Part shown: positions 1 through 64,000 of the stretch, piece by piece
Layout: every line of letters starts with the position of its first letter
Position numbering within the stretch: position 1 is the first letter of the stretch
DNA from: Cyanidioschyzon merolae
Taxonomy: Eukaryota
Direction: 5' to 3' (one strand)
Length of the DNA stretch: 64,000 bases
NCBI GenBank assembly: GCA_000091205.1
Contig: AP006501.2
Notes under the pieces: model-generated
The model's input: only the letters and a program-made list of their open reading frames with translations
Told to the model about the DNA's origin: nothing
The model's database searches: none
Translations under genes and position numbers: made by a program

Positions 1-8
1 TTGGCTTC

Positions 9-1142
9 TTGTTTGGAAGGGGAAAATTCGAAACGGTTTGGATCGTGTACGCCAAGGCCGTTCAAGCCTGCGAGGCGCGCTTGCAAATGCAGCGAACCGA
101 GGAACTCGGGCATGGTACTGCGACTGCAGCGAACGATCAAGTCGTTTGGAAGCGCCCAGTGCCGCCCGCGTCCTCAGACGAGACGGATCCTGTTCCAGAT
201 CGCGAACGTTCTGGACTGGCGAAACTCTCTGAACCCGCCGCGCGTCGACAGGCAGCTCTTGCAGGATTAGGTGCATCCGCTGAAACTTTCGCTCATGTTG
301 TGCTGGCTTGTGTCAAGAGTCTGCAGAAACCGGAGGCTGTCCAAGCGTACAGCGACATGCGCCTCTGTGGTTATCGTTTGAACAGCGGAGGCTACAATGC
401 CCTGGTAGAGTTGTGCTGCCGCAGCGCTGATATCGCTCGTGGGCTGGAGCTTTTCGCGGAAATGCGGCGTATTGGCCTTGAGCCAAATGTGACGGCATAT
501 ACTTTGGTCATCAGGGATATGGCGAATGTCGCCACTGATGTGCAGCGACAGCTCAACGCTATCTCGCGTGCGGATATCGCAACGCAACGCTCCGCTCTGG
601 ATGCAAAGGTGCTCCAAGAGCGGGTACAACTTCTTGTCAAGCAAGCGCTGCATTATTTTGCCGAAATGCGTTCCCGTTCCTATGCACCGAGTCGAATGCT
701 ATACAAGGCACTGGTACGCGCGTGCGCAGTGTCCGGACAGAGCAAGCGCTTAGCAGATCTCTTGCTGGAAGGGGATTCTGCAGCGCCAGCGATCGAGCAG
801 CTTGTTGCAGGTGAACTCGTGGAGTCGCTTCTTGATGAGGGACACCACGCAACCGCCGTGCAACTTGTCGAACACTTTGCTGCTCTGGGGGTGCGTCTTA
901 GTGTCATAACCTGTCGCACGCTGATTCACACGCTGTATCGTATTCGAGATGCCCAGGGCATTCTGCGTATCTGCTCGCTGATGCTGCAGCACGGCGTCGA
1001 AATCAATCATATTACGCTGCGGATGATCGAGCGTGCGTTGATGCACCATGAATTACCTCCGAATATACCAGCAGAGATTGGAGAGCGAGCCCAAATCCTC
1101 CTTAGTCGACTGAGGGCCAGTCAAGGCTATGCTCGTCCGTAA
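9..1142 (+). CDS. Pentatricopeptide-repeat (PPR)-like helical-repeat protein, probably an organellar RNA-binding factor; 5' end uncertain
   Basis: 377-codon ORF. The track start at 9 is TTG. The frame is open to the window edge and the first in-frame ATG is at 87, so the N-terminus may lie upstream of the window. Degenerate ~35-aa helix-turn-helix repeats match the PPR consensus, e.g. YNALVELCCRSADIARGLELFAEMRRIGLEPNVTAYTLVI, MLYKALVRACAVSGQSKRLADLL, ITCRTLIHTLYRIRDAQGILRICSLMLQHGVEINHITL. Confidence 0.55.
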   Translation: MFGRGKFETVWIVYAKAVQACEARLQMQRTEELGHGTATAANDQVVWKRPVPPASSDETDPVPDRERSGLAKLSEPAARRQAALAGLGASAETFAHVVLACVKSLQKPEAVQAYSDMRLCGYRLNSGGYNALVELCCRSADIARGLELFAEMRRIGLEPNVTAYTLVIRDMANVATDVQRQLNAISRADIATQRSALDAKVLQERVQLLVKQALHYFAEMRSRSYAPSRMLYKALVRACAVSGQSKRLADLLLEGDSAAPAIEQLVAGELVESLLDEGHHATAVQLVEHFAALGVRLSVITCRTLIHTLYRIRDAQGILRICSLMLQHGVEINHITLRMIERALMHHELPPNIPAEIGERAQILLSRLRASQGYARP

Positions 1143-3109
1143 ATTACCCAGAATGCCTGAAATTGTTGGTGCCCGGCACGTAGATATCGGGGTCGCGGAC
1201 GCATTCGTGGATCCATCGCCAGCTCAATGACTAGTGCTCTATACTCATTTACGATTAAAATGGAGCGGGTCCACAAACACAGGCGCGTATGCGAAAGTCG
1301 GGGCTTCTTCCAGTTTTCATCAGTATTAGCCATTTTGGGCTTTCTCTGCGGCTCCTTTCCAATCTCTGTGTTATCTTCGAGTTGAGCGTGTGCAGGTGAC
1401 CTCTGTCGTTCGAGCTCCGGTGTCCAAAGTCGAAGAACGTACACGACAACGTTCAAGTCCCGGTTTCGCTGCTTCTAGCAGTTCTCTATGCATTTCATGC
1501 AGTGGCGGATGTTGAACTCGACGCTTCGCTCCGTATTTGCACCTCCATTGTATACATCCTCGGTGCGCACTTCGCAGCGATGATATTTGGCTATGGTCAG
1601 TGTTCCTCTTCCGCGTGGTTACGCGTACCTCTTCGGCGTAGTGGCACCCCGTGACGCGTGAACGCTTGCTTCAGCGCTCGCGAAATGCCCATGACCGGCA
1701 GGGAAGGTGCTGCCTCATGTCTTGTTTTGTTCTCGTGCCCAGTGCGGTACTCCGCGAGCACAGGCTTCTCCTGGACAGTCCATGTAGCGAGGATGCTGCC
1801 CGCTGCACACATAAGTGCGTGCTGTCCCAGGTCATAGAGGAATTAAGGAATACGATATATTGCATCATGAAACAAGTACCGAAACAAAATCTAGGATGGA
1901 GAACAGCCCAAGAAATTTCCACCTGTCTATGCGCTCTCAGCGCAAATCGATGACGCAAGCTCCGCGCAAAGTCATCGCTGCGACGGCTGAATTCCGAGTC
2001 CAAGGCGCTTTTCCATGGAAACAGAAGAAACGGAACCTCTGGGAGCATATCTTGTGACGAGTGATATACTGCGCTCGAGTCCTGTTTCACCGATGGCCAC
2101 GAAGGTATGAAAATTTGCCCTGCGAACAGAGTCGATTTGACTTGACGTGAAGAATGAAGTCGACGTTCAGCATGAGCTTGTAAACCAATCGTCAAGGGAT
2201 GAGGTCCAGTTGTTTTGGTAGCCAATCCATTGGCGCCAGTTGCAACGGCCAGAAAAGCCTTGAATCGAAAGCACCGAAAAACTGAAGCATTCATGCTTTG
2301 GGCATGCCACACATAAATAAAGAAGATTGTCGAGACATGTACGTATGTGTTGCATAGTGGTGTCGATGGTTTTACCAAGGCTTGTTCAAGTGCGTCGCGA
2401 ATGATCTTCGTTCATTTGACATAAAGAATCCCAACCCAACAACCTCGAAGAAGCCATGCCCAAAAGCAGACCGAAATTCTTAGAACGACGCAAAGACTCG
2501 AAAGTCCTTGTTGCTGCGCTTCAAGTATCGAGGCTGTACATCGGAAAAAACTCCGCGTACAACCGGAACGCAGGAACGTAGCGATCAGTTGGGCATGCCA
2601 TTCTAATCTGACACGACAGGAAATAGATGAAAACGGCGCTTTACGCAAACTGACCACAGCACGCGCGCTACGGAGCAGTCTTGTTGAATCCACCGATCCG
2701 ACATCCCGCGAAAGAATGCTCGGTGAATGGGGTTCGCACACACGCGCCATCCAGGCGCCCTGCGCAAACCGGCAGCAACAGTTGAACGCCTTGAGGCTTC
2801 GCGGACGAAACCGCGATACAACAAGCGAGCCGACACTACCGGATGCAGAGTCGCGCTTGTGGCGCTGCCCAGACAAGCCAGACGCCCTCTGATGCGTCTC
2901 GGGAGAGCGCCTGCGCTTCTTTCGGACCGAAAGGAACACATTCCATGCGTCCAGCAACGTTACTGAGGTTCTTTCCGCACCGACCAGGGGCTCTGGATTA
3001 CTCGTAGTCGTCTGTTCTCCTAGATGCTCGCAGAATACGCCATCCCTGTCGATTCCTTACGTGTCCAGAAGGCGAGCAATCCAGTACCTAGACGTCAAGC
3101 TCAAGTCGT

Positions 3110-4414
3110 TCAGGCATCGTCGTGATCGTTTGCGAAGGAGAGAACCCCGAAAAGAATGAAGAGAATGCCCCCACAAAGCGCAATAAAGCGCTCAGGAATC
3201 TTGTGCGCTACCAGACGCCCGCCGACTACCGCTAAACCCGTACAGAGCAGATGACCCAATACCGCTCCGAGCACAACGCCGTGGATATTTCGATGGGCGG
3301 CAAGAGCGATGGTTGCGATTTGACTGCGGTCGCCCCATTCAGCTAAAAAGGTCAGCGTAAACGCCCGTAAGAACAAGGGTGAAAAGCACAGTTGCGCCAG
3401 TGTCTCTATCACGCGGATTTTGTCGCGAGCAATATTCAGCCAGGTCGAAGGGCCCGGCATTGAGCTCTGCTCTGTTCGCGTCCCTGCGTCGGGCAACGGA
3501 CGTCCATCGTCGCCTGGTGTCCAGCTCGGGCGCTCTCGATCCCGTGAAAGCTTCTCTTCGAGCGCCTGGAGGTCGAACTCGCTTCCATTGGCGCCCTCGG
3601 CAGCGACTTCACAAGTCGTGCTTCCATCGTTCGATTCAGTATCGATTTCTCCTCCGGCACGGTTCCGTTTCTGACAAAGCCGCCAATAATCCCGTAGCAT
3701 CTGTACGCCAAAATAGACGAAAAGGACACCAGCCAGAATACTCGTATACTGAGGCGAGAACAGGGTGGGAAACGTGCGCCCGAGCAGCGCAGACAAAACC
3801 GTCATAATGACGAGCGCGCCCAGCGCACCCTGCAGAACAGTGAAACGGGAGTGGCGCGCAGCCAGCACCGCTGCAATGAAGAAAGTTTTGTCACCAAGCT
3901 CCGTCACTAGAATCATCCCCAGCGACTGGTAGGTAGCTACAGAAAAAGAGCGCGCTTTCAGCTCTTTCAGAACCGACCTGCCATGAGCGTGTTGCTCTCG
4001 TTTGGCAAGCGTTATATGCACCCCGCTCTTCCTCGTTAAAGTATCCGCAGTCTGCACGGGATCCTGCATATCGTTTCTTGCCCGAACCGAGGCGCCAGAC
4101 TCAGAGGCGCTGCCCCCGGCCGCAGTGTTTTGTGGAGCTGCCTCCACATTCAGCAAACAGACAAGTGTCAGAGCACAGATCAAAAGCCCAGCCAGGATCA
4201 AGCGATAATTGCAGGTGCGCTCTAGGACGCTGGCTGCTGGTCTCTTGCGTACACGACCCGAACTTGGTTGTGGATCGAGATACCCGCCCGGGCGCAAGTG
4301 CTCGCCGCAGCAACGAGAAGCGAGCTGCTTGTTCGCTTCAGACGTAGCGAACGAGTCCCGGTTCAGCAGCTCGTTCCCGCTGCACAGCTTTGCTCGTGCA
4401 GTGCACCGTGTCAT
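3110..4414 (-). CDS. GDT1/TMEM165 (UPF0016) family Ca2+/Mn2+:H+ antiporter-like membrane protein
   Basis: ATG at 4414 checked (plus-strand cat). Two internal repeats each carry the family signature E-x-G-D-(K/R)-(T/S): ELGDKTFFIAAVLAARH... and AEWGDRSQIATIALAAHRN..., each followed by hydrophobic helices. A long low-complexity N-terminal region precedes a predicted signal/anchor helix (LILAGLLICALTLVCLL). Confidence 0.8.
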   Translation of the reverse strand: MTRCTARAKLCSGNELLNRDSFATSEANKQLASRCCGEHLRPGGYLDPQPSSGRVRKRPAASVLERTCNYRLILAGLLICALTLVCLLNVEAAPQNTAAGGSASESGASVRARNDMQDPVQTADTLTRKSGVHITLAKREQHAHGRSVLKELKARSFSVATYQSLGMILVTELGDKTFFIAAVLAARHSRFTVLQGALGALVIMTVLSALLGRTFPTLFSPQYTSILAGVLFVYFGVQMLRDYWRLCQKRNRAGGEIDTESNDGSTTCEVAAEGANGSEFDLQALEEKLSRDRERPSWTPGDDGRPLPDAGTRTEQSSMPGPSTWLNIARDKIRVIETLAQLCFSPLFLRAFTLTFLAEWGDRSQIATIALAAHRNIHGVVLGAVLGHLLCTGLAVVGGRLVAHKIPERFIALCGGILFILFGVLSFANDHDDA

Positions 4415-6102
4415 GGGCGAGCGCAGGTCACCACAACCGTAACTGCAGACGACAGCGCCTCAACCTTTGCCTCAACTCGGCAGACCGGACGTCGGATCCC
4501 TGTCGTTCTGCTGTGCACGGGCGATACGCTGCAACGGACTTGCGGATGCGCTGACGGACGAATCGGACACCCAGATCAGGTCGATACAGCGTCATTCTGT
4601 GTCACATTGTGTCACTATATATCAGTGCGTAAGGCTACATGGCGCGATGTTTCTATGTAGTTCGCTTGATCATGTTATGTACTAATAAATACCATTTTGT
4701 TCCTGGTGGGATGCGCGGCTGGCGCTCTGTTCACTGCGCGCCACGTCTTCACGAAGCAGATACTACGCATGCCGTCTTCGACTAGACAGTACTGGATACT
4801 GTGAAAGCGTACGGATCCGATTTATTTTGTTTGACAAAACGCTGCCGTATATAATGGATCCCAGATAGCGGGATCGATATTGGTAATCGAGAAAGCGTTC
4901 ATCATGATGCACTCTACTTCCAAGTTACATTTCCAATGCTTCCTTCCAGGTACACGAGTCGTTTTGTACGTTCTGTCGTGCACCTAACCTGCCTTACTGC
5001 GTTCGCAATAGCTGCTAGACCGCTGGTGCGGATGCAGCACGGAGACGGAACGGCTATGCCATAGCAATGAGGGTGTCGGCTCGAAGCCTGGTTCACCTGA
5101 TACGGGGTTGGGGTTCATGATCATTCTGGGAGCTTGGAAACTGTGCGGACAGACCTAATGCCCGCATCAGCGCGAAGCGATATACCATCAGGCCACTGCA
5201 GTCGGGGCGACAACCGGATGCATTCTTCCCGCTCCTAATCCCAGAATAATCTGCGTCTCAAACGAGTTGTCCATGGATGGTCACAGCACCCGTCATAGGG
5301 TGGAGCGTACAGCACGAGCCGCACAGACCCGTCCAGCTCACGCGACCTTCCGCGTAGAAGGTGGGCTTTGGGAAACACGGAACAGTGTTCCCACTCCCAA
5401 CGCTCACCGTAGACGAGGAACGATGTTGCTATTTCGTTGCTACCCAGTGATTAGTTTCTGTTCTTTCGACACAGTTACAGCTAGTAAGTCGTTCGTTTCT
5501 GTAGTTTTATGCGCTCGCCCATAGAAAAGAGCAACCGCACTGATCCGATGCTTGGGGTAGCCACGTGCCTGCTGCATGGGTCAACCTTTTCCGTGCAGCG
5601 GATCCATACCGGGCATACAAAAGTCCTGGCGTGACTGAATCGAGACCAAGTCTCGTTTTTTTACATACTGGTATGGAAGATATTGTTGGCTGCGTTCGGA
5701 TGTGTCAATGCTGCGAGTAACTGGGCTAGGAACTCGCCATCAGCTGATCATCCCATAGATCCCAAACTGAAATCCATTGGTATGCGGCGAATCTGCCTGC
5801 ATGACCGGTGACGGAGAACGTAGTCGCCGACCTCGATGCCCGCCAAGACGCTCACGCTGGAACGAGCGTGGTATCCTCTAAAGCTGGCGGCAAGCGGTTC
5901 TTTCGGGCAAGCCCCGCCACAAGTTGCGATCAGCCTCAGCGCAGTGCCTGTATCCAGTCGTGAGAGTCGGTTCCGAAGTACCACTCGCTCGCAGTAACCC
6001 GAAACTGAGTGCACCTTCACCAGAACAGGAAACTTGTAAAAGTTGCTGAGTTTCGAACAGCGAGCAACGTGAAACGCAGCGCAGCCGAATAGGTGCATGT
6101 GC

Positions 6103-6119
6103 CACACACACACACACAC
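6103..6119. repeat. (CA)8 dinucleotide microsatellite, intergenic
   Basis: cacacacacacacacac read directly at 6103-6119. Confidence 0.7.
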
Positions 6120-6478
6120 GTGCAGAGTCGTTGATCGAAGATTTGGAAGCGTTGCGCTCCTCTCGCTCGATGTCTTGCCTTCCTAGAAGTGTATCAAGCA
6201 TGCCCCACCGCCATCATCCGACGCATGGAGCCATTGTTCGAGACGCAGCGTGGCAGCGCTGAGCCCTTTCGGCAAATGCCGCGCAGCTGGAGGCAAGTTT
6301 GTTTGCCAATCACCAACAAGCTACAGCGACGCACCACGAACGAGGTCTCGTCATTGCGATAACAGTCCCTGCAGATAGATGCTCGATTGGTTCCGTCGTC
6401 ATTCCTCGCAGCAACCAGGCTCCAGCATGATCTGGCGAGCCCCACGGGCAGCGTACCGTGTCGAATGTGGTCGCAGCA

Positions 6479-7897
6479 TTAGTCGATCTCGTCCCAGAGG
6501 TCCGGGCTCGCGTCGACATCTACCCATTGCCGCTGAACGCGTTCGGCGAATACGGTGGCCAAATACTCGCCCGGGTGACCATACAATTCACCGGTATTCG
6601 CCTTGCCCCAACTGAGAATAAATTCCGGATACTTGTCCGGCAAACCGGCATTTTCGCGCTGACGCCGCATGAGCTCCAGGTAGGGGTTCACAGAAACCAA
6701 ACAGTAACCTTCAGCGCGCAACTTTGACGGGAACCGCAACCGCAGCCGCTCTTCGAGCCTCCTCGGGACAAAGTCGCCAACCAGATAAACATAGTTTCCT
6801 CCGAAATACCGAACGACTGTTTTTGGAGTCCCCAAACACAGCAGAATCTCAGGTTTGAGAAAGCGATCGCGCTGGATATCGGGAATTCGCGGTCCCCGAA
6901 GCACATCCCAACCAGACGGTACATCGACACTGATCAGCGGCAGTTGCGACTCCGATAGCGTCTGAATGAGCGGCTGGAACGCTGCCGCTGCGGCTTCTAG
7001 ACCCCCGATGGGATCACTCCAAGTTGCGTCGGGGGTCGTAGCACCGGCATCGCCCAGTTTTTCAGATCCGTACAAATCCATATCAGCGCCAACGAGCGCA
7101 TCGATAACCAGGTCGAAGTAGAAGTCGAGTGTGCGCGGTACAAAGCCCAGCGTGTCAACACCGACACCGCGGGCGTTCGCCAGCCCGGTTTCCCGTCTCG
7201 CTGGAACCTGCCACAATTCTCGCTGGGCGGAGAACCATTGCTCATCCTCTTTGGAGAGCGAGACGCTAAACCACGGAGCACTCGGATCAAAGTCTGCTAT
7301 CAAACACACCGCATGGCCAGCGCGAGCGAGTGCAGATGCCAACTCAATACCGTAGAGTCCAGTGAGCCACGGGCCAGCACATACGAGGATGCGCATTTTG
7401 CGGGTCCCAGCAAAGCGTTCTATAACGGGCAACGTTCCTTCACACAGCTTTTCGAGGAGTGCATCTAACGAAATTTGACTTGGGACCAGTTCACGCAGGA
7501 TGAGGCTGTGCTCTAAACGCGTAAGCGATCGCGGCAAAGCATCAACCACAGTACCTGGGGAGCCTTGCTTGAAATGCAGCTGACGAGGTTCCAGTCGGGC
7601 TGCGACCTCTGCGAACCCATCCGGCTCTCCACCGCTGACATCGTCTATGTTTTCAGGCGCTGCCCGAGCATAGACGCCAATAGCTCGTTTCTGCACCAGG
7701 GGCACTGCGGGTGTGTCGGAAACTCGCCGCTGCAGTTTGTGGAGGCAGGCACCACGTCTCTTGTTTGTCAGGTGGCGCTGTGCCTCTCGCACTGCCCGTT
7801 TCCAGCGTGTAGTTGCAGAGCTACGAACCCTGCAGGCGTCGCTGTTGATACGCAGCTGCCGCTGCGTGGAGCTTCCGTCCCCCTGAACGCTGAACAT
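6479..7897 (-). CDS. YjeF-N domain protein (NAD(P)H-hydrate epimerase/AIBP-like fold; possibly a non-catalytic EDC3-like member)
   Basis: The track ORF 6479..8032 starts at GTG. The first in-frame ATG is at 7897 (checked), giving 472 aa. The C-terminal half matches the YjeF-N family: ISVDVPSGWDV (cf. IDIPSGWDV), LLCLGTPKTVVRYFGGNYVYLVGDFVPRRLEERLRLRFP (cf. [39 protein letters not shown]), DLVIDALVGADMDL. The canonical GNNGGDG loop is replaced by GPWLTGLYG. Confidence 0.65.
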   Translation of the reverse strand: MFSVQGDGSSTQRQLRINSDACRVRSSATTRWKRAVREAQRHLTNKRRGACLHKLQRRVSDTPAVPLVQKRAIGVYARAAPENIDDVSGGEPDGFAEVAARLEPRQLHFKQGSPGTVVDALPRSLTRLEHSLILRELVPSQISLDALLEKLCEGTLPVIERFAGTRKMRILVCAGPWLTGLYGIELASALARAGHAVCLIADFDPSAPWFSVSLSKEDEQWFSAQRELWQVPARRETGLANARGVGVDTLGFVPRTLDFYFDLVIDALVGADMDLYGSEKLGDAGATTPDATWSDPIGGLEAAAAAFQPLIQTLSESQLPLISVDVPSGWDVLRGPRIPDIQRDRFLKPEILLCLGTPKTVVRYFGGNYVYLVGDFVPRRLEERLRLRFPSKLRAEGYCLVSVNPYLELMRRQRENAGLPDKYPEFILSWGKANTGELYGHPGEYLATVFAERVQRQWVDVDASPDLWDEID

Positions 7898-8625
7898 CAG
7901 CCTTTGCAGTCGTCGTGCGTAACGCAAACGCAGCTGCGTATCCTGGGACGAGTCGCTGGTCACTCCAGCGTCACTCAGATGCAAACACGACGAACAGAGG
8001 CTTTCCTGAAGATACCCAGCAAACTCGCCCACAGACCCGAGTAAACGTCGGGCGCGCTTCGCGTCCCGCCTCGGAGTCGGCTCTCGGAGCGACCCGCCTC
8101 ACTCGATTGAAACCCCAGACGCGACGAGAGGAAAGATTTCGAGCCTCCACTTGACTGGGCTTTAGGCAAAACGACTAGTGAAGACGCTTGAACGCGATGC
8201 TCCTGAACGTTTCGAAAACCGGGAGCCTCCCTGGCACAGGAGCGCGTTTCTGGCGCTGGGGAGCGCGAGTCGTTTGACAGCCTCCGGTGACGTCTCGAGT
8301 CGTGGCAAACCCGGTGCGTCAATTCCAGTACCAAGCTTCACTGGAAACTGTGGAATCCTAAAAGTTTCTGATCCCGCCAGACTGACTATCTCATAACGAT
8401 TTCTGCACTAACCCAGGAACAAAGGACCTCTAGCACGGGTTGTCTTGAAGCAGGTTTGACCGTTGCCGCGGCAGCAACGCGAGTACAAGCGTCTCGAGCT
8501 CCATCTCGAGTGGCGGTTGGCGTTCGGGGATCCCGCGGTGAGCCTTTCCCAGCATAGGATGTATCTACAATATATCCAGCCCATGAAATCAATATAAAGT
8601 CTCGATTATTTATTATTAGAATAAG

Positions 8626-11600
8626 ATGAGTGCCTCTTTATCGCGGAAAAGAGCGCACACTGCTGCAGCGCTCGCTTCTGCAGGGGAAGTTTCGGTGAAA
8701 CGAGCAGCTGCGTTTGAATCTTTCGGCGATTACATGGCGGTGAAGGAGCATAAACTACGTGAACAGCAACGAAAAGATGCACAAGCTGCAACGGGGTGTC
8801 AAAACCTCGATAGTGGTCCGATGAGAGGGGTCTGCATCTGGGTGGACGGTCGCACGGATCCACCACGTGAGGTCCTGCGCACCCTCATCACCCGTGCGGG
8901 TGGACGTTTCGAGACCTACCTGCACCGCGACTTGGTAACGCACGTAGTCGCTACGCACTTTGCAAAAGGCCGAGCAAAGGAGCTTCGCAGAGCCGCTCAA
9001 AAGCTCGGTGGCGGTGCTGGTCGCGCGTTGAACGTCGTCTCGCCCGCCTGGGTTGTCGATAGCGTCCGAGCAGGGCGACCGCTACCAGAATGGAAGTACA
9101 GCGTTGACGACGTCAGCAGAGACGCTCAACAAACGACGCTACCTGGTCAGACACTGCGATCGATCGATGCACTAGTACGATGCGAAACGAACGTAGCATC
9201 GCACGTGTCGGCTGCAACAACACAGAAGCAGCAGCGCGAAACGACTGTCGATCCGAGCGGTGCGCTGAAAGCGGATGAAGTTCCATCTTCACCTCTGAAT
9301 ACTAGACTGGATCAGGTTGCGTACCCGGCCAATCATGAAGAGAGTTTCCCACATCTGGGTGAACTGGCGCTGCCAGAGACAACCATGCGCGGCTTGCGCT
9401 CGAGCCGAGAGACTCCTAACTTTGTCCGCGAATTCTTTGCACAGTCACGGCTTCATCTGATTGGCTCTTTCCGAGAAACTTACGAAGGAATTTTACGCAA
9501 ACTTCAACGAGATTTGCATTCGATAGTGGCCGATGCACCGCGGACCCTACCCCATAGCTCTTGTTTTGTCCTCCACGTGGATATGGACGCTTTTTTTGTG
9601 TCCGTTTCTCTGGCGAAATACCCGCATTTGCGCGGGAAACCAGTAGCTGTATGTCACTCGGGCTCTGGAGAACACAGTCGTGCAGAGATTTCGTCTGCTT
9701 CGTACGAGGCTCGCGCTCGGGGTGTTCGCGCGAATATGTTCTTTGGTGAAGCGCTGCGCCGCTGTCCCGACCTGGTGATGATTCCGTACGACTTTGCTGC
9801 ATACAAGGAAGCCTGTGAGCGATTGTATCGAATCCTCTTCACGGAAGCTGATGTTGTGGAAGGCGTGAGCATTGACGAAGCCTATCTATTGCTGCAGCAC
9901 TGCGAAAACGTCACGCAGGCGGAGGCGATGGCAGCCCGAATCCGCCAGCGCATAGTCACTGAAATTGAAGGTTGCACAGCGTCCATTGGCATCGGAAGAA
10001 ACAAACTTTTCGCTCGCTTAGCGACCAAGCACGGAAAAGAGAAACTCGGTCAGGGTTCTCAGTTCGTGCTCGTTGATCGAGCGCACCCGCTGGGGTTCGG
10101 AACACCAATGGGTGCAGACCTGCGCTCCTTTCTCGACGAATTGCCGGTGAGGTTCGTGTCCGGGGTCGGCTGGAGCACAGAGGAACGGCTCAGGGCAGCC
10201 GTCGAAGCTGTTGCACCCGAATCGCTGCAAGCGCAACAGCCTTTGAAGGTTGGCACCGTTCGTGCACACCTGACTCTGTCGATGTTCGAGAAATCGCTGG
10301 GCGCTGTTAACGGCAATCGAATCTATCGCCTTCTTCATGGAGAGGATCCGCGTCCGGTTCAACCTATGGGACCGCGCAAGTCTGTCAGTGCCCAGATTGG
10401 CTGGGGTGTACGATTCCTGGCCACGGAGGAGGACAAGGTGCGCAAGTTTATGACTGACCTTGCTCTGGTAGTAGCGGAACGATTACGAGAAGCGCGTATC
10501 GCTCGCTGCAGTGTGGTCACTGTCACCGCACTTCGTCGTCAAACTGGCGCAGGTATGCCCTACAAACCGCTCGGGCACGGGCTATGTGATGAGTTCTCCG
10601 CAACGAGCCCCGTAGAATGGTATGTTTGTGCAGGCGATCCATGTCTGCAGTCGAAAGTGGATGCCGATTTTGCAGACATTGTCTGGAACCTCTACCAGGG
10701 CCTGCAAATAGCACCTGATGCCCTGCGCGGTGCTGGCGTGCACGCCCGCAAACTCGTAGAAGTGCCCGCTCACTCTGGAATCGTACAGCCGGCCTGTGCT
10801 TCGGGCAAAGATGGACCGCTGTCGAATGTGCCGCAACAGTTGCCGCTACCTGCTGCCTGGCGATCGCGTTCATCGACAAACGCAGCGGATATGAGCTGTG
10901 CAGATGCTGCGGACAAGCAGCAGCCTCCGCCTCCGCCTCCGCCTCCACGAACGATTCCATTGGCGATGCCCGCGGCAGTGACTCCACGCGACCGCAAGCG
11001 CTCTCTTGCTTCGTTGCCTTCGAATGCAGTATCGATGCGCAGCACTCGCCGGACCCCGGCATCTTCCGGTGCTTTTCATATCGCTGACGCAGCGTCGGCT
11101 GATAAAGCCGGAAACTCAAAAGAAGGGCAGAAACTTTTCAAACAAGCCCATGGTGGCGAATGGAACGAGGCGACAGGGATCAGGAACACGCGGCCGCCGA
11201 CCCCGCCTGATGTCGATCAAGAAGTATGGCATGCTTTACCGATAGAGGTGACCCGTCAAGTCTGGAAAGAGAATCTCGCTCAGGAGCAGCTACGTCGATG
11301 GAAGCTGCATCGTTCACGTCATGCAAACGGCGTTCTGGATCCCACGGTGCCTATGTTTCAACCTTCATTGCCGCTGTTTTCAGAAATAAGATCTAGACAA
11401 GTCGCGCTCAACGGGGCAGTGCTGTACGCTCGAGATCTCCAGAGCTTCTGGCGCACCACGAAACCCGTCCGAACAGCTGAACGCCCCAGTGGTAAGACCT
11501 ACGGGTTCGAGGACCGTTTGCGCGGGCGTGTTCCAACGGTAGCAGCAGCAGCAGCAGCAGCATCTGTAGCAACTGCAACGGAACCGATGCTATCACTGGC

Positions 11601-12006
11601 GCAATGGTCCTCGCTTCTGCATGCATACCTGCAGAAGCTCTCTTCACAGCGGGCGTATGGCAGCGACCTGGGTTCATCGTGGCACCAGTTCCACGTCAAA
11701 GTGCTGGCGTTTGTTGAAGAGGTGGCCTATTCTCGGCGCTGGGCCTTTCTCTGTGCGTTCTTGGAGCTGCTTCGCGGAAAACTCTCCACTTTCAGTCGAG
11801 ATATCCGGCCAATCGCCGCTCTTTTGGTCAAAACCTATGAAAAGTGTGTAGAACTCGTACAGATCGCTTGGATGAAGCACCAAAGCGATCGCATTGTTCC
11901 CGGGGCAAGCACACTACCGCCTCTGGCGATTCAGTCGTTGACATCCAAGTCCGAAGCACATGACGCGTGGAAATTTTTGCTCTTGAATACACAGATTCCC
12001 GAGTAA
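8626..12006 (+). CDS. REV1: DNA repair protein REV1 (deoxycytidyl transferase; Y-family polymerase with N-terminal BRCT)
   Basis: ATG at 8626 checked. BRCT-like segment ~8821-9075 (GVCIWVDGRTDPPREVLRTLITRAGGRFETYL...VSPAWVVDSV). Y-family (ImpB/UmuC) core ~9560-10760 begins CFVLHVDMDAFFVSVS...PVAVCHSG...SYEARARGVRANMFFGEA...VSIDEAYLLL. Also a poly-Pro tract, a poly-Ala tract and a helical C-terminal region typical of the REV1 CTD. Confidence 0.85.
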   Translation: MSASLSRKRAHTAAALASAGEVSVKRAAAFESFGDYMAVKEHKLREQQRKDAQAATGCQNLDSGPMRGVCIWVDGRTDPPREVLRTLITRAGGRFETYLHRDLVTHVVATHFAKGRAKELRRAAQKLGGGAGRALNVVSPAWVVDSVRAGRPLPEWKYSVDDVSRDAQQTTLPGQTLRSIDALVRCETNVASHVSAATTQKQQRETTVDPSGALKADEVPSSPLNTRLDQVAYPANHEESFPHLGELALPETTMRGLRSSRETPNFVREFFAQSRLHLIGSFRETYEGILRKLQRDLHSIVADAPRTLPHSSCFVLHVDMDAFFVSVSLAKYPHLRGKPVAVCHSGSGEHSRAEISSASYEARARGVRANMFFGEALRRCPDLVMIPYDFAAYKEACERLYRILFTEADVVEGVSIDEAYLLLQHCENVTQAEAMAARIRQRIVTEIEGCTASIGIGRNKLFARLATKHGKEKLGQGSQFVLVDRAHPLGFGTPMGADLRSFLDELPVRFVSGVGWSTEERLRAAVEAVAPESLQAQQPLKVGTVRAHLTLSMFEKSLGAVNGNRIYRLLHGEDPRPVQPMGPRKSVSAQIGWGVRFLATEEDKVRKFMTDLALVVAERLREARIARCSVVTVTALRRQTGAGMPYKPLGHGLCDEFSATSPVEWYVCAGDPCLQSKVDADFADIVWNLYQGLQIAPDALRGAGVHARKLVEVPAHSGIVQPACASGKDGPLSNVPQQLPLPAAWRSRSSTNAADMSCADAADKQQPPPPPPPPRTIPLAMPAAVTPRDRKRSLASLPSNAVSMRSTRRTPASSGAFHIADAASADKAGNSKEGQKLFKQAHGGEWNEATGIRNTRPPTPPDVDQEVWHALPIEVTRQVWKENLAQEQLRRWKLHRSRHANGVLDPTVPMFQPSLPLFSEIRSRQVALNGAVLYARDLQSFWRTTKPVRTAERPSGKTYGFEDRLRGRVPTVAAAAAAASVATATEPMLSLAQWSSLLHAYLQKLSSQRAYGSDLGSSWHQFHVKVLAFVEEVAYSRRWAFLCAFLELLRGKLSTFSRDIRPIAALLVKTYEKCVELVQIAWMKHQSDRIVPGASTLPPLAIQSLTSKSEAHDAWKFLLLNTQIPE

Positions 12007-12933
12007 GTCGCGTAAACCGAGCGTTCCATCGGTTGCCGGCCCTGGATGCATGACAAGTCCCGCGTTGAACTGTGTCAGTCGAGCTTGAGCTGCTCGTTTC
12101 AAGTCACATTCCGAGCATTTGACCTGGGACGCGTCATCGACGAGTCCCATACCCACGGAAAGCAACGCTTGCTCTGAACGAATGCACAAAGTCAATAAAC
12201 CCAGATTCTGTTGAAGAGTTTCCGGATTTCTCGGGCACGATGTAGCTCGACTGACGATTGGCTGATCGCTGTTTACGTTGATCTCAAAGCGCTGTGACAG
12301 AAAGGCGCACCGCTCCATACGGCCACTCCCGGGTTTGTGTATCTATGTACGTATCCGTTTGCGCGTGAAAGCATCCGTAAGCATCCATATGTGTACGTGT
12401 GACCGCGAGCGTGTTCACGCGTCGGGCGCCTTCCCCTCCGGAACCGTTCGCCAGGGGATTTCTGGGCTTGGACCCGCTTTCGTATGCCAGCTTCGTTCTT
12501 CGTTTGCACCTGTCGCAAATATCTTGTCTCCCAGGTTCCAGCGCTTTTTCGACAAGGCCCTGCGACAAGATTGTGCAAGCAACAACGCACTGATGTTGCC
12601 GCACGACGCTTTTTAAATGCAAACACTCTACGCATACCGGATAGCATGCGGAAAGCGTCATGGGATGCGCCTGCGTTCGGGCGCGTTGACCGAGTTCAGG
12701 CGGGTGCCACTGCTTCATGCGCTGATATCTGGATCCATGAAAAGACCTCGAAAGCGATGGCGTTTCCAAAGCGTTTTTGATGTAATCACAGCGCCCACGG
12801 AACCGCAATCAGATGTGGCCCATGCCAAGCTAGTTTCACGCTGTGCTCTGTACAAGCTCGTGGCTCCTGCTACCGTGAAGCATTTTAGTTGCCTTGCAGG
12901 TATGCTTTCAGGTCACGATTCTTCCGAGTATGC

Positions 12934-13767
12934 CTACACCAGACTTGAAACGGTTTCCGGATCCATTGTGTTCACGATACCTGCTTCCGATACCATGGTG
13001 GCGATGATATGACAGAGTTCCTCGTAGCGCTCTACAAGGATTTGCTCTAGCTTCTGGTGGTTGTCAACGCCAGCACCCAAGTAACCGACGCTGGTACCGT
13101 TTTGGGCTTCCTCAGACGTCCCAGACGAGAGGAGTGGTGGTTCCAAAGTTGTCGCGACGTTGCTCCGTGCCTGAGACGCCGTGAAAGGCAGAACGCTGCC
13201 TCCCTCGAGGTGCAGTGTACGGCGGAGGCACTGTTCGAACCTTTGGCCAAACTCCAACAGCAGAAGAGACTCATGTTCTCGCTCTCCAATGATGACCGCA
13301 ACTACATCACCCAAGCGTCGGACAAGGATCGTATAGTCCTCGAGGCGGAGGACCTGCTCGCGATCAGCTGCGGCTTCAGATAAACCCAACTGCGCCCACA
13401 CCGGTGGCAGCAACTCCTCCAACGTGCGAAGCAGGCGTTCGTTTAACTCCAGGGGACTCAGTCTGGCGCTCAGGATGTGCGCAGTTCCCGGAGCGGAACG
13501 CTCTCCAGCGTCGCTCGCTTGCCGGGTAGGGGTCAGGTTGCCACTGGTCCGTCGCTCCACCCCGAGGGCGCTGTGTGCAGGCCGAGCCGCTTTTCCAGCA
13601 GGAAAGTCCCCGAAGATGCTTCCATAGAGAATTCCACGAGTGTAATAAGATATGAGGTACAGCGCCCGAATCATGCGGCCCCAGACCTGCAACACGTTCG
13701 AGAATAACGTCAACGAAAGTACGTTGATCTGCAGCGCAAGCGCTGCGCCTGGTAAACTGCTTCTCAT
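12934..13767 (-). CDS. Hypothetical protein (weak roadblock/longin-like resemblance in the central region)
   Basis: 277-aa ORF; ATG at 13767 checked (plus cat at 13765-13767). Compositionally protein-like. Segment YTILVRRLGDVVAVIIGEREHESLLLLEFGQRFEQ resembles an alternating beta-strand/helix roadblock/longin fold. No firm family call. Confidence 0.35.
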   Translation of the reverse strand: MRSSLPGAALALQINVLSLTLFSNVLQVWGRMIRALYLISYYTRGILYGSIFGDFPAGKAARPAHSALGVERRTSGNLTPTRQASDAGERSAPGTAHILSARLSPLELNERLLRTLEELLPPVWAQLGLSEAAADREQVLRLEDYTILVRRLGDVVAVIIGEREHESLLLLEFGQRFEQCLRRTLHLEGGSVLPFTASQARSNVATTLEPPLLSSGTSEEAQNGTSVGYLGAGVDNHQKLEQILVERYEELCHIIATMVSEAGIVNTMDPETVSSLV

Positions 13768-15156
13768 ACGATCTTCGACGTGCTCTGTGAACGATGATTC
13801 GCTTCAGGCGACGTTGCGTTCGATGCGGGCTACTCAGACGCATAGACCACCAAGGGAGCTACGAGCTTGCATTGAGGAGCGTCATCCAGGAAAACGTCTT
13901 CCGATCACGCGAGCAGGTAGTCTTCGGGAACAGGTCGCTTGTGCAGTTGTCACGCTCGAACAAATCACCACTTTCTGGTCACTCTGAGCCGTTGATGGAA
14001 TCTGCAATCAAAGCATAGGACGAGCTGGTAGAAAATGAAAGGAAAACAGCGCGAAGAGCGCCTGGGTATACCTCTATCGGACGGTTTTGTGTTCTCTACC
14101 AAACGACATACGTTGTTGTTGACGAAACCGAGTTTCCGCGTTCGCACCGCGCTCGCCGTTTGCTAGACTCATTTCCGTGTTAAATAGGGCAGAGCCAATG
14201 ATGCGGGCGTACACTCGAAAGTTTGCGTCTCATGTGACTTTCATCAATACCAGCCTTTGCGGGCTATTTCTCCTACTGCGTCCTTTTCCTCTTTCTCATC
14301 ACTGTCATGAAGGATGCCGGTCTACACGGTTTCCCTACCTCCATTGCTAGCTTTCGAGGGATGCTGATGTCAGCGCTGCAATTCTGATTTCACCGCATCC
14401 GCCAAGTGTCGATCCATGTCATGCACAGACCATCGTTGTGAACTACGCGTTGATTTCCATTTTCTTCTTCTTGGTAAACTACCTCGCTGCGTCCTTCTCG
14501 CCTGGGTCACTTGACTGTGGTCAGGTATTCTTATGTACGTCCGTCCTGGAGCGGACACCCTCTGGGGTACGCGAAAGCCGTTCTGTCTCCGTGTCGCATC
14601 CGCACCGGCGCTAGAGGCGCTATCGCAGACGACCGGGGCAGGTACTCGGCGCGCGATAGAACGTATGAAACAACCAGCATATCCGAGAAGAGGTATGGGA
14701 CATGGAACTCGGAAGTATGGTGCATCATGATGGGCACTTTCCAGAATGCCAACATCCATTGCGCAATCAGGCAACGCGAGTCTGTGTCAACGTTTCGTCT
14801 GATGCAACGAAAAACCATCGTTTGGATTGCGCTGCAGGCGTCACGACACGAGCTGTGACACATGATGCCGCCATCGCCGCTGCCGCCTAGCGCAGCACGC
14901 GCATGGCGCAGAAATGACCCGAAAATATACAAATCTCCCTGAGCCTCCGGCGTGCACCGCGCACTGCACTGCAAGCGAGCGCTCTCTACGCTGTCTTCCG
15001 TATGGACAACTGTTGCGATCCATAGAACAACGCGCGTTGAGCCGCTGTTCTTAGAGAAACGGACCCGGGCGTGTGAATCTTGTTTCTTTTATAGCCCTAA
15101 ACACCGGGTTTTCTTGGTTGCTATAGAGAAGCCGTCAGACAAGACCAGCACACAAA

Positions 15157-15654
15157 ATGCCTCCAAAAGGCGACCCGAACGCTGTAACCATCGTCTACGT
15201 CAGGGTTGTTGGCGGGGAAGGTGCGGCTGCCTCCAGTTTGGCGCCCAAGATTGGTCCACTCGGACTCTCACCTAAGAAAGTTGGCGATGATATCGCAAAA
15301 GCGACAAAGGATTGGAAGGGTCTGCGCATTATGGTCAAGCTCACCGTTCAGAATCGTCAAGCGCAGGTTGAAGTCGTCCCGAGTGCTGCAGCGCTGATCA
15401 TCCGCGCTCTGAAAGAGCCGCCCCGAGACCGAAAGAAAGTGAAGAACGTGAAGCACGATGGGAACTTGACTCTTGATGAAATCAAAGAGATCGCTCGAAT
15501 TATGCGGGAACGATCCTGTGCACGTGAGCTCAGTGGAGTGGTACGTGAAATTCTCGGGACCTGCCACAGCATCGGGTGCATGGTCGAGGGACGTCATCCA
15601 CGAGAAGTCATCGAGCAGATCCGCTCTGGCGAGATCATGATCGAGAACGTGTAA
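15157..15654 (+). CDS. RPL12: 60S ribosomal protein L12 (uL11), intronless
   Basis: 165 aa, ATG at 15157 in an A-rich context. Near-colinear with eukaryotic RPL12: [21 protein letters not shown]...[67 protein letters not shown]. Confidence 0.9.
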
Positions 15655-16526
15655 AAGCTGATGTGGACAAGATAGGTCTCGCTCTGTCGACATAACGACC
15701 CGTGCATCGCCGGCACGATACGCGGCGCGAATGTCCCCGAATACGCACGAGCGATCGCGCAGCCTGCACGTAACCGGATGACGAGGAGGCGCTGCCGCCC
15801 TTGTAGATGATGGTACACGATTTTTCCTCGATGGACGGCAGGTGTCTCGTTCAGTCCCTTACACGGGAAATCCTTGAACGAAGCCCGCTTCCAGGTCAGT
15901 TGAACGTTGATGCAATGCCCATGCATACAAGAACACGCGGAAAGGCATGCGAACGTGCACCTGCATACCGCAGGGCACTTTGATCGAATTCGTGTCCAGG
16001 GCGATGATGATCCGCGCGCCACAGGGGCATACGCTCGCACCGCACGCAACGTCAGGGACTAGGCAGATAACAACTCAGAACGATCACGCTGAAGAAGTCG
16101 AATTGCGCCTCGACTGGCTCGTGCTAACTCGTGCACACGTGCGCCAACGGTCTACACACATCCGTGTCATCAAAAATAGACGACGGGTACGCCTCCATGA
16201 CGACCAACATGAATCCTGACACATGATACCCACAGCAGAGCCGAATGCATACACCCGCATCGCGTTTCCAGATCCGAGCGCCAATCCAAGCCACGAAACG
16301 CAACTTGTCGACAGGAGACGCCACAGTTGCCGCCGAGCAGGCGACGATGTCGCCGCCAGGAAGTCGCATCTCGTGACGCGCGCCACAGCCACGGCCTCGT
16401 GCGATCGTTTGATCTGCGTCCTGCGGGACGACTCCAGTCCGAGCGACTTGTTGTTGATAGCGATTTCGCGTGTTGGGCTTCTCTCTAAAACACTTTGCGA
16501 GTTTCACTGCAACTCTAGCTGCATCT

Positions 16527-17456
16527 ATGAATAGGCTCTCTATAAATTCTAACTCATGTGTCTGTAGAAAACAGATTGATTTGGCAGCATCCGGACGACA
16601 CGCTCTGCGTCGGTGCGAGGGGCTGCGGCCGGCCACAGCACGGCTAGCACAAGTCTGCGGCTTCGTCGCGGGCCCAGCAACGACATGGAACCGGGATCAG
16701 GGAAAGACCCAACAGTGTCGGACTTGTGCCCGTTGCTGTTTCAAGTATGGGCTTCGGGGGGCGAATTTCTCGCTTGCTGCTCGAGCCCGGTCCCATTCTC
16801 GACTCGTCTGCTGCGAGGGCCAAAGCGTCCAGCACGGGCGCACTGAGCGCTCCCCCGTCGGGTGCAGCAGCGAGCTTCGTCGAAACAACAAGGGCGGCGG
16901 ATCAGGCCCCGAGACCGAGATCACCGTAGAACCCGAGGTAAGCACGGCAACGATCGCACGCGAGGTTGAGCGATCGTTTGATACGGTTCTCCAGGAGCTG
17001 GCGGCGATTCAGTCGGACTCGCCGCGAAACGTGGCGATTCTAGGAACCCGCCATTGCTCATACTTGCACCAGCAAATCATTGAACTCCTGACGTTTGCCA
17101 ACGTGCTCCTGGGAAACCATGTCATCACCTCGGGGGGTATCGGTAGCAATATGGCCGTGATCCGTGGGGCGCTGCGGGCCGACAAGCCCGAACTCTTGAC
17201 TGTCGTGCTGCCGCAGAGTGTCGAGAAGCAGCCTACTGAAGTGCGCGAATTGTTGGAACGTGTGACACAGGTTGTGGAAATGAAGCAGAATGATAGCTTA
17301 CCGTTAGATGTCGCGAGTAGACTATGCAACTCAGATATCATCAGCAGAGCGGATCGTTTCATAAGTTTCGCGTTCCACGATAGTGAAGTGGTGCTGGAAG
17401 CCGCCAGGGAGGCTAAGGCACTGAACAAAGTAGTCACTTTACTGTATTTGGACTAG
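16527..17456 (+). CDS. SLOG (Smf/DprA-LOG) Rossmann-like domain protein, DprA-like
   Basis: The track ORF starts at GTG 16470; the first in-frame ATG is at 16527. The C-terminal ~170 aa follows the DprA/Smf SLOG pattern: NVAILGTRHCSYLHQQIIELL (cf. vaiVGsRkas.yG), VITSGGIGSNMAVIRGAL (cf. vvSGlArGiDaaAHrgAL), TVVLPQSVEKQP, then ...SRADRFISFAFHDSEVVLEAAREAK. The N-terminal ~140 aa is Cys/Arg-rich and may be a targeting sequence or not coding. Confidence 0.45.
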   Translation: MNRLSINSNSCVCRKQIDLAASGRHALRRCEGLRPATARLAQVCGFVAGPATTWNRDQGKTQQCRTCARCCFKYGLRGANFSLAARARSHSRLVCCEGQSVQHGRTERSPVGCSSELRRNNKGGGSGPETEITVEPEVSTATIAREVERSFDTVLQELAAIQSDSPRNVAILGTRHCSYLHQQIIELLTFANVLLGNHVITSGGIGSNMAVIRGALRADKPELLTVVLPQSVEKQPTEVRELLERVTQVVEMKQNDSLPLDVASRLCNSDIISRADRFISFAFHDSEVVLEAAREAKALNKVVTLLYLD

Positions 17457-19153
17457 GCGTTGGCTGTCCGTTCTCGGGGTCCGACGGCACCTGCCTCGAA
17501 CATGCCGAGCGCGTGTTCGGGGCCTCTCTCTCTCTGGTCGCTGCGCTGCGGCCAGATCATCCACGTTCTTCATGGGGATGGATCGCTCGCTCGCCAGGAT
17601 GAAAAGCGGTGCGTCGGTCTGACAAGTTGCATCCCCCGCGACTGGGCGCCGACCAACGAAGATGGCGACCAGAGAACGAGGACTCCATCATGCGCCAGTC
17701 ATCTAAAATCGTCTGTTTTACGGAGCACTCATATGCCGCACGCTGTTTCTGAACGAGTCCCCGGGTTGCTGTAGCCGTGCTCGTTACCCGTCTCTGGAGG
17801 CGAACACCGATTACCTAACGTCATGATGCTCGCTGGGGTCCGAATGTCTCCCCAGCCGTCCATGAGCTTGGCACCGAATGGCACCCCATGAAACGGCCAT
17901 CCAGGGTCCAGCCTCACACAAAACTCATTTCATCATGTATGTGCAGGTGCATCCTCGCCGGATGACCAGCGATCTCGTCTCAAGTGCTGGCTCGCGTACC
18001 CAGTCCTTGGTGTGTCGCTGATGCGCCACAAGGCCGCTTGCTTGCGCAGCGCGCGTTCACAATTTCTCTGTAAGGAATACAGCGTAAACCATGGCGCCTG
18101 ACCCAGAGCTAACGTTTACAGGGGTATCACAAACCTGCGCTCTCCGCGGATATTACCAGGCGGGGCCCTGAGTCAAGCCGCCCGTTCCCTACGAGCACGC
18201 CTCTCAACCGATAGGCTCTGAGAGTGCCCGCAGCGACGTTCAGCCGAGGTATACGCCCTGGTGGGATCCGCGCACCCCAGGGCGTACGGCGACAAAGGCC
18301 GTCTGACAATGCAGCAAAAGGACAGCAGCATCCGCGGCCTCTGGTCCATCCGAGCCACCCGCTTATCCTAACTTTGCGTGCCGCGTATTGCTAGAAGCAT
18401 GGACGAGCCATTCAGTGGACAGCCGCCTCTGCACCGCACTCGTCAATCGAAGCGCTTGACAATCCAGCGCTGGTACGGATACGCAGCGTTGCGTCGCAGT
18501 CCGATCACGTCTTGATCGATAGACACTTTTGCGGCAAGTCGTGGACGCACCGTCGCCGGACGGGGCAAGCACCCGCACGCGCAGCCTGCGTTACACGACT
18601 TGGTGGACGGCGCTGCTCGCTCGCCGTGACTTGTGTTCGGCAGCGTTTCGAGCGGAGCATGAAAGGGCACGATTGCACTCGCACACCTCCAACGACCCGT
18701 CCAGAGTTGGTTCAGAAGTCGGTGCTGCAGCTGCGATGCAGTGCGGTCTGTAGTACTCGCGTACCCAGGAAACTGGTACGAAAGCAGCGATCGAGATGCG
18801 CTCGCAGTACCCGAGGAAACGGAAACGATCGACAACGTCTCTGAACTGGTGTCGTGCTTGCTTCCCATCGTGCCGGTGATGTGTCCAGCTGTACCCGTCC
18901 GTGTACCCAGTTCGTCCAAGCAGCTCCATATTGAGCGCTGGGCATCCCGTAGCGCTGCAAAGCAGCAACACTGGACGGATGCATAGGTCGCTGGTGCAGA
19001 CGCTGCAACTTTCCGAGCGCTGCTACAGGTCTGCGCTGGCCGTGAAAACGCGGCCTCCAGAGCCAGCGCGTGTGCACACCCCAGCGTTAAGCACGTCAGC
19101 ACTGGACGAAACCTGCTACTGCCGTTCGCCGTTCGGGGTTCACGTTTCCGTTG

Positions 19154-19687
19154 ATGTCTCCGAACGACCTCTGGTCTAGTATCGCGTTTTGCGGACAGTG
19201 TGCACAGTTGCTGTCGTCGACCGGAGCGACGGGCGAACAGGACCCTTCAGCTGGTGGGGCTTCTGCCTCGTCCGCTGCGGGCTCGGGCATGTCGCTGGGG
19301 TTCCTCACGGACCTCCCTCGAGTGCCCTGCTTTCGAGTGTCGGTCCTTCAGGGAATTCTAGGAGGTTTCACGCTGACAGGGTTTCGTGTCTTCCACGAGT
19401 TCCGCAAAGCACGACAACAAACAAGCAGCAACACGTTTACGCAGGTTCCGGTGCTCGCCCGGGTGGCTGGGATCGGCACCGTTGACTTTGCGGTGCGCTC
19501 TATCCTGGTTTTTTCGGCGTTGAGTTGGTTAGTGTGCCGCTACAAGTACCGCCAGAGTCGTGAGCAGATTCGTCGTGCGATAGGACAGGCCACGTGGCAA
19601 CCAGAGCCAAAGCTGCTGCCTGCACGCGAAAGCGACCCGCCAGAGGCAGCTGTATCCGAGGTTCCGAAGGAAGAGCACACGCCCTGA
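19154..19687 (+). CDS. Small hypothetical membrane protein (weak Tim17/Tim22/Tim23-family-like resemblance)
   Basis: Track start at 19151 is TTG; ATG at 19154. Two or three hydrophobic segments with Gly-rich spacing (VPCFRVSVLQGILGGFTLTGF ... LARVAGIGTVDFAVRSILVFSALSWLVCRYKYRQSRE). Tentative. Confidence 0.3.
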   Translation: MSPNDLWSSIAFCGQCAQLLSSTGATGEQDPSAGGASASSAAGSGMSLGFLTDLPRVPCFRVSVLQGILGGFTLTGFRVFHEFRKARQQTSSNTFTQVPVLARVAGIGTVDFAVRSILVFSALSWLVCRYKYRQSREQIRRAIGQATWQPEPKLLPARESDPPEAAVSEVPKEEHTP

Positions 19688-19923
19688 CAGGTATACAGTC
19701 GGTAGCCGGTCACTGGCCCTCGAGGGCCGCGCTAGGCTGCAAGCTGAGGCGGGCTCCGCAGTGAAAACTCACCCGAGTCTGCTGCCTGCTCGAGAGCGCC
19801 CCCTTGCCGTTCAATGAACCAGGACAACGGCACAAGAAAGCTTCCATCGCCAGCGTTTTCACGCTCAACTCGTCAGGATATTGTCGAGTGCCCGCTGCGG
19901 CAGACAGCTTTGCCCTCCGAGCT

Positions 19924-20376
19924 CTACTGGTCGGAAGTATGCCCGCTAGCCGCTGGTGCCTCAGGCGGGAGACCTGACGTCTCGAGCACGGCCCTGAACT
20001 TTTTCAGAGCGTTTTCCTTTTCACGTCCAATGTATTCGAGGTCGTAGACATCGTATAATAAACGCAGTAGAAACAGGTCAGGGTTCTCGCCGCGGTCCAG
20101 CCACTGCAGCAACTCCAGTGGAACGCGCCAGTTCCCTGGCTCCGCCAGAGAAGCCTCTGTAGCGCTCAGCGTGGCACACTTGGTCCGCTGCTCCATGCAG
20201 AGCGCTCGAAGGCGTTGGTACGCTCCCGCCAACGCTTGGATCGTCGCGGACAACGCGTCAGGCCCCGCTTGCGACGAAGCCTCGCGGTAGAAGACGGCAG
20301 CACGGTTTAAGCGTTCCCACAGACGGATGCACTCCACCAGCTGCTTCTCTACCGCAGCATAGTCGTTGTCACTCAT
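19924..20376 (-). CDS. MED10: Mediator complex subunit 10 (MED10/Nut2)
   Basis: Track start at 20379 is TTG; ATG at 20376 checked. 150 aa; VPLELLQWLDRGENPDLF...ENALKKFRAVLETS aligns with the MED10 core VPLEVFEYIDQGRNPQLY...KKFKSLL. Confidence 0.6.
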   Translation of the reverse strand: MSDNDYAAVEKQLVECIRLWERLNRAAVFYREASSQAGPDALSATIQALAGAYQRLRALCMEQRTKCATLSATEASLAEPGNWRVPLELLQWLDRGENPDLFLLRLLYDVYDLEYIGREKENALKKFRAVLETSGLPPEAPAASGHTSDQ

Positions 20377-20592
20377 CAACGAAGCAAGCGTCTCCCGTTC
20401 AGACGCGAAGACAATCCCTGTGGCAGCGCGGTGGCGCTCACAACAATACCGACAAAGCGACTAGTTTGCGGTATCCAGCCCGGCATGCCCAGGCAAAGGA
20501 CTGGCAAACGATTCGCGTACCGTCGTGAATGCAGCCCGGACTGCAGCGCGGTCAGTCATTGGCACTGACGAAGCACTGTCCAGGTGTTACCG
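20377..20592. promoter_or_regulatory. Short head-to-head intergenic region shared by MED10 (-) and NADH-cytochrome b5 reductase (+); putative bidirectional promoter
   Basis: Inferred only from the divergent gene arrangement with ~215 bp between the two ATGs. Confidence 0.3.
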
Positions 20593-21465
20593 ATGTTCAC
20601 GTTTTTGGCCTCATCGACGATCGAAACGAATACGTCGTTTGCATCTTTGGTACTGGTGAGCGTTGTCGTGCTGGCAAGCGCTTGGCTATGGCACCGGTAT
20701 AGCAACCGCGCTGGCGAGAGAGCACCTGCCCTTAAGCCTGATACGTTCACCCGGTTCCGTCTGGTAGCCAAAACCGTCGTGTCCCATAACACGCGTCTGT
20801 TTCGGTTCGCGCTTCCGTTCCCTGATCAACTACTTGGTCTGCCGCCAGGGCAGCACGTTGTGCTACGTGCGCGCGTTCCTGACGCCGAGGAGCCAATTCT
20901 CCGACCGTACACACCGGTGTCGAAACCGGAAACACGCGGTTACTTCGAGTTGCTCGTGAAGGTCTATCCTGCGCCTAGCGGAAAAATGGGTCGCTATCTA
21001 GACGCTCTGGAACCGGGAAGAGACTTTGTGGAAGCACGAGGCCCAAGCGGAACCTTCAGTTACCAACGGAACATGGTTGCAGAACTTGGTATGATCGCAG
21101 GCGGCACGGGGATCACGCCCATGTGGCAATTGATTCAAGTAATCCTGAGTGACCCTTCTGATAAGACTCGAATCAAACTGATCTTTGCAAATGTGAAAGA
21201 AGAAGATATTTTATTGCGTTCTGCGATCGATGCTGCAGCAGCGCAATACGCGGAGCGATTCACTCGTTTTTACGTCCTAAACGAGCCGCCTGCTGAATGG
21301 AGCATGGGCATAGGTTTCGTTACGCAAGAGCACATCCGAAGTTTTATAGGTCTCCCGGATGCGAGCAAGATGGTGCTCATCTGCGGCCCGCCGCCGATGA
21401 ACAAGGCAATGCGCGAGCATCTCGAGGCCCTTGGCTACGACAAAGCCGCTGTGTTTCGGTTCTAA
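20593..21465 (+). CDS. NADH-cytochrome b5 reductase (FAD/NAD-binding ferredoxin-reductase family)
   Basis: Track start 20584 is GTG; ATG at 20593. N-terminal membrane anchor (LVLVSVVVLASAWLW). Then FRLVAKTVVSHNTRLFRFALP...RPYTPVS...GYFELLVKVYP.GKMGRYLDAL.PG...EARGPSG.F...LGMIAGGTGITPMWQLI...LIFANVKEEDILLR...VLICGPPPMNKAM, all hallmarks of CBR1/MCR1. Confidence 0.85.
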   Translation: MFTFLASSTIETNTSFASLVLVSVVVLASAWLWHRYSNRAGERAPALKPDTFTRFRLVAKTVVSHNTRLFRFALPFPDQLLGLPPGQHVVLRARVPDAEEPILRPYTPVSKPETRGYFELLVKVYPAPSGKMGRYLDALEPGRDFVEARGPSGTFSYQRNMVAELGMIAGGTGITPMWQLIQVILSDPSDKTRIKLIFANVKEEDILLRSAIDAAAAQYAERFTRFYVLNEPPAEWSMGIGFVTQEHIRSFIGLPDASKMVLICGPPPMNKAMREHLEALGYDKAAVFRF

Positions 21466-22397
21466 AGTATCCGGTACGCAACAGACGATGCGGTGTCTAG
21501 GGTTTTGCGTCATCATGGAGCAAACGCATCCGGCAGTCGCACGACGCGCTCTGCAACGTACACGCTCGCAACCCGAATACGCACCGCTGGACACGGCCCT
21601 GGGACGCTAGGTACCGGCGCATGCTCCATGGCGCCTGTCGTCTGCGTAGGCGCGTTGCAGCGATCCTAGTACCAGCAGCATGCGTTGACAAGGGTGCGTA
21701 TCTAGACGCGAGTCCATGGAAACCGCTGCTCTGGGCGTGTCGAGCGTGAACGCGACCATTGATAGAGAGAGACAGGGCAGACGCTGGGCGCCTGCTTTGT
21801 AAAGCATCCTATATAAGTCCACAACAAGACGCAGCACGGTCTCTTCCAGTCCGCTGAAATCATTTTCATCTGCTGGCGAATAGAGCCTGGTGTGGGCGGA
21901 TCCACTGCGTCGCGCGATTCCCGACGTGGTCAGGTTCTGCTGCACCGTCCGAGGTGAAGCGTTCTAGACCAATCGATGCTAGTGTCGTCGATACGCAGCT
22001 GCTCTGTCATCTGTGCAGTTTAAAGCTCGCGGGTGTGACACGACGCCCGATGGTCCCCGTACGTGTCGCGCCGCCGATACCCGCTTTCAGACGGAATGGC
22101 CCCCGCACCTAAACCATGCCATGCTTCCCCTCGATTCGCTTCCTATTCTGAACTGTAATGTGCCAAAGCATAAATTCGTAGACCTGCAGCCGTAACACAG
22201 CGGAAGCTGCCGATTGCTAGAGTTCACGCAACCCCCGGCGCTGTCAAGCCCCTGTTTCAGCAATCATCTGTCGAAACGGCTCCGATTCTCGATGCCATGC
22301 AGCGTGCGGCACGCGTAGCACGGGAATCCCTCATACCACCGCGACTACCGGCATCGTCGCGGGTACGCACGTCGGCTTTTTCCATGGTTATACGTCG

Positions 22398-23213
22398 TCA
22401 AGGCAAAGCAAGCATGTTCCGGTGTTCATAGTAGGCATAGAGTCGCTCAACGAGGGGGTCGAGGCTGAGCTTCACGCGGCGCATATACTCGTCTTTGCGG
22501 GACGCTTCCACTCCAATGGATGTAAGAAACTGTTCGATGGGAGGCAGGAAGAAAACCGCTGCACGAACCGCCGCAATAACGACGCTCCCGTGGTGTTCAC
22601 GCAGCGCCTCCTGGTACGCGGTCCAGACGCACTCGCGTGTCGCCGCGCGTTTCGAGTAGGACGCTGCCGGGCAGCGCGCGAGCTCCCGCATGAGTACCTG
22701 AATGAACTTGAGGCACCACATCATTCGCAGAATATTACGGGCTGCACCTTGCTTACCACTGCCGGTTTCCAGACACCCTTCTCGGGTTTCTCGCTCGATA
22801 ACCTTACGAATAGTGGCGTAATTCTCTGGGTCGCTCCGGTATATGCGGTACAGCGTGTCACGCTTTTCAACAACATCCTGGTGCGCGAAAGAGAATGCAG
22901 CACCGAGGTGCTGAAACATGCCCGCAACTGCGGACAAAGCCGCAATAAAGTCCAGCAGGTACGGCAGCGGCCAAGGCTCTTGCGCAGGCGGCTCGTCGTA
23001 GCGGATTCGCTCAAACGCTTCGAGAAACTTTTCGAATGAGAACGGCGTACCAGCGTCAGTGGTAATTCGATCAAGTTCGTTTCCTTTCGCTGACAACTCG
23101 CGAACGTGCATCCAAGATTCACTCTGTTCATCCCGTTGAGTCATAGTGTCGACCTGTCGGGAACGAGTGACCAAACGAGATGCGCCGTACCGCAGGTGTT
23201 CGGCGAGCCGCAT
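22398..23213 (-). CDS. Glycolipid transfer protein (GLTP/HET-C2 family)
   Basis: ATG at 23213 checked. FSFEKFLEAFERI...YLLDFIAALSAVAGMFQHLGAAFSFAHQDVVEKRDTLYRIYRSDPENYATIRKVIERE...ARNILRMMWCLKFIQVLMREL matches the GLTP fold signature regions. Confidence 0.8.
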   Translation of the reverse strand: MRLAEHLRYGASRLVTRSRQVDTMTQRDEQSESWMHVRELSAKGNELDRITTDAGTPFSFEKFLEAFERIRYDEPPAQEPWPLPYLLDFIAALSAVAGMFQHLGAAFSFAHQDVVEKRDTLYRIYRSDPENYATIRKVIERETREGCLETGSGKQGAARNILRMMWCLKFIQVLMRELARCPAASYSKRAATRECVWTAYQEALREHHGSVVIAAVRAAVFFLPPIEQFLTSIGVEASRKDEYMRRVKLSLDPLVERLYAYYEHRNMLALP

Positions 23214-23502
23214 CCGTCTTCCTCAACCGGCGCTATCGACGCTATTGCGGCCGCTTTCGGCAGGCACTAGCACCACGATAGGACGTATGAAACGACCAGA
23301 ATATCCGAGAGGAATTATGGGTAATGCAACTTGGAGGTAGGGGGTTGATGGATACCTCACCGCGCACTGAAAAAAACACACAAAAAAGTAAGAAAAGAAA
23401 AATGCACCAAATCGGAGAACGTTGGCCCAAGTAAAAGTTTTGACAATGAAAAAAATCCGTCTGCCTCACTGGACGTCGTCGAGCGATGGAGAGCGCGGGT
23501 GT

Positions 23503-24312
23503 ACAGCGACAGACGCAAGCACTGGCTCTTCCATTCGATTGCGAATGTCTGGATGGCGATACGGTCCGTGAGGAAACAGGTACCCGAGACAAAGTCCATA
23601 CTGGAGGAAAAGTTCCGCAATTTCGACTCAACTACGCTCCCTTCGCACCCACACGTGACCTATTGACCACCGGAGGCGATCGCTACGATGACTGCAATCC
23701 GGGTCCTTGGCCGTTTTCCATGCAAGCTGAGGAGCGCGGAGCCGCTGGGAGCGTGCTCCCCTGTGAGCGAGGTATCATGCTGCAGTCGACTTTGGTATCG
23801 TGGATGGCTACGACGAGATGCGGATTCGTGTTTCGGAAGACATCGATGATCGGACGCGAGCGGTTCCGTGAGCTGCCGCCTCTGACAGCCTGTGGTCGAC
23901 TTGTCACTGCGCGACGTCGCGATGCGCTCGATGTGCACCCAGCGGCGCGAGTCGCTGCGTCCACGCGGTGCCTTGGCGGGGAACCATCGAACACGTGAAG
24001 CGGGCGTGATTGGAACATGCTCCGCATTCGCACAAGAGCGTCACGGAGGCTTGGACGTATGCACGGGATACGGATATCGGTTGCTTTATGAACCGTACGC
24101 GGGAGGCGTCACGAGTCGCGTTGATTACGGTGACGTGCCGATGCCAGCGGGAGAACGTCGAACACGTCACTCTGGACACTCGATCGAGATTCCCTGAACC
24201 TCGTATGAAACCGTTGGCTCTGACAACTGCCATCGGCATGTCGAGGCTATGTGTTTCTGAAAACCCAAGTCCGGAACAACATCCGAATACGTGAACCGTA
24301 CGATCATCAGTA
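23503..24312 (+). repeat. Dispersed 810-bp element, copy A (near-identical to 34240..35049); no recognisable coding capacity
   Basis: Base-by-base comparison with copy B shows 5 mismatches in 810 bp, all in the 3' third. Flanks are unrelated. No long protein-like ORF, no terminal inverted repeats, no TG..CA ends, no obvious target-site duplication. Confidence 0.8.
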
Positions 24313-25206
24313 TAGTGTTTGAGTCTGAACGCACACAAGTGTGGATCCTCTGCGTACCGACTCGTGTTCATAGACGCACAGACAATCCGCTGAATTCATG
24401 GGTGTTGCTCCGTAACCAAAGGCCGCAATCTCTGCGTTTGGTATCTACCTGCCAGGAAGACTCTTTTACTCTTTAGATGCTTCTTGTGATCGTGGATGCA
24501 TTTCGAATAGGTTCGGTGCCGCGCCACTGCCGCATCCCAAGGTCACCCGGCATCGTGGTGCTCTCAGCGCTTCAGTTCGAAGGTATCTCGGGTGCGCTGA
24601 GGCGCGTCCAATAACCACATGTCGACTGTGGACGCTGCATATCAGTTCAGCTCGTCTGTTGTGTGTTCCTGTCGCGAGAAAACCGAACGTTGACGCAGCG
24701 TTGTCGCTTGCTCACCATTCACGGAAGCACGCTGTGCAAAGTTTCCAGTCAGTCGGCCGGCTTCACGCACCAGACATAAACACGGGCGAACCGAGTTCGA
24801 GTTCCGCGACGACCGCAACACAGCACCTGTCGCTGCAGAGACACCAGGCGGACTGAGTCGTGACCCGCTCGCCCGCCGGAGGCACGCGTGCTGCTCTCGA
24901 GGCCGGTACAGCGTTGTTCGTTAACGCTCGGGTGCTCGTTGAGTGGGTTACGGGGATCGGGCACGAGAACAGAGCTTCCTCGTCTGCACAAGCTTTGAAG
25001 CTCGTAGCGTCAACAACCGTACAGCGGGCTTTGCAGCCCCGGGAGTTGTCTACAGTTGCGTCTGGATGACGTTCGCGTTAACCTGGCACCGGTTATCGTT
25101 CAGTGCACGAGCGAGGCAGGTTCTCGCCGAACGTCGCATAGCGAAGCGGTGGCACCTGCCTCGCGATATGCACCAACGCTGCCAGCTTCGTCAAGCACCG
25201 TAAACT

Positions 25207-27954
25207 TTATGCAAACTTGGGAAACGACTCGCGCAAAGTCACCGTTCTGTTGAAAACGAGGTGAGGTGGCGAGGCCTCAAGCTGGGAGTCCGGGTCCACG
25301 CAATAGAACCCGACTCTCTCGAACTGAAAAATAGCGCCTGGTTGCCAATCATCCGCGGATTCGCACCGAGCTTGTTGCAGAATGCGCTCGCTCTTGGGAT
25401 TGAAGAAGGTCAGCCACCCGTCGCGCTCTGATAGGTTCTGCTCGGCAGCGGCTTGAAGCGGATCTTCCACGCAGAACAGGGGCTCGTACAAGCGGCATTC
25501 ACAGGGCATGCTTTTCTCGGATACCCAGTGCAACACACCTTTTGGACGAGGTTGCGGTAATTGGGTGAGAATCTCGGCATGCAGCAACTGAACTTGGTCA
25601 TCACTTGTGGCGGGCGCATGCTGGGCAGTCAAGGCGGCAAGAACGCGAATCGCGAACCCAGTGTGACGCAGCAGGGCTGCTTTCCCTGGTGCAAGCCCGT
25701 AATAGTCCTTCGCATCTTGTAAACGAAAATCAGTTCGCTCCAAGTAGATCATCGGGGTAAATTCGAGCGTACGCGTGCCCAACTCGGGTCGTTTGGGATG
25801 GTTCGGCACCTGCACGGTAACTGCTTCCGCTGCCGACAGCGCCTGGGCAAAGTTCTTCAGCAGCACGGGCAACGGTTCGAGCACCACCATGCGACGCGGA
25901 GCATGCTGATCCATATACTGACGCACACAAGCCTCTAGCTTGCGCAGATGCACGTTGTTCTCCGCCCGTGAAAACCCTACACTAGCCACAAAGTGGTTAA
26001 TGGCGACTGGCGTGTAGCCCCGGCGCCTCATGCCAATCAGGGTCGGCATGCGTGGATCATCCCAACCGCGCACTAAGCCGCGCTCAATGATCTGGGTTAG
26101 TTTGCGCTTGCTCAAAACCGTGTGTGAAAGATTCAAACGACTGAATTCAAAAACGAACGGCCGATACATGTCGAGAGCCTCTAGCAACCAGTAGTACGAG
26201 TCCCGTCGTATCTCGAATTCCAGCGTGCACATCGAGTGCGTAATCCACTCCAGCGAGTCGACCAGGCAGTGCGTAAAGTCGTACGACGGATAGATGCACC
26301 ATCGATCTCCGACGTGCGGATGCGCTGCGTACTTGATGCGGTATGCGACGGGGTCTCTCATGACAGGATTCGGATGCTGCATGTCGATCTTCATACGAAG
26401 AACGGCGGCACCCTCATCGTATAGTCCAAGACGCATCCGCTCGAAGCAGTCAAGGTTCTCCTCGACGGAGCGATTTCGCCACGGAGACGGACGCTTCTCT
26501 TCGCGATCGCGCGCCATCTCCTCAGGCCGCTGATGGCACACATAAGCCTTGCCACGTCGAATGAGTTCCACAGCGAGTTCATGCAGACGGTCGAAGTAGT
26601 CGGAAGAGTACGTGATCTGGTAGGGTTGATAACCCATCCACTGCACTGTCTCGATGATTGAATCGATAAAGGCCTGCTCTTCTGTGTCGGGGTTGGTGTC
26701 GTCAAAGCGCAGGATGCACCGGCCTCCGTTTCGCATTGCGTAACCAAAGTCGAGCAACATCGCCTTGGTATGACCGCAATGAAGATGTGCGTTCGGCTCA
26801 GGCGGGAAGCGCGTGACAACAGAGCATCCATCCGTATTTGCACGTTGCAGAGCGAGCAGCTCCGGTGTATTCCGCATGGAGTCTAACGATCGTGCGTCGA
26901 AATAGGCTGGTAGCGCTGCAAATGGATTTTCAGCGAGCTGCGCGTCCGTTTCGTTATCGATAGCCGATCCCGAGCCGATACCAGCGTGCCCGTCTTTCGT
27001 CTTTGGTGCGGAACTCGCAGACGTCGCGGTGTTGAGCATGCGTCGGTTGGTTTTGCAGCGATCATCTGATGGACGATCTGCCGCCTCTTTGCTGGTGGTC
27101 GTTGAGGCGCGCGATCCCGCTCCGGCCTCTGACGAGCGTGGGCCCAGCAACGCAAAGAGTTTTGCATCGACCGCTTCCTTGATGCGGCGGCCTTCAACAA
27201 AACGAACACGCCGCTGAACACCAGCGATAATGGGACCAAGTGGATACTTGTAGCCCCGCACCAACAGGTCGTCCATGATTGTCCGAATTTCTTCGTCGAC
27301 TGCAGCCGACAGCGTACTGTCGTCAACAACAACGCCCGCACCCACTGCAGCATTGAAGTCGTCGCGGTCAACTTTGCCCTCGGCAGCTGTGCCCGGAGCC
27401 GACTCGAGCAGCGCCTCGAGGTAAGCGAACGCCGCTTCGAGCTTGGCCGTGTTGTCGATGCGCCCGTCGCCAATTGCTTCAAAGATGAGCTCGCGAAAGC
27501 AGCGCAGTTTTGTCGGGAGCTTGCTCACAGCCACATAAAGCAGCGAGGCTTTCTGCGGCGTGAGTGCCTGCTCCTCAGGCAATCGATCCGCAGTCGACTC
27601 CAGCGCTGAACGTTTGGCCACTTGCACGGCCTCAGTTAGTGCCGCCTGGACTTTAGCCGACCGTGCGACCGCTCGAAGGTTTCGATCCTCAAGACCTAGA
27701 GCTCGCAACTGATCTAAGAGACCATCGTCACCGGAGGCAGCTGCAGCGACGGCGTTCGTCTCCATAACTACCAACGCAGCCGCAACGCAGCCGCGACACA
27801 GCACGACGGGCGCTAACGGGAGAGCCGTGCGTAGACGCCTGCGAAACGCCAGGCGTGGGAAAATAGCCCCAGCAGGGCGCTGCTGTCCAGGCGCTTCGAT
27901 GTCCGGTTTACGGCTGCGTTGCGATCCTGGCGTATGCACTCGGGTGCAGTGCAT
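25207..27954 (-). CDS. Glutaminyl-tRNA synthetase (class I; GlnRS), with possible alternative start at 27765
   Basis: ATG at 27954 checked. A second in-frame ATG at 27765 (checked) begins METNAV...LLDQLRALGLEDRNLRAV, which matches the GlnRS N-terminal domain. HIGH-type motif PEPNAHLHCGH. RFDDTNP and THSMCTLEF are GlnRS-type rather than GluRS-type. KMSKS-type VLSKRKL. Confidence 0.85.
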   Translation of the reverse strand: MHCTRVHTPGSQRSRKPDIEAPGQQRPAGAIFPRLAFRRRLRTALPLAPVVLCRGCVAAALVVMETNAVAAAASGDDGLLDQLRALGLEDRNLRAVARSAKVQAALTEAVQVAKRSALESTADRLPEEQALTPQKASLLYVAVSKLPTKLRCFRELIFEAIGDGRIDNTAKLEAAFAYLEALLESAPGTAAEGKVDRDDFNAAVGAGVVVDDSTLSAAVDEEIRTIMDDLLVRGYKYPLGPIIAGVQRRVRFVEGRRIKEAVDAKLFALLGPRSSEAGAGSRASTTTSKEAADRPSDDRCKTNRRMLNTATSASSAPKTKDGHAGIGSGSAIDNETDAQLAENPFAALPAYFDARSLDSMRNTPELLALQRANTDGCSVVTRFPPEPNAHLHCGHTKAMLLDFGYAMRNGGRCILRFDDTNPDTEEQAFIDSIIETVQWMGYQPYQITYSSDYFDRLHELAVELIRRGKAYVCHQRPEEMARDREEKRPSPWRNRSVEENLDCFERMRLGLYDEGAAVLRMKIDMQHPNPVMRDPVAYRIKYAAHPHVGDRWCIYPSYDFTHCLVDSLEWITHSMCTLEFEIRRDSYYWLLEALDMYRPFVFEFSRLNLSHTVLSKRKLTQIIERGLVRGWDDPRMPTLIGMRRRGYTPVAINHFVASVGFSRAENNVHLRKLEACVRQYMDQHAPRRMVVLEPLPVLLKNFAQALSAAEAVTVQVPNHPKRPELGTRTLEFTPMIYLERTDFRLQDAKDYYGLAPGKAALLRHTGFAIRVLAALTAQHAPATSDDQVQLLHAEILTQLPQPRPKGVLHWVSEKSMPCECRLYEPLFCVEDPLQAAAEQNLSERDGWLTFFNPKSERILQQARCESADDWQPGAIFQFERVGFYCVDPDSQLEASPPHLVFNRTVTLRESFPKFA

Positions 27955-27993
27955 CGATTCCGTCTAGGCATGCTCATTTTTCGATGTCCACGA

Positions 27994-28490
27994 CAATTGG
28001 AGGCTTGTTTCGCATCTATACGAGCTGTGGTATCTGTATCCCGGATCTATATACAAAATAGAGGATTCGATGTGTAAGACGATTAGAGGCTTGTTTCGCA
28101 TCTATACGAGCTGTGGTATCTGTATCTCGGATCTATATACAAAATAGAGGATTCGATGTGTAAGACGATTAGAGGCTTGTTTCGCATCTATACGAGCTGT
28201 GGTATCTGTATCTCGGATCTATATACAAAATAGAGGATTCGATGTGTAAGACGATTGGAGGCTTGTTTCGCATCTATACGAGCTGTGGTATCTGTATCTC
28301 GGATGTATACCCAAAATAGAGGATTCGATGTGTAAGACGATTAGAGGCTTGTTTCGCATCTATACGAGCTGTGGTATCTGTATCTCGGATGTATACCCAA
28401 AATAGAGGATTCGATGTGTAAGACGATTAGAGGCTTGTTTTGCATTTGTACGTGCTGTGGTATCTCTACATCAGATACAGGTACAGTCTG
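27994..28490. repeat. Tandem minisatellite, 86-bp unit x ~5.7, in the divergent intergenic region between GlnRS (-) and DHHC (+)
   Basis: Unit gattagaggcttgtttcgcatctatacgagctgtggtatctgtatctcggatctatatacaaaatagaggattcgatgtgtaagac recurs at 28081, 28167, 28253, 28339 and 28425. A partial copy lies at ~27994 and a degenerate copy at ~28430-28490. Confidence 0.85.
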
Positions 28491-29085
28491 GAGAATCCGA
28501 TACCCGCCGGTGGTCTGTTTTCAAAAGCCCTCTGCCGGTCGACAGCACGCGACATCAGGCTGCCAAACTCGGTTGCCACGCTGGACTTGTCGCCGGCATT
28601 CCAGACCGCATCGCTCTCGTTAACGATCTCAATCTTTCAAACAGTCGATTCAACGAAATTCACCAGATTCCCCCAAACGAGCGACTGCTGTCACGAATCC
28701 GCTGGAAAACGCGCAGTTTCCGCGCACTGCGTGTTTGGCAGGCATCTAAACTAGAACTAATTATATTATTAGGGACTAAATTACCATGTGGAAGCATTGG
28801 CGCTTCGCTGGACGTGGCGCGACGGCTGCCCGCCAGCCTCCCGCAGCACCCGCAACGTTGACGCTTCAGACGAAACGGTGTATGCTGGTATGCAGCTCGG
28901 CTGCAGTCGTTCCCGCTACTTCACGTTCGGGTTGCCTTCAGGGTCTCGAGACCTATACCACTAGTTGATTGCGGATAGTGGTGGCTTGACGTGTGTTTGT
29001 GTGTAAGCCGTACGGTGAGCGCGCTCTCGCGAGGGCGCGCGCCCTCATCGGACGTACAGTGCACGTCTGACACGGTGCGCTCGTG

Positions 29086-30222
29086 ATGGCGTGTCGAAAC
29101 CTGTGGCGCCTACCGCTCTCGCGCCGCTGGACGGGGCCTTCTTTCGCTCGTAGACGTGCGTTGAGTTTCGAGTACATTGCAGATGAAGCTCCCGGTTGTT
29201 TTGAGTGGTTTCTTGACTGGACGTCGCAGTTGAGTACGCTCTGCGCTCGGTACACAGGTCCTGTGTTCGTCTGTCTTGGCCTAGCGCTGATAAGTTTAAT
29301 CGTCTTCTCCTATTTTCGTCACATGTTACCAGCTCTCTATGAACTTGCGACGCGAAGCCCCTACTCAGGTTGGGCGCAGACGGCACTCCTCGTTCATCTC
29401 GTCATAGCACTCTACCTCCTCTACTGCGTCGTGTATGCGTACGCGAAAACGGTGACCACGGACCCCGGATCGCCGCCGCTCGCCGAAACTGTTCAGATGG
29501 CAGCACTTGATCCCCACATCGACGTCGCCGTCGTCGACGCAAAGCAGGGACGCTGCGCGGCTCGTGCTGCCACACCAAACTGCACCTGGACTGTCTGCGG
29601 ACGATGTCGTCGGTGGCGACCACCGCGCACACACCACTGCTCCGTTTGCCGCCGCTGCATCCTGCACATGGATCATCACTGCATCTGGATGAACGCGTGT
29701 GTAGGTTACCGCAACTACAGGTTCTTTCTCTCGACACTCTACTTTCTGGTCGTCGGGGCCGCCGATACGGTCGCTACGGTTCTCTTTCTCTGGTGGCGGG
29801 CATCGCATCGGAGAGAACTGCGCACGAACATCTGGCTCCTCTATTCCTTCGCACTGGCGCTTTGCCTCGGGGTCGCATTGTTGCTGCTGCTGGTGTTTCA
29901 CATTCGGATTCTTTCGCTGGGCCTCTCGACGATCGATTATCTCGCTGGCGGTGCGCGTGGCGCTGAGTCCGTAGCTGCACCGGTCGACTCGGGCGAGCGC
30001 ATGCAGCCGGGCTCGCAACTGGACCCCACGATCGGCAGGCATGGGCGTGCACCCCGACAAAGTCGCTTTTTCGAGCGGCTGCGGTTGAATGCTCGCAAGG
30101 TATTCGGCATCGAAAGACCATTGTGGTCTGTTTTTTTGTTTCCTCCCGTGCGTGGGGGCTCGAAAGAATCCCTTGCAGGCGAGCGACACCAGCCGGCTTT
30201 GCTTTCAGGCCTTGTGGTCTGA
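29086..30222 (+). CDS. DHHC-type zinc-finger protein S-palmitoyltransferase
   Basis: Track start 29083 is GTG; ATG at 29086. CGRCRRWRPPRTHHCSVCRRCILHMDHHCIWMNACVGYRNYRFF is a canonical DHHC-CRD. It is flanked by four predicted TM helices. Confidence 0.8.
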   Translation: MACRNLWRLPLSRRWTGPSFARRRALSFEYIADEAPGCFEWFLDWTSQLSTLCARYTGPVFVCLGLALISLIVFSYFRHMLPALYELATRSPYSGWAQTALLVHLVIALYLLYCVVYAYAKTVTTDPGSPPLAETVQMAALDPHIDVAVVDAKQGRCAARAATPNCTWTVCGRCRRWRPPRTHHCSVCRRCILHMDHHCIWMNACVGYRNYRFFLSTLYFLVVGAADTVATVLFLWWRASHRRELRTNIWLLYSFALALCLGVALLLLLVFHIRILSLGLSTIDYLAGGARGAESVAAPVDSGERMQPGSQLDPTIGRHGRAPRQSRFFERLRLNARKVFGIERPLWSVFLFPPVRGGSKESLAGERHQPALLSGLVV

Positions 30223-30690
30223 GCGAATAGTCGCAGCCGTGGCTGGCGTTCGGTGCATGCGTTGTTTCTCGAGGTTTGCTTGCAATCACCTGCTCTGCAC
30301 GCCACTCAGTTTCCCGCAGGTTCTTCGAAACAAGGACTTGCGATCTTGACCGATGAGCTGTTCGCTCGCTTGCTTCTCAAATGCTCTGAGTATTGTGCGC
30401 TGCTCCGCGCATGTACACTCGTCATAGCACAAGCCAATTTATGTGTACGATATCGAACGCGAATGTTCTCCCTACGAAACGATCCTGCAGAGCGGCTGCG
30501 CAGGTCCACCACCTCGTCCGTTCGGAAGAACGAGTGCATGTCGCGTTTTTGCAACATGGGACCGCTTTGAACGCGGCCGCAGCATTGCCCTGCCGCTCCC
30601 AGCACCGGTGCGATAACGTTCTTCATGCTCCTCTACGCAGAGCACGGATGCAGTCGCGACTAGCTCGTGCGAGCCTTTTCGCCGCCGTAT

Positions 30691-32421
30691 TCATTCCTCT
30701 TCCATGGGTACGTCGACCTGCACCAGCTCGATATCGAAGATCAAGAGTGCATTTTTCGGGAGCATTTGTCCGAACATTTCGGACATATTCTCGCAGCTTT
30801 CCGGGTGCACGTAAACGGTGCGCGCCTCGCCCTCGTGCATGTCGAGAACGATCTTTCTGAGCGCAGGCGGAGCGTCACCCACGCGCATGGTAATTGGATT
30901 CACCATTTCTCCGTTTTCATCGGACGGGCACGTAAAGAAGAAGCGCCCATCCAATAGACGGCCTTGCAACACCATCATGACGTTCACGTCATCGCTTTCG
31001 CATTTCTTGTGTGAGCCCCCTGCGGTCGCAGACGGCTCAGCGTCGTCGACTTCCTCCCAGACAATACGATCCGGTTCCAGGACATTAAACAGTTCTGGCA
31101 TTGTCTTTGCGGTCTCGAAGAAAGCTTCCGCCTCTTGCAAATTGATTTCACCAACGACATCATTCGCGATACCTTGTAGGATGCCCATCTGTCGCTCGTA
31201 TTTTGCGATATTAACCGGAAATTCTTTGCCGGCAAGCGCGTCACGAAAGCCGCGAATCACAAGCTCGTGATCGAGGCCGAATCCCGAGTTCAACAACGCC
31301 TGACCCAATGCAAAGCCATAGCCTATGGATAATTCGTTGAGATTCAGTCCCTGAGCACGTGCGAGCTCGCGCGTGCGCTCATCTCGCAACCGAGCACTCT
31401 CCTTGGCGGGATTTTCGGCCTCTGCGTCGTCAGCGCGTTCATCGTCTCCGGTATCCACCATGAGCCGGGATGAAGTCTGATGCACACCGTCGTGATGCCT
31501 GCGGTCGCTACCTGCCGCTGCATGGAGTGCGGAAGCTGCGCGCGCTGCGCCACTCGTCTGACCTGCTGCCTCGGTGGCGGCACTCAGACCTCCCTGCTGG
31601 GCGAATAGCTCTCTGGCAGCGCGCATAGACTCAGCCCATTTCTGAGGATCCTCCACAACTTCACGAAATTGCGGATCCGCATCCATCCATTGACGCAGAA
31701 AAGGATTGTTAAGGAGCGCTTGGCGCGACTCCTCCTGCTTCTCCGCAGATGAGAGGTACTCCTGCATTGCAGGCGATTCCCATAGTCCGCCCATTAACTG
31801 GGTCATCTGCTGCAACCAGTTCATGGTATCCGCCTGATCGCCACCTGCGGCGCCGCTGTTACCAGCGAGGAGCGACTGCAGGAGCGCGTTCGGATCAGCC
31901 ATGGCTGGGTTGGCGCCGCTGCTCCGCGAGCCTCGACCGCTGCTACCTGTGCCCAGGTTGCGCAGTTGCCGCGCAAGTGACTCGACGTCAGCAAGGCCAG
32001 CCCGTGAGCCTGAGCCTGCTCCTGCTCCTCCGGTTCCGGCTGAGGCCGCGGACGCCGTCCCAGACGTGGCTGTACGCGAGTTCCTCGAATCGCTTGAGGC
32101 GCCCGCAGCTGTGCTCTTCGTCGCCCGACTCGACGACGACGACGACGACACTGTGGCACTGTCAGCCGTGATACCGGGTCTCACGTTCCGCACTACGCTC
32201 ATAGTAACCTCAGTGAGCGCTTCATCAATGCCGTACGCTGATAGCGTTTGCTGCGGATTATCGAGTACCTGCCCACGGTACATCAGCATCTGATTCGTGA
32301 CCGGGATCCCGGCGCTCTTCTCCACCTCATTCTGGATCTCGTAGACAGAAGTGTGTACTCCCTTCTTAGGTACGACACTTATCTTCTTGCCGTTAAAGCA
32401 ACGAACTTGGAGCGTAAGCAT
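30691..32421 (-). CDS. Ubiquitin-like domain + STI1-like region + C-terminal FKBP-type peptidyl-prolyl isomerase domain (unusual fusion)
   Basis: ATG at 32421 checked. N-terminal UBL: MLTLQVRCFNGKKISVVPKKG...LMYRGQVLDNPQQTLSAYGIDEALTEV (ubiquitin-like). Middle: NPFLRQWMDADPQFREVVEDPQ is STI1/ubiquilin-like, with poly-Ser/Ala/Gly linkers. C-terminus: DDVNVMMVLQGRLLDGRFF...ITMRVGD...VLDMHEGEARTVYVHPE...LPKNALLIFDIELVQV is FKBP-like. Single uninterrupted 576-codon ORF. Confidence 0.7.
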   Translation of the reverse strand: MLTLQVRCFNGKKISVVPKKGVHTSVYEIQNEVEKSAGIPVTNQMLMYRGQVLDNPQQTLSAYGIDEALTEVTMSVVRNVRPGITADSATVSSSSSSSRATKSTAAGASSDSRNSRTATSGTASAASAGTGGAGAGSGSRAGLADVESLARQLRNLGTGSSGRGSRSSGANPAMADPNALLQSLLAGNSGAAGGDQADTMNWLQQMTQLMGGLWESPAMQEYLSSAEKQEESRQALLNNPFLRQWMDADPQFREVVEDPQKWAESMRAARELFAQQGGLSAATEAAGQTSGAARAASALHAAAGSDRRHHDGVHQTSSRLMVDTGDDERADDAEAENPAKESARLRDERTRELARAQGLNLNELSIGYGFALGQALLNSGFGLDHELVIRGFRDALAGKEFPVNIAKYERQMGILQGIANDVVGEINLQEAEAFFETAKTMPELFNVLEPDRIVWEEVDDAEPSATAGGSHKKCESDDVNVMMVLQGRLLDGRFFFTCPSDENGEMVNPITMRVGDAPPALRKIVLDMHEGEARTVYVHPESCENMSEMFGQMLPKNALLIFDIELVQVDVPMEEE

Positions 32422-34239
32422 CCGAGGAGACTCGATACCGACTGCACCTCAACCCGGGATGAAGCGACTCGAACGACGCCGGCTGCTCGTGAGGCGCACT
32501 ACGCTGGCCGGGCGCAGCAGCGGGGCGTGCGCAGCAGCGGGGCGTGCGCAAAGCGCTTGGGCATCGACGCACAGATGCATATTACGGCCCTAATTGTTCT
32601 ATTTTATTCTGGATCTTCCAGGGCCCTGCATGCGCGACGTGCCGCAGCAGGCGGCATTCCATGGTGTGCAGGCTCAAGATGACGCTGACCTGCTCATGAT
32701 GCAGTTTTATTACGGGGGATCCCTGGATCGAACGGGGTATTTGGTAGATACGTCGTTGCTTTGCGCAGATGGTCAGCAGAAGGAACAATGCTCTACGACC
32801 ATAGAGTGTACATCGATATATATCCACTTAGAGACGCTTTCCAGTGTTTTTTGACCGGCAGAATGCTCCGGGCTTCAGTTTCCCCCTGTATACTACGAGC
32901 GTGAGACGCTTCCCCGCAACGTTAAATCGCTTCAGTTCCTCGGTTCTCTTCTTTGGCGCTAGACATCGTCTTATATTCATGGCAGCGTTAACGTCTCGGA
33001 TCACGAACCCCACGCGTGCATTGCCTCTGGTGGAACTCATCAATGGAGGCATTCCTCGAACTCGTACCTTCTGTGCCAATACGGTCTCGTCGTTGGCGTG
33101 TCGGGCAAGCACCTTTTCTCGTCTACCTCTCCTCTTTCTCTTCTACTACTTTACCACTTGTTCTTTTTCGCTTGATGGTCGACGAGAGAGGATTTTGTTT
33201 CGTTTCTTTTTCAGGCAGCCGGAGACACCAGATCCCAAGATCCCCTACTTCCGTATCCATCCCTTTGCCCTGAATTTTCATTTTTGAAAATGGACGCACT
33301 TTGAACGTATCTGCTACAAACCGCGAAGACGCATTTGATCACACTCACCCTGGGGTGCAACACCATTGAAGCGAAACACTACAGTGGGTGCATCCATGAT
33401 GGCACACCAGACCGCCTGCTTCCACCGGGCACCATGCAAAAGTACCACGACCATCAGTCAGACTTTCCTCTCCGAATCATGGATAGCTCCAGAGCTACGT
33501 TGGACGTCGAGCCTGGTGTTGGCTGGAATCGCGGCGCTCAGCCAACGCTCAGCTGCAGACACCGCACAGAGACGGGACGGCTCTGTGGCATCCGCATGGG
33601 CGTCGGCTCGAGACCTGTACATAGTGGCGGTCCCGAACGCAAATTATAGGACGCTGTGAGATCCTGGTGAAGCATCGAGCAGTGTTTGTCGCAGAAGCCG
33701 CTACACGCGCACCTATATACCTATGAAGACTCATGTCGGTGTGGATGGAACGTGTCCACTCACTGGACACGTACATTCCGGAGGTTCAATCTCTTCCAAC
33801 TGATATCAAGATCAGCCTCTTGGGAGCTACTTCTGCGACTGCTTCCTGTTCCCCATTTGTATATCTGGATTTCAAAACGCCGGCTTCTCGCGTCCTTTTA
33901 GATCCATTCTCAGCAGTCGAAGGATTTTGGTAGCAGCGTCCAAGCCACGGCTTCGCTGTTGTCCTTGTTTTTCGCGCCCAGGCAGGAGATGCGATGTATG
34001 CTTCGGTGCACCGTTTGCAGAGCCGTCAACGCACAAGGGTCAGGTATTCCCATGAATGTCCCATGCGCATCATACTTTCGAAGGCTGCTCTGTGGCGCCT
34101 GTGCGCTTGCTTCATCGCTCACTTCATGCTTTTGACGGGTACAGAAAGATCGCCTCGATGCCCTCCACCGGTTCCGCGCCCGATGCAGCAGCGCTCGATA
34201 ACATGCGTCAGCAGGGCGAAACGCCTCGGTGCACCGCTG

Positions 34240-35049
34240 ACAGCGACAGACGCAAGCACTGGCTCTTCCATTCGATTGCGAATGTCTGGATGGCGATACG
34301 GTCCGTGAGGAAACAGGTACCCGAGACAAAGTCCATACTGGAGGAAAAGTTCCGCAATTTCGACTCAACTACGCTCCCTTCGCACCCACACGTGACCTAT
34401 TGACCACCGGAGGCGATCGCTACGATGACTGCAATCCGGGTCCTTGGCCGTTTTCCATGCAAGCTGAGGAGCGCGGAGCCGCTGGGAGCGTGCTCCCCTG
34501 TGAGCGAGGTATCATGCTGCAGTCGACTTTGGTATCGTGGATGGCTACGACGAGATGCGGATTCGTGTTTCGGAAGACATCGATGATCGGACGCGAGCGG
34601 TTCCGTGAGCTGCCGCCTCTGACAGCCTGTGGTCGACTTGTCACTGCGCGACGTCGCGATGCGCTCGATGTGCACCCAGCGGCGCGAGTCGCTGCGTCCA
34701 CGCGGTGCCTTGGCGGGGAACCATCGAACACGTGAAGCGGGCGTGATTGGAACATGCTCCGCATTCGCACAAGAGCGTCACGGAGGCTTGGAGGTATGCA
34801 CGGGATACTGATATCGGTTGCTTTATGAACCGTACGCGGGAGGCGTCACGAGTCGCGTTGATTACGGTGACGTGCCGATGCCAGCGGGAGAGCGTCGAAC
34901 ACGTCACTCTGGACACTCGATCGAGAATCCCTGAACCTCGTATGAAACCGTTGGCTCTGACAACTGCCATCGGCATGTCGAGGCTATGTGTTTCTGAAAA
35001 CCCAAGTCCGAAACAACATCCGAATACGTGAACCGTACGATCATCAGTA
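34240..35049 (+). repeat. Dispersed 810-bp element, copy B (near-identical to 23503..24312)
   Basis: Exactly 10,737 bp from copy A, same orientation, ~99.4% identical. It ends 406 bp upstream of the VPS13-like ATG. Confidence 0.8.
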
Positions 35050-35454
35050 CCATGGTGTCCTACCACGTTCTCGCCGGCGTCTAGACGCGCGCCCGTGCAG
35101 TGTTGAGTCTCGGATGCGCGGGCGTGTGCAGTTCCATCTGAATCATGAACAAGTCTGAACTTTCATAGATAATCTTGAACGGAGCGTTTCTTCATCCGGC
35201 ATGCGATGCGATGCGCTGCGCCGAGCCCCAACCAGAAACGCCTCCAGCTCCCGTTGATCCGCGAAACACTCGTACTCGCGGCTCGCCGCGCGAACAGCCA
35301 TTCATGGTGTGCCGCAGAATTCGCAACAGCTCCTTGACGTCCTGTATCCAAAACGTCTGGAGCGCTAGCACGGCGCTTGCGTACAAGTCTCTAGCAAGGC
35401 AGTTGCACCTGCAACCGCGCAAAGCCTTCAACCGCGAATGGTAACACCTGAAGC

Positions 35455-35972
35455 ATGCTGGAACGTTTTGTCGTGCAAAGGCTCTTGCGCTTCCTTGGTG
35501 ACTTTATCGAAGGCGGCCTCCAGGAGGAGCAGCTCTCGCTTCTCTTCGGTACCGGGAACAGCGTTGAGCTGCGGGATGTGCGTATCCGCTCGGACCGTCT
35601 GAAAAGTTTGCTCGCTGGAATCGGTTCGCCGGTGTATGTCCTGTGCGCCTCTGTGGGTACTTTGCGCGTGTCCATCGACCTGCGCGGGCGCGTCGCTGTA
35701 ATCGTCCGTGACCTCGTCGTTGTGCTCGCTGACCAGTACCCCGAGGCCGAGACCCGCCGGTCCACTGCCAGAGAACGCTATCGCAAAGCGATTCTGCGGA
35801 TCGATCAGGCGCAACGTCATTTGCGCCTGCAGCAGGCTTTTGAGGCAAGACCGCAACGCTCCGCCGCTACCGCCTCCGACGATGACAGCACCACTGTTTC
35901 TTCTTCGTCTTTAGCGGGACAGCGTTCGAGTGCATCCCCTCGTCGTCAAAACGACCGCCGCGATTCTCAGAC

Positions 35973-36011
<39 letters not shown>

Positions 36012-39000
36012 AGGAAGCGGGTGGGCCTTCTTCGGCTCCGGTGTGATCGAGTCGCTTATCGCGTACGTAGCGGATCGTCTCAGCATTCAGGTGGAGCGTG
36101 TGGTGCTCGGCTTTGCCGACCAAGGCGTGGTCATGCGCCGCGCCAAGGAGGTCTCCCCTCGCGGTTACCACTGGATCACTGTAGCATTCCTGGATCGCAT
36201 GCTGACCTCGGACTGGTCCCCGGAAAAACAGGAAGCCCCGTCCCTGGAACCCGCAAACGTACCAGGAACAGCTGCGAATCGGAGCAAGAACTTATTCGGT
36301 TCCGCACAGACAACAATTGTTCGAAAGCGACTTGCGCTCTCGGGGCTGCGTCTTAGCTGGATCCCCGACGGCAGCAAATCCCTCCGCAACATCAGCTGGA
36401 GTGATCCAGAGCTGGTACGCGAGTCTCTTTGGCGAACACGCGAAGAAAATGATGCCGACATTCTCGGACCCATAGAATTCGGCATTGGTCTCTACGTGAG
36501 CGGCTTCCGGGACTCGTTTCGTACCTGCATTCAAGCCACAGGGAACAACCTCGACTGCTCGCTGTCGCAGCTCCAGTATCTCGATATGGTGTCGGCAGCG
36601 CTGCGTCTGGGTGTTGGTCAAATAGCCAAGCTGTCTCTGTTGAGTGAGGAAATGACACGTGGCTCCCAGGAGTCCGCTGATCTTGGCCCAGGGATGCGAA
36701 AAACCGCCAGAGGCGAAGGAAGCGCTCCTGGACGTGCCGCAGCCCGCGAGCGCTGGGTGCAAGTCGTGCGCCATGTGCGACAGTCTGTTCGCCGTCGACA
36801 CGTCCCCTGGACCAGAGAGCACCTTTCCATGCAATGGACAAGACGCAAGCAGTACTTGGCGACATATTTAGCAGCAAATGTCCGCAGCGACAACCATTCC
36901 TGGCGTCTCGTGCAAGCGCTGGAGGAAACGATGGATTTAGAACAGATTCTGGCTCTGAGGGCCACCGCGGAAGCGTTGGTGCAACGCAGTCCACAGGAAG
37001 CGCTTGCGCTCTGTGATGAGGTGTCCATAGCCGCCCTGGTGGTGGTCAGTACACCGCGTTTCCAGCGTCTGCGACAGCAACGCCTAGTCTCCTGGTGCTT
37101 ATGGATGCTCTCCTGCATTTGGAGACTCGGCGCGCTGCTCTGGAGTGTACTGGAACGTCGCATATGGGGTCTGCGGCCGCTAGCCCACAAACTGGTACAG
37201 ATAGGGCGCACGCTGCGGCCGCCAATTCTCCAGGTATTGGCCGGTCAGTGGCTGCTCTCAGCGCCGACATTGCTTCCCGCAACCTCCGAGGAGGACGCCG
37301 ACCTCAGCCAGACAACAGAACATATCCTGGGTTCACTACATTCCTACATCCACACAGACTATGAGCGTTTCCTGCAACAACGCGACCTTCGCAGCAAACG
37401 TGCAAGTTCACCGACAGCCGCGCTAGCACCAACCCGAACATCGTCAATGCTTTCTGGCGAGCACGGAGGACGGAGAACTGCATGGGAAAGTGCGCTTGCT
37501 GCTGAAAGTGCAGTATTCCAACTCGATGTATCCGTGAACCGCGTGCAGCTGGCACTGTTCCAGGAACACCAACTAGTGGCGTTCACAGGAGCTCGTGCGT
37601 TCGCGGCACGCAGCAAACTGCTCAGCACCGCAGCAGTGCAGCACATTGGATGCCAGCTGTTCATCTCGAGTGCCCAGAACCTTGCAGTACGGGCCTGGCT
37701 GGCCCAGCTGCAACTCCGGGACGAAGCGAACAGGATCCTGGTGTGCAACCGCTATTGCCCTGGAAACCATGAGTCCGCTCACGGGACGCAGCAGCCACAG
37801 GCCCGGAACGCTGAAGAATCCGTTCCGGAAAGTGACCTCTCGTTAACTGGGCGCGATGAAGCACCCGAGGCTTTCCAGTTGCGACTGTGGAATCCTCGCC
37901 AAGGACTTGTTGATCTGGAACTGGATTTTGCGCCCTTGTCCGTTCGGATTTCCGCTGTACTGGTGCAGGCTTTGCTCCGGTTCTGGATACCTGAAACGCT
38001 GGCCTCCTTTGCGATGCAGGGCAGACGGTATGCTGCGCGCGTCCTACATGGTCTCCAAGAACGCCTGGTCCGCTCTGATGATGCTACTCTTGTTCAAAAG
38101 CTGAGCTCCATGTTCATGCAGCTTCGCTTTGGAGGTATGTTCATTGTTTTCGATGAAGACTTCCGGCTTCTGGAAGGCGCTGCAGTGACCTCAGCGGAAC
38201 AGTCGTCAACGTCACCCGAAGCATCACCTGCGTCGCTGGTGCTTTGCGTACAGCTCGCTGGAGCAGAGTTTCTCATGGGCGAGGAAACCGCCTTGACCGC
38301 TCACAGACAACCAGCGGATCAAGCGGTGCTCTTGGGCATCGACGCATTTGCCTCGTCCGTCCAGAAAGCACAGCAGGTGTTTGCCTTTCTGTCATCGTCA
38401 TCATCAGAGACGCGGGTGGACTTGCAGGGTACGGGCACCGACGAGCCCGCGCAGCAGACCCCACCGGAGACGCCCTATGTGGTCGACTCTCGCGTGGTGC
38501 TGCGCTTTCCGGGCCTAACGATCGGCTGGTGCCATGAAACCTCCGTTGAAGCGGCTAGCGCAGTTGTGCCCGTGCGAACGCTCTTGCAACTGGGCACCTT
38601 GCGGATTGGCAACACGATCGAACACTGCCTCGTAACGCAGGATCAACGACCCAAACTCCTAGCGCGGATTCTGGTGGGCATCCTCCTGGAACGACTCGCA
38701 GTGACTGCGGGCCTGAGCGACATCTGGGCGCTAGTGCAGGTCGCTTTGCGTTACCAACGTGTCATCCAGGATATACAGGTGATTTTGAGAGAAAACGATG
38801 CAGATCTATCCACGACGAGTCACCAGAACAGTTTGGACTCGCTTCGGGAGGCAAGCATATCATCGAACGCTTCGTCATCATCACCAGTAAGGAGTCGTGA
38901 AGCAACCAACTCGATATCGCGGGAGCTCGGTGCTGCGAAGATGCATCCGCCGCAACTGCAACAAAAGAGAATGCGAACACGCGAACGTGAACCGCATTTG

Positions 39001-42000
39001 CGAACCGCGTTATCGTTGAGACTGAACGAGCCCCTGCATGTGGAACTAGCTCTGGATCATGGCAAGTCTGCGACGATGACCCGTCACTGGCTACTGCGTT
39101 CCCGGATCGGCGTTCAAGGGCGACTGCTCCTGTACTCCAACCAGTCGATGTTGAGCCAGCTGCAGGCAAGCGGTATCAGTGTGGAAGCGGATGCATCAGG
39201 AGAGCGGCCCCGTTCCTGCCAAGTGCTGTTGGTAGCTCCCTTCCAGGGCGAGTTGGAGGCAATCTTCGAAGCCGCTGCTTCTACTTCTACTTGTACGACT
39301 AGTGATGCTACCGCGCTGCCGACACTGGACTGCGCACTGCGCTTGGATGCGATCGATGTGGTGCTCCCGTTCTCGTTTATCAGAGAGCTGGTGGATACTG
39401 GACTTGCATTCGGTGCCCTGTTGCACCAGGAAGTGACCCGCGCTGCGCCACCCGGGTCGCTGGAGACTCCGGTTACCATCACCCGGACAAGAGCAGCGGA
39501 TGATCAGGAGCCGTTCCTCTGGAGCGCAGACTTGAGCGCCCTGCCTGGCAACGCGAGCCTTGTCTTCGAGTTTGCTACCTCGGATCGAGCTGGCTACCTG
39601 GGAGTCGACCATCAGGGCCGCGTCCACGGTCCGGTACCCCTGGAACAAGCTGCGCGTTTCCGCGTTCAGCGGGTGCGACGCAAGGGCGCTCCCGTCGGTG
39701 TGATGCTGAAGCTTGAAACGGACCAATCCTCGGGCATGACCAGCACTTTTACGGTGCAAGTACTCGCGGACTTGTCGGATGTGTCGTTCGATGGACGTAC
39801 CACGAAGCCGACCCCAGCTGGGCCACACCTGGGTATCCGTCGCATTGCACCGGAGCTCCGGGACGAGGTTTGCCAACGCTCTCTGGAGCGGCTTTCCACG
39901 AACGGTACGGAATCTTCGGTGCTGGAAGCAACAGCTGGTTCGGAAGCAGGTGAATCCTCGGGAACGCTACCAGCAGCAGCAGCAGCAGCAGCAGCAGGGA
40001 CTCTCGGCTCATCCGGAAGCGCAGGTAACCGCCCGGAACGCAGCCGCTCCCTGAGACGATGGCTCGGAAACTCCGACTCGAGTACTCGATCCAGTACTGA
40101 AGTCGGAAGCGCTGCAGCAGACAAGGCGGATCGTCGCCAGCAGCGAAGCATCGCTACAAGTGCAACCAAACGAAAGCGTTGGCGAACCCGAGTAGCGGCT
40201 GGCGCTGGTGCTTCCACTGCTTCTGCCGATGATGATGATGCTGATGCTGATGATGATTTTGGTAATGAGCGCAACGATCAAGTGCTGCGTGCCTGTACCT
40301 GGGAATCTGTACCTGTTCATGGCGTGGCGGAAGCAGTCCTTCTGAGGCACGAAAAGAGCGGCCACTGGATAGGGCGAACACCAGCAGCTGGACCTGTTGA
40401 AGCGCACGACGCATCCAGTCCGGATGAAGCGCTGCACCTTGACTTGTTGCCCGGCGCTAGTGCAGCGCTGCCGTTGCGTCCGCTGCTCCTGCAACGGGCC
40501 CAGCACTTGGCCCAGTTCCAGCCGCTGATACGGATTCGTGCACAAGTGGCTGCCGCGGGCGTGCTCGTTCGGCTCTACGAATGGATGGACGAGGCAGCTC
40601 GCTATCGACTGCCGTTGTTAGCGCTCTCCGCGGTACCCATTGATGTACAGTCGGAGGTTTGTGTGTACCCCAGTGCGGCTGGCGTTGAACCGGAGCTCTC
40701 ACTCGCGCTCTCGTTGTGTCCGACGGTGAGCAGCTACCGTTTGGCACAGAGGCGATGGCGCGACCTGCTCGAGCCGGTGCCACTCTCTATGCAGGCGAGT
40801 TTGCGGGGAAAGCCTCGGTTTGTGGCGTTCCAGCTGCAGTTGGGCACTGCCGAACAACCGCTTCGGTTGCATGCGTACCCGCGTGGTGTGCACCTTATCA
40901 GCCAGCTGCTGATGGACCTCATGGATCGGACTGCAGCTTCGCGACTCACCACGGACTGGTGGTATTTCCACAACGAGACCGAAGCGACCCTGCAGTTGCA
41001 ATGGGACCTCAAAAACAGCACCCAAAACGTCGACAACGATGATAATGTCGACGTCGACGAGCCTGTTGTCGTCTATCCGGGTCAATCGGTGTGTTTGTAT
41101 CCGCCACGAGCCCTGTTGAGGCGAGCGCTGGTGCGCCTTGCGGACCTGGAAGCCGCCGCTCGTCAAAGAAGCGACGTTCCAGAGCCGTTCACTGCGCGTA
41201 TCCAAGTCGTGGGCTTCGGAACGCTACCTCCAGTACCGCTGCAAACGTCGGATGTGGTATCGCTGCCGCTCGAGCCGGACCCGGTTTGTACGACGAGTGC
41301 CACGCCAAGCGCCCGAACTCCGGTACCTGCAGACACAACCGAGAAGCAGACGCGTGGCGGTCGAGTCACCGCAGCATGCTCTGCACCTGCTGAGCGCTCC
41401 GTAAGCATTGCACAGCGCTCTGGAACGGAGTATCCGGCTGAGCGGGCTGGTGCAGACCCGACCACTTTGACAGCGACACGGGCGGCATTGTCCCAGCGAG
41501 TGTCCGCCGAGCAGCGGCTACCGACGGATGCACCTTTTGAGGTCCGGGCAAGTATCGACACGATGCAGCGTGGAAACGCAGCTGCACAACCACGTCTGCG
41601 TCTCCCAGGAGCAGCAGCAGCACCAGCAGTAGCAACTGACTCGACTCGTCGTCGTGTCGACGACAGTGAACGTGCGGCGCCTGTTGTGCTCTACTGGGTG
41701 CGCCTTAGCGATGGCTATCGTGACCATTTCTACCTGTACAGTCGGACCAAAGTCGCGAACCGTTGTCGAAGCATCGCCTTGTACGTACACGGTTTCCTAC
41801 CCGAGCACGAACGCCGTCATGCGGAAACTGTGCTTCGGAGGCAGGGGCGATCACCAGCGCTGGTGCTTCTGCAGCTGGGACGCACAGCAACTGCGCTTCG
41901 TTCAGCATCGAAGGAACCTTGGCGCAAACTCGGTCGAGGATTACGAAGCTTTTTCGGCATTCGGTCAAAGACACGGGCGATTCCCGAGCGACCAGCACCG

Positions 42001-42354
42001 CTACCCGGCTTGCCAGCGGAATCGTCTGGCTCTTGGTACGCGCTGATGCCGGTGAACATGCCGCAGTCTGAGTCCAGTGCCTCTGCAGCACCGGTTTCGG
42101 AACCTGCTGCAGGTGTGCTGGAGCCAGAGCAGGCACTCTTTCTGGGGACTTTCCTGCGGCCGACGCGCCTACGCCTGCTCCCCGTCACATCGACAAGTCA
42201 ACGCGTGTTCAATGAGGAGGCGTCTGCTATCGGAGGTCTAGAGTTTCCGCTCGTTGCTGGCCAGCTATCGCTGACGAGGAGCTATTTCCTGGTAGCTGCA
42301 GCGGTGGACGCTTCGTGTCAGCGCTTTCGCGTGATGGAGGTGGGTGCTCGTACT

Positions 42355-42389
<35 letters not shown>

Positions 42390-44595
42390 TCAACGGCTTG
42401 CGAACGAATACAACATTCGTCCGGCATTGACGATCCTTCACGAGTTGCCGTACCCAGCTAGTCTGCAAGTTGTCGACGCCGACGGGAACCTGCACTCGAC
42501 CTACGCCTTGGACGCTTGGGGCTCGGTGGAAGTTTGTGAGCTCTGGGGCCCGCCACGCGAAAACCTCTTGGTGCATCGCCTGCTGGGCAGTGCAGGCTCG
42601 ACACGAGCGCCAAGCACCGAACCCAGTCGCACAGACGGGAATTTCGCACCAGCACCAGCACCAGCACCAGCACCAGCACCAGCACCAGCAGGAGATGATG
42701 ATGAGGATGATCATGACGATACTGATGTGACTGCCCGCACCGTCGCCATTGTGCGTCTCCAGAACGCCAGTTCAGCAGGTAAGCGGCCCAGTACACGTAC
42801 TGGGGCGACTGGAAAGGCCTCGCTTGCCGCAAACTTGGCCTTACACTGCGAGGTGGAGCGCCATACCCTCTCGTTTCGCTTCGGCTACTTTCGTGCTCGC
42901 CTTGTCCGCAGCGAAACCCGCGGCCGTATCCTGGTGCTCTATGCTCCGTTTCTCCTATGCAACCAGGTTCCGGGTATTAGCCTCTGTTTCCGCCATGTGC
43001 AAGGAAACCGTAAGCCACTGCCTTCCGCACAGCGTCAGCTTCGCAGGATCGGCAGTCAGGCGACATCCGCAGTGCAGCGACTAGCGGGACAGGCGGGAGC
43101 GGCTCCAAAGCGACTCGGAGCACATCTCCGGCCAAGAGAAGAGGCAACGATGCCCGAGCGTGGAACGAGTCGTCACCCGGCTCCAGTATTGTCGTCGCCG
43201 TCGACGTCGACGACGACGACTTTATCATCGGCTGCGGCCTCGGCTCCAGTGGACACTGCACGCCATCTGGGCACTGACGTCCAGGCTGATAACGATGATA
43301 ACGATGGGACTGTTCTGACGAGTGCATCGGCAGCGTCTCCCGAGGTCGTTGCTGCCGACGACCCGGACCCAGAGGCAGTCACCACAGAGATTGCACCTGC
43401 AGCGTCAGAAACAGCGGTCGTCTTCGATGCTGCTTCGGAGCCCGAGTCAGCGAGCACGGTTTCCGCGGACACGCTGACACAAGCGACCCGCAGCGATACC
43501 ACAGCGGTCGCCGCTACCCTGAACAAGCCGCAACGTCTGGTGCATCGAAAGAAAGCGGAAGCGTCGCGACAGTTTCTGGTGCCTCCAGTCAACCTCGCCG
43601 AAGAAAGCGGTGCGCCCAGCTCCGATGCATATCTGTACTGCTGGAAATCACAGCAAGCGTTGATCTGGGTGAACGGAGCACCCCGCCGCAATACCCAACA
43701 TCCCGTTCGACTGGCACCGTTTGGTCGAGGTAACAAGGGCTTTGGGGTGCCGGATGCGCTCGTCGGACACCTGCTCGAGCTTGTGACCCAGGTAACGCTG
43801 CACAGCTACCGAGACCGTACTGCCGTCCTGGATACACCGCTCCCGAACGCGCGGATCCTACAGCTACGACCGCGGTTTGAAGTGCGGAACACACTGACGG
43901 AGACCCTGAGTCTATGCGACGCCGTAGACTGGGAGCGTTTTCGCCTCGAGCAGGCGCAACACGAAGAGCACAAGGCCACACTGCCGGTATGTGCGGTGTC
44001 TGGGCTCGTGCCCGGCATGCAGCAGGTGCCGGCAGCAGTCAGCAGCCCAAAGCAGCCCGGACGAGCAGCGGTCACTTTTCATGAAGCCAACAAGGGACGC
44101 TTTGCACGTATTCGCCTTGACGATACCGGGTGGTCGGGTCTGATCGACTTCACCGACCTGAACGGAACGAGCGTTGCGCTGCCGCGAGCTCGTCGTAACG
44201 CTGACCAGTACTGGGTCGACGAGCACGTACCAGTGTATGGGAGTGTGAGGATGGATAATGGACGACTGATCTGGACGTTTCAGAGCAAGCACGTCGCTGC
44301 CAAGGGAATTCGCTTTGTGAACCGGACGCGTTTCGACCTGGTGGTGAGGCAGAAAGCGAAACGCGCTGATCGGTTGCGCTCTTTGATGCGTTCAGCAACA
44401 CGCGATGCCTCCCACATGATGGTACAGACGCTACGCGGGGTCACTTCTGGAGCAGCGAGTGCAGCAGCGAGTGCGTTCGGTATGGGCATGCGTAACCGGA
44501 ACACCGGAACCGGAACTGGAACTGGAACTGGAACCGCAACCGCAACCGGAACTGGAACTTTGTCAACAAGTGGCTCTCGTACGCTTGCCGCCGGT

Positions 44596-44634
<39 letters not shown>

Positions 44635-46644
44635 GTCACAGCGGAAACGTCTATCATGCCGCAGACCCCGCAGGGGCAACGAACCGACCCGGGCAAGCCG
44701 CTGCGTATCACACCGGATACCTCGCTGGATAATGCCGCTTGGATGATATTCCATGTGCCACCGAAGAGCGAACGGGTTTTCTACTGGCCTGAACCGCTGG
44801 GTTCGTCCAAGCTCCTGCTGAAACTATTGCCTGGAGAGGCAGGCCTGGCGACGGCGTTGGCGAATCCCCAGCTCTTTGCGGATGCAGTGGTGGTACCAAC
44901 GCGTCAACTGCACCCGGAACCGCGCTGGTTGGCACAACGACGGGGACACCAGCCAGCGTTCCTGTATCGAATGATAGCCCAGGGGCCGGAACGACACCTC
45001 GTGGTCGACGAAGGCACCACCAGTACATTGGCGAACGAACCTGCCTGGATACCGCGCTTTCGATTGGACGCGCAGCTCAGCTTGCCGACGCTCTACCTGA
45101 ACTTGTACAACTTGCAGGCGCGTCCCTTGCTAGAGGTCCAACTGCAGCAGCTGGAGGTGCTCGCGAATGCCGGACTCCGACCTGACCAGCAGTTGGCGAT
45201 CATGACGCGTCTCGACGACCTGGTGCTTCTGAACCGCATGGACCGTGCTCGTTCGCAACGCGTTGTCAGCAAAACTGCAGGATCGTTGACCAGCGGTGAT
45301 GACCGGAGCACCCCAGCGCCCGCTACGAACAACAAGGGCGTTGCCAACGAAACACCGAGTGAGCTGCTGGTCGTTGCCCTGGTACTACGACATGTCCAAC
45401 GCGATCTCCTACATGTGAGCGCTTTGCAAGTAGAGCTCACGCCGCTCCGAGTGAACCTGGAGCCAGCGCTTCTCTATGAAACCGTGCTTACCCTGGTGAG
45501 TTGCTATGATCGTGCACGGTGCTCGTCGTTGACTGCAACGCAACGCAGAAGCGCCATGTCGTCGTCGTCGTCGTCGTCAACGAATGCAGGTGCTGGAATC
45601 GGCAGCAGCGTTACCAGTCCAGGTTCATGCAGTGTACACGAGGCCCAGACAGGTCGCCGGGAAGTGCGCTCTACCAGAGCTGTGAGCAGCGGCGCCCTGG
45701 CATCGCTTGCGCTACCCGCTGAACGCACTCGTTCACTACCGGCAGTCTACATGGAGCAGGGCGCCATCGGTGACCTGCAGATCCTGCTCACCTGGAGAAA
45801 GTCATCTGCGAAGTTGCTCCTTGCACGCGTGGAGGCAGCAGCGAGTCCGCGTCTCGCCGAGGCTGTCCAGCAAATACGCGACCTCCTGGCATACGTACCC
45901 GCAGTGCGTGACGCGCCCATGCGCCTGAGTGGTATCATGCTCACCGAGTACCTGGCTACCATGGAGCAACTCGTGCATCGGATCGTGCAGCACTACATAT
46001 GGAGCGGGATTCGTAACGGGTATGCACTCGTCGGCTCGCTGGATATGCTCGGAGCGCCGCTCAATATCTGGGGCCACACCAGCGGTCGTGTGCAAGCCAT
46101 TTCACAGGATATTTCGCATGGACGCCTGGGCAAAGCCGGCAAGCACATGGTAACGTTTATCGGTGGCACTGTAGGCGACGTCGGTCAGTCGTTTACCGGT
46201 GCGCTGTCGTCGTTTGGTGGTATGGCGTGGCGGCGGCTAAAGTGGCTGCAGCGCGCTCCGTCACATGCTATGAACCCGTCGTCGTCATCGTCGTTGTTGC
46301 CTACCGACTGGGGAGAAGGCGACGACAACGACAATGACGACGGTGCTGGTAGAGATGCAGTTGAGAATGCACGCCCCGGTGGTAGCTTACCGCTGCGTGC
46401 TGGTCAGGGCGGCTCGCGTGGTGCCAAGACGCGGCAGCGGGCACCGTGGGCAGCACGTTTTGTCGCCCGCTGGTTGCCTGGCGGTGCTGGACGGCGACCG
46501 GCTAGTGCCACCACCGGAGCACCAGCACCAGCACCAACAGCAGAGCCTAGCGTTCAGCCGACTGTACCTCCGTCGCCACTGGACTGGCGTCGAGCGCTTC
46601 TGGGGTATGCATCCGCGAGCGACGCTCGTTCGGGTAGCACCTGA
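35455..46644 (+). CDS. VPS13: VPS13-family bridge-like lipid-transfer protein (chorein-N N-terminus, VPS13/ATG2-type C-terminus), 3729 aa
   Basis: ATG at 35455 checked. N-terminus MLERFVVQRLLRFLGDFIEGGLQEEQLSLLFGTGNSVELRDVRIRSDRL matches the chorein-N motif. C-terminal LGAPLNIWGHTSGRVQAISQDISHG...GKHMVTFIGGTVGDVGQSFTGALSSFGG matches the conserved VPS13/ATG2 C-terminal region. Very long, with many low-complexity inserts. Confidence 0.8.
35974..36009 (+). repeat. (CAG)12 coding microsatellite (polyQ) inside the VPS13-like gene
   Basis: cagcagcag... read directly; translated as Q12-13 in frame. Confidence 0.85.
42646..42690 (+). repeat. (GCACCA)7.5 coding hexanucleotide repeat encoding (Ala-Pro)n in the VPS13-like gene
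   Basis: gcaccagcaccagca... read directly. It gives APAPAPAPAPAPAPA in frame and a spurious CWCWCW ORF on the opposite strand. Confidence 0.85.
44495..44558 (+). repeat. (ACCGGA/ACTGGA)n coding repeat encoding a (Gly-Thr)n/(Ala-Thr)n dipeptide tract in the VPS13-like gene
   Basis: aaccggaacaccggaaccggaactggaactggaactggaaccgcaaccgcaaccggaactggaact translates as NRNTGTGTGTGTGTATATGTGT. A (CAG)12 polyQ tract follows at ~44599-44634. Confidence 0.8.
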
Positions 46645-46934
46645 GCCCCTGCACGGTGCAATCGATACCACACGATCCCTAGTGATGCACCAGAATCACA
46701 GGTGGACACAGGTACTTGCCTTGCGTTGTTCGGTTTTTCCACAGCAACCGCGCTCCGCATCTATGTCGATGCGAGCAGACTTTGTGGGTGTTTTGGTGAT
46801 CCTATCACAAAACGGCTGGTGCAGTGCACAGGGAACGTTTACGGGACGTACCAGAAGCAATAAGGTCGAATCACCGTAGCAACAACAACAGCAGCAGCAG
46901 CAGCATACTACCGTATGCGCATGGAGCGCAACGC

Positions 46935-49037
46935 TTACTCAACCCAGCCAATGCGATTAAAGGGTGACTGCATGATACGCTCGTATCGTGGCATGTCCGT
47001 GGGTGACGGGAGAATCCATCGGATGTGGTCTTCGAGTAAGGTGCACGTCATACGCGCCCCGAGTGCCATCATCTCGAGCCCTGGCGCCAGTCGCTTGATC
47101 ATTGCCGGATAGAGCAGGCGTGCACCGAGCACAGTAGCGAGCGCTTTGTTGGCATCAGCGCTTCGACGTACTGGATAGCAGCGGAACGCATGCAAGCGGC
47201 TAAAATAGACTCCATAACATGTAAAGGTGCACTCGTGTGCGGCGCTGGAGGCGTCACCGCATGTCGATTCAGCGAACAGCGGGCGCACGAATCCATTCGT
47301 GATACGATCCGCGAGCACTTCTTCTACTTCTTCTTCTTCTGGTGCAAGGAACAACAACCGATACAGATAGCGCTGGATGTCGCGTTTCGACGATCCCGGC
47401 GATGCAGACGTATCGAATCGTGCGAGTCGTTCCAAACGAACGAGACCAAACTCGGATGCGGATGCCGGGCGTAGCCTTGGACCACGCTGTGCGGTATGCG
47501 CTGGTGCGTCCTCACTAGGCGTATCGACGCTCTGTGGATCGACGCAGAGCGGCGTCTTAAACGTAACTAGATCAGGGAACTGAGCTTCGGTGTGATAGCC
47601 GCACTGCCTCAGCACTGAATTCGCGAGTCGTCCAACCACAAGGGCAACTGCGCGTACCCCAGAGGCGGCCGATGTTCCAGGGACGCGCGCAAACGCCGCA
47701 GCGCTGGAAACCACTGGCGCCTGCGCTGCGTTCGAGTGCCCAGTGCCGGCATCGGAGGCGACTGTGGCAGCCTCGGCGGGCATCGTTGCGTCGCCAAGTG
47801 GCGGCTTTTCGATAGGTGCGAGGTCGACGCTGTCGACTGGCGGCGGCTCGGAGCAGGCCAGCACCACCGCGTCGAAGCAGACGTCGCACGAGGGCGTTGC
47901 GTCAGCCGGGAACTCGAGGCGCCAACGCGGCAACTCGGATGCCGCCGCATCAGCAGGCACCGCGTGGATACGGATTACCCTGGCGTGGTGCATGACGCGT
48001 GCCCCGCTCTTCTCCACGAGTCGCTGACAGAGGCATTCGAGGCCCTCGAGGGCACCATACTCGTCTGCGTCGCAGAGATTGAGGCTCGCCATGGCCCGCA
48101 GCCCAGCGAAGCCATTCACTTGCAACAGCAGGCATGCGTCGCGGTCGTGCACTTGTCCAGGAGATGCGGTACCGAACACCTCGCGCAATGCGACCGGCTC
48201 CAGAATCTCCTCGGCGAACGCGAGTCGGATGTGGGCATCGCGGCAGAGCTGAGCGACGTTGGTCACTGCCCACGACCACATATCAGCCGCTTGGAGAAAC
48301 TGTGCAACCGACCAGCAGTACGCTACGCCTTGTCGATAGATTCGTCGCCATTGGTCCGCGAATCCGGCACCCAGCTGGGTCGCAAGCTGAGCAGATCGAC
48401 CAAACCGTCGCCGATGCTGCAGACGCTGCCAGGTACGCATCAGAAACTTGTGCCCGTACGTGATGTACGGCATCTGGCTCAGCGACATCCACATCAGGCT
48501 GATTCCAATCAGTGCCCAGCCCAGGCGCAAGAGCCAGCGCGTGTAGCGCAGCGCCATCCGCAGCGCCAGCATTGCCAGCACAAAAGGCAACAACTGGGCA
48601 AGGCCGGTGTCCTCGAGACCGCTGGTAAGCGCGTTTAGCCACGGCAGACCGCCAAACGCGCTCAGACGAACCAACGTGCCAGTGTCTGTTTTCGTAGGCC
48701 AGTCCAGCACTGCTGTGGCGTATAGACCACCGTGTGCTGGACTCGCTGCGCGTCGGGGCTGAACGCGCATCCCGCACCGCTTGATTAACTCCAAGACACG
48801 CAAGTCATCTGCTGTGAACGAGTCCCAGAGCCCGACTTCTACGTTGACCCCCTGTACGGAGACACTTCGAACAGAGCCACCCAGACGATCGTGCTGCTCG
48901 AAGAGGACAACTTCATGATCAGCCGGCGCTTGGTTCGGATCACACTCGCCGTTGTCTCTCAGGGTTTTCAGTGCACGAGCGACCTGGTACGCGGAAACGC
49001 AGCCACAGAAGCCGCCGCCAATGATCGCCACACGCAT
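46935..49037 (-). CDS. FAD-dependent oxidoreductase, prenylcysteine oxidase-like
   Basis: Track start 49106 is TTG; first ATG at 49037 (checked) begins MRVAIIGGGFCGCVSAYQ (GxGxxG dinucleotide-binding motif). VVLFEQHDRLGGSVRSVSVQGVNVEVGLWDSF parallels the prenylcysteine oxidase N-terminus. The rest is loosely colinear; the family call is moderate. Confidence 0.55.
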   Translation of the reverse strand: MRVAIIGGGFCGCVSAYQVARALKTLRDNGECDPNQAPADHEVVLFEQHDRLGGSVRSVSVQGVNVEVGLWDSFTADDLRVLELIKRCGMRVQPRRAASPAHGGLYATAVLDWPTKTDTGTLVRLSAFGGLPWLNALTSGLEDTGLAQLLPFVLAMLALRMALRYTRWLLRLGWALIGISLMWMSLSQMPYITYGHKFLMRTWQRLQHRRRFGRSAQLATQLGAGFADQWRRIYRQGVAYCWSVAQFLQAADMWSWAVTNVAQLCRDAHIRLAFAEEILEPVALREVFGTASPGQVHDRDACLLLQVNGFAGLRAMASLNLCDADEYGALEGLECLCQRLVEKSGARVMHHARVIRIHAVPADAAASELPRWRLEFPADATPSCDVCFDAVVLACSEPPPVDSVDLAPIEKPPLGDATMPAEAATVASDAGTGHSNAAQAPVVSSAAAFARVPGTSAASGVRAVALVVGRLANSVLRQCGYHTEAQFPDLVTFKTPLCVDPQSVDTPSEDAPAHTAQRGPRLRPASASEFGLVRLERLARFDTSASPGSSKRDIQRYLYRLLFLAPEEEEVEEVLADRITNGFVRPLFAESTCGDASSAAHECTFTCYGVYFSRLHAFRCYPVRRSADANKALATVLGARLLYPAMIKRLAPGLEMMALGARMTCTLLEDHIRWILPSPTDMPRYERIMQSPFNRIGWVE

Positions 49038-50349
49038 ACCGCTCCACGACACGTTGCTGCGTCTGCGGTGCCGCACCAGGCTGCACAGCTTCGCCCTAGT
49101 ACACAATCCGTACCGGTATCGTTTACACGGGATACGGAATCAGCAAGTGCCGCGAATACCAGAGTGCTTCTGCGAAGCTCGTCAGGCGGCAGCGGTGCTG
49201 GTCTAGCGCCGGCGCATCGAATCGCATCGCATCTCCTGCGCGCATCTTCGACTGGCGCGCGCAGCGGCGGGATGCAGCATCGTTGCACGAATTCGCGACA
49301 AATAGGACATTGGTAGGTGCTGTGCTATCTCATCGAAGGAAAGCCCTTGTTCTCCATAAAGCGACTTCTTGCTTGTTTGATGGGGTTTCCCGGCACTGCA
49401 CCATCATTATTTCTATGGGGAAATGAGCGTGTTCGTCTTGACTGCTGGCCTGGTCGCTGAGAATTCAAAGCGGAAAGCTGCCGTTCTGGGAAGCGCAGTG
49501 AATGTGGTACACGCTCAGGTCTTCTGATGACACCACTTGTGCCCGCGATAGCAGCGGCCAAATGCCTCGCACGAGACCTGTCGCATGCGCTGTGCGTCGA
49601 GCGTCGGACCTTGAGCGAGCACATGGAAGCGGGCAGCGCGAAACGCTCACCCGTTTTCAAACGACGCATGCGGCGAGCAGTGCGGTATCTGCAACGTGAC
49701 TGTTTGGATCAAGCTCCAAAGTAACAGGAAGTTTTCAGATACGGTATGGTGCGATTTTAAAGCACTTGGGCTACTGGCAAGGAGTGCAGCATTCGCAGCG
49801 TGACTATTTGGATGAAACGCTCGTGTAGCGGTATGTTTTCGGATACGGTCTGGTGCTATGGAAAAAACCTGCATTCGGAGTGAGGTATCGCATCATCGCT
49901 CACTAAGCATCCGTGCATGTTTGAAGCTGGACACGGATTCGATGCATCGATCCTGGACATGAAGGAAACACGCAGCAGCAGCAGCAGCAGCAGCAGCACA
50001 CGCACCACCCCGGGAATATTTTCCCGCGCTGCTGTTGTTGCTGCAACGTCGTCGAGCCCAAATTGGACACGCAGTACTGGGCACGTGTCCGCGACGCACG
50101 GCAGCTCCAGTGCGAATCGACAGCGGCACGCGACGCGACGCCACAATCACGGAGACGTGTCCGGGGCCGAACAGCACGGCGCTGGCCCTGACGTGTCCAC
50201 GCACCGCAGGCACCGCACGGTAGGCCGTGCAGGGGGCGCGTTCCCCGGTAGAGCGCAGAGAAATACTGTTTCATTTCTCCTGCGACGTGGTTTCTTTTTC
50301 AGAGGACTCTGCCGTACCGAACGCTGTCGCTATAGGCTGAATCGTGTTG

Positions 50350-51489
50350 ATGCACGCCCCTATTGTCCAAGAAGCAGGAGATATTAACAGGTCTTCTAAA
50401 ACGTTTCTGGTTGGTAACACCAAGTTTACCGTGCCTGCCCACTATGAGCTCGTGCGACCTCTAGGGCAAGGCGCGTACGGCCTTGTCGTCGCTGCGCGGG
50501 ATACTCGCAACGGTGCTGGTGTCGCTATCAAAAAAATCAGTCGGGTGTTTGCGCACGTTACAGACTCGAGACGGACGCTGCGAGAAATCAAGTTATTGCG
50601 TCACTTCCACCACGAGAACATCATCGACCTGTTGGACTTGTTCACGGAACCAGGTGCGACAGCCGCGACTTTTGACGACGTGTATCTGGTTAGTACGCTT
50701 CTCGACACGGACTTGCACCAGATCATTGCCTCTGGACAGAAACTGACCGATGATCATTTTCAGTATTTTATTTACCAGGTTCTACGCGGTCTGAAGTATA
50801 TCCACTCAGCGAACGTGCTCCATCGCGACTTGAAACCGAGCAACCTCTTGGTGCGTGCAAACTGCGACCTCGTGATTGCCGACTTTGGTCTCGCGCGCGC
50901 TGCACAGCCGCGTGTCGACGACACGAGTCATCAGATGCTGCTCACCGAGTATGTCGCTACCCGGTGGTACCGTGCACCAGAGATCATGCTATCGTGGCGA
51001 CACTACACTTCAGCGGTGGACATTTGGTCTGTGGGATGTATCTTCGCCGAGCTTCTGGGTCGCAGGCCGATTTTCCCAGGTCGCGACTATCTCCACCAAC
51101 TGCAGTTAATTACGCAGGTACTCGGGACGCCCAGCGAGGCCGATCTCATGGAAATCGCCAGCGAACGGGCGAAGCGTTTTATGCGCTCGCTACCCGTTCG
51201 AACACCGCTGAAGTGGAAGGATTTGTTTCCGAGGTGTGAGAATCCACTGGCCCTTGATCTTTTATCGCGTATGTTGTGCTTTTCGCCGGATCAACGGATT
51301 ACGGTGGAGGAGGCGCTTGCGCATCCCTATTTGGAAAAGTGCGCCGATGTCAACGATGAGCCTGTATGTGATCGTCCCTTTGACTTTTCGTTTGAAGAGC
51401 GCGCTGATCGAGGTGGTGCTCCCGAAATTCGCCAAATGCTCTGGGAAGAGATCAAGGAATTTCAATGCATTAGGCGGGAAAAGCAATGA
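50350..51489 (+). CDS. Mitogen-activated protein kinase (ERK/Slt2-like, TEY activation loop)
   Basis: Track start 50344 is GTG; ATG at 50350. [55 protein letters not shown], and a C-terminal docking region. Intronless. Confidence 0.9.
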
Positions 51490-52189
51490 GCAGCTCACGG
51501 CGACGCGGGGCGATACGCGTTGTGCTCGGGTCGCGCAGGTGCAGAGCGCCTTGACGGGCGTCTGTGTCATGCTGCAACGCTGCGCGGGTTCGTCCATGTT
51601 CATGGAGGGTTTCGCGATCTTTATAGCACCGTGGCGGGTCTCGCTTGGATGCTGTGAAATAGCGAATCATGTGATGCCATGATCGTTCGGCGATCGCACA
51701 GGAGACTCGTTCGCGGCATACGAGGATGGCGCTCCCGCCTCGCTGGATTGCTGCAACGTACCAAGCCCATGTGTTGTTTTTATTTGATCACCAACATGAG
51801 ACGAGGACGCACATGGTGATGAAGGAAGCTTGAATACAGTTCTTGGATCCCATGCGCAGGTCGTAGTGCATCTCTTGTCTAGAGCATCGGGTGTGATGCA
51901 GCAAGCGAGTTTGAATGATGGATTCCGGGGGAATGTGGACAACCTGCAGCACTGCATGCGGACCGCTTACAAACAGTTGCTTGACGAGATGCGTCAAAGC
52001 GAGAGCACCCGACAGAGCCGTGCTCGAGTAACAGGAGACGCAATCCCTGATGGCACCTTGAATCAACCGTTTTTAGGTGATTCTCCCCGGACCATCCGTT
52101 TTACATTTCGGTTTCTCGTCATCCGCTTTTGGGGAGAGGTTTTGTCTCCTTTGTTCCATGATTTGCTCTCCTTCTCGTTTATTCGGCAG

Positions 52190-53197
52190 GGTAGCATACA
52201 TGTAACCGCTCTCATCCATATCCGTTTTCTCGCACCCAGACGCACTGGGTGGCCTGTGGAACTAAACCTCCATCTTCTCATGTATATATCTACGGTTTCT
52301 CAAGTATCTTCCCGTCAACCTCTCTAAAGGCGGGGCAGCATACATGGAACCGCTATCATCCATATCCGTTTTCTCGCACCCAGACGCACTGGGTGGCCTG
52401 TGGAACTAAACCTCCATCTTCTCATGTATATATCTACGGTTTCTCAAGTATCTTCCCGTCAACCTCTCTAAAGGCGGGGCAGCATACATGGAACCGCTAT
52501 CATCCATACCCGTTTTCTCGCACCCAGACGCACTGGGTGGCCTGTGGAACTAAACCTCCATCTTCTCATGTATATATCTACGGTTTCTCAAGTATCTTCC
52601 CGTCAACCTCTCCGAAGGCGGGGCAGCATACATGGAACCGCTATCATCCATATCCGTTTTCTCGCACCCAGACGCACTGGGTGGCCTGTGGAACTAAACC
52701 TCCATCTTCTCATGTATATATCTACGGTTTCTCAAGTATCTTCCCGTCAACCTCTCCGAAGGCGGGGCAGCATACATGGAACCGCTATCATCCATATCCG
52801 TTTTCTGGCACCCAGACGCACTGGGTGGCCTGTGGAACTAAACCTCCATCTTCTCATGTATATATCTACGGTTTCTCAAGTATCTTCCCGTCAACCTCTC
52901 CGAAGGCGGGGCAGCATACATGTAACCGCTATCATCCATATCCGTTTTCTCGCACCCAGACGCACTGGGTGGCCTGTGGAACTAAACCTCCATCTTCTCA
53001 TGTATATATCTACGGTTTCTCAAGTATCTTCCCGTCAACCTCTCCGAAGGCGGGGCAGCATACATGGAACCGCTATCATCCATACCCGTTTTCTGGCACC
53101 CAGACGCACTGGGTGGCCTGTGGAACTAAACCTCCATCTTCTCATGTATATATCTACGGTTTCTCAAGTATCTTCCCGTCAACCTCTCCGAAGCGCG
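52190..53197. repeat. Tandem satellite, 144-bp unit x 7, between the 3' ends of the MAPK (+) and desaturase-family (-) genes
   Basis: Unit gggcagcatacatggaaccgctatcatccatatccgttttctcgcacccagacgcactgggtggcctgtggaactaaacctccatcttctcatgtatatatctacggtttctcaagtatcttcccgtcaacctctctaaaggcg starts at 52190, 52334, 52478, 52622, 52766, 52910 and 53054. A few variant sites (atatcc/ataccc, ctcgc/ctggc, ctctaaagg/ctccgaagg) are shuffled among copies. Confidence 0.9.
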
Positions 53198-54264
53198 GAC
53201 GCCCATAGACCGAAGCTTGCCTCGACGTTCTCTCCCGTGCTCGATCAGAGCCGCAACATATCCGCATAGTGTTGGTGCAGGTTGATGACGAGTTGTCAAA
53301 GGACAATGTCATGGCCGCAACCGATGTGTCTATGGACCAACGAGCATGAGAATGGCGTTCAACAACAGACAAGACGTCTTCGTCTGGATTGAGCCAGGCA
53401 GAACAGGAGTGCACGAAAAGCATCCCAATGCTGATATCTGATGAATGCCCGGGGACCGCTTTGGGGTAATAGAAAGCGACGCTGCCTAGGAGTTGGACAA
53501 AAGAATGCGGTATGAAGATCCCGAGAACTGATTTGACAAAGGATGATCTGATCCATGCGTCTGTGCATTTGGCGATTTGTAGACGATAACCCATTTTCTA
53601 ACAGCAGCCAGGTCTAATGTTATCGTCCTTTCCGCGTTTCTCCTCTTCATCAGCCGCGGTTGATAGCTCTCTGAGCCCCAGTATACAGGTCGGCAATGTC
53701 TCCCGAGTTTATTCTAATCAAGCGAGGCGAGTATCCGGCCGGCATGAGGTACGCGTTCGTGCTCCAGAGCGACATCGACGGTGTGTTGTTCAACGCGCGT
53801 AAGTCTTCCACAAAAGCGCTCTCCTTCCGTTATCCATCCGTGTCTCTTCATCACAGTTCGTCTCTAGGGAAATGGAACTTCACATCCTGCAGATTCTCTG
53901 GTTGTTGTTCTTAAAGAACGAATCGAATGAAATTCATTGACGAGTTGACAGACGTTTATATAGAATTTGATATGTTCGGTTTTGGCAACGCGGCGTTTAA
54001 GATACGGACGAGGTTCAGGTTGGTTCATGCACTTGCTGGCCTCAGAGTGGCCGACTTGTATCGCTGTGCCCGTTCCGCGCAAGCGAACAATCATTGCCAA
54101 CCGTCCTTCCAGCGCCTTTGTCCAATCTACCATACACATTTCTGTTATAATGTATCTGCTAGACAAACAAACAAAAACAACAAGCCCATGTCTCTGAAAG
54201 TGTTCCAGCATTCACTGTTCTCTATTCAACCCTGAAATACGCGCAACAGCCAATGTCCGAGGTC

Positions 54265-55083
54265 TCATCGAGACTTGACTTGTTTTCGTTGCTTATACGC
54301 CAAGTTCGTTCCGTATACCTCATCGCAATACGTGAAGATACTGGCATAGTTGCCACTGTACAGGTAGTGATGATAATCATGATGCTCCGTGCCACCGTAA
54401 AACGGTAAATATGCATTAAGGTTCCAGCGAAACTCGTAGCCACTGTGAATATCAATGGCCTCGTACTGCCGTAGCATCATCCAGATCAGGGTCGTGAGCA
54501 AATGTGACGACAAAAGCACGGGTCCCGCAATGGTAGGTATCCCCAACAGGATGACCTCCAGTGGATGCGCATCGGTAGCTGCGAGGCTGAACGGCGTATT
54601 CCATTGGTGGTGCCAGTAGTGGATATGTCGATAAAGCCAGGGTGTATGCAACCAGCGATGGATCCAGTAGTTACCAAAGTCCTCGATCACGAAACACGTC
54701 AGCACATGCAGCACCACTTCATCAGCACGGGGCAGGGGCGGCTCCCGGCGCACGCCCACCCATCGAAACACCGGATACGAGAACGCAATCAGCGGGAGCA
54801 TAACGCCAAAGAATAAAAAGAAGAGCGATAGGAAGCAGCGTGATAGAGCGCGCGCATCTGGATACCATTGTTTTTGGACTTTAGCAGCGCGTGCGGAACT
54901 TGGTCGCACCAGGTCCAGTATCAGGTACGGAATGCAGCCCAGAAAGTATCCCAGAACCAGTGCCGCGAAAAGGCCGCCCACTGTCATTTGAAAGTCTGTT
55001 GTCCGTTGGTATACGGCGAGCCAGAGGCGCTGAATGGCGCTCCACCGCGTAGCGATAGCAATGACAGTGAACTCGAGGATCAT
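54265..55083 (-). CDS. Fatty-acid hydroxylase superfamily protein (sterol desaturase/C-4 methylsterol oxidase-like)
   Basis: ATG at 55083 checked. Three His boxes typical of membrane di-iron hydroxylases/desaturases: HRWLH, HYWHH, HHDYHH. Multiple TM helices; 272 aa. Confidence 0.8.
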   Translation of the reverse strand: MILEFTVIAIATRWSAIQRLWLAVYQRTTDFQMTVGGLFAALVLGYFLGCIPYLILDLVRPSSARAAKVQKQWYPDARALSRCFLSLFFLFFGVMLPLIAFSYPVFRWVGVRREPPLPRADEVVLHVLTCFVIEDFGNYWIHRWLHTPWLYRHIHYWHHQWNTPFSLAATDAHPLEVILLGIPTIAGPVLLSSHLLTTLIWMMLRQYEAIDIHSGYEFRWNLNAYLPFYGGTEHHDYHHYLYSGNYASIFTYCDEVYGTNLAYKQRKQVKSR

Positions 55084-55689
55084 TGCTCAGAGTTGGGGTC
55101 AGATGTTATCGGTAGACGATGGAGCAGGCCAGGGAAGCGATGAAACAACGCGGGCAGATAAAGCGCAGTACTATTCTTGCTCGTATTTCCTGCTGAAAAT
55201 AAAATTGAGCGTTGCAAGAGCAGCAGACACTGTAGAGTCGATGCAGGTTAAGTGTTCCCAGCACCGGGTAGCAGTGCTCGCGTCGTGGAAAAAGGACGCT
55301 GCCCAGCACAGGAGTAGCTGTCTGGCTTCAGGAGACCCGCTGCAGATGCAACGCGCCACAGTCGAAATTTTTTTCCTCAGGGGCGCGCACCTCAGTCCAG
55401 ACGTCGGTTATCGAAGACGCAATACGACACGTTCAAACTGCAACGCAGTTGGTTCTTTTCCAAGAAAACCCAGGGGTGTTAGCCCCAACTGCCGTAGAAC
55501 TCGCGAGGTAACGTACGTTGAACGATGCGCTTACGAGAGACCCACAGACTTGCTAGCAGCACTGGTGCTGGTGATGGTGCGCCCGCAAGTCGTAACACTG
55601 GAGTTGCTCGTACAACGAACCCCACTCGAATAGTGTACAGTCACTTGACGAAACGCGTGGTATCGCTTCGGTTCACGCAACCGTAAAGT

Positions 55690-56205
55690 TGCGTATTAGT
55701 GGCGCTGGCGCACCGAGGCGCGTTGCCATGTGACGTATCATTTATGTACATAAACATACATCTATAGACCAATTATTCCTATCCCTCGCAACCGCCGTCT
55801 TGCGATCGTATCGATGATAGAGGTGGCAGTCAGTAGCGCACGGAGGCGCGTTGCCATGTGACGTATCATTTATGTACATAAAAATACATTTATGTACCAA
55901 TCATTCCTATCCCTCGCACCCGCCGCGTTGCCATCGTATCGATGATAGAGGTGGCAGTCAGTAGCGCACGGAGGCGCGTTGCAATGTGACGTATCATTTA
56001 TGTACATAAAAATACATTTATGTACCAATCATTCCTATTCCTCGCATCCGCCGTCTTGCGATCGTATCGATGATAGAGGTGGCAGTCAGTAGCGCACGGA
56101 GGCGCGTTGCAATGTGACGTATCATTTATGTACATAAAAATACATTTATGTACCAATCATTCCTATTCCTCGCATCCGTCGCGTTGCCATCGTATCGATG
56201 ATGCG
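55690..56205. repeat. Tandem minisatellite, 128-bp unit x ~4, 0.6-1.1 kb upstream of the desaturase-family gene start
   Basis: Marker gcgcgttgc(c/a)atgtgacgtatcatttatgtacata recurs at 55718, 55846, 55974 and 56102. The unit contains the palindrome tatgtacata, tgacgt, and atcgtatcgatgatag. Confidence 0.85.
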
Positions 56206-57599
56206 CCCGTCACCCCGATGCCAGATGCAGAGGAAACGAATTCCATGTACGGAACTCGGGTGTATGCGCTATCGTTGGAGTCGCTGTTCCCGGCATCATC
56301 GACATCTGCCTTTGGAGGCGTTTTTCTGGCGCTGTTTCCTTTGCGCATCTCATGTATCTGGCTTTACATACGAAAGTCTCTGGTTTCCTTCAAGTTCTGC
56401 AATCAGAGGTCAATGGATGCTGGAGCCAGCGTTCGAGTCCCGATTTCGCAGCTTCCCGCTATTGCAGACGCATTTCGTTCACAGCATGTAGTTACGATCT
56501 ACACTGCTCTTGCCATTGTCATCTTGTTGGTATTCAGCTTGGGTGCGCTCTATCTATGGGTAACAAGCAGCTGTGGCCTAACATTCGCAGGTAAACGCCA
56601 AACATCTGTTTCCGAGCACCGTCCTGTGATTCGCGAGCGCTAGCTTTATCGCTCGGCGCATGTCTTGGCTGGTACGCAAATCGCTCCTCAATATCCTTCT
56701 TCGAGTTCGCGTCCAGTGCTGTACCCTACGATCACGGGCTTCTTCTGTGCAAAGCCGTTGGCGAGTATTCTGTCCGTCGCTTTCACACACGAATGCTATT
56801 CGATTCGACACAGAATTGGTGAATTTTCATCTTGTCCATTATGCAACAAGTACCGAAAGGAAGATCCGAACTGGAGAACGAGTCATAATTTTCGATTCGT
56901 CTCCAGATCCACCGTGCGAAGCGGAAATCCACACGCTACTGGTAGCGATCGCTGCGATCACGCAAACCGTTCTCTTCGATCCTTTTCCAGGCAAGTAGAA
57001 GCGAAGGAAGCGTCTGGCAGCATATCCCGCGACAAGTATCATACTGCTGTGAAATCTGGTTCCATCGACGGCCACTGACATGGGAGAATTTATCTTTCGG
57101 AAGGAATCCAGTATTTGCGTTTCATATGTTCACTGATCATTCGATATGGACTTGTGAACAAGTCGTCAGTACATGACGGTAGAGACTTTTCCTCCTCCAT
57201 ACGATTGCGCGAATAGCTGGGCCGTCTGCGACTCGCCTGAAAACAGAGCGATCGAAAGCCTGAACCAACCATGATTCTCGCACAGCACACGTACGGACAG
57301 CGCAAGCGTCGAGGCTTGTACGTATGCATTGGATCATGACATTGGATCGTTTACGAAACCCAGTTCGAGGGCGTCGCGCATCATCTTGATTCTGGTCAAG
57401 TAACGAAACCCAGCGGCAACGCATCGATAAAGCCACACCCCGCAACCAAAACCGAGCATCCTGAAACGAGGTCCACATCCCTGGTCCCTTCGAGCTGCAC
57501 TTCGGGTCACCAGACGCTACATCGAAAAAACTTTGAAAAATAAACAAAAAGCTGGAACAGTGCAAACACTTCATTGCTCCATTTTCATGCGTCCGAGTC

Positions 57600-60500
57600 C
57601 TAGAATACCTGCAATACCTCATCAATCGTACCGAATATCGCTTCGAAAAGCGCTTCCTGAGGCATGCCGATTCTGCGCGCGATCTCCTTCCGACGCGGTG
57701 TATCCAGAGACCCGTACAGCTGCAACACATCGCCATCGAGGATAGAGCGCTTCGGTTTCCGAAGACCCGCCGCCACCGTCAAGGAACGCATCACTCGCCA
57801 GGAACGGGCGTACAAACACCATTTGCGAAGCTCCGGCTCCAGCATGAGATCTTGGGCGGCGAGCTCGAGTTTCTTCGCCACGCCGCGTAACAGTGGAGAA
57901 ACCATGGTAATCATCCCGTCAACGGTGCCCAGCAAGATCACATGCGTATTCCAGAGTGACGACGGCTCGTTTGGAGGCGGCGTCTCAGCACTCGGATCAT
58001 CAATGCGTACCCGACGCACCGCGTTCGGCCGCGACCCAACATGGAAACCGGCCTCAAAGGTCATACGCGTTCCACCGGCTGACTCGGGATCCACTGGACT
58101 CGGAATACTCAACTCAATGATGTTGCCAAGCATGTCCGCTGAGAGTACATTCGCCTTGGTACCGTGCATCAACCATTCCGATGCAACCAGTTCACGTTGC
58201 GCCTCATCGCGACAGAGGAAATTCTGCGAAACGTTGCGAGACCTCCAGAAGAGAAACGAAACACCATACCGCATATCCGAAGCGAGAATATACTGTTTCA
58301 ACGTGCCAACATGCGAAAAGAACAAATTAATACCCGGATAAAACGATATACAGGACATTTCGTCCTCGATCAGTTTGTAGACTTCGAGACGCGGTCCAGC
58401 GCTGCAGCACACGAAGCCGCCCTTGACCGGCGCAACCGCCGAAACTGCTCCTTTGACTTCGGTTGCGGCAAGCGTCTGCATCTGGTAGAGGGTTCGCTGG
58501 TGCTGATGGTGCTGGCGGCCCTCTTGTCGACTGATTTCAAAAACAAGCAGGCGACCGCGAATGCTGGTGTCCTCACCCCGCAGGAAGCACGTCCCAACCA
58601 CGAGCACGTCTCGCTCTGTGAAACGTGGTGCCTCGTCGTCGCCGGTGCGCTGAAAATGCCGGATTCTGGTTGCACACATCGCCAGCCCGACCTCGGTCTG
58701 TTCGAGGTCGTAACGCGCCAGCACCTCCAGAGAGTTTCGTGCAAGCAATACGACCGCATGCTGGTCGATCAGCAGCGGCAGATCCCGCTCTCTACCCGAA
58801 TCGAATGGGCGAAGTTTCTGCTCTTCGAAAGCCGCCAGCGCTTTCGGTGGATCATCTGCGACATCACCCGCTACGGACTCGTCGACGCTACGTGCGGTCG
58901 TTGACGGCCAAGGTGTCTCTGCGGTACCGTTAACGCCTCCTGGTGTGGTCATTGCGGATGCACCATTCGCGACGTCGTCCATATCCATGGGCTCCGCCGT
59001 CGACGAGTCGCCACGGGCCCGTATCCCTGCAGTATCACCGCGAGACGCTGGTACTCGACGAGCGTCCGCGTTCAGTAGCAGCGGCTGCGGAGGCTGCATC
59101 CCTGATGAGCGCGTGACTCGGACAGCAGACTCCTCGGCTTCTTGCAGCCCTGGCTCCTGCTGTTGTTCCTGTTGTTCCTGTTGTTGTTGTTGTTTGCGTC
59201 GTGCATGACGTAGCATTGACTCATAGCGATTCCCCTCTAGCAAATACTTGACAGCTGCTTCGGTTGCGGGCACCATACGTCCCACGATCGCTAGAATCGT
59301 GTCCGTAGAGGGATCGTGGAGAAGCCGCTCTACGTATTCGGGCTGCGGCCAGGCGTGCTTCTGCACGAGAAAGTTGCCAACGGCTTGCGCTCGGGCGAGG
59401 ACTGGCCACTGCCCAATACGGACGGTACCGTCCGTCGCCACCGACACAAAACCTTGCGAACATACACCCTCGTGGTGCAGATCCGCGAGCGCAAGCAGCC
59501 CAGGGCCTCGCACCGGGTGGATGGTCGGGTATCCGGTATCTCCGAGCACCAGAATAACCCGTTGACCGATGATGCTGATGCCAGACTTGCCCTGGATACG
59601 CCGGAACGGCATCAGACGAATGGATACGGAACGTCGACTGCTTGCTTTGCTGTCTCGTTCAGGTGCGGTTGTTCCTATTGACGTCGACAGACTCATCGGC
59701 GGCGCATTCGCGGAGACACCGACACTCGGAGTCAACACCGTGCTCAAGGCATCGCTACCGACGCGTGCAAAGCAGAGGATCCCCCGGTTCACAACGTAGC
59801 CGCGATAGAGCACCACCTCACCCGAGGCAAGCACAGCCGCCAGAACTGGACATGTGCGCTCGCCGATGTCGACTAGACAAACGTCGAGCACTTTGCCTTG
59901 TCGGGTGCGTCTCGGGCCAAGCTCTCGGCCGTTCGCAGGCATAGAGCCGAGGCCTTTCGGTGCGTCCTCGCCGGTTGTGGCAGTACGCTTGCGAGGCATA
60001 GACGACGACGACGACGACGACAAAGAAGTCAAACCGGCGCCCTGGCTGGGCGTCGTGGTCCGAGTCCCGCTCTCGAGTGCAGACACCTCGAGCGTTGCTT
60101 CACCGGGCATGCGATGGAGCATGCCCGTCGTACCACCCCTGGGTGATGTCGGCGGAGTCGTCGTTATCGTTGTCGTTGCCGCCGAGGACTCTGCTTCAGC
60201 GTCTGCTTCTGCTGAGGCAGCATCTGTGAAGGACGCAGCTTGTCGCGATCGATCATCCAAAACCTGGTGGACGCCCAGAAAGAAACGCTTGCATCGCAGC
60301 AACAACAAGTTCTTTTCGCTGCCAAGCGCATACAAATACAGGGCACCATCCACGGAAACAACTGCAAGCATGCTGTGCAACGCGGGAACGACAGGCTCCT
60401 CGGGTTGCGAGCCTCGCGCAGTCGTCTCGGGGGTACCGTTGCTGGCTCCCTCGGGAGTCGCATCTGAAACCGCGTCGCTCAGTGCGAGCGCTCCATATAG

Positions 60501-63242
60501 AAATGTCTCCTCTGCGCCCAGTTCAGGGGGTAGATCCGCTCCTGCGAGCGCTCGTTGACCTCGACTCAGTGCAGAGGGCGGTACTGCTCGATGTGTCTCG
60601 CGACTCGACTGGGTTGCTGCTGCAGTCGCCGCTGAGCCCGGTGCTGCGGACGCCCCGCGTCTCCTCAAACGCATTGGCCGTCCAGACGTCCGCAGGTTTC
60701 CAGTGCTTCTCGGTGGTCTGCAAGCGGCCTGAAAATCCCGACACAGCACGCCATCGTAGAGGCTTGCACAGAGCACATGCTCCCTACTGAAAACCAGACT
60801 CAAGCGATAAGTCGTTCGTTCGGCCTCCGCCTCTGAAAAATGCTCCAACCTCCACACCTGTAGACGATGATTCGTGAACCACACCGCAATATACGGATCG
60901 ACCACGCTCGCTCCACTTACAGCTGTCCCCGGCTCAAGGGCGGCCAAGAGCATATCCTCTTCGTAGACGACGTCAAGGTTGGCGTCCAGCAGGCGGATAC
61001 CCGTACGATGCACTTGAGCGATCAGACGTCTCTGGGCTAGATTCCCGGCCGCTATGGTCGGCGACGGAAGCAGCACCCGTGTATCTGCGGCCTGTTCGAA
61101 GCCACGACGGATATCGAGAATCACACTGGACTTGGACAAACTCAACAGAAGGAACGCCTGCTCTTCTTGATGCATCCCAGTGCCGTCGTGATCCGCGTAC
61201 AGGGACCAGACTCGCCGACATCCAGCGGAGGGAATGCGTTGCCACTCCCGAGTCTGCACCTGATAGGTGCAGCGTGCGAGGCAGCTCTGATGTTGATGCC
61301 CTGTTGCAGCCAGGATCTCACCGGGATCCAGCAGCGTACCCGCTGGTGGACTGTAACGCGGGGGAATCACCACCAAATCAACAATCGGACCAAGTTGAAA
61401 GATGGTGTCCCGTTGCTGCAATTCCCATTGTGCTTCTTTGGTAGTCGCGTTTTTGTGCAGTGTCCCGTTCTCTGCAGCTGACGTTCGGGTCCGTCGTCCA
61501 TGCGGGTGCACTTGCGTCATCCGGTACAGTACAGAGGAGCCTAAATGCGCCGCCACAAACAGCAGGTCTCGGCTAAGGAGCTTGGCATCCAGGGGAGCTG
61601 GCGCTAACCGCGACTCTCCGCGAACACGAAGCGCTTCGAGTCGCAGCGGGTATTCTGCATCCGCGTGAAGCGCCAGCTGGTAGACGTTTCCGTCGGCGAG
61701 GAAGAGCCCGTAACGGTGCAAGCGCACCGGCGCGATACATGCACCTCGGAAATGGAGCACTTGTGACGTCCTGCAGCGGCTGATGATGTCGCTGTCGGTG
61801 CCCCCGTACAAGGCGCCCGGGAGCTGGCAACCATCGAGCTCCATGAAGGTATCACCAAAATGATTTCCGCTTAAACTGGCACCGATTTGTCCATTGCCAC
61901 GGATCCAGAACAGCACATTGGCGGCGATTAGCAACAGACCCTGCTCTGCTGCACGATCCCATTCAACAGACGGCAGTGGTACGACTTTTTCTGCGTCGAA
62001 TGGAAGGCCTTGGATTCGCCAGGCAACGAGCGGCTCTTCACCGGCTGCGCCTGCCGGCAGTGGAGGTAGCACAATCGCCGCCAGCGCACACGAGTTGCTC
62101 ACTGCCTCGACGCGGCCTGCCCAGGTCGGTCGTTCTTCGTAGAGCATGACCATGGTCGGCAGTGCGGTTCCGGTTAGGAAGCAGCAGTCCAGAATGCGAA
62201 CATGACCAAGAAGCGCCTCCAACTCGACCGCGTAATAGTAGACTCGATGCGCATCCTGAATGCCTTGATCCCGCTCGGTGATGAGCAGTTTACGGCCACG
62301 CGTCTCTGCGGCGGGTATCCCGGGGAGGATGCGCTCGCTCACTGGCGTTTCTTGGACATCCTCGGTCCAGAGCATTGCTCCTGGTCCATAGGAGGTTCGT
62401 GTATGCGCGTCGCGACCTGCGGTTGGGTCGGCATCGAGGGCGCCTTCGTTGACCACGTCGTCGCGGATGCCGCAATGGGCTAGGGCAGCGCCCGTACCAC
62501 TGCAAAGCGGCGGTGCGAGGATGTACGCTTTGCGCCATGCAGGCACAACCAGTGCACCACAGCGCCCGTCGTTCCACTGGAAATTCGATTCTCTGGACGA
62601 TTCGTTCAAAAAGTCGACCGCAGCTTCGACGGCGTCCACGCAGGTCAGGGGCCGCTCCTCGCCGTAGCCGCCACCACGGCGCCACATGCCGTCACCGAGG
62701 ACTGCGCCCGCCCTCAAGACGACATGCTCTAGGGCCTTGTCAATGGTCAAGGCGGCATCACGAATGCCGTCATCCTGGAGAACATAGACACACTCCTGTG
62801 CAAAACTGTAGACAGCTTGCGCGTACCAGGTCGCAAGCAGCGGTTTGAACTCGACGATCATGGCAATCATGGATACTTGCCCAGCACTACGCGCAACGGC
62901 ACCGCCGCTGAAGCCACTATCAATAGCGACTAGGAGCCAGTCCTTGCGAACTGGTTGCTTCTGGCCCGAAATCCAGACTGGAGACGGGAAACGACTGATG
63001 GAGCCGATGCGCGCAGCGACCTCCGTCTGTGCCACGAGGGTCAGTGTCCCGCGTGCGTCGACTCGGTACAGTTCCAGCCGGTTCAGGTGCGCTACGACCA
63101 GATCAAGCGGCTCGAGCTCGGTTGCCTCTTCCGCGGACTCGGACGCTGGGCTTCCCGAGTGCACGAGCTCGGGGGCAAAGCGCCCGCTCGCCACCGCCAC
63201 GGCACGCGACGCGGGTATTAGTGATTTGTGGATGAGGTCCAT
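57600..63242 (-). CDS. CPSF_A/DDB1-family WD-propeller scaffold, most likely cleavage and polyadenylation specificity factor 160 kDa subunit (CPSF1); alternatives are DDB1 or SF3B3
   Basis: ATG at 63242 checked. N-terminus MDLIHKSLIPASRAVAVASGRFAPELV...LDLVVAHLNRLELYRVDARGTLTLVAQTEV fits the family's first propeller. C-terminus ...ILLGTVDGMITMVSPLL...ILDGDVLQLYGSLDTPRRKEIARRIGMPQEALFEAIFGTIDEVLQVF fits the CPSF_A C-terminal DGDL..F motif. 1880 aa with long low-complexity inserts (polyS, polyQ), which favours CPSF160. Confidence 0.75.
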   Translation of the reverse strand: MDLIHKSLIPASRAVAVASGRFAPELVHSGSPASESAEEATELEPLDLVVAHLNRLELYRVDARGTLTLVAQTEVAARIGSISRFPSPVWISGQKQPVRKDWLLVAIDSGFSGGAVARSAGQVSMIAMIVEFKPLLATWYAQAVYSFAQECVYVLQDDGIRDAALTIDKALEHVVLRAGAVLGDGMWRRGGGYGEERPLTCVDAVEAAVDFLNESSRESNFQWNDGRCGALVVPAWRKAYILAPPLCSGTGAALAHCGIRDDVVNEGALDADPTAGRDAHTRTSYGPGAMLWTEDVQETPVSERILPGIPAAETRGRKLLITERDQGIQDAHRVYYYAVELEALLGHVRILDCCFLTGTALPTMVMLYEERPTWAGRVEAVSNSCALAAIVLPPLPAGAAGEEPLVAWRIQGLPFDAEKVVPLPSVEWDRAAEQGLLLIAANVLFWIRGNGQIGASLSGNHFGDTFMELDGCQLPGALYGGTDSDIISRCRTSQVLHFRGACIAPVRLHRYGLFLADGNVYQLALHADAEYPLRLEALRVRGESRLAPAPLDAKLLSRDLLFVAAHLGSSVLYRMTQVHPHGRRTRTSAAENGTLHKNATTKEAQWELQQRDTIFQLGPIVDLVVIPPRYSPPAGTLLDPGEILAATGHQHQSCLARCTYQVQTREWQRIPSAGCRRVWSLYADHDGTGMHQEEQAFLLLSLSKSSVILDIRRGFEQAADTRVLLPSPTIAAGNLAQRRLIAQVHRTGIRLLDANLDVVYEEDMLLAALEPGTAVSGASVVDPYIAVWFTNHRLQVWRLEHFSEAEAERTTYRLSLVFSREHVLCASLYDGVLCRDFQAACRPPRSTGNLRTSGRPMRLRRRGASAAPGSAATAAATQSSRETHRAVPPSALSRGQRALAGADLPPELGAEETFLYGALALSDAVSDATPEGASNGTPETTARGSQPEEPVVPALHSMLAVVSVDGALYLYALGSEKNLLLLRCKRFFLGVHQVLDDRSRQAASFTDAASAEADAEAESSAATTTITTTPPTSPRGGTTGMLHRMPGEATLEVSALESGTRTTTPSQGAGLTSLSSSSSSSMPRKRTATTGEDAPKGLGSMPANGRELGPRRTRQGKVLDVCLVDIGERTCPVLAAVLASGEVVLYRGYVVNRGILCFARVGSDALSTVLTPSVGVSANAPPMSLSTSIGTTAPERDSKASSRRSVSIRLMPFRRIQGKSGISIIGQRVILVLGDTGYPTIHPVRGPGLLALADLHHEGVCSQGFVSVATDGTVRIGQWPVLARAQAVGNFLVQKHAWPQPEYVERLLHDPSTDTILAIVGRMVPATEAAVKYLLEGNRYESMLRHARRKQQQQQEQQEQQQEPGLQEAEESAVRVTRSSGMQPPQPLLLNADARRVPASRGDTAGIRARGDSSTAEPMDMDDVANGASAMTTPGGVNGTAETPWPSTTARSVDESVAGDVADDPPKALAAFEEQKLRPFDSGRERDLPLLIDQHAVVLLARNSLEVLARYDLEQTEVGLAMCATRIRHFQRTGDDEAPRFTERDVLVVGTCFLRGEDTSIRGRLLVFEISRQEGRQHHQHQRTLYQMQTLAATEVKGAVSAVAPVKGGFVCCSAGPRLEVYKLIEDEMSCISFYPGINLFFSHVGTLKQYILASDMRYGVSFLFWRSRNVSQNFLCRDEAQRELVASEWLMHGTKANVLSADMLGNIIELSIPSPVDPESAGGTRMTFEAGFHVGSRPNAVRRVRIDDPSAETPPPNEPSSLWNTHVILLGTVDGMITMVSPLLRGVAKKLELAAQDLMLEPELRKWCLYARSWRVMRSLTVAAGLRKPKRSILDGDVLQLYGSLDTPRRKEIARRIGMPQEALFEAIFGTIDEVLQVF

Positions 63243-64000
63243 TTCGCTGTCCTACTCGTATTCAAAGGACACGAGGACCGTTCCCGATCCGCAGCGGAGC
63301 GCCCTGCCACCCCAAGAAGCGACGTCAGTAGGAGATTGCCGGGAACATGAGCATACGCGTCGACCTGCGCAGCCGGCAGGCACAGCAGCGGCTTGCGCGT
63401 AGCGTCCTGTGGAGAGGTGTCCATTTATGGAAGTAAAATCCCTAAATGTATACTATAATCCCAACTCCCTGGATGAAACGGCCAGGTCAGCGGCTGCTCT
63501 GCTAGACGCTTTCGCGGTACGCTGGGGTGCAGCGCGTCTCGGATGGGTAGTACGACTGACGGATGCTTCTCGTCACGGATCGGCGAAACGAGTCCATCGA
63601 CAAGGGATACATGATCGCGCTATTGATATGGGCATCGCGGGGAGCGCTTATCACTCTTGATTTCACCGTGAATTTCCATGTGCTTCCATGCGTACTTGGC
63701 CTGGAATATGATGCTGATTTCATTCGCTCTACCAGTACCTGGACAAATGCATCGACGAATGCACCGCACATGATCCCCAGCGCAGTGTACCCGTTTGTGA
63801 TGCCCGATCCTTTCTCCCCAGCGGCAGCATCATCGACGCACACCATGGCGAGGTCAGCGGTGCGCTGATCCCGCTGGTTCCGTTCGCAGCAACTCGGAAG
63901 CGTTCATGGTGCAGTTGCTGCCCGGTCGACGTGCTGTTCGCTTGATGCACCCTGAACAAGAGCGAGCTTTGCGTGAACCTTCAAAGAAAGGGAAACGAGT

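Follow-up and report, generated by a model that had tools for sequence, protein, structure and literature searches.

Cyanidioschyzon-type genomes are famous for having 'almost no transposons'. In C. merolae 10D, an interspersed repetitive element was described with 253 copies of 3.2 kb on average, which occupy about 5% of the genome and carry a truncated ORF with weak similarity to WSSV wsv486 (Nozaki et al. 2007, PMC1955436). Repeat expansion in the intergenic regions of Cyanidioschyzon was reported by Cho et al. 2023; intergenic expansion by repeats amounts to 12.7% of the Cyanidioschyzon genome versus 0.59% in Cyanidiococcus (PMC9812998). A survey of MITEs reported none in C. merolae (PMC3964958). 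Homologous recombination is efficient in C. merolae and its relatives, in which the loop-out of direct repeats was experimentally shown (PMC13353863).

We studied two 810-bp direct repeats (copies A and B) in a 64,000-nucleotide stretch of C. merolae contig AP006501.2 (the window); this red alga belongs to the Cyanidioschyzon/Cyanidiococcus clade, which is represented in metagenomes from hot springs. The original prediction had placed the pair around a block of genes, with each copy just upstream of a lipid-transfer gene, and had proposed a regulatory module, a recombining repeat pair or chance co-location. We consider it probable that both copies are pieces of an old non-coding family, that copy A is a secondary duplicate, that gene conversion keeps the two alike and that they have no role in the control of the lipid genes.

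The 810-bp pair and its surroundings

BLAST of the window against itself confirmed that the pair is real and that the repeats are direct. The two copies were identical at 805 of 810 positions (99.38%), with five mismatches and no gaps; their starts were separated by 10,737 bp, leaving 9,927 bp in between (Table 1). Identity broke off sharply on both sides, and word-7 BLAST detected no further similarity in the flanks. A 12/13 match between the flanks, displaced by 48 nt in B, was marginal (p about 0.01 before correction). The repeat runs from ACAG to AGTA between the flanks GGTGT and CCATG, which do not match each other, and its GC content is 57.5%. All five mismatches were located at offsets 554–772, within the last 257 bp, and the first 553 nt were identical; such clustering has a p value of 0.003 under uniform spread. 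An assembly artefact was ruled out as the source of the pair, as independent metagenome contigs span each copy together with both flanks.

The distances to the start codons are as predicted, with 290 bp between the GLTP ATG (23213) and the start of copy A and 406 bp between the end of copy B and the ATG at 35455. The flanking and enclosed genes were also as described; GLTP, GlnRS, DHHC and UBL-FKBP were identified by Pfam, and the 86-bp minisatellite was located. An exact sequence look-up of the GlnRS ORF returned no match, probably owing to a differing start codon. The label 'VPS13-like' held only in part. The 3729-aa ORF has a chorein-type N-terminus, but its Pfam matches are confined to the N-terminal part and lie under the cut-off (ATG2_CAD, 39.6 bits with a cut-off of 50; VPS13_N, 26.3 with a cut-off of 80). 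The name 'bridge-like lipid-transfer protein' is therefore safer than 'VPS13'.

Table 1. Positions of the repeat copies and neighbouring features in the window.
Feature	Position	Strand	Description
Full-length copy D	1248..2613	+	Between PPR gene and GDT1 gene
Fragment E	14161..14541	+	Left ~380 bp including left terminal repeat
GLTP gene	22398..23213	-	Pfam PF08718, E = 2e-29
f2 copy (second, short dispersed repeat)	23225..23463	+	Fills gap between GLTP ATG and copy A
Copy A	23503..24312	+	810-bp internal family fragment, family-model positions about 613-1422
GlnRS (glutaminyl-tRNA synthetase) gene	25207..27954	-	Pfam; within bracketed block
86-bp minisatellite array	27894..28581		Within bracketed block
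DHHC palmitoyltransferase gene	29083..30222	+	Pfam
UBL-FKBP (ubiquitin-like/FKBP) gene	30691..32421	-	Pfam
Full-length element B	33734..35067	+	Left terminal repeat 33734-33751
Copy B	34240..35049	+	810-bp stretch 99.4% identical to A, within full-length element B
Bridge-like lipid-transfer gene	35455..46644	+	3729 aa, chorein-N-type N-terminus (VPS13/ATG2-like); sub-threshold Pfam
Full-length copy C	56219..57594	+	About 52-54% identical to B

A dispersed family of about 1.35 kb

Searches by nhmmer, in which the element itself or models derived from its copies served as queries, showed the repeat to be part of a dispersed family. The family element is non-coding and ~1.35 kb long (about 1.33–1.38 kb), with inverted-repeat-like ends. 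The window contains full-length copies B, C and D and fragments A and E, occupying about 8% of its length, and more full copies were found on contigs of the same organism (L025–L036). Elsewhere, the neighbours of the family include galactokinase (GalK), cytochrome c, NDUFS2, PRP8 and kinase/PP2C genes, which are functionally unrelated; within the window, 6 bp separate the end of copy C from the stop codon in a CPSF-A/DDB1-like gene. Pairwise identity between family copies was only 51–58%, with A/B as the exception. In an exhaustive HMMER search, the 170-aa ORF of the element matched 24 diverged ORF clusters.

The left flank of B (33727–34239) aligned with C, D and E, whereas that of A did not, indicating that B is a full-length element and A a partial one. 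Copy A lacks the left ~500 bp of element B and the right terminal repeat. In element B, a weak remnant of the right terminal repeat (35050–35067) begins exactly at the end of A/B identity. Beyond the identity boundary of A, alignment to the family continues for about 20 nt at low posterior probability, and the family-like right tails of A and B were not significant (p = 0.54 for the A tail).

The ends of the family are roughly 17–20 bp long, with the consensus TGTCAGAATGAAAATGGAAC. The two consensus ends matched as inverted repeats at 16 of 17 positions (shuffle p < 0.001). Among nine individual copies, in-register inverted ends were visible in four (p = 0.015–0.07) and were undetectable, being degraded, in the other five. 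A fuzzy scan of the window with the terminal-repeat consensus (≤5 substitutions) returned no match because the copies carry indels. Candidate target-site duplications of 7–8 bp were present in only two of the nine copies (L029a and L029b), with none in the others; the flanks of different copies have a CGACNCC-like motif in common. Most likely, the family is what remains of a non-autonomous DNA transposon, which would have spread in a burst after the split from Cyanidiococcus.

Several other identities were rejected. A protein-coding element was ruled out by the absence of Pfam matches, by codon scores at the level of negative controls, by 6–20 stop codons in each frame of each family copy and by the lack of 3-base periodicity in substitutions among the copies; no conserved ORF was found across the family. 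A structured non-coding RNA gene was ruled out as well. Rfam gave nothing over the element at E ≤ 1, the fold z-scores of the element were not unusual (−0.11 and +0.78), and the family showed no conserved structure when windowed alifold was compared with column shuffles. In that comparison, all windows had a consensus energy between 0 and −7 kcal/mol per 200 nt, and z-scores were mostly within about ±1.5; in four windows, where energies were likewise near zero, they fell to between −2.1 and −3.2. A tRNA-derived SINE was rejected as no tRNA was detected in the element, and the features of a non-LTR retrocopy or SINE were missing (no 3' tail, target-site duplication, tRNA or Rfam match). An organelle-derived insert is unlikely from GC content alone (57.5%); the organelle genomes of the Cyanidioschyzon/Cyanidiococcus clade are AT-rich.

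Probable gene conversion and the proposed origin of copy A

We scanned metagenome contigs for those holding a 26-mer from the repeat (n = 7). All seven mapped to context A or context B, and neither a third context nor a recombinant junction was found among them. Copy A was spanned with both flanks by three contigs (L017, L021 and L022) and copy B by two (L020 and L023); these five carried the parental junctions, as did the two partial contigs. The A insertion was present in every strain sampled with identical junctions, and the scan revealed no third copy of the A/B subfamily.

Copies A and B of the window differ from each other at 5 sites, whereas 12–17 sites separate them from their same-locus counterparts in other strains. 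Variants at offsets 105, 129, 465, 574 and 597 are private to this genome and common to both window copies. Both window copies also have the variant at offset 422, for which one partial copy A of another strain has the same base. In addition, sites 554, 653 and 688 are polymorphic in both the A and B paralogues. This is a pattern of concerted evolution; the few A/B differences relative to those from the orthologues, together with the common private variants, indicate that the copies have probably been kept alike by ectopic gene conversion, an argument which presumes that the window assembly resolved both copies and that the metagenome contigs are not A/B chimaeras. Between-strain divergence was 1.5–2% in the element versus about 0.7% overall, from which we infer that the element is probably neutral.

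Copy A lacks the left part of B, its terminal repeat and a target-site duplication, which argues for a non-transpositional origin. We propose that an internal 810-bp piece of full-length B was duplicated 10.7 kb away and that copy A was made by DNA repair or recombination, e.g., by ectopic templated repair or duplicative conversion. The duplication is fixed in all sampled strains, and repeated ectopic gene conversion would since have left A and B near-identical. As a separate observation, the right end of A/B identity lies within a few nucleotides of the inner edge of the B terminal repeat. This position speaks against a repair origin, as a random repair event would strike that edge only by luck.

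Alternatively, A and B may both be ancient independent insertions, of which A was truncated, with continuous or recent conversion homogenizing the 810 bp in common. Conversion between the two is evident, identity on the left stops where family sequence ends at A, and the low-probability family alignment about 20 nt beyond the A boundary is consistent with this reading. However, the A tail does not resemble the family significantly (p = 0.54), and conversion cannot begin between copies that are only ~55% identical. Furthermore, the co-oriented copies L029a and L029b, about 2.6 kb apart, have diverged to 57%, indicating that proximity alone does not homogenize copies. We therefore regard two independent insertions as improbable.

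It is less likely still that a mobile element which is still active recently gave rise to copy A, either by transposase-mediated insertion or as a 5'-truncated retrocopy of B. The ends of A are sharp, its retention of the right part without the left resembles such a retrocopy, and the retroelements reported in C. merolae are of the non-LTR class (PMC1955436). However, A has no target-site duplication, poly-A or simple-repeat tail and ends before the terminal repeat, and the truncation of fragment E is on the other side. The identical A junctions in all strains sampled and the failure to find a third copy of the subfamily also argue against a recent insertion. An LTR pair was rejected. As in LTR retrotransposons, direct repeats of several hundred bp flank about 10 kb; however, the repeats lack TG...CA ends and a target-site duplication, B sits within a longer family element, and the interior consists of four host genes, not gag/pol, in an order kept in the repeat-less Cyanidiococcus.

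The lipid-transfer genes and comparison with known repeats

The element is missing from Cyanidiococcus, in which GLTP, GlnRS, DHHC, FKBP and the lipid-transfer gene follow one another as they do here. In Cyanidiococcus and in a species with 77% GLTP identity, the loci of the GLTP and lipid-transfer-gene orthologues lacked it; the GLTP spacers of these two relatives are 426 and 700 bp, shorter than the element. Spacers in the window are ~2–3 times longer than in Cyanidiococcus. The conserved order without the element indicates that the linkage of the two lipid genes predates it, and chance co-location is favoured among the proposed readings. A short-range duplication would have happened to fall inside an old gene neighbourhood.

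The proposal of a recombining direct-repeat pair was borne out in that A and B exchange sequence by gene conversion, but no looped-out or duplicated junction appeared in the seven contigs. It is very unlikely that the pair is important chiefly for unequal crossing-over, by which the 10.7-kb block would be excised (as a circle or deletion) or duplicated. An 810-bp direct repeat of 99.4% identity suits such a role, recombination between A and B did occur as conversion, and loop-out between direct repeats was shown in C. merolae and relatives (PMC13353863). However, no contig joins the A-left to the B-right flank or the B-left to the A-right flank, the block contains GlnRS, deletion of which should be lethal in a haploid, and the genes have kept their order across to Cyanidiococcus.

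A shared promoter-proximal cis-module or ncRNA that co-regulates the two lipid-transfer genes independently of orientation would fit the 99.4% identity and the location of A and B within 290–406 bp of two start codons, but it is extremely unlikely, as the family also lies beside GalK, cytochrome c, NDUFS2, PRP8, kinase/PP2C, GDT1 and PPR genes and a CPSF-A-like 3' end, two relatives lack the element at the orthologous loci, strains diverge more within the element than around it, and there is no Rfam match, no unusual fold (z-scores of −0.1 and +0.8) and no conserved family structure. Both the catalogue of neighbouring genes and the syntenic comparison, which the original prediction had put forward as checks, went against this reading. 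A specific role of the element at either lipid-transfer gene is improbable.

The main value of these results is a correction; the link between the repeat and the lipid genes is coincidental and provides no basis for a regulatory hypothesis. The A/B finding is ordinary. It is also a clean natural case of two 810-bp repeats, 10.7 kb from each other, undergoing ectopic gene conversion in organisms used as recombination-proficient genetic models. In addition, an old transposon-like family that makes up about 8% of a stretch of a 'minimal' red-algal genome fits repeat-driven intergenic expansion. It is possible, though on balance doubtful, that this family, perhaps together with f2, is an undescribed lineage-specific TIR family behind much of the intergenic doubling of Cyanidioschyzon relative to Cyanidiococcus; if so, the A/B pair would be a natural reporter of ectopic conversion and hence of ongoing homologous/meiotic recombination in wild algal populations.

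Similar to the 10D interspersed element, the family is interspersed, intergenic and lineage-specific and accounts for several per cent of the sequence; by description, it differs in being 1.35 kb rather than 3.2 kb long and in having no conserved truncated ORF. The family also resembles non-autonomous class II TIR/MITE-like elements, as its copies are dispersed, non-coding, uniform in length, bounded by inverted-repeat-like ends and confined to the intergenic DNA of a compact genome. MITEs are usually under 800 bp; however, the family exceeds this length at ~1.35 kb, its copies are very old (51–58% identity), and candidate target-site duplications flank two of nine copies. Compared with low-copy repeats under interlocus gene conversion, A and B are very small (810 bp) and originate from the interior of a probable transposon relic, and no crossover products were seen. 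Nevertheless, as in such repeats, they are two non-coding paralogues on one chromosome with sharp borders, have polymorphisms in common and differ in a patchy, tract-like manner, and they are closer to each other within a genome than orthologues are between strains, although the duplication is older than the strain split.

The 810-bp repeat pair and its family

BLAST of the window against itself returned one long dispersed repeat, whose copies A and B lie in direct orientation and are identical at 805/810 positions with no gaps. The original prediction of two 810-bp copies was therefore correct, far beyond chance. The identity ended abruptly; the left flanks differed (...GGGTGT in A and ...CCGCTG in B), as did the right flanks (TAGTGT... 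and CCATGG..., respectively). Word-7 BLAST added no similarity in these flanks, and no target-site duplication was seen around the copies. All five mismatches were located at offsets 554–772 (p = 0.003 under a uniform spread).

JGI metagenome contigs were scanned with one 26-mer from near the left end of the repeat. The scan yielded seven contigs, four in the context of A and three in that of B; copy A was spanned with both flanks by three of them (L017, L021 and L022) and copy B by two (L020 and L023). No third context of the repeat was present among the seven contigs. This GLTP gene was found on 10 independent contigs, all of which stopped 165–724 bp upstream of the ATG, with 4/10 entering copy A. 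The 810-bp repeat is real and fixed in the sampled populations, with two copies at such identity.

Profile searching with copy A detected two more copies in the window, approximately 50% identical to A (56794–57490 and 1804–2548), and extended queries revealed a family length of approximately 1.35 kb. The five family pieces account for 8.2% of the window. All five are on the + strand, though genes occupy both strands (approximately 1 in 16, a sample too small for significance); the two family copies on metagenome contig L029 (5406–6753 and 8062–9430) are likewise co-oriented. In an exhaustive HMMER search, a 170-aa ORF overlapping the element matched 24 diverged ORF clusters. Contigs with 7/24 of these clusters carried more family copies, several from samples that include the genes of the window.

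Table. Repeats and associated features in the window and on metagenome contig L029
Feature	Position	Strand	Remark
Family copy B	33734–35067	+	full length
810-bp copy B	34240–35049	+	within family copy B
Family copy C	56219–57594	+	full length
Family copy D	1248–2613	+	full length
Family fragment E	14161–14541	+	left ~380 bp only
Family fragment A (810-bp copy A)	23503–24312	+	internal, family positions ~613–1422
f2 copy	14575–14830	+	
f2 copy	23225–23463	+	
f2 copy	4861–5103	-	
f2 copy	63549–63745	-	
f2 copy	L029 9608–9867	-	
86-bp minisatellite array	27894–28581		
Tandem array	52185–53198		period 144 bp
Tandem array	55708–56202		period 128 bp
3729-aa lipid-transfer ORF	35455–46644		chorein-N-type N-terminal Pfam matches below thresholds

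Sequence exchange between the copies and the origin of copy A

We aligned seven full copies, i.e., A and B of the window, and the three A and two B copies of the spanning contigs. Window A differed from window B at 5 sites and from A of other strains at 14–16 sites, and window B differed from B of other strains at 12–14 sites, where the metagenome contigs could be mixed consensus sequences. At offsets 105, 129, 465, 574 and 597, variants were common to window A and B and missing from the other full copies; the variant at offset 422 was also common to both, with the same base in one partial copy A of another strain. Sites 554, 653 and 688 were polymorphic in A as well as in B. The repeat junctions were identical across all strains sampled, indicating that the duplication is older than the divergence of the strains. 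Since A and B of the window are more alike than copies at the same locus, the two must have exchanged sequence afterwards. This pattern presupposes that A and B were resolved in the window assembly; for at least their last third, the five differences indicate that they were.

It had also been suggested that the direct repeats could recombine and loop out or duplicate the block between them. Published work on these algae describes homologous recombination as efficient and documents loop-out between engineered direct repeats (PMC13353863). The suggestion held in part: the copies exchange sequence, but no structural variant appeared among the seven metagenome contigs, which showed neither junctions of A-left with B-right or B-left with A-right nor an excision or duplication allele. 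Deletion of the block would remove GlnRS, which counts against loop-out.

The left ~500 bp of B aligned with family members C, D and E, whereas the left flank of A did not. The A/B identity starts at an internal point of full-length B and stops at 35049, directly before the last 18 nt of B (35050–35067), which matched the right terminal repeat of the family at 11/18 positions in register, a weak match judged by eye. In the right flank of A, family similarity was not significant (p = 0.54), although the profile alignment still extended ~20 nt into it. Copy A carries neither terminal repeat, lacks a 3' tail and shows no target-site duplication, which counts against transposition or retroposition. 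We propose, with moderate confidence, DNA-level partial copying of B as the origin of A; i.e., part of B would have been copied into a site 10.7 kb away through ectopic templated repair or duplicative conversion.

Genes and other repeats around the pair

The predicted positions of the GLTP, GlnRS, DHHC and UBL-FKBP genes were confirmed using Pfam. Genes of the window are intron-free and on both strands, with a GC content of ~56%. The GLTP protein was identical to one from hot-spring metagenomes; its identity was 72% with the Cyanidiococcus yangmingshanensis protein and 54% with the Cyanidium caldarium counterpart. These matches place the window in a red alga of the Cyanidioschyzon/Cyanidiococcus clade, with which the lack of introns, the use of both strands and the GC content are consistent. 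The 86-bp minisatellite, whose copy number varies among metagenome contigs, overlaps the long GlnRS ORF at its 5' end (915 aa in the window and 849–867 aa in relatives). The gene beside copy B had been described as VPS13-like. Its 3729-aa product does show a chorein-N-type N-terminus, but its identity as VPS13 is tentative: the Pfam matches (ATG2_CAD and VPS13_N) were confined to the first ~220 residues and fell below curated cut-offs, and no mid or C-terminal VPS13 domain was found in Pfam. Judging from its sequence, it is a putative VPS13/ATG2-like bridge lipid-transfer protein.

We ran the syntenic comparison for which the original prediction had called. Cyanidiococcus has the same order as the window (GLTP, GlnRS, DHHC, UBL-FKBP and the large lipid-transfer gene), with spacers of 700 and 1146 bp versus 1993 and 3033 bp in the window, and the element was not detected in this locus by BLAST (word 7) or nhmmer. 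Therefore, the lipid-transfer neighbourhood predates the element. In a species whose GLTP is 77% identical to that of the window, the GLTP–GlnRS distance is 426 bp, and the spacer contains nothing resembling the element; the GLTP spacers of the relatives (426 and 700 bp) are too short for it. Synteny with the window is lost directly upstream of GlnRS in this species, whereas Cyanidiococcus retains the full order.

Other family neighbours in the window are a PPR gene, GDT1, ribosomal L11, a fatty-acid hydroxylase and a CPSF-A/DDB1-like gene. On metagenome contigs, the neighbours are galactokinase; a PANTS-like gene and a kinase/PP2C; GET4, NDUFS2 and cytochrome c, the last flanked on each side by a family copy; photolyase and PRP8; and ClpP and a SNARE. 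No bias to lipid-transfer genes was visible in the window and metagenome contigs. The proposed shared regulatory module of two lipid-transfer genes is rejected by the criteria given with the original prediction itself, as family copies adjoin unrelated genes and the element is missing at the loci of relatives. That the copies sit beside two lipid-transfer genes is explained by an old gene neighbourhood together with duplication over a short range.

Only 6 bp (57594–57600) separate the right end of copy C from the stop codon of the CPSF-A/DDB1-like gene, which lies on the opposite strand and encodes 1880 aa; therefore, the 3' UTR of this gene must extend into the repeat. The 128-bp tandem array is directly left of the same copy.

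A second short dispersed repeat (f2, ~200–260 bp; best two pairs ~71–75% identical) occurs 12–450 bp upstream of a start codon in 5/5 copies (L11, GLTP, GDT1, CPSF-A/DDB1-like and NDUFS2), in either orientation. It showed neither an Rfam match nor a conserved fold, and the relatives lack it upstream of GLTP. The promoter-associated repeat here, if any, would be f2 rather than the 810-bp element, with chance possible for five copies. Both truncated family pieces abut f2: E (left part) followed by f2 (14161–14830), and f2 followed by A (right part; 23225–24312). They resemble halves of one f2-interrupted element, yet are 9 kb apart, and the order of the genes between them is conserved in relatives.

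Nature of the family

Pairwise identity among family copies was 51–58%. A protein-coding element was rejected: each frame of each copy contained 6–20 stop codons, the longest ORFs were in differing places and strands, the substitutions lacked 3-base periodicity, and no Pfam matches were found in the element. Codon-usage scores of its ORFs (−0.27 to +0.04 bits per codon) resembled those of out-of-frame ORFs overlapping real genes (−0.12 to +0.07), unlike those of real genes (mostly 0.10–0.17). A structured RNA was similarly discarded, as the element had no Rfam match at E ≤ 1 and no tRNA, and its folds were unremarkable. Single-sequence fold z-scores were −0.11 and +0.78; consensus folding energy in the 8-copy alignment was 0 to −7 kcal/mol per 200 nt in all alignment windows, with z-scores mostly within ~±1.5 and four windows at −2.1 to −3.2 with near-zero energies.

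The family consensus has TGTCAGAATGAAAATGGAAC-type ends, which form an inverted repeat at 16/17 positions (TCAGATGAAAATGGAAC versus GTTCCATTTTCATCCGA; shuffle p < 0.001). In-register inverted ends were present in 4/9 copies and degraded in the other five, and candidate target-site duplications of 7–8 bp were found in two copies only. We infer that a non-autonomous terminal-inverted-repeat transposon proliferated in a burst after the Cyanidiococcus split and left the family as its relic; on this reading, the pair is an unexceptional low-copy repeat, derived from a transposon and subject to gene conversion. Intergenic length is 1890 bp in Cyanidioschyzon versus 930 bp in Cyanidiococcus, ascribed to repeat expansion, and repeats constitute 12.7% versus 0.59% (PMC9812998). 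An abundant interspersed element has been described in C. merolae 10D (PMC1955436). A transposon burst agrees with this repeat expansion and with the 10D element, which might represent the same family.

Follow-up and report, generated by a model that had tools for sequence, protein, structure and literature searches.

The sequence analysed here, referred to as the window, is a stretch of 64,000 nucleotides from chromosome 19 of Cyanidioschyzon merolae 10D; it contains large intron-less ORFs on both strands, at 55-60% G+C. The part under study is delimited by genes on either side. On the minus strand are found the genes for a glycolipid-transfer protein (GLTP; 22398-23213, 271 codons in the longest ORF), for GlnRS (25207-27954, with the stop codon at 25207) and for a ubiquitin-FKBP (FKBP-like) protein (30691-32421, start at 32421), while an ATG2/VPS13-like gene of 3729 codons is located on the plus strand (35455-46644, start at 35455). 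Copy A of the 810-bp repeat described below (23503-24312, plus strand; delimited with MAFFT and nhmmer) lies inside the 1993-bp spacer that extends from the GlnRS stop (25207) to the GLTP start (23213). Copy B (34240-35049, plus strand) makes up the 3' portion of a full-length element, which is found between the divergent starts of the ubiquitin-FKBP (32421, minus) and ATG2/VPS13-like (35455, plus) genes. The DNA between A and B holds the genes for GlnRS, a DHHC palmitoyltransferase and ubiquitin-FKBP. The flanking genes have consecutive protein accessions, thus no annotated protein gene is present within copy A or B.

Some features of the neighbouring genes deserve mention. The GLTP protein deposited at NCBI has 248 aa, with its start at 23144, versus the 271 codons of the longest ORF; the additional N-terminal codons overlap a second repeat, X (see below), so that the shorter annotated start is favoured. 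The ATG2/VPS13-like ORF contains CAG/CAGCAG runs at 35969-36019, 39963-40013, 42352-42402, 44594-44656 and other positions, and such runs also occur elsewhere in the window.

Alignment of the two copies with MAFFT, including 100 bp of flank on each side (23403-24412 versus 34140-35149), revealed an ungapped block of 810 bp with 5 mismatches, at unit positions 554, 570, 653, 688 and 772; bp 1-553 are identical, and identity breaks off abruptly on both sides. The same pair is recovered by a repeat search of the window, and the match is too long to be due to chance, so the pair is real. The copies have the same orientation and are 10.7 kb apart. The original prediction, made on these letters only, had described two copies about 99.4% identical with 5 differences, all in the 3' third, and this description is correct, all the mismatches falling past position 553. 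It had also called the flanks unrelated. This holds for longer flank alignments, which are at noise level (z 0.5), and for the profile of the repeat family described below, which gives zero matches in the left flank of A even at E 1000; however, the ~45 nt directly beyond each boundary show a marginal similarity between the two sites (shuffle p ~0.01 per side), which on each side lies beyond a segment of 40-48 bp found in B only.

The 810 bp are not a self-contained unit, but the 3' two-thirds of a larger repeat of ~1.35 kb. With nhmmer queries that included the flanks, the homology of B to its relatives runs 513 bp upstream of the 810-bp unit, to position 33727, which gives a full-length element of ~1.33 kb (33727-35054, plus strand). 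Two other full-length, diverged members were identified by nhmmer on the plus strand: C (1241-2607), between a PPR gene and a GDT1 gene, and D (56253-57589), whose end is 11 bp from the stop codon of a CPSF-A-like gene. A further plus-strand fragment, E (14165-14542), which comprises the 5' 378 bp of the element only, was found with the family HMM (E 4e-36). C and B share 54% identity (nhmmer E 1e-52 to 1e-56), and D matches B with an E of 1e-56 and C with one of 1e-80; across the family, pairwise identity is 53-56%, with nhmmer E values from 1e-52 to 1e-80. The 810-bp unit used alone as nhmmer query also detects plus-strand matches at 1804-2548 and 56794-57490 (E ~1e-33). The homology unit measures 1.33-1.37 kb, with no further extension in the nhmmer comparisons. 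Copy A matches the family HMM at positions 558-1366 only, corresponding to the 3' 810 bp, and the 5' 513 bp of element B have no counterpart at site A. In the 64-kb window, to which all counts refer, the profile methods (nhmmer) thus detect at least three full-length members and one 5' fragment, in addition to copy A, accounting for ~8% of the sequence. The original idea of an 810-bp element with sharp boundaries is therefore accurate for the abrupt end of the identity, but what these boundaries enclose is merely the part shared by a ~1.35-kb B and a partial A. Similarly, the proposed two-copy dispersed element has three more diverged relatives in the window, its near-identical pair occupies two neighbouring sites only, and the term dispersed applies solely to the old family, at ~54% identity.

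With its members ~54% identical, the family is, as judged from this divergence, an old one. B, C and D have lengths of 1328-1367 bp despite ~46% divergence, with conserved blocks in common; such a near-constant length is a little surprising under neutral decay and could be a sign of constraint. The plus strand carries all five members, but with four independent insertions this is expected by chance in about 1 case out of 8, and the shared orientation consequently means little. No consistent placement of the members relative to the neighbouring genes was observed. The family profile gave zero matches in the 20-kb orthologous loci of Cyanidiococcus yangmingshanensis and of another Cyanidiales lineage, and a degenerate family motif produced chance matches only in viral and prokaryote collections. 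The family is probably what is left of a non-autonomous mobile element that has decayed.

Other repeats are present in the window. Repeat X, of ~170 bp and unrelated to the 1.35-kb family, is found at 23191-23362 (plus), 14575-14744 (plus) and 5058-4888 (minus); its copies are ~70% identical (nhmmer E 1e-47 to 1e-54). The first one, directly to the left of copy A, extends into the initial codons of the 271-codon GLTP ORF, and the second is placed directly to the right of fragment E. No significant Rfam match was obtained for X; two weak sub-threshold matches near 14575-14744 fall outside it, and no covariation was seen. Tandem repeats occur at three places. An 86-bp repeat with ~6-8 copies of 66-96% identity is found in the GlnRS-DHHC interval (27894-28581), where many environmental contigs break and where copy number seems to be variable among strains; a 144-bp repeat, with 7 copies 95-98% identical, lies within a 319-codon ORF (52041-53204); finally, three copies of a 128-bp repeat (55708-56202) are located immediately upstream of member D.

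The absence of a protein-like ORF in the 810-bp unit, noticed originally, is confirmed. Each of its six frames has 4-8 stops, the longest open stretch being 164 codons, and all family copies have 4-17 stops per frame, except one frame of E (126 codons), which has a single stop. No Pfam family was found above threshold among the six-frame pieces of the unit. A search with its 170-codon ORF against 5.8 billion proteins returned only its own ORF from environmental gene calls; the second of the two protein searches with element ORFs in this database likewise recovered only the query's own ORF cluster. Translated comparisons between copies favoured no reading frame, and codon-phase tests revealed a weak bias in the C-D pair only. 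On these grounds a protein-coding reading of the unit or of the family was rejected, and the search for a coding gene, or for the ORF of a known transposable element, in place of a non-coding unit yielded no ORF, no Pfam match and no homolog. Separately, a frame of 429 codons with a single internal stop is present on the minus strand over the 3' two-thirds of C (1671-2957). As a gene candidate it was discarded, since it runs 350 bp beyond the element, 6 more stops are present in this frame elsewhere in the element, its composition does not look protein-like and its sole homolog is its own environmental gene call.

Units that are non-coding and of defined length, with B, C and D equal in length and carrying conserved blocks, could alternatively belong to a structured non-coding RNA gene family, consisting either of the unit or of the entire 1.35-kb repeat; transcription from interspersed repeats of C. 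merolae has indeed been reported by Nozaki et al. (PMC1955436). However, Rfam searches gave no match at the gathering threshold in the whole window and none at E<=1 around copy A. Moreover, the folding energy of the unit is no better than that of shuffled sequences (z -0.11 and +0.78 for the two strands), and RNAalifold of B, C and D returned a covariation term of +2.78, where positive values are penalising, with many pairs broken in one of the three sequences. The proposal of a structured RNA, one of those initially put forward, is therefore largely refuted, and we regard it as very improbable.

The assignment of the repeat to a known transposon class was considered on the basis of its termini and flanks. 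The aligned ends of A to E read AGACTCAT... and ...CATCAGTA(CCAT). Terminal inverted repeats (TIRs) are absent: for the 810-bp unit and for full-length B, C and D, the ends compared with their own reverse complement score like shuffled sequences, and the repeat search found 0 inverted repeat pairs in the window. Regarding target-site duplications (TSDs), no direct repeat of at least 5 bp is present around A, B or C, and one 5-mer around D is at chance level. An LTR or a solo LTR would be expected to show TG...CA termini with a TSD of 4-6 bp, and neither is seen at AGACTCAT... and ...CATCAGTA. A SINE should have a head derived from a pol III gene (tRNA, 7SL or 5S), a size below ~600 bp and an A-rich or simple-repeat tail; here ARAGORN detected no tRNA-like sequence in the window, Rfam gave no match, the length is 1.35 kb and no poly-A or simple-repeat tail exists at the aligned termini. 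No remnant of a reverse transcriptase or endonuclease, as expected of a LINE fragment, was found, with no Pfam match in the six frames of the unit, and none of the large ORFs of the window encodes a transposon protein. Finally, inspection of the termini of A to E revealed neither the 5'-TC nor the CTRR-3' with preceding hairpin typical of Helitrons, which insert between A and T. Thus, the earlier statements that the unit has no TIR, TSD, poly-A tail or LTR-type ends, and that it is not a standard DNA transposon, LTR element, SINE or LINE, agree with the end alignments and flank checks, each class missing its hallmarks; as to the MITE-like option that had accompanied them, its features, TIR and TSD, are both absent.

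The two sites were compared among strains using contigs from hot-spring metagenomes, which derive from close relatives (~99% identical) and were found via the neighbouring proteins. The unit is present at site A in every spanning contig (L011, L027, L030 and L031) and at site B in every spanning contig (L017, L018, L029 and L032), with unchanged boundaries in both cases. The units in these related strains are 97.9-98.9% identical to 10D, in short-read assemblies that may mix copies or strains, as in the visibly chimeric contig L024. Since both sites are occupied in every spanning strain contig, the duplication predates strain divergence. Many shorter contigs stop at or within the unit, as expected of a repeat, and these breaks indicate only its repeat status. 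An exact 26-mer scan for a third site across 241 M metagenome records retrieved six contigs, all of which correspond to site A or B; a third near-identical copy thus seems to be absent from the sampled populations. In L024, positions 1-1069 are unmatched in the window, contain a 332-codon ORF and are joined at window position 24732; this 5' part reflects either a chimeric assembly or structural variation, and its oddity lowers the trust that can be placed in that assembly set.

The strain data also exclude the possibility, raised at the outset, that the second copy is a duplication artefact of the assembly. Independent assemblies of different samples contain each copy together with the unique flanks that belong to it, A and B bear copy-specific variants, and the 10D genome is a finished telomere-to-telomere assembly (PMC1955436); the chance of such an artefact is practically nil.

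At a larger distance, in Cyanidiococcus yangmingshanensis (L033, JANCYV010000006.1), the order of the ATG2-like, FKBP, DHHC, GlnRS and GLTP genes and of the genes that follow is conserved. The spacers, conversely, are unalignable with those of C. merolae and much shorter, 700 versus 1993 bp at site A and 1146 versus 3034 bp at site B, and for this reason they allow no statement on which site came first. In another lineage (L034-L036), GlnRS and GLTP are adjacent, with a 425-bp spacer, and the upstream genes differ.

The clustering of the mismatches had originally been taken to suggest partial gene conversion, and the strain comparisons support this view. Positions 105 and 129 of the unit are G and A in both copies of 10D, whereas most other strains have A and T there, again in both copies. 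In sample 3300005573, comparison of A (L001/L028) with B (L017/L029) reveals 7 differences within the first 435 bp, as read from metagenome assemblies in which copies or strains may be mixed, versus 0 of 553 in 10D. Across the unit, 10D and other strains show differences at 12-17 of 810 positions (1.5-2.1%), while the adjoining unpaired 513 bp of B differ between strains by 0.4-0.8%; divergence between strains is thus 2-4 times faster in the duplicated part than in the unique part next to it, as expected if paralogous differences are shuffled between the copies. Within 10D, instead, A and B differ at 5 of 810 positions only, and the differences are tract-like, as in concerted evolution. Taken together, the variants shared within lineages, the faster divergence and the differences found in sample 3300005573 point to recurrent gene conversion.

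The most probable interpretation of the locus is that A is a partial copy and B the full-length copy of an old non-coding repeat, homogenised by gene conversion. Copy A would be a secondary copy of the last 810 bp of B, placed in the GlnRS-GLTP spacer, and this copying preceded the divergence of the sampled natural strains. As the pattern of variants shows, A and B have since then repeatedly exchanged sequence via non-crossover gene conversion; the latest tract in 10D wiped out the differences over the first 553 bp, leaving 5 in the last third. Crossing over between these direct repeats would remove the genes for GlnRS, the DHHC palmitoyltransferase and ubiquitin-FKBP, and, if this deletion is harmful, solely the conversion outcomes would persist. 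The pair itself would have no function of its own.

How A reached its site can be described less firmly, and the specific scenarios rank below this general statement. An ectopic duplication at the DNA level, by templated repair, or the conversion of an older fragment may account for it. The alternative that A is a 5'-truncated retrocopy of a transcript of B, or of a B-like master copy, produced at a nick by the non-LTR retrotransposon machinery of C. merolae, is unlikely; under this reading the family would count as a non-autonomous retroposon that depends on LINEs. 5' truncation is a classic outcome of target-primed reverse transcription, and A fits this pattern, since it matches the family HMM at 558-1366, retains the family 3' end within ~5-15 bp and lacks the 5' 40%; the genome also contains 26 non-LTR elements, three of which have an intact reverse transcriptase ORF (PMC1955436). 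However, A has neither a poly-A or simple-repeat tail nor a TSD. B, C, D and E, four members out of five, start alike at the 5' end instead of being ragged, and E lacks the 3' part, a truncation that reverse transcription from a 3' end does not generate. Furthermore, at such a divergence the 3' end of the family is itself loosely defined.

Somewhat less credit is given to the scenario in which site A earlier held an old, diverged family member, or an older and longer duplicate of B, and the 810 bp correspond to the conversion tract that overwrote its core, with indels on both sides. The ~45 nt of marginal A/B similarity past the B-only segments of 40-48 bp (p ~0.01) would fit such a history, as would the positions of E (5' 378 bp) and A (3' 810 bp), each adjoining a copy of the 170-bp repeat X, so that the two could be the halves of one disrupted element. 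Nevertheless, the family HMM is blank in the left flank of A, the longer flank comparisons are at noise (z 0.5), and conversion between sequences of 55-70% identity is mechanistically unlikely.

Another reading, which we consider improbable, sees the family as an uncharacterised non-coding mobile element, devoid of TIR, TSD, tail and ORF, that was still able to make a partial copy; in addition, the direct repeats might, in natural populations, lead to excision of the 10.7-kb GlnRS-DHHC-FKBP segment as a circle or to its amplification in tandem. The C. merolae genome is among the most repeat-poor of free-living eukaryotes. As to amplification, seven contigs (L019-L025; window 23503-35050) join the GlnRS-side flank of A, the unit and the FKBP-side flank of B. 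All are circularly permuted versions of the 10.7-kb unit-plus-spacer, one of which, L019, even has a self-overlap of ~120 bp. Their junction fits a GlnRS-DHHC-FKBP circle or a tandem duplication, but the same junction is expected of an assembler looping through a collapsed repeat.

The partial A and full-length B, homogenised by conversion, resemble low-copy segmental duplicates subject to ectopic (interlocus) conversion. As in those systems, two direct copies lie on one chromosome, the paralogs are closer to each other than the orthologs are between strains, the differences all fall at one end, and divergence between strains is raised in the duplicated part. Differently from them, what is duplicated here is a piece of a decayed repeat rather than a gene. 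Truncated non-LTR copies and their non-autonomous riders offer another comparison: like these copies, A has lost the 5' part of its source but not the 3' end, while the remnants of reverse transcriptase or endonuclease, the tail and the TSD are missing, and the other members have a common 5' end.

Repeats have been described previously in this genome. Nozaki et al. (2007; PMC1955436) reported 26 non-LTR elements, 8 class II elements and no LTR elements, together with 253 copies of an interspersed repeat of 3.2 kb on average, approximately one per 65 kb and representing 5% of the genome, each with a truncated ORF that resembles WSV486 (WSSV wsv486) by BLASTX. The family described here shares with this repeat the genome, the interspersed and intergenic location and the non-standard transposon nature, and its ~8% of the window is comparable to that 5% of the genome; its size of 1.35 kb and its density of 4-5 copies per 64 kb do not fit an element of 3.2 kb present once per 65 kb. 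More recently, Hisanaga et al. (preprint, 10.1101/2022.10.24.513474), using EDTA, listed 1755 TEs, 24% of which are Helitrons and 40% unknown. The Helitron and unclassified elements of this set are similar to the family in the absence of TIR and TSD and in a density of about one per 9-13 kb, whereas the family ends, AGACTCAT... and ...CATCAGTA(CCAT), differ from the 5'-TC and CTRR-3' with hairpin of Helitrons. The family may be part of one or the other of these repeat sets. The 810-bp unit is neither a new kind of element nor an RNA gene: the locus combines an old unclassified interspersed repeat with a low-copy duplicate under concerted evolution, both of which are well-known phenomena.

This is an ordinary genome feature and its relevance outside the C. 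merolae genome is small. As a model, C. merolae stands for a minimal eukaryotic genome, almost free of repeats, in which homologous recombination is very efficient. Old, diverged repeats that are visible only to profile methods represent a noticeable share of its intergenic DNA at this locus (~8% of the window), and the A/B locus, where two 810-bp repeats are separated by 10.7 kb, provides a clean natural case of ectopic gene conversion. In practice, short-read assemblies break here because of the pair, and it could cause off-target recombination or rearrangement during gene targeting near GlnRS, GLTP, FKBP and ATG2.

Follow-up and report, generated by a model that had tools for sequence, protein, structure and literature searches.

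Two kinds of described protein stand close to the gene reported here. Shuttle factors of the UBL-UBA type are thought to act by reading ubiquitin chains. Bacterial Mip, FkpA and FkbA are dimeric chaperone-isomerases of the periplasm or the cell surface, and the chaperone activity of FkpA resides in its dimeric N-domain, independent of peptidyl-prolyl isomerase (PPIase) activity. In Dsk2, ubiquilins and Sgt2, the STI1 domains form a groove that binds hydrophobic or transmembrane helices (PMC13083955). A review of the ubiquilin family mentions neither red algae nor FKBP (PMC4230246), and our literature search turned up nothing published on fusions of UBL with FKBP or on red-algal ubiquilins. While each parent kind, the ubiquilin-type shuttle and the Mip/FkpA unit, is known, their combination as UBL-STI1-FKBP_N-FKBP_C appears to be new.

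This combination is encoded in a 64,000-nt stretch of Cyanidioschyzon merolae DNA (the window), where a complete ORF of 576 amino acids plus stop occupies positions 30691..32421 of the minus strand. It begins with an ATG at 32421 and contains no internal stop codon in any of its 576 codons. Four conserved modules follow one another in the protein, a ubiquitin-like domain (UBL, aa 1-80), an STI1-like domain (aa 197-277), FKBP_N (aa 358-441) and FKBP_C (aa 480-569), with two disordered Ser/Ala/Gly linkers between modules. The start position is common to all orthologues, which begin with M(L/T/S)..(V/A)(R/K)CFNG. Mean identity to orthologues is 41-64% for the modules and 15-24% for the linkers, the latter varying in length with the reading frame always kept. 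The environmental protein P0001 is 100% identical to the window protein over the BLASTP alignment; over the whole coding sequence the two are set apart by a single in-frame 3-bp indel, a replacement at codon 91 and 1-3 synonymous changes.

Next, we examined the distribution of this architecture. When 1.84 billion representatives were searched exhaustively with HMMER, full-length matches were confined to one small family. All named sources of the architecture belong to Rhodophyta and it was not found in any named organism outside red algae, in agreement with an earlier note on this DNA, which had not recognised the combination from model organisms. The same architecture is present in at least 12 sequences from several red-algal orders. 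Collinear orthologues include those of Cyanidiococcus, Galdieria (XP_005705635.1) and Pyropia yezoensis (KAK1866349.1), several metagenomic contigs, and a transcript of Timspurckia (MMETSP) whose ORF is labelled complete and which carries the whole architecture.

These orthologues bear directly on the possibility that an adjacent UBL/STI1 gene and a Mip-like FKBP gene have been read through as a single ORF. The halves of the window protein are indeed set apart by long low-complexity linkers, and red algae possess UBL-less Mip-like paralogues (e.g. OSX72716.1 of Porphyra umbilicalis). However, every orthologue is the same continuous ORF although linker lengths differ greatly, the complete ORF is present on the Timspurckia transcript, and the indel between strains is in frame. 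Moreover, this cyanidialean genome is almost intron-less, with compact genes. Since the collinear architecture recurs in Cyanidiococcus, Galdieria, Pyropia, Timspurckia and metagenomic relatives, such a two-gene artefact is very unlikely, and we rejected it on the grounds of orthologue collinearity, the transcript and frame conservation. The continuous 576-codon ORF had been taken for a probable single polypeptide from the outset, and the kept module order and the transcript bear this out. Judged by these sequences, UBL-STI1-FKBP_N-FKBP_C is the product of one real red-algal gene. The fusion of UBL, ubiquilin-type STI1-like domain and FKBP, devoid of UBA, is likewise upheld by Pfam and by the orthologues.

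The UBL domain (32182..32421, minus strand) is of the integral type, without C-terminal Gly-Gly. Pfam PF00240 matches aa 5-68 of the window protein with 32.7 bits (cut-off 25.4) and all 12 of 12 orthologues. The domain is modelled by AF2 with a pLDDT of about 85, and its profile matches ubiquitin at about 1e-14 per unit. The L8/I44/V70 patch of ubiquitin aligns with hydrophobic residues F9, M47 and V77; F9 and V77 are nearly invariant, and leucine occupies the position of M47 in most orthologues. In nearly all orthologues the UBL starts as early as residue 2-5, so that a signal or transit peptide is absent, and no such N-terminal targeting extension was detected in the orthologue N-termini.

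Disorder is predicted at aa 81-197 and 278-335, i.e. on both sides of the STI1-like domain. Linker 1 (aa 81-196; 31834..32181, minus strand) is a low-complexity, Ser/Ala/Gly-rich segment (S 22%, A 20%, G 16%) with pLDDT below 50. Its mean identity to orthologues is 22% and its length ranges from 75 to 137 aa, frame always being kept; the in-frame indel between strains falls within it. A short conserved helix lies around aa 145-154 (ADVESLARQLR). Linker 2 (aa 278-357; 31351..31590, minus strand) is acidic and Ala-rich, disordered and of low complexity, 28-80 aa long, with a mean identity of 15%. Its end is formed, in Cyanidiales, by a helix (aa 338-356, ARLRDERTRELA).

The helical, Met/Gln-rich domain between the linkers (31591..31833, minus strand) resembles the STI1 domains of ubiquilins. 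For this domain, as for FKBP_N below, the Pfam score of the window protein itself stays just under the curated threshold, and the assignment draws its support from the family as a whole. PF23195, a ubiquilin-1-like domain, matches aa 213-272 of the window protein with 20.2 bits, below the cut-off of 27, and matches 11 of 12 orthologues with a best E of 2.3e-9, P0009 scoring 28.3 bits. Within this match lies NPFLRQWMDADPQF (aa 239-252, window 31666-31707). Neither sequence-profile nor fold searches with this domain matched any solved STI1/DP structure, a weak match to the Ddi1 HDD being the only one obtained. When metagenomes were scanned with the STI1 alignment, only the UBL-STI1-FKBP_N-FKBP_C architecture was recovered. 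Word-index searches with this alignment and with the C-terminal half yielded next to nothing, neither nearest named relatives nor a canonical red-algal ubiquilin being among the matches.

Upon closer examination, the C-terminal half turned out to hold more than the "clear FKBP domain" assigned to it in the earlier note. The fold itself was correctly recognised; the catalytic pocket is degenerate, and the preceding FKBP_N had been missed. FKBP_N (31099..31350, minus strand) comprises N-terminal helices of the Mip/FkpA dimerisation type and a long connecting helix (aa 405-439). PF01346 matches aa 364-441 of the window protein with 21.9 bits, just below the cut-off of 22, and 10 of 12 orthologues (best E 4.9e-7), passing the cut-off in orthologues at 26.4-26.6 bits. 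FKBP_N measures 84-85 aa in all orthologues. In HMMER comparison with PDB sequences, aa 361-570 aligns with residues 11-209 of Legionella Mip (1fd9) and also with nearly full-length FkbA of P. aeruginosa. In the AF2 model, helices 361-372, 385-396 and 405-439 together with the beta fold resemble full-length Mip/FkpA, the best Foldseek matches being full-length Legionella Mip, E. coli FkpA, P. aeruginosa FkbA and T. cruzi MIP (E 1e-10 to 1e-7). As FKBP_N stands ahead of FKBP_C, the C-terminal half is, by alignment and model, a complete Mip/FkpA-type unit of dimerisation helices, long helix and FKBP fold, not a bare FKBP domain. This unit takes the position of a UBA. No UBA match was obtained with Pfam in the window protein even at E<=10, nor in orthologues, and the window protein ends 7 residues past the FKBP fold.

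When genomes were scanned for the closest bacterial Mip, the only matches were P0111, an uncultured MAG protein, its 47% identical relative from a Verrucomicrobia MAG, and one weak match in cyanobacteria. A bacterial donor of the Mip module was considered, and the matches are too thin to claim an origin.

A variable acidic hinge (aa 442-479) leads to the FKBP_C-like domain (30715..31098, minus strand, hinge included). PF00254 matches aa 480-567 with 30.6 bits (cut-off 21.1) and the AF2 model has a pLDDT of about 80-88, so that both Pfam assignments foreseen earlier, PF00240 and PF00254, were obtained. Of all modules, FKBP_C shows the strongest conservation (64% mean identity to orthologues). 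The pocket was compared with an FKBP12 reference sequence, and HMMER alignment with PDB entry 7dek gave a concordant picture. The equivalents of FKBP12 Y26, F36, V55, I56, W59, Y82 and F99 are L485, F495, A517, P518, L521, E544 and F562; the window protein thus has Y26L, V55A, I56P, W59L and Y82E, and in addition H87M and R42M. The pocket is non-canonical in every family member (Y26L/V, V55A, I56P, W59L, Y82E/D/N), H87 and R42 also being replaced in each. F36, F99 and L97 have been retained, and the pocket is still hydrophobic. The equivalent of D37 is ambiguous, F496 according to HMMER and D501 according to MAFFT; D501, a nearly invariant Asp, sits in the loop after F36.

The earlier note saw here a prolyl isomerase, and it is conceivable that the protein is an active PPIase tethered by its UBL to the proteasome or another UBL receptor. 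An intact, highly conserved FKBP fold is present, catalysis by FKBPs rests largely on a hydrophobic pocket, which is retained, and D501 might stand in for D37. Of the active-site residues, F36 and F99 have survived, and Y26, V55, I56, W59 and Y82 are replaced in every member, making the isomerase assignment doubtful. Against catalysis also speak the replacement of H87 and R42 throughout and the Phe that HMMER places at D37. Furthermore, among eukaryotic FKBP domains the best sequence matches were wheat FKBP73 domains 2 and 3, which we take to be non-catalytic. The closest bacterial-type Mips (P0111 and its Verrucomicrobia MAG relative) keep Y26, I56 and Y82, and the red-algal pocket is therefore the derived state. 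Altogether, a tethered active isomerase appears improbable. In FKBP_C, the strongest conservation of any module goes together with a pocket that is non-canonical and fixed, which fits selection for binding, not for classical catalysis. We suggest that FKBP_C probably serves for binding and is not an FK506-sensitive isomerase of the classical type; with the hydrophobic pocket retained, it may still possess residual isomerase activity.

With moderate confidence, we propose that the protein is a cytosolic, probably dimeric holdase which selects its clients by means of the STI1 and Mip-like parts and docks by its UBL, most likely on the proteasome, with no reading of ubiquitin chains. It would be a red-alga-specific adaptor of cytosolic protein quality control, with a ubiquilin-like front half and a Mip/FkpA-type unit in the place of UBA. 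By analogy with Mip and FkpA, FKBP_N would form a V-shaped homodimer. The STI1 groove, as in other STI1 domains, and the hydrophobic, catalytically degenerate FKBP-like pockets might then hold unfolded or hydrophobic client segments. As in ubiquilin and Dsk2, the integral UBL with its conserved L8/I44/V70-type patch could bring the loaded dimer to a UBL receptor, most likely Rpn1, Rpn10 or Rpn13 of the proteasome. Clients would be chosen by chaperone-type recognition rather than by ubiquitin-chain reading.

Gene neighbourhood hints at another possible function. UBL domains dock on non-proteasome partners too, as Get5 does on Sgt2, and the protein might be a pre-targeting holdase for organelle-bound or membrane proteins whose UBL has another chaperone or a targeting factor, and not primarily the proteasome, as docking partner; SGTA/Get5 and the triage of mitochondrial precursors by UBQLN1 provide models. 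The middle domain appears to belong to the ubiquilin/SGTA-type STI1 class, a binder of transmembrane helices. A TIM50-like gene adjoins the orthologue head-to-head in three non-cyanidialean contigs, other neighbours being different, and in contig L005 a mere 108 bp separate the two. In the TIM50-like product, a NIF domain occurs together with a presequence-like N-terminus and a hydrophobic segment, and the DxDxT motif is degenerate. However, neither the window nor the cyanidialean contig L006 shows TIM50 adjacency; a DHHC gene and a GlnRS gene are the neighbours there. Besides, adjacency of eukaryotic genes is weak evidence of function, and the protein contains no TPR or other known targeting-factor domain. 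We consider primary action in pre-targeting rather unlikely.

As to the remaining content of the window, neither tRNA genes nor Rfam families were found in its 64,000 nt. A TnpB/Fanzor-like motif, RDVNAAMNI, located upstream of the gene (32828-33112), was backed neither by Pfam nor by tblastn against plasmids and was discarded.

The holdase with a proteasome-docking UBL remains our preferred reading. A whole eukaryotic phylum keeps a ubiquilin-like protein in which the ubiquitin reader is replaced by a chaperone-type module, presumably dimeric. If docking on the proteasome is true, this would be a case in nature of clients being selected through chaperone recognition, not through ubiquitin. 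It would also show that a bacterial-type Mip/FkpA unit has been reused in the eukaryotic cytosol with its pocket remodelled. Should the protein merely be another co-chaperone, it would represent a lineage-specific curiosity. A bolder, and as it stands unlikely, version holds that the UBA of an ancestral ubiquilin was replaced in red algae by a Mip-type chaperone clamp of bacterial ancestry, giving rise to a lineage-wide, ubiquitin-independent chaperone-to-proteasome shuttle; the protein would then possibly be the red-algal substitute for canonical ubiquilin. On this view, the conserved TIM50 pairing of some lineages could reflect handling of organellar precursors. As C. merolae is genetically tractable, targeted knock-ins being available (PMC11376382), the question is open to direct testing.

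Compared with known systems, the red-algal protein resembles ubiquilin and Dsk2 in its N-terminal integral UBL with a conserved hydrophobic patch, in disordered linkers carrying short helices, and, in all likelihood, in a Met/Gln-rich STI1-type domain, for which PF23195 matches 11 of 12 orthologues. It has one STI1-like domain, as Dsk2 does, whereas animal ubiquilins have two. Unlike both, it ends in a Mip-type unit instead of a C-terminal UBA and has no evident means of reading ubiquitin chains. With Mip, FkpA, FkbA and T. cruzi MIP, its best PDB matches, it shares N-terminal helices, long connecting helix and FKBP fold, all of which align. It differs from them in that the unit lacks a signal peptide and forms the C-terminal part of a cytosolic UBL protein, in the replacement of pocket residues Y26, I56, W59 and Y82, and in an insertion of 5-6 residues after F36. 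BAG1 and midnolin, adaptors of the UBL-plus-chaperone kind, connect the capture of clients with the proteasome and have no UBA. Like them, the red-algal protein would join a docking UBL and a client- or chaperone-binding module in one chain, but the capture modules (BAG domain, Catch domain) are unrelated and no homology is implied. Catalytically degenerate FKBP-like domains are found in FKBP51/52 (FK2), wheat FKBP73 (FK2/FK3), FKBP38 and AIP, and here, too, the fold is kept while several pocket residues are substituted. Those domains go with TPR and act with Hsp90, whereas the partners of the red-algal domain are FKBP_N, STI1 and UBL.

The gene of the window protein lies on the minus strand, where an uninterrupted frame of 576 aa opens with an ATG at 32421 and closes with a stop at 30691-30693; the continuous ORF claimed in the earlier note (30691-32421) is borne out. 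Pfam assigns to the product a ubiquitin family domain (aa 5-68; 32.7 bits, above the curated cut-off of 25.4), the ubiquilin-1-like domain PF23195 (aa 213-272; 20.2 bits, below the cut-off of 27), FKBP_N (aa 364-441; 21.9 bits against a cut-off of 22) and FKBP_C (aa 480-567; 30.6 bits, above the cut-off of 21.1). The motif NPFLRQWMDADPQF, at aa 239-252, falls within the PF23195 match. No UBA domain was detected by Pfam, even at E<=10, and the protein ends 7 residues beyond the FKBP fold. The earlier description, a UBL (ubiquitin-like domain) plus a ubiquilin-type STI1-like domain followed by a C-terminal FKBP domain in place of UBA, was correct (for the STI1-like part at Pfam family level); the FKBP_N preceding FKBP_C and the minus strand have to be added to it.

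Could two adjacent genes have been read as one? The module order is identical in 12 of 12 aligned orthologues, and Pfam recovers ubiquitin and FKBP_C in all of them, PF23195 in 11 (best E 2.3e-9) and FKBP_N in 10 (best E 4.9e-7). Mean identity to the window protein, with length ranges over the orthologues, is 41% for the UBL (75-114 aa), 56% for the STI1-like domain (75-85 aa), 56% for FKBP_N (84-85 aa) and 64% for FKBP_C (90-91 aa). Linker 1 (22%, 75-137 aa), linker 2 (15%, 28-80 aa) and the hinge (24%, 31-65 aa) are variable, and across them the frame is preserved in every orthologue. Between the CDS and four environmental strains there are one in-frame 3-bp indel (in a Ser run), one replacement and 1-3 synonymous changes. 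Moreover, a Timspurckia transcript spans the entire ORF. Because of this collinearity, frame conservation and transcript support (the last from Timspurckia only), a two-gene artefact is very unlikely, and the single polypeptide presumed earlier stands.

The proposed search for orthologues of the same architecture was successful. A word-index search listed P0001, an environmental protein of 577 aa from hot-spring metagenomes, at 100% identity, and Cyanidiococcus yangmingshanensis proteins at 73%. In an exhaustive HMMER search of 1.84 billion representatives with the orthologue profile, full-length matches formed a small set (P0002, P0010-P0015) plus fragments; below them came polyubiquitins, then proteins matching the FKBP_N/FKBP_C part only. 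A metagenome scan with the STI1 alignment returned the same architecture only. The named members, all Rhodophyta, include Pyropia yezoensis KAK1866349.1, Galdieria sulphuraria XP_005705635.1 (annotated 'peptidyl-prolyl cis-trans isomerase Mip') and the MMETSP transcript of Timspurckia oligopyrenoides, whose ORF is labelled complete. Judged by sequence, this is a conserved architecture of familiar modules, seen among named sources in Rhodophyta only. Database names of its members are automatic only (e.g. 'peptidylprolyl isomerase'). In the literature searched, we found no paper describing or discussing the fusion, or ubiquilins in red algae; a review of the ubiquilin family mentions neither red algae nor FKBP (PMC4230246).

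In an AF2 model built with a 12-sequence alignment, the UBL is confident (pLDDT about 85), and aa 81-197 and 278-335 are disordered. Aa 197-277 form a helical bundle (pLDDT 53-78); further helices lie at aa 361-372 and 385-396, a long one at aa 405-439, and the FKBP fold at aa 446-569 is beta-rich (pLDDT about 80-88). The best Foldseek matches in PDB are full-length Legionella Mip (8r39, 8bjc, 1fd9), E. coli FkpA (1q6u), P. aeruginosa FkbA (7dek) and T. cruzi MIP, with E of 1e-10 to 1e-7 for Mip/FkpA-type matches over about 200 columns. Sequence searches agree, aligning aa 361-570 with 1fd9 residues 11-209 and the module profile with Mip-type proteins at E 1e-12 to 1e-10. Since both approaches concur, the C-terminal half is, by sequence and model, a complete Mip/FkpA-type unit (FKBP_N, long helix and FKBP_C), more than an FKBP domain.

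When modelled separately, the middle domain forms a six-helix bundle (pLDDT 82.5). Neither Foldseek on this model nor an HMM search matched it to any solved STI1/DP domain, so the ubiquilin-type assignment is that of the Pfam family-level result. The one neighbour that stands out is yeast Ddi1's helical HDD domain, a weak match: the HDDs of Ddi2 and Ddi1 are the top two Foldseek hits (E about 1), and the HMM E against Ddi1 HDD is 0.078.

The UBL profile matches ubiquitin itself best (about 1e-14 per unit). The counterpart of ubiquitin L8 is F9, that of I44 is M47 (L in most orthologues) and that of V70 is V77; all three patch positions are hydrophobic, F9 and V77 being nearly invariant. As the C-terminal Gly-Gly is missing, this is an integral, non-conjugatable UBL of the kind docking on UBL receptors. 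In nearly all orthologues it starts at residue 2-5, so that signal and transit peptides are lacking; the protein is thus expected in the cytosol or nucleus.

The FKBP pocket was read from two independent alignments, one made by HMMER with P. aeruginosa FkbA, the other by MAFFT with human FKBP12. In FKBP12 numbering, both give Y26 to L485, V55 to A517, I56 to P518, W59 to L521 and Y82 to E544. MAFFT shows F36 and F99 kept (F495 and F562) and R42 replaced by M, F46 by I and H87 by M. The D37 counterpart is ambiguous, either F496 (HMMER) or, past a 5-6-residue insertion, the nearly invariant D501 (MAFFT). The pattern is fixed in all orthologues and recurs in UBL-less red-algal paralogues (Porphyra umbilicalis OSX72716.1, Pyropia vietnamensis GAB0498473.1). 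The closest bacterial-type relatives, P0111 (encoded in an uncultured MAG; a Verrucomicrobia MAG has a relative of it at 47% identity), P0151 and P0155, keep Y26, I56 and Y82; this, together with the fixation, marks the red-algal pocket as a derived state, by sequence, under strong constraint. Most likely, FKBP_C binds something specific through its hydrophobic pocket and an 80s loop that is remodelled and Met-rich (HPxxxxGMxxMFG). It is unlikely to be a classical FK506-sensitive isomerase, though it may retain residual activity. An active prolyl isomerase tethered by the UBL, as the earlier note saw it, is opposed by the altered pocket and appears unlikely.

The UBL-less relatives with a Mip-like module comprise P0076, P0078, P0090, P0077 (Pyropia vietnamensis) and P0089 (Porphyra umbilicalis), the two named ones being red-algal. 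The degenerate pocket and the insertion after F36 are common to them, so either the pocket change is older than the fusion or these paralogues derive from the fusion. P0076, P0078 and P0090 carry a weak second FKBP_N-like stretch (BLAST check on P0078 only, E 0.15). Their N-termini are extended by a basic segment, which may be an organelle-targeting peptide.

Neighbours in the window are ordinary eukaryotic housekeeping genes: a DHHC palmitoyltransferase (29083-30222), glutaminyl-tRNA synthetase (25207-27954), a VPS13-like ORF of 3729 aa (35455-46644), a PPR protein, a GDT1 antiporter, a Y-family polymerase, a kinase and a CPSF-A/DDB1-like protein. Three contigs that are not cyanidialean have the orthologue head-to-head with a TIM50-like gene (L005:377-1573(-), L010:602-1924(-), L012:6575-7111(-)), other neighbours being different. 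A pre-targeting factor for organellar or membrane proteins gains a little from this pairing, which neither the window nor the cyanidialean contig L006 shows, and we regard such a role as somewhat doubtful. The product of the TIM50-like gene combines a NIF domain with a presequence-like N-terminus and a hydrophobic segment, and carries an 'LLP..P' motif and a DxDxT motif that is degenerate; in L005 just 108 bp separate the gene from the orthologue.

About 3 kb (32422-35454) between the UBL-FKBP gene's start and the VPS13-like ORF lack a long ORF, a long gap for an otherwise compact stretch; in the environmental contigs L001 and L004, too, the gene calls place nothing but small ORFs in this gap. 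Within it, a 94-aa ORF (32828-33112, minus strand) contains 'RDVNAAMNI', by eye like the RuvC-III motif of TnpB/Fanzor nucleases. It had no match in Pfam (E<=1) or in tblastn against 72,556 plasmids, so the likeness is probably due to chance. Three ORFs of 277-328 aa (12934-13767(-), 16470-17456(+), 52249-53208(+)) have no Pfam match at E<=1e-5. G+C is about 0.50-0.52 at 52-58 kb and 0.54-0.61 elsewhere.

Mip and FkpA form V-shaped homodimers, which act as chaperones independently of the isomerase site. Ligands of the STI1 domains in Dsk2, ubiquilins and Sgt2 are hydrophobic or transmembrane helices, as well as transient helices of the proteins' own linkers (PMC13083955). By analogy, we propose as the best-supported reading, at about even chances, that the window protein is a dimeric cytosolic holdase. 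Its STI1-like domain and Mip-like clamp would capture clients and the UBL would dock on a receptor, most likely the proteasome; with UBA missing, clients would be selected without reading ubiquitin.

Compared with known families, the front half appears ubiquilin-like; lacking the defining UBA, however, the protein is not a ubiquilin in the strict sense. The back half shares domain organisation and fold with Mip/FkpA, but neither their signal peptide nor their canonical pocket. FKBP51 FK2 and wheat FKBP73 FK2/FK3 resemble the protein only in having a degenerate FKBP fold, and BAG1 and midnolin only in logic, a UBL joined to a capture module.
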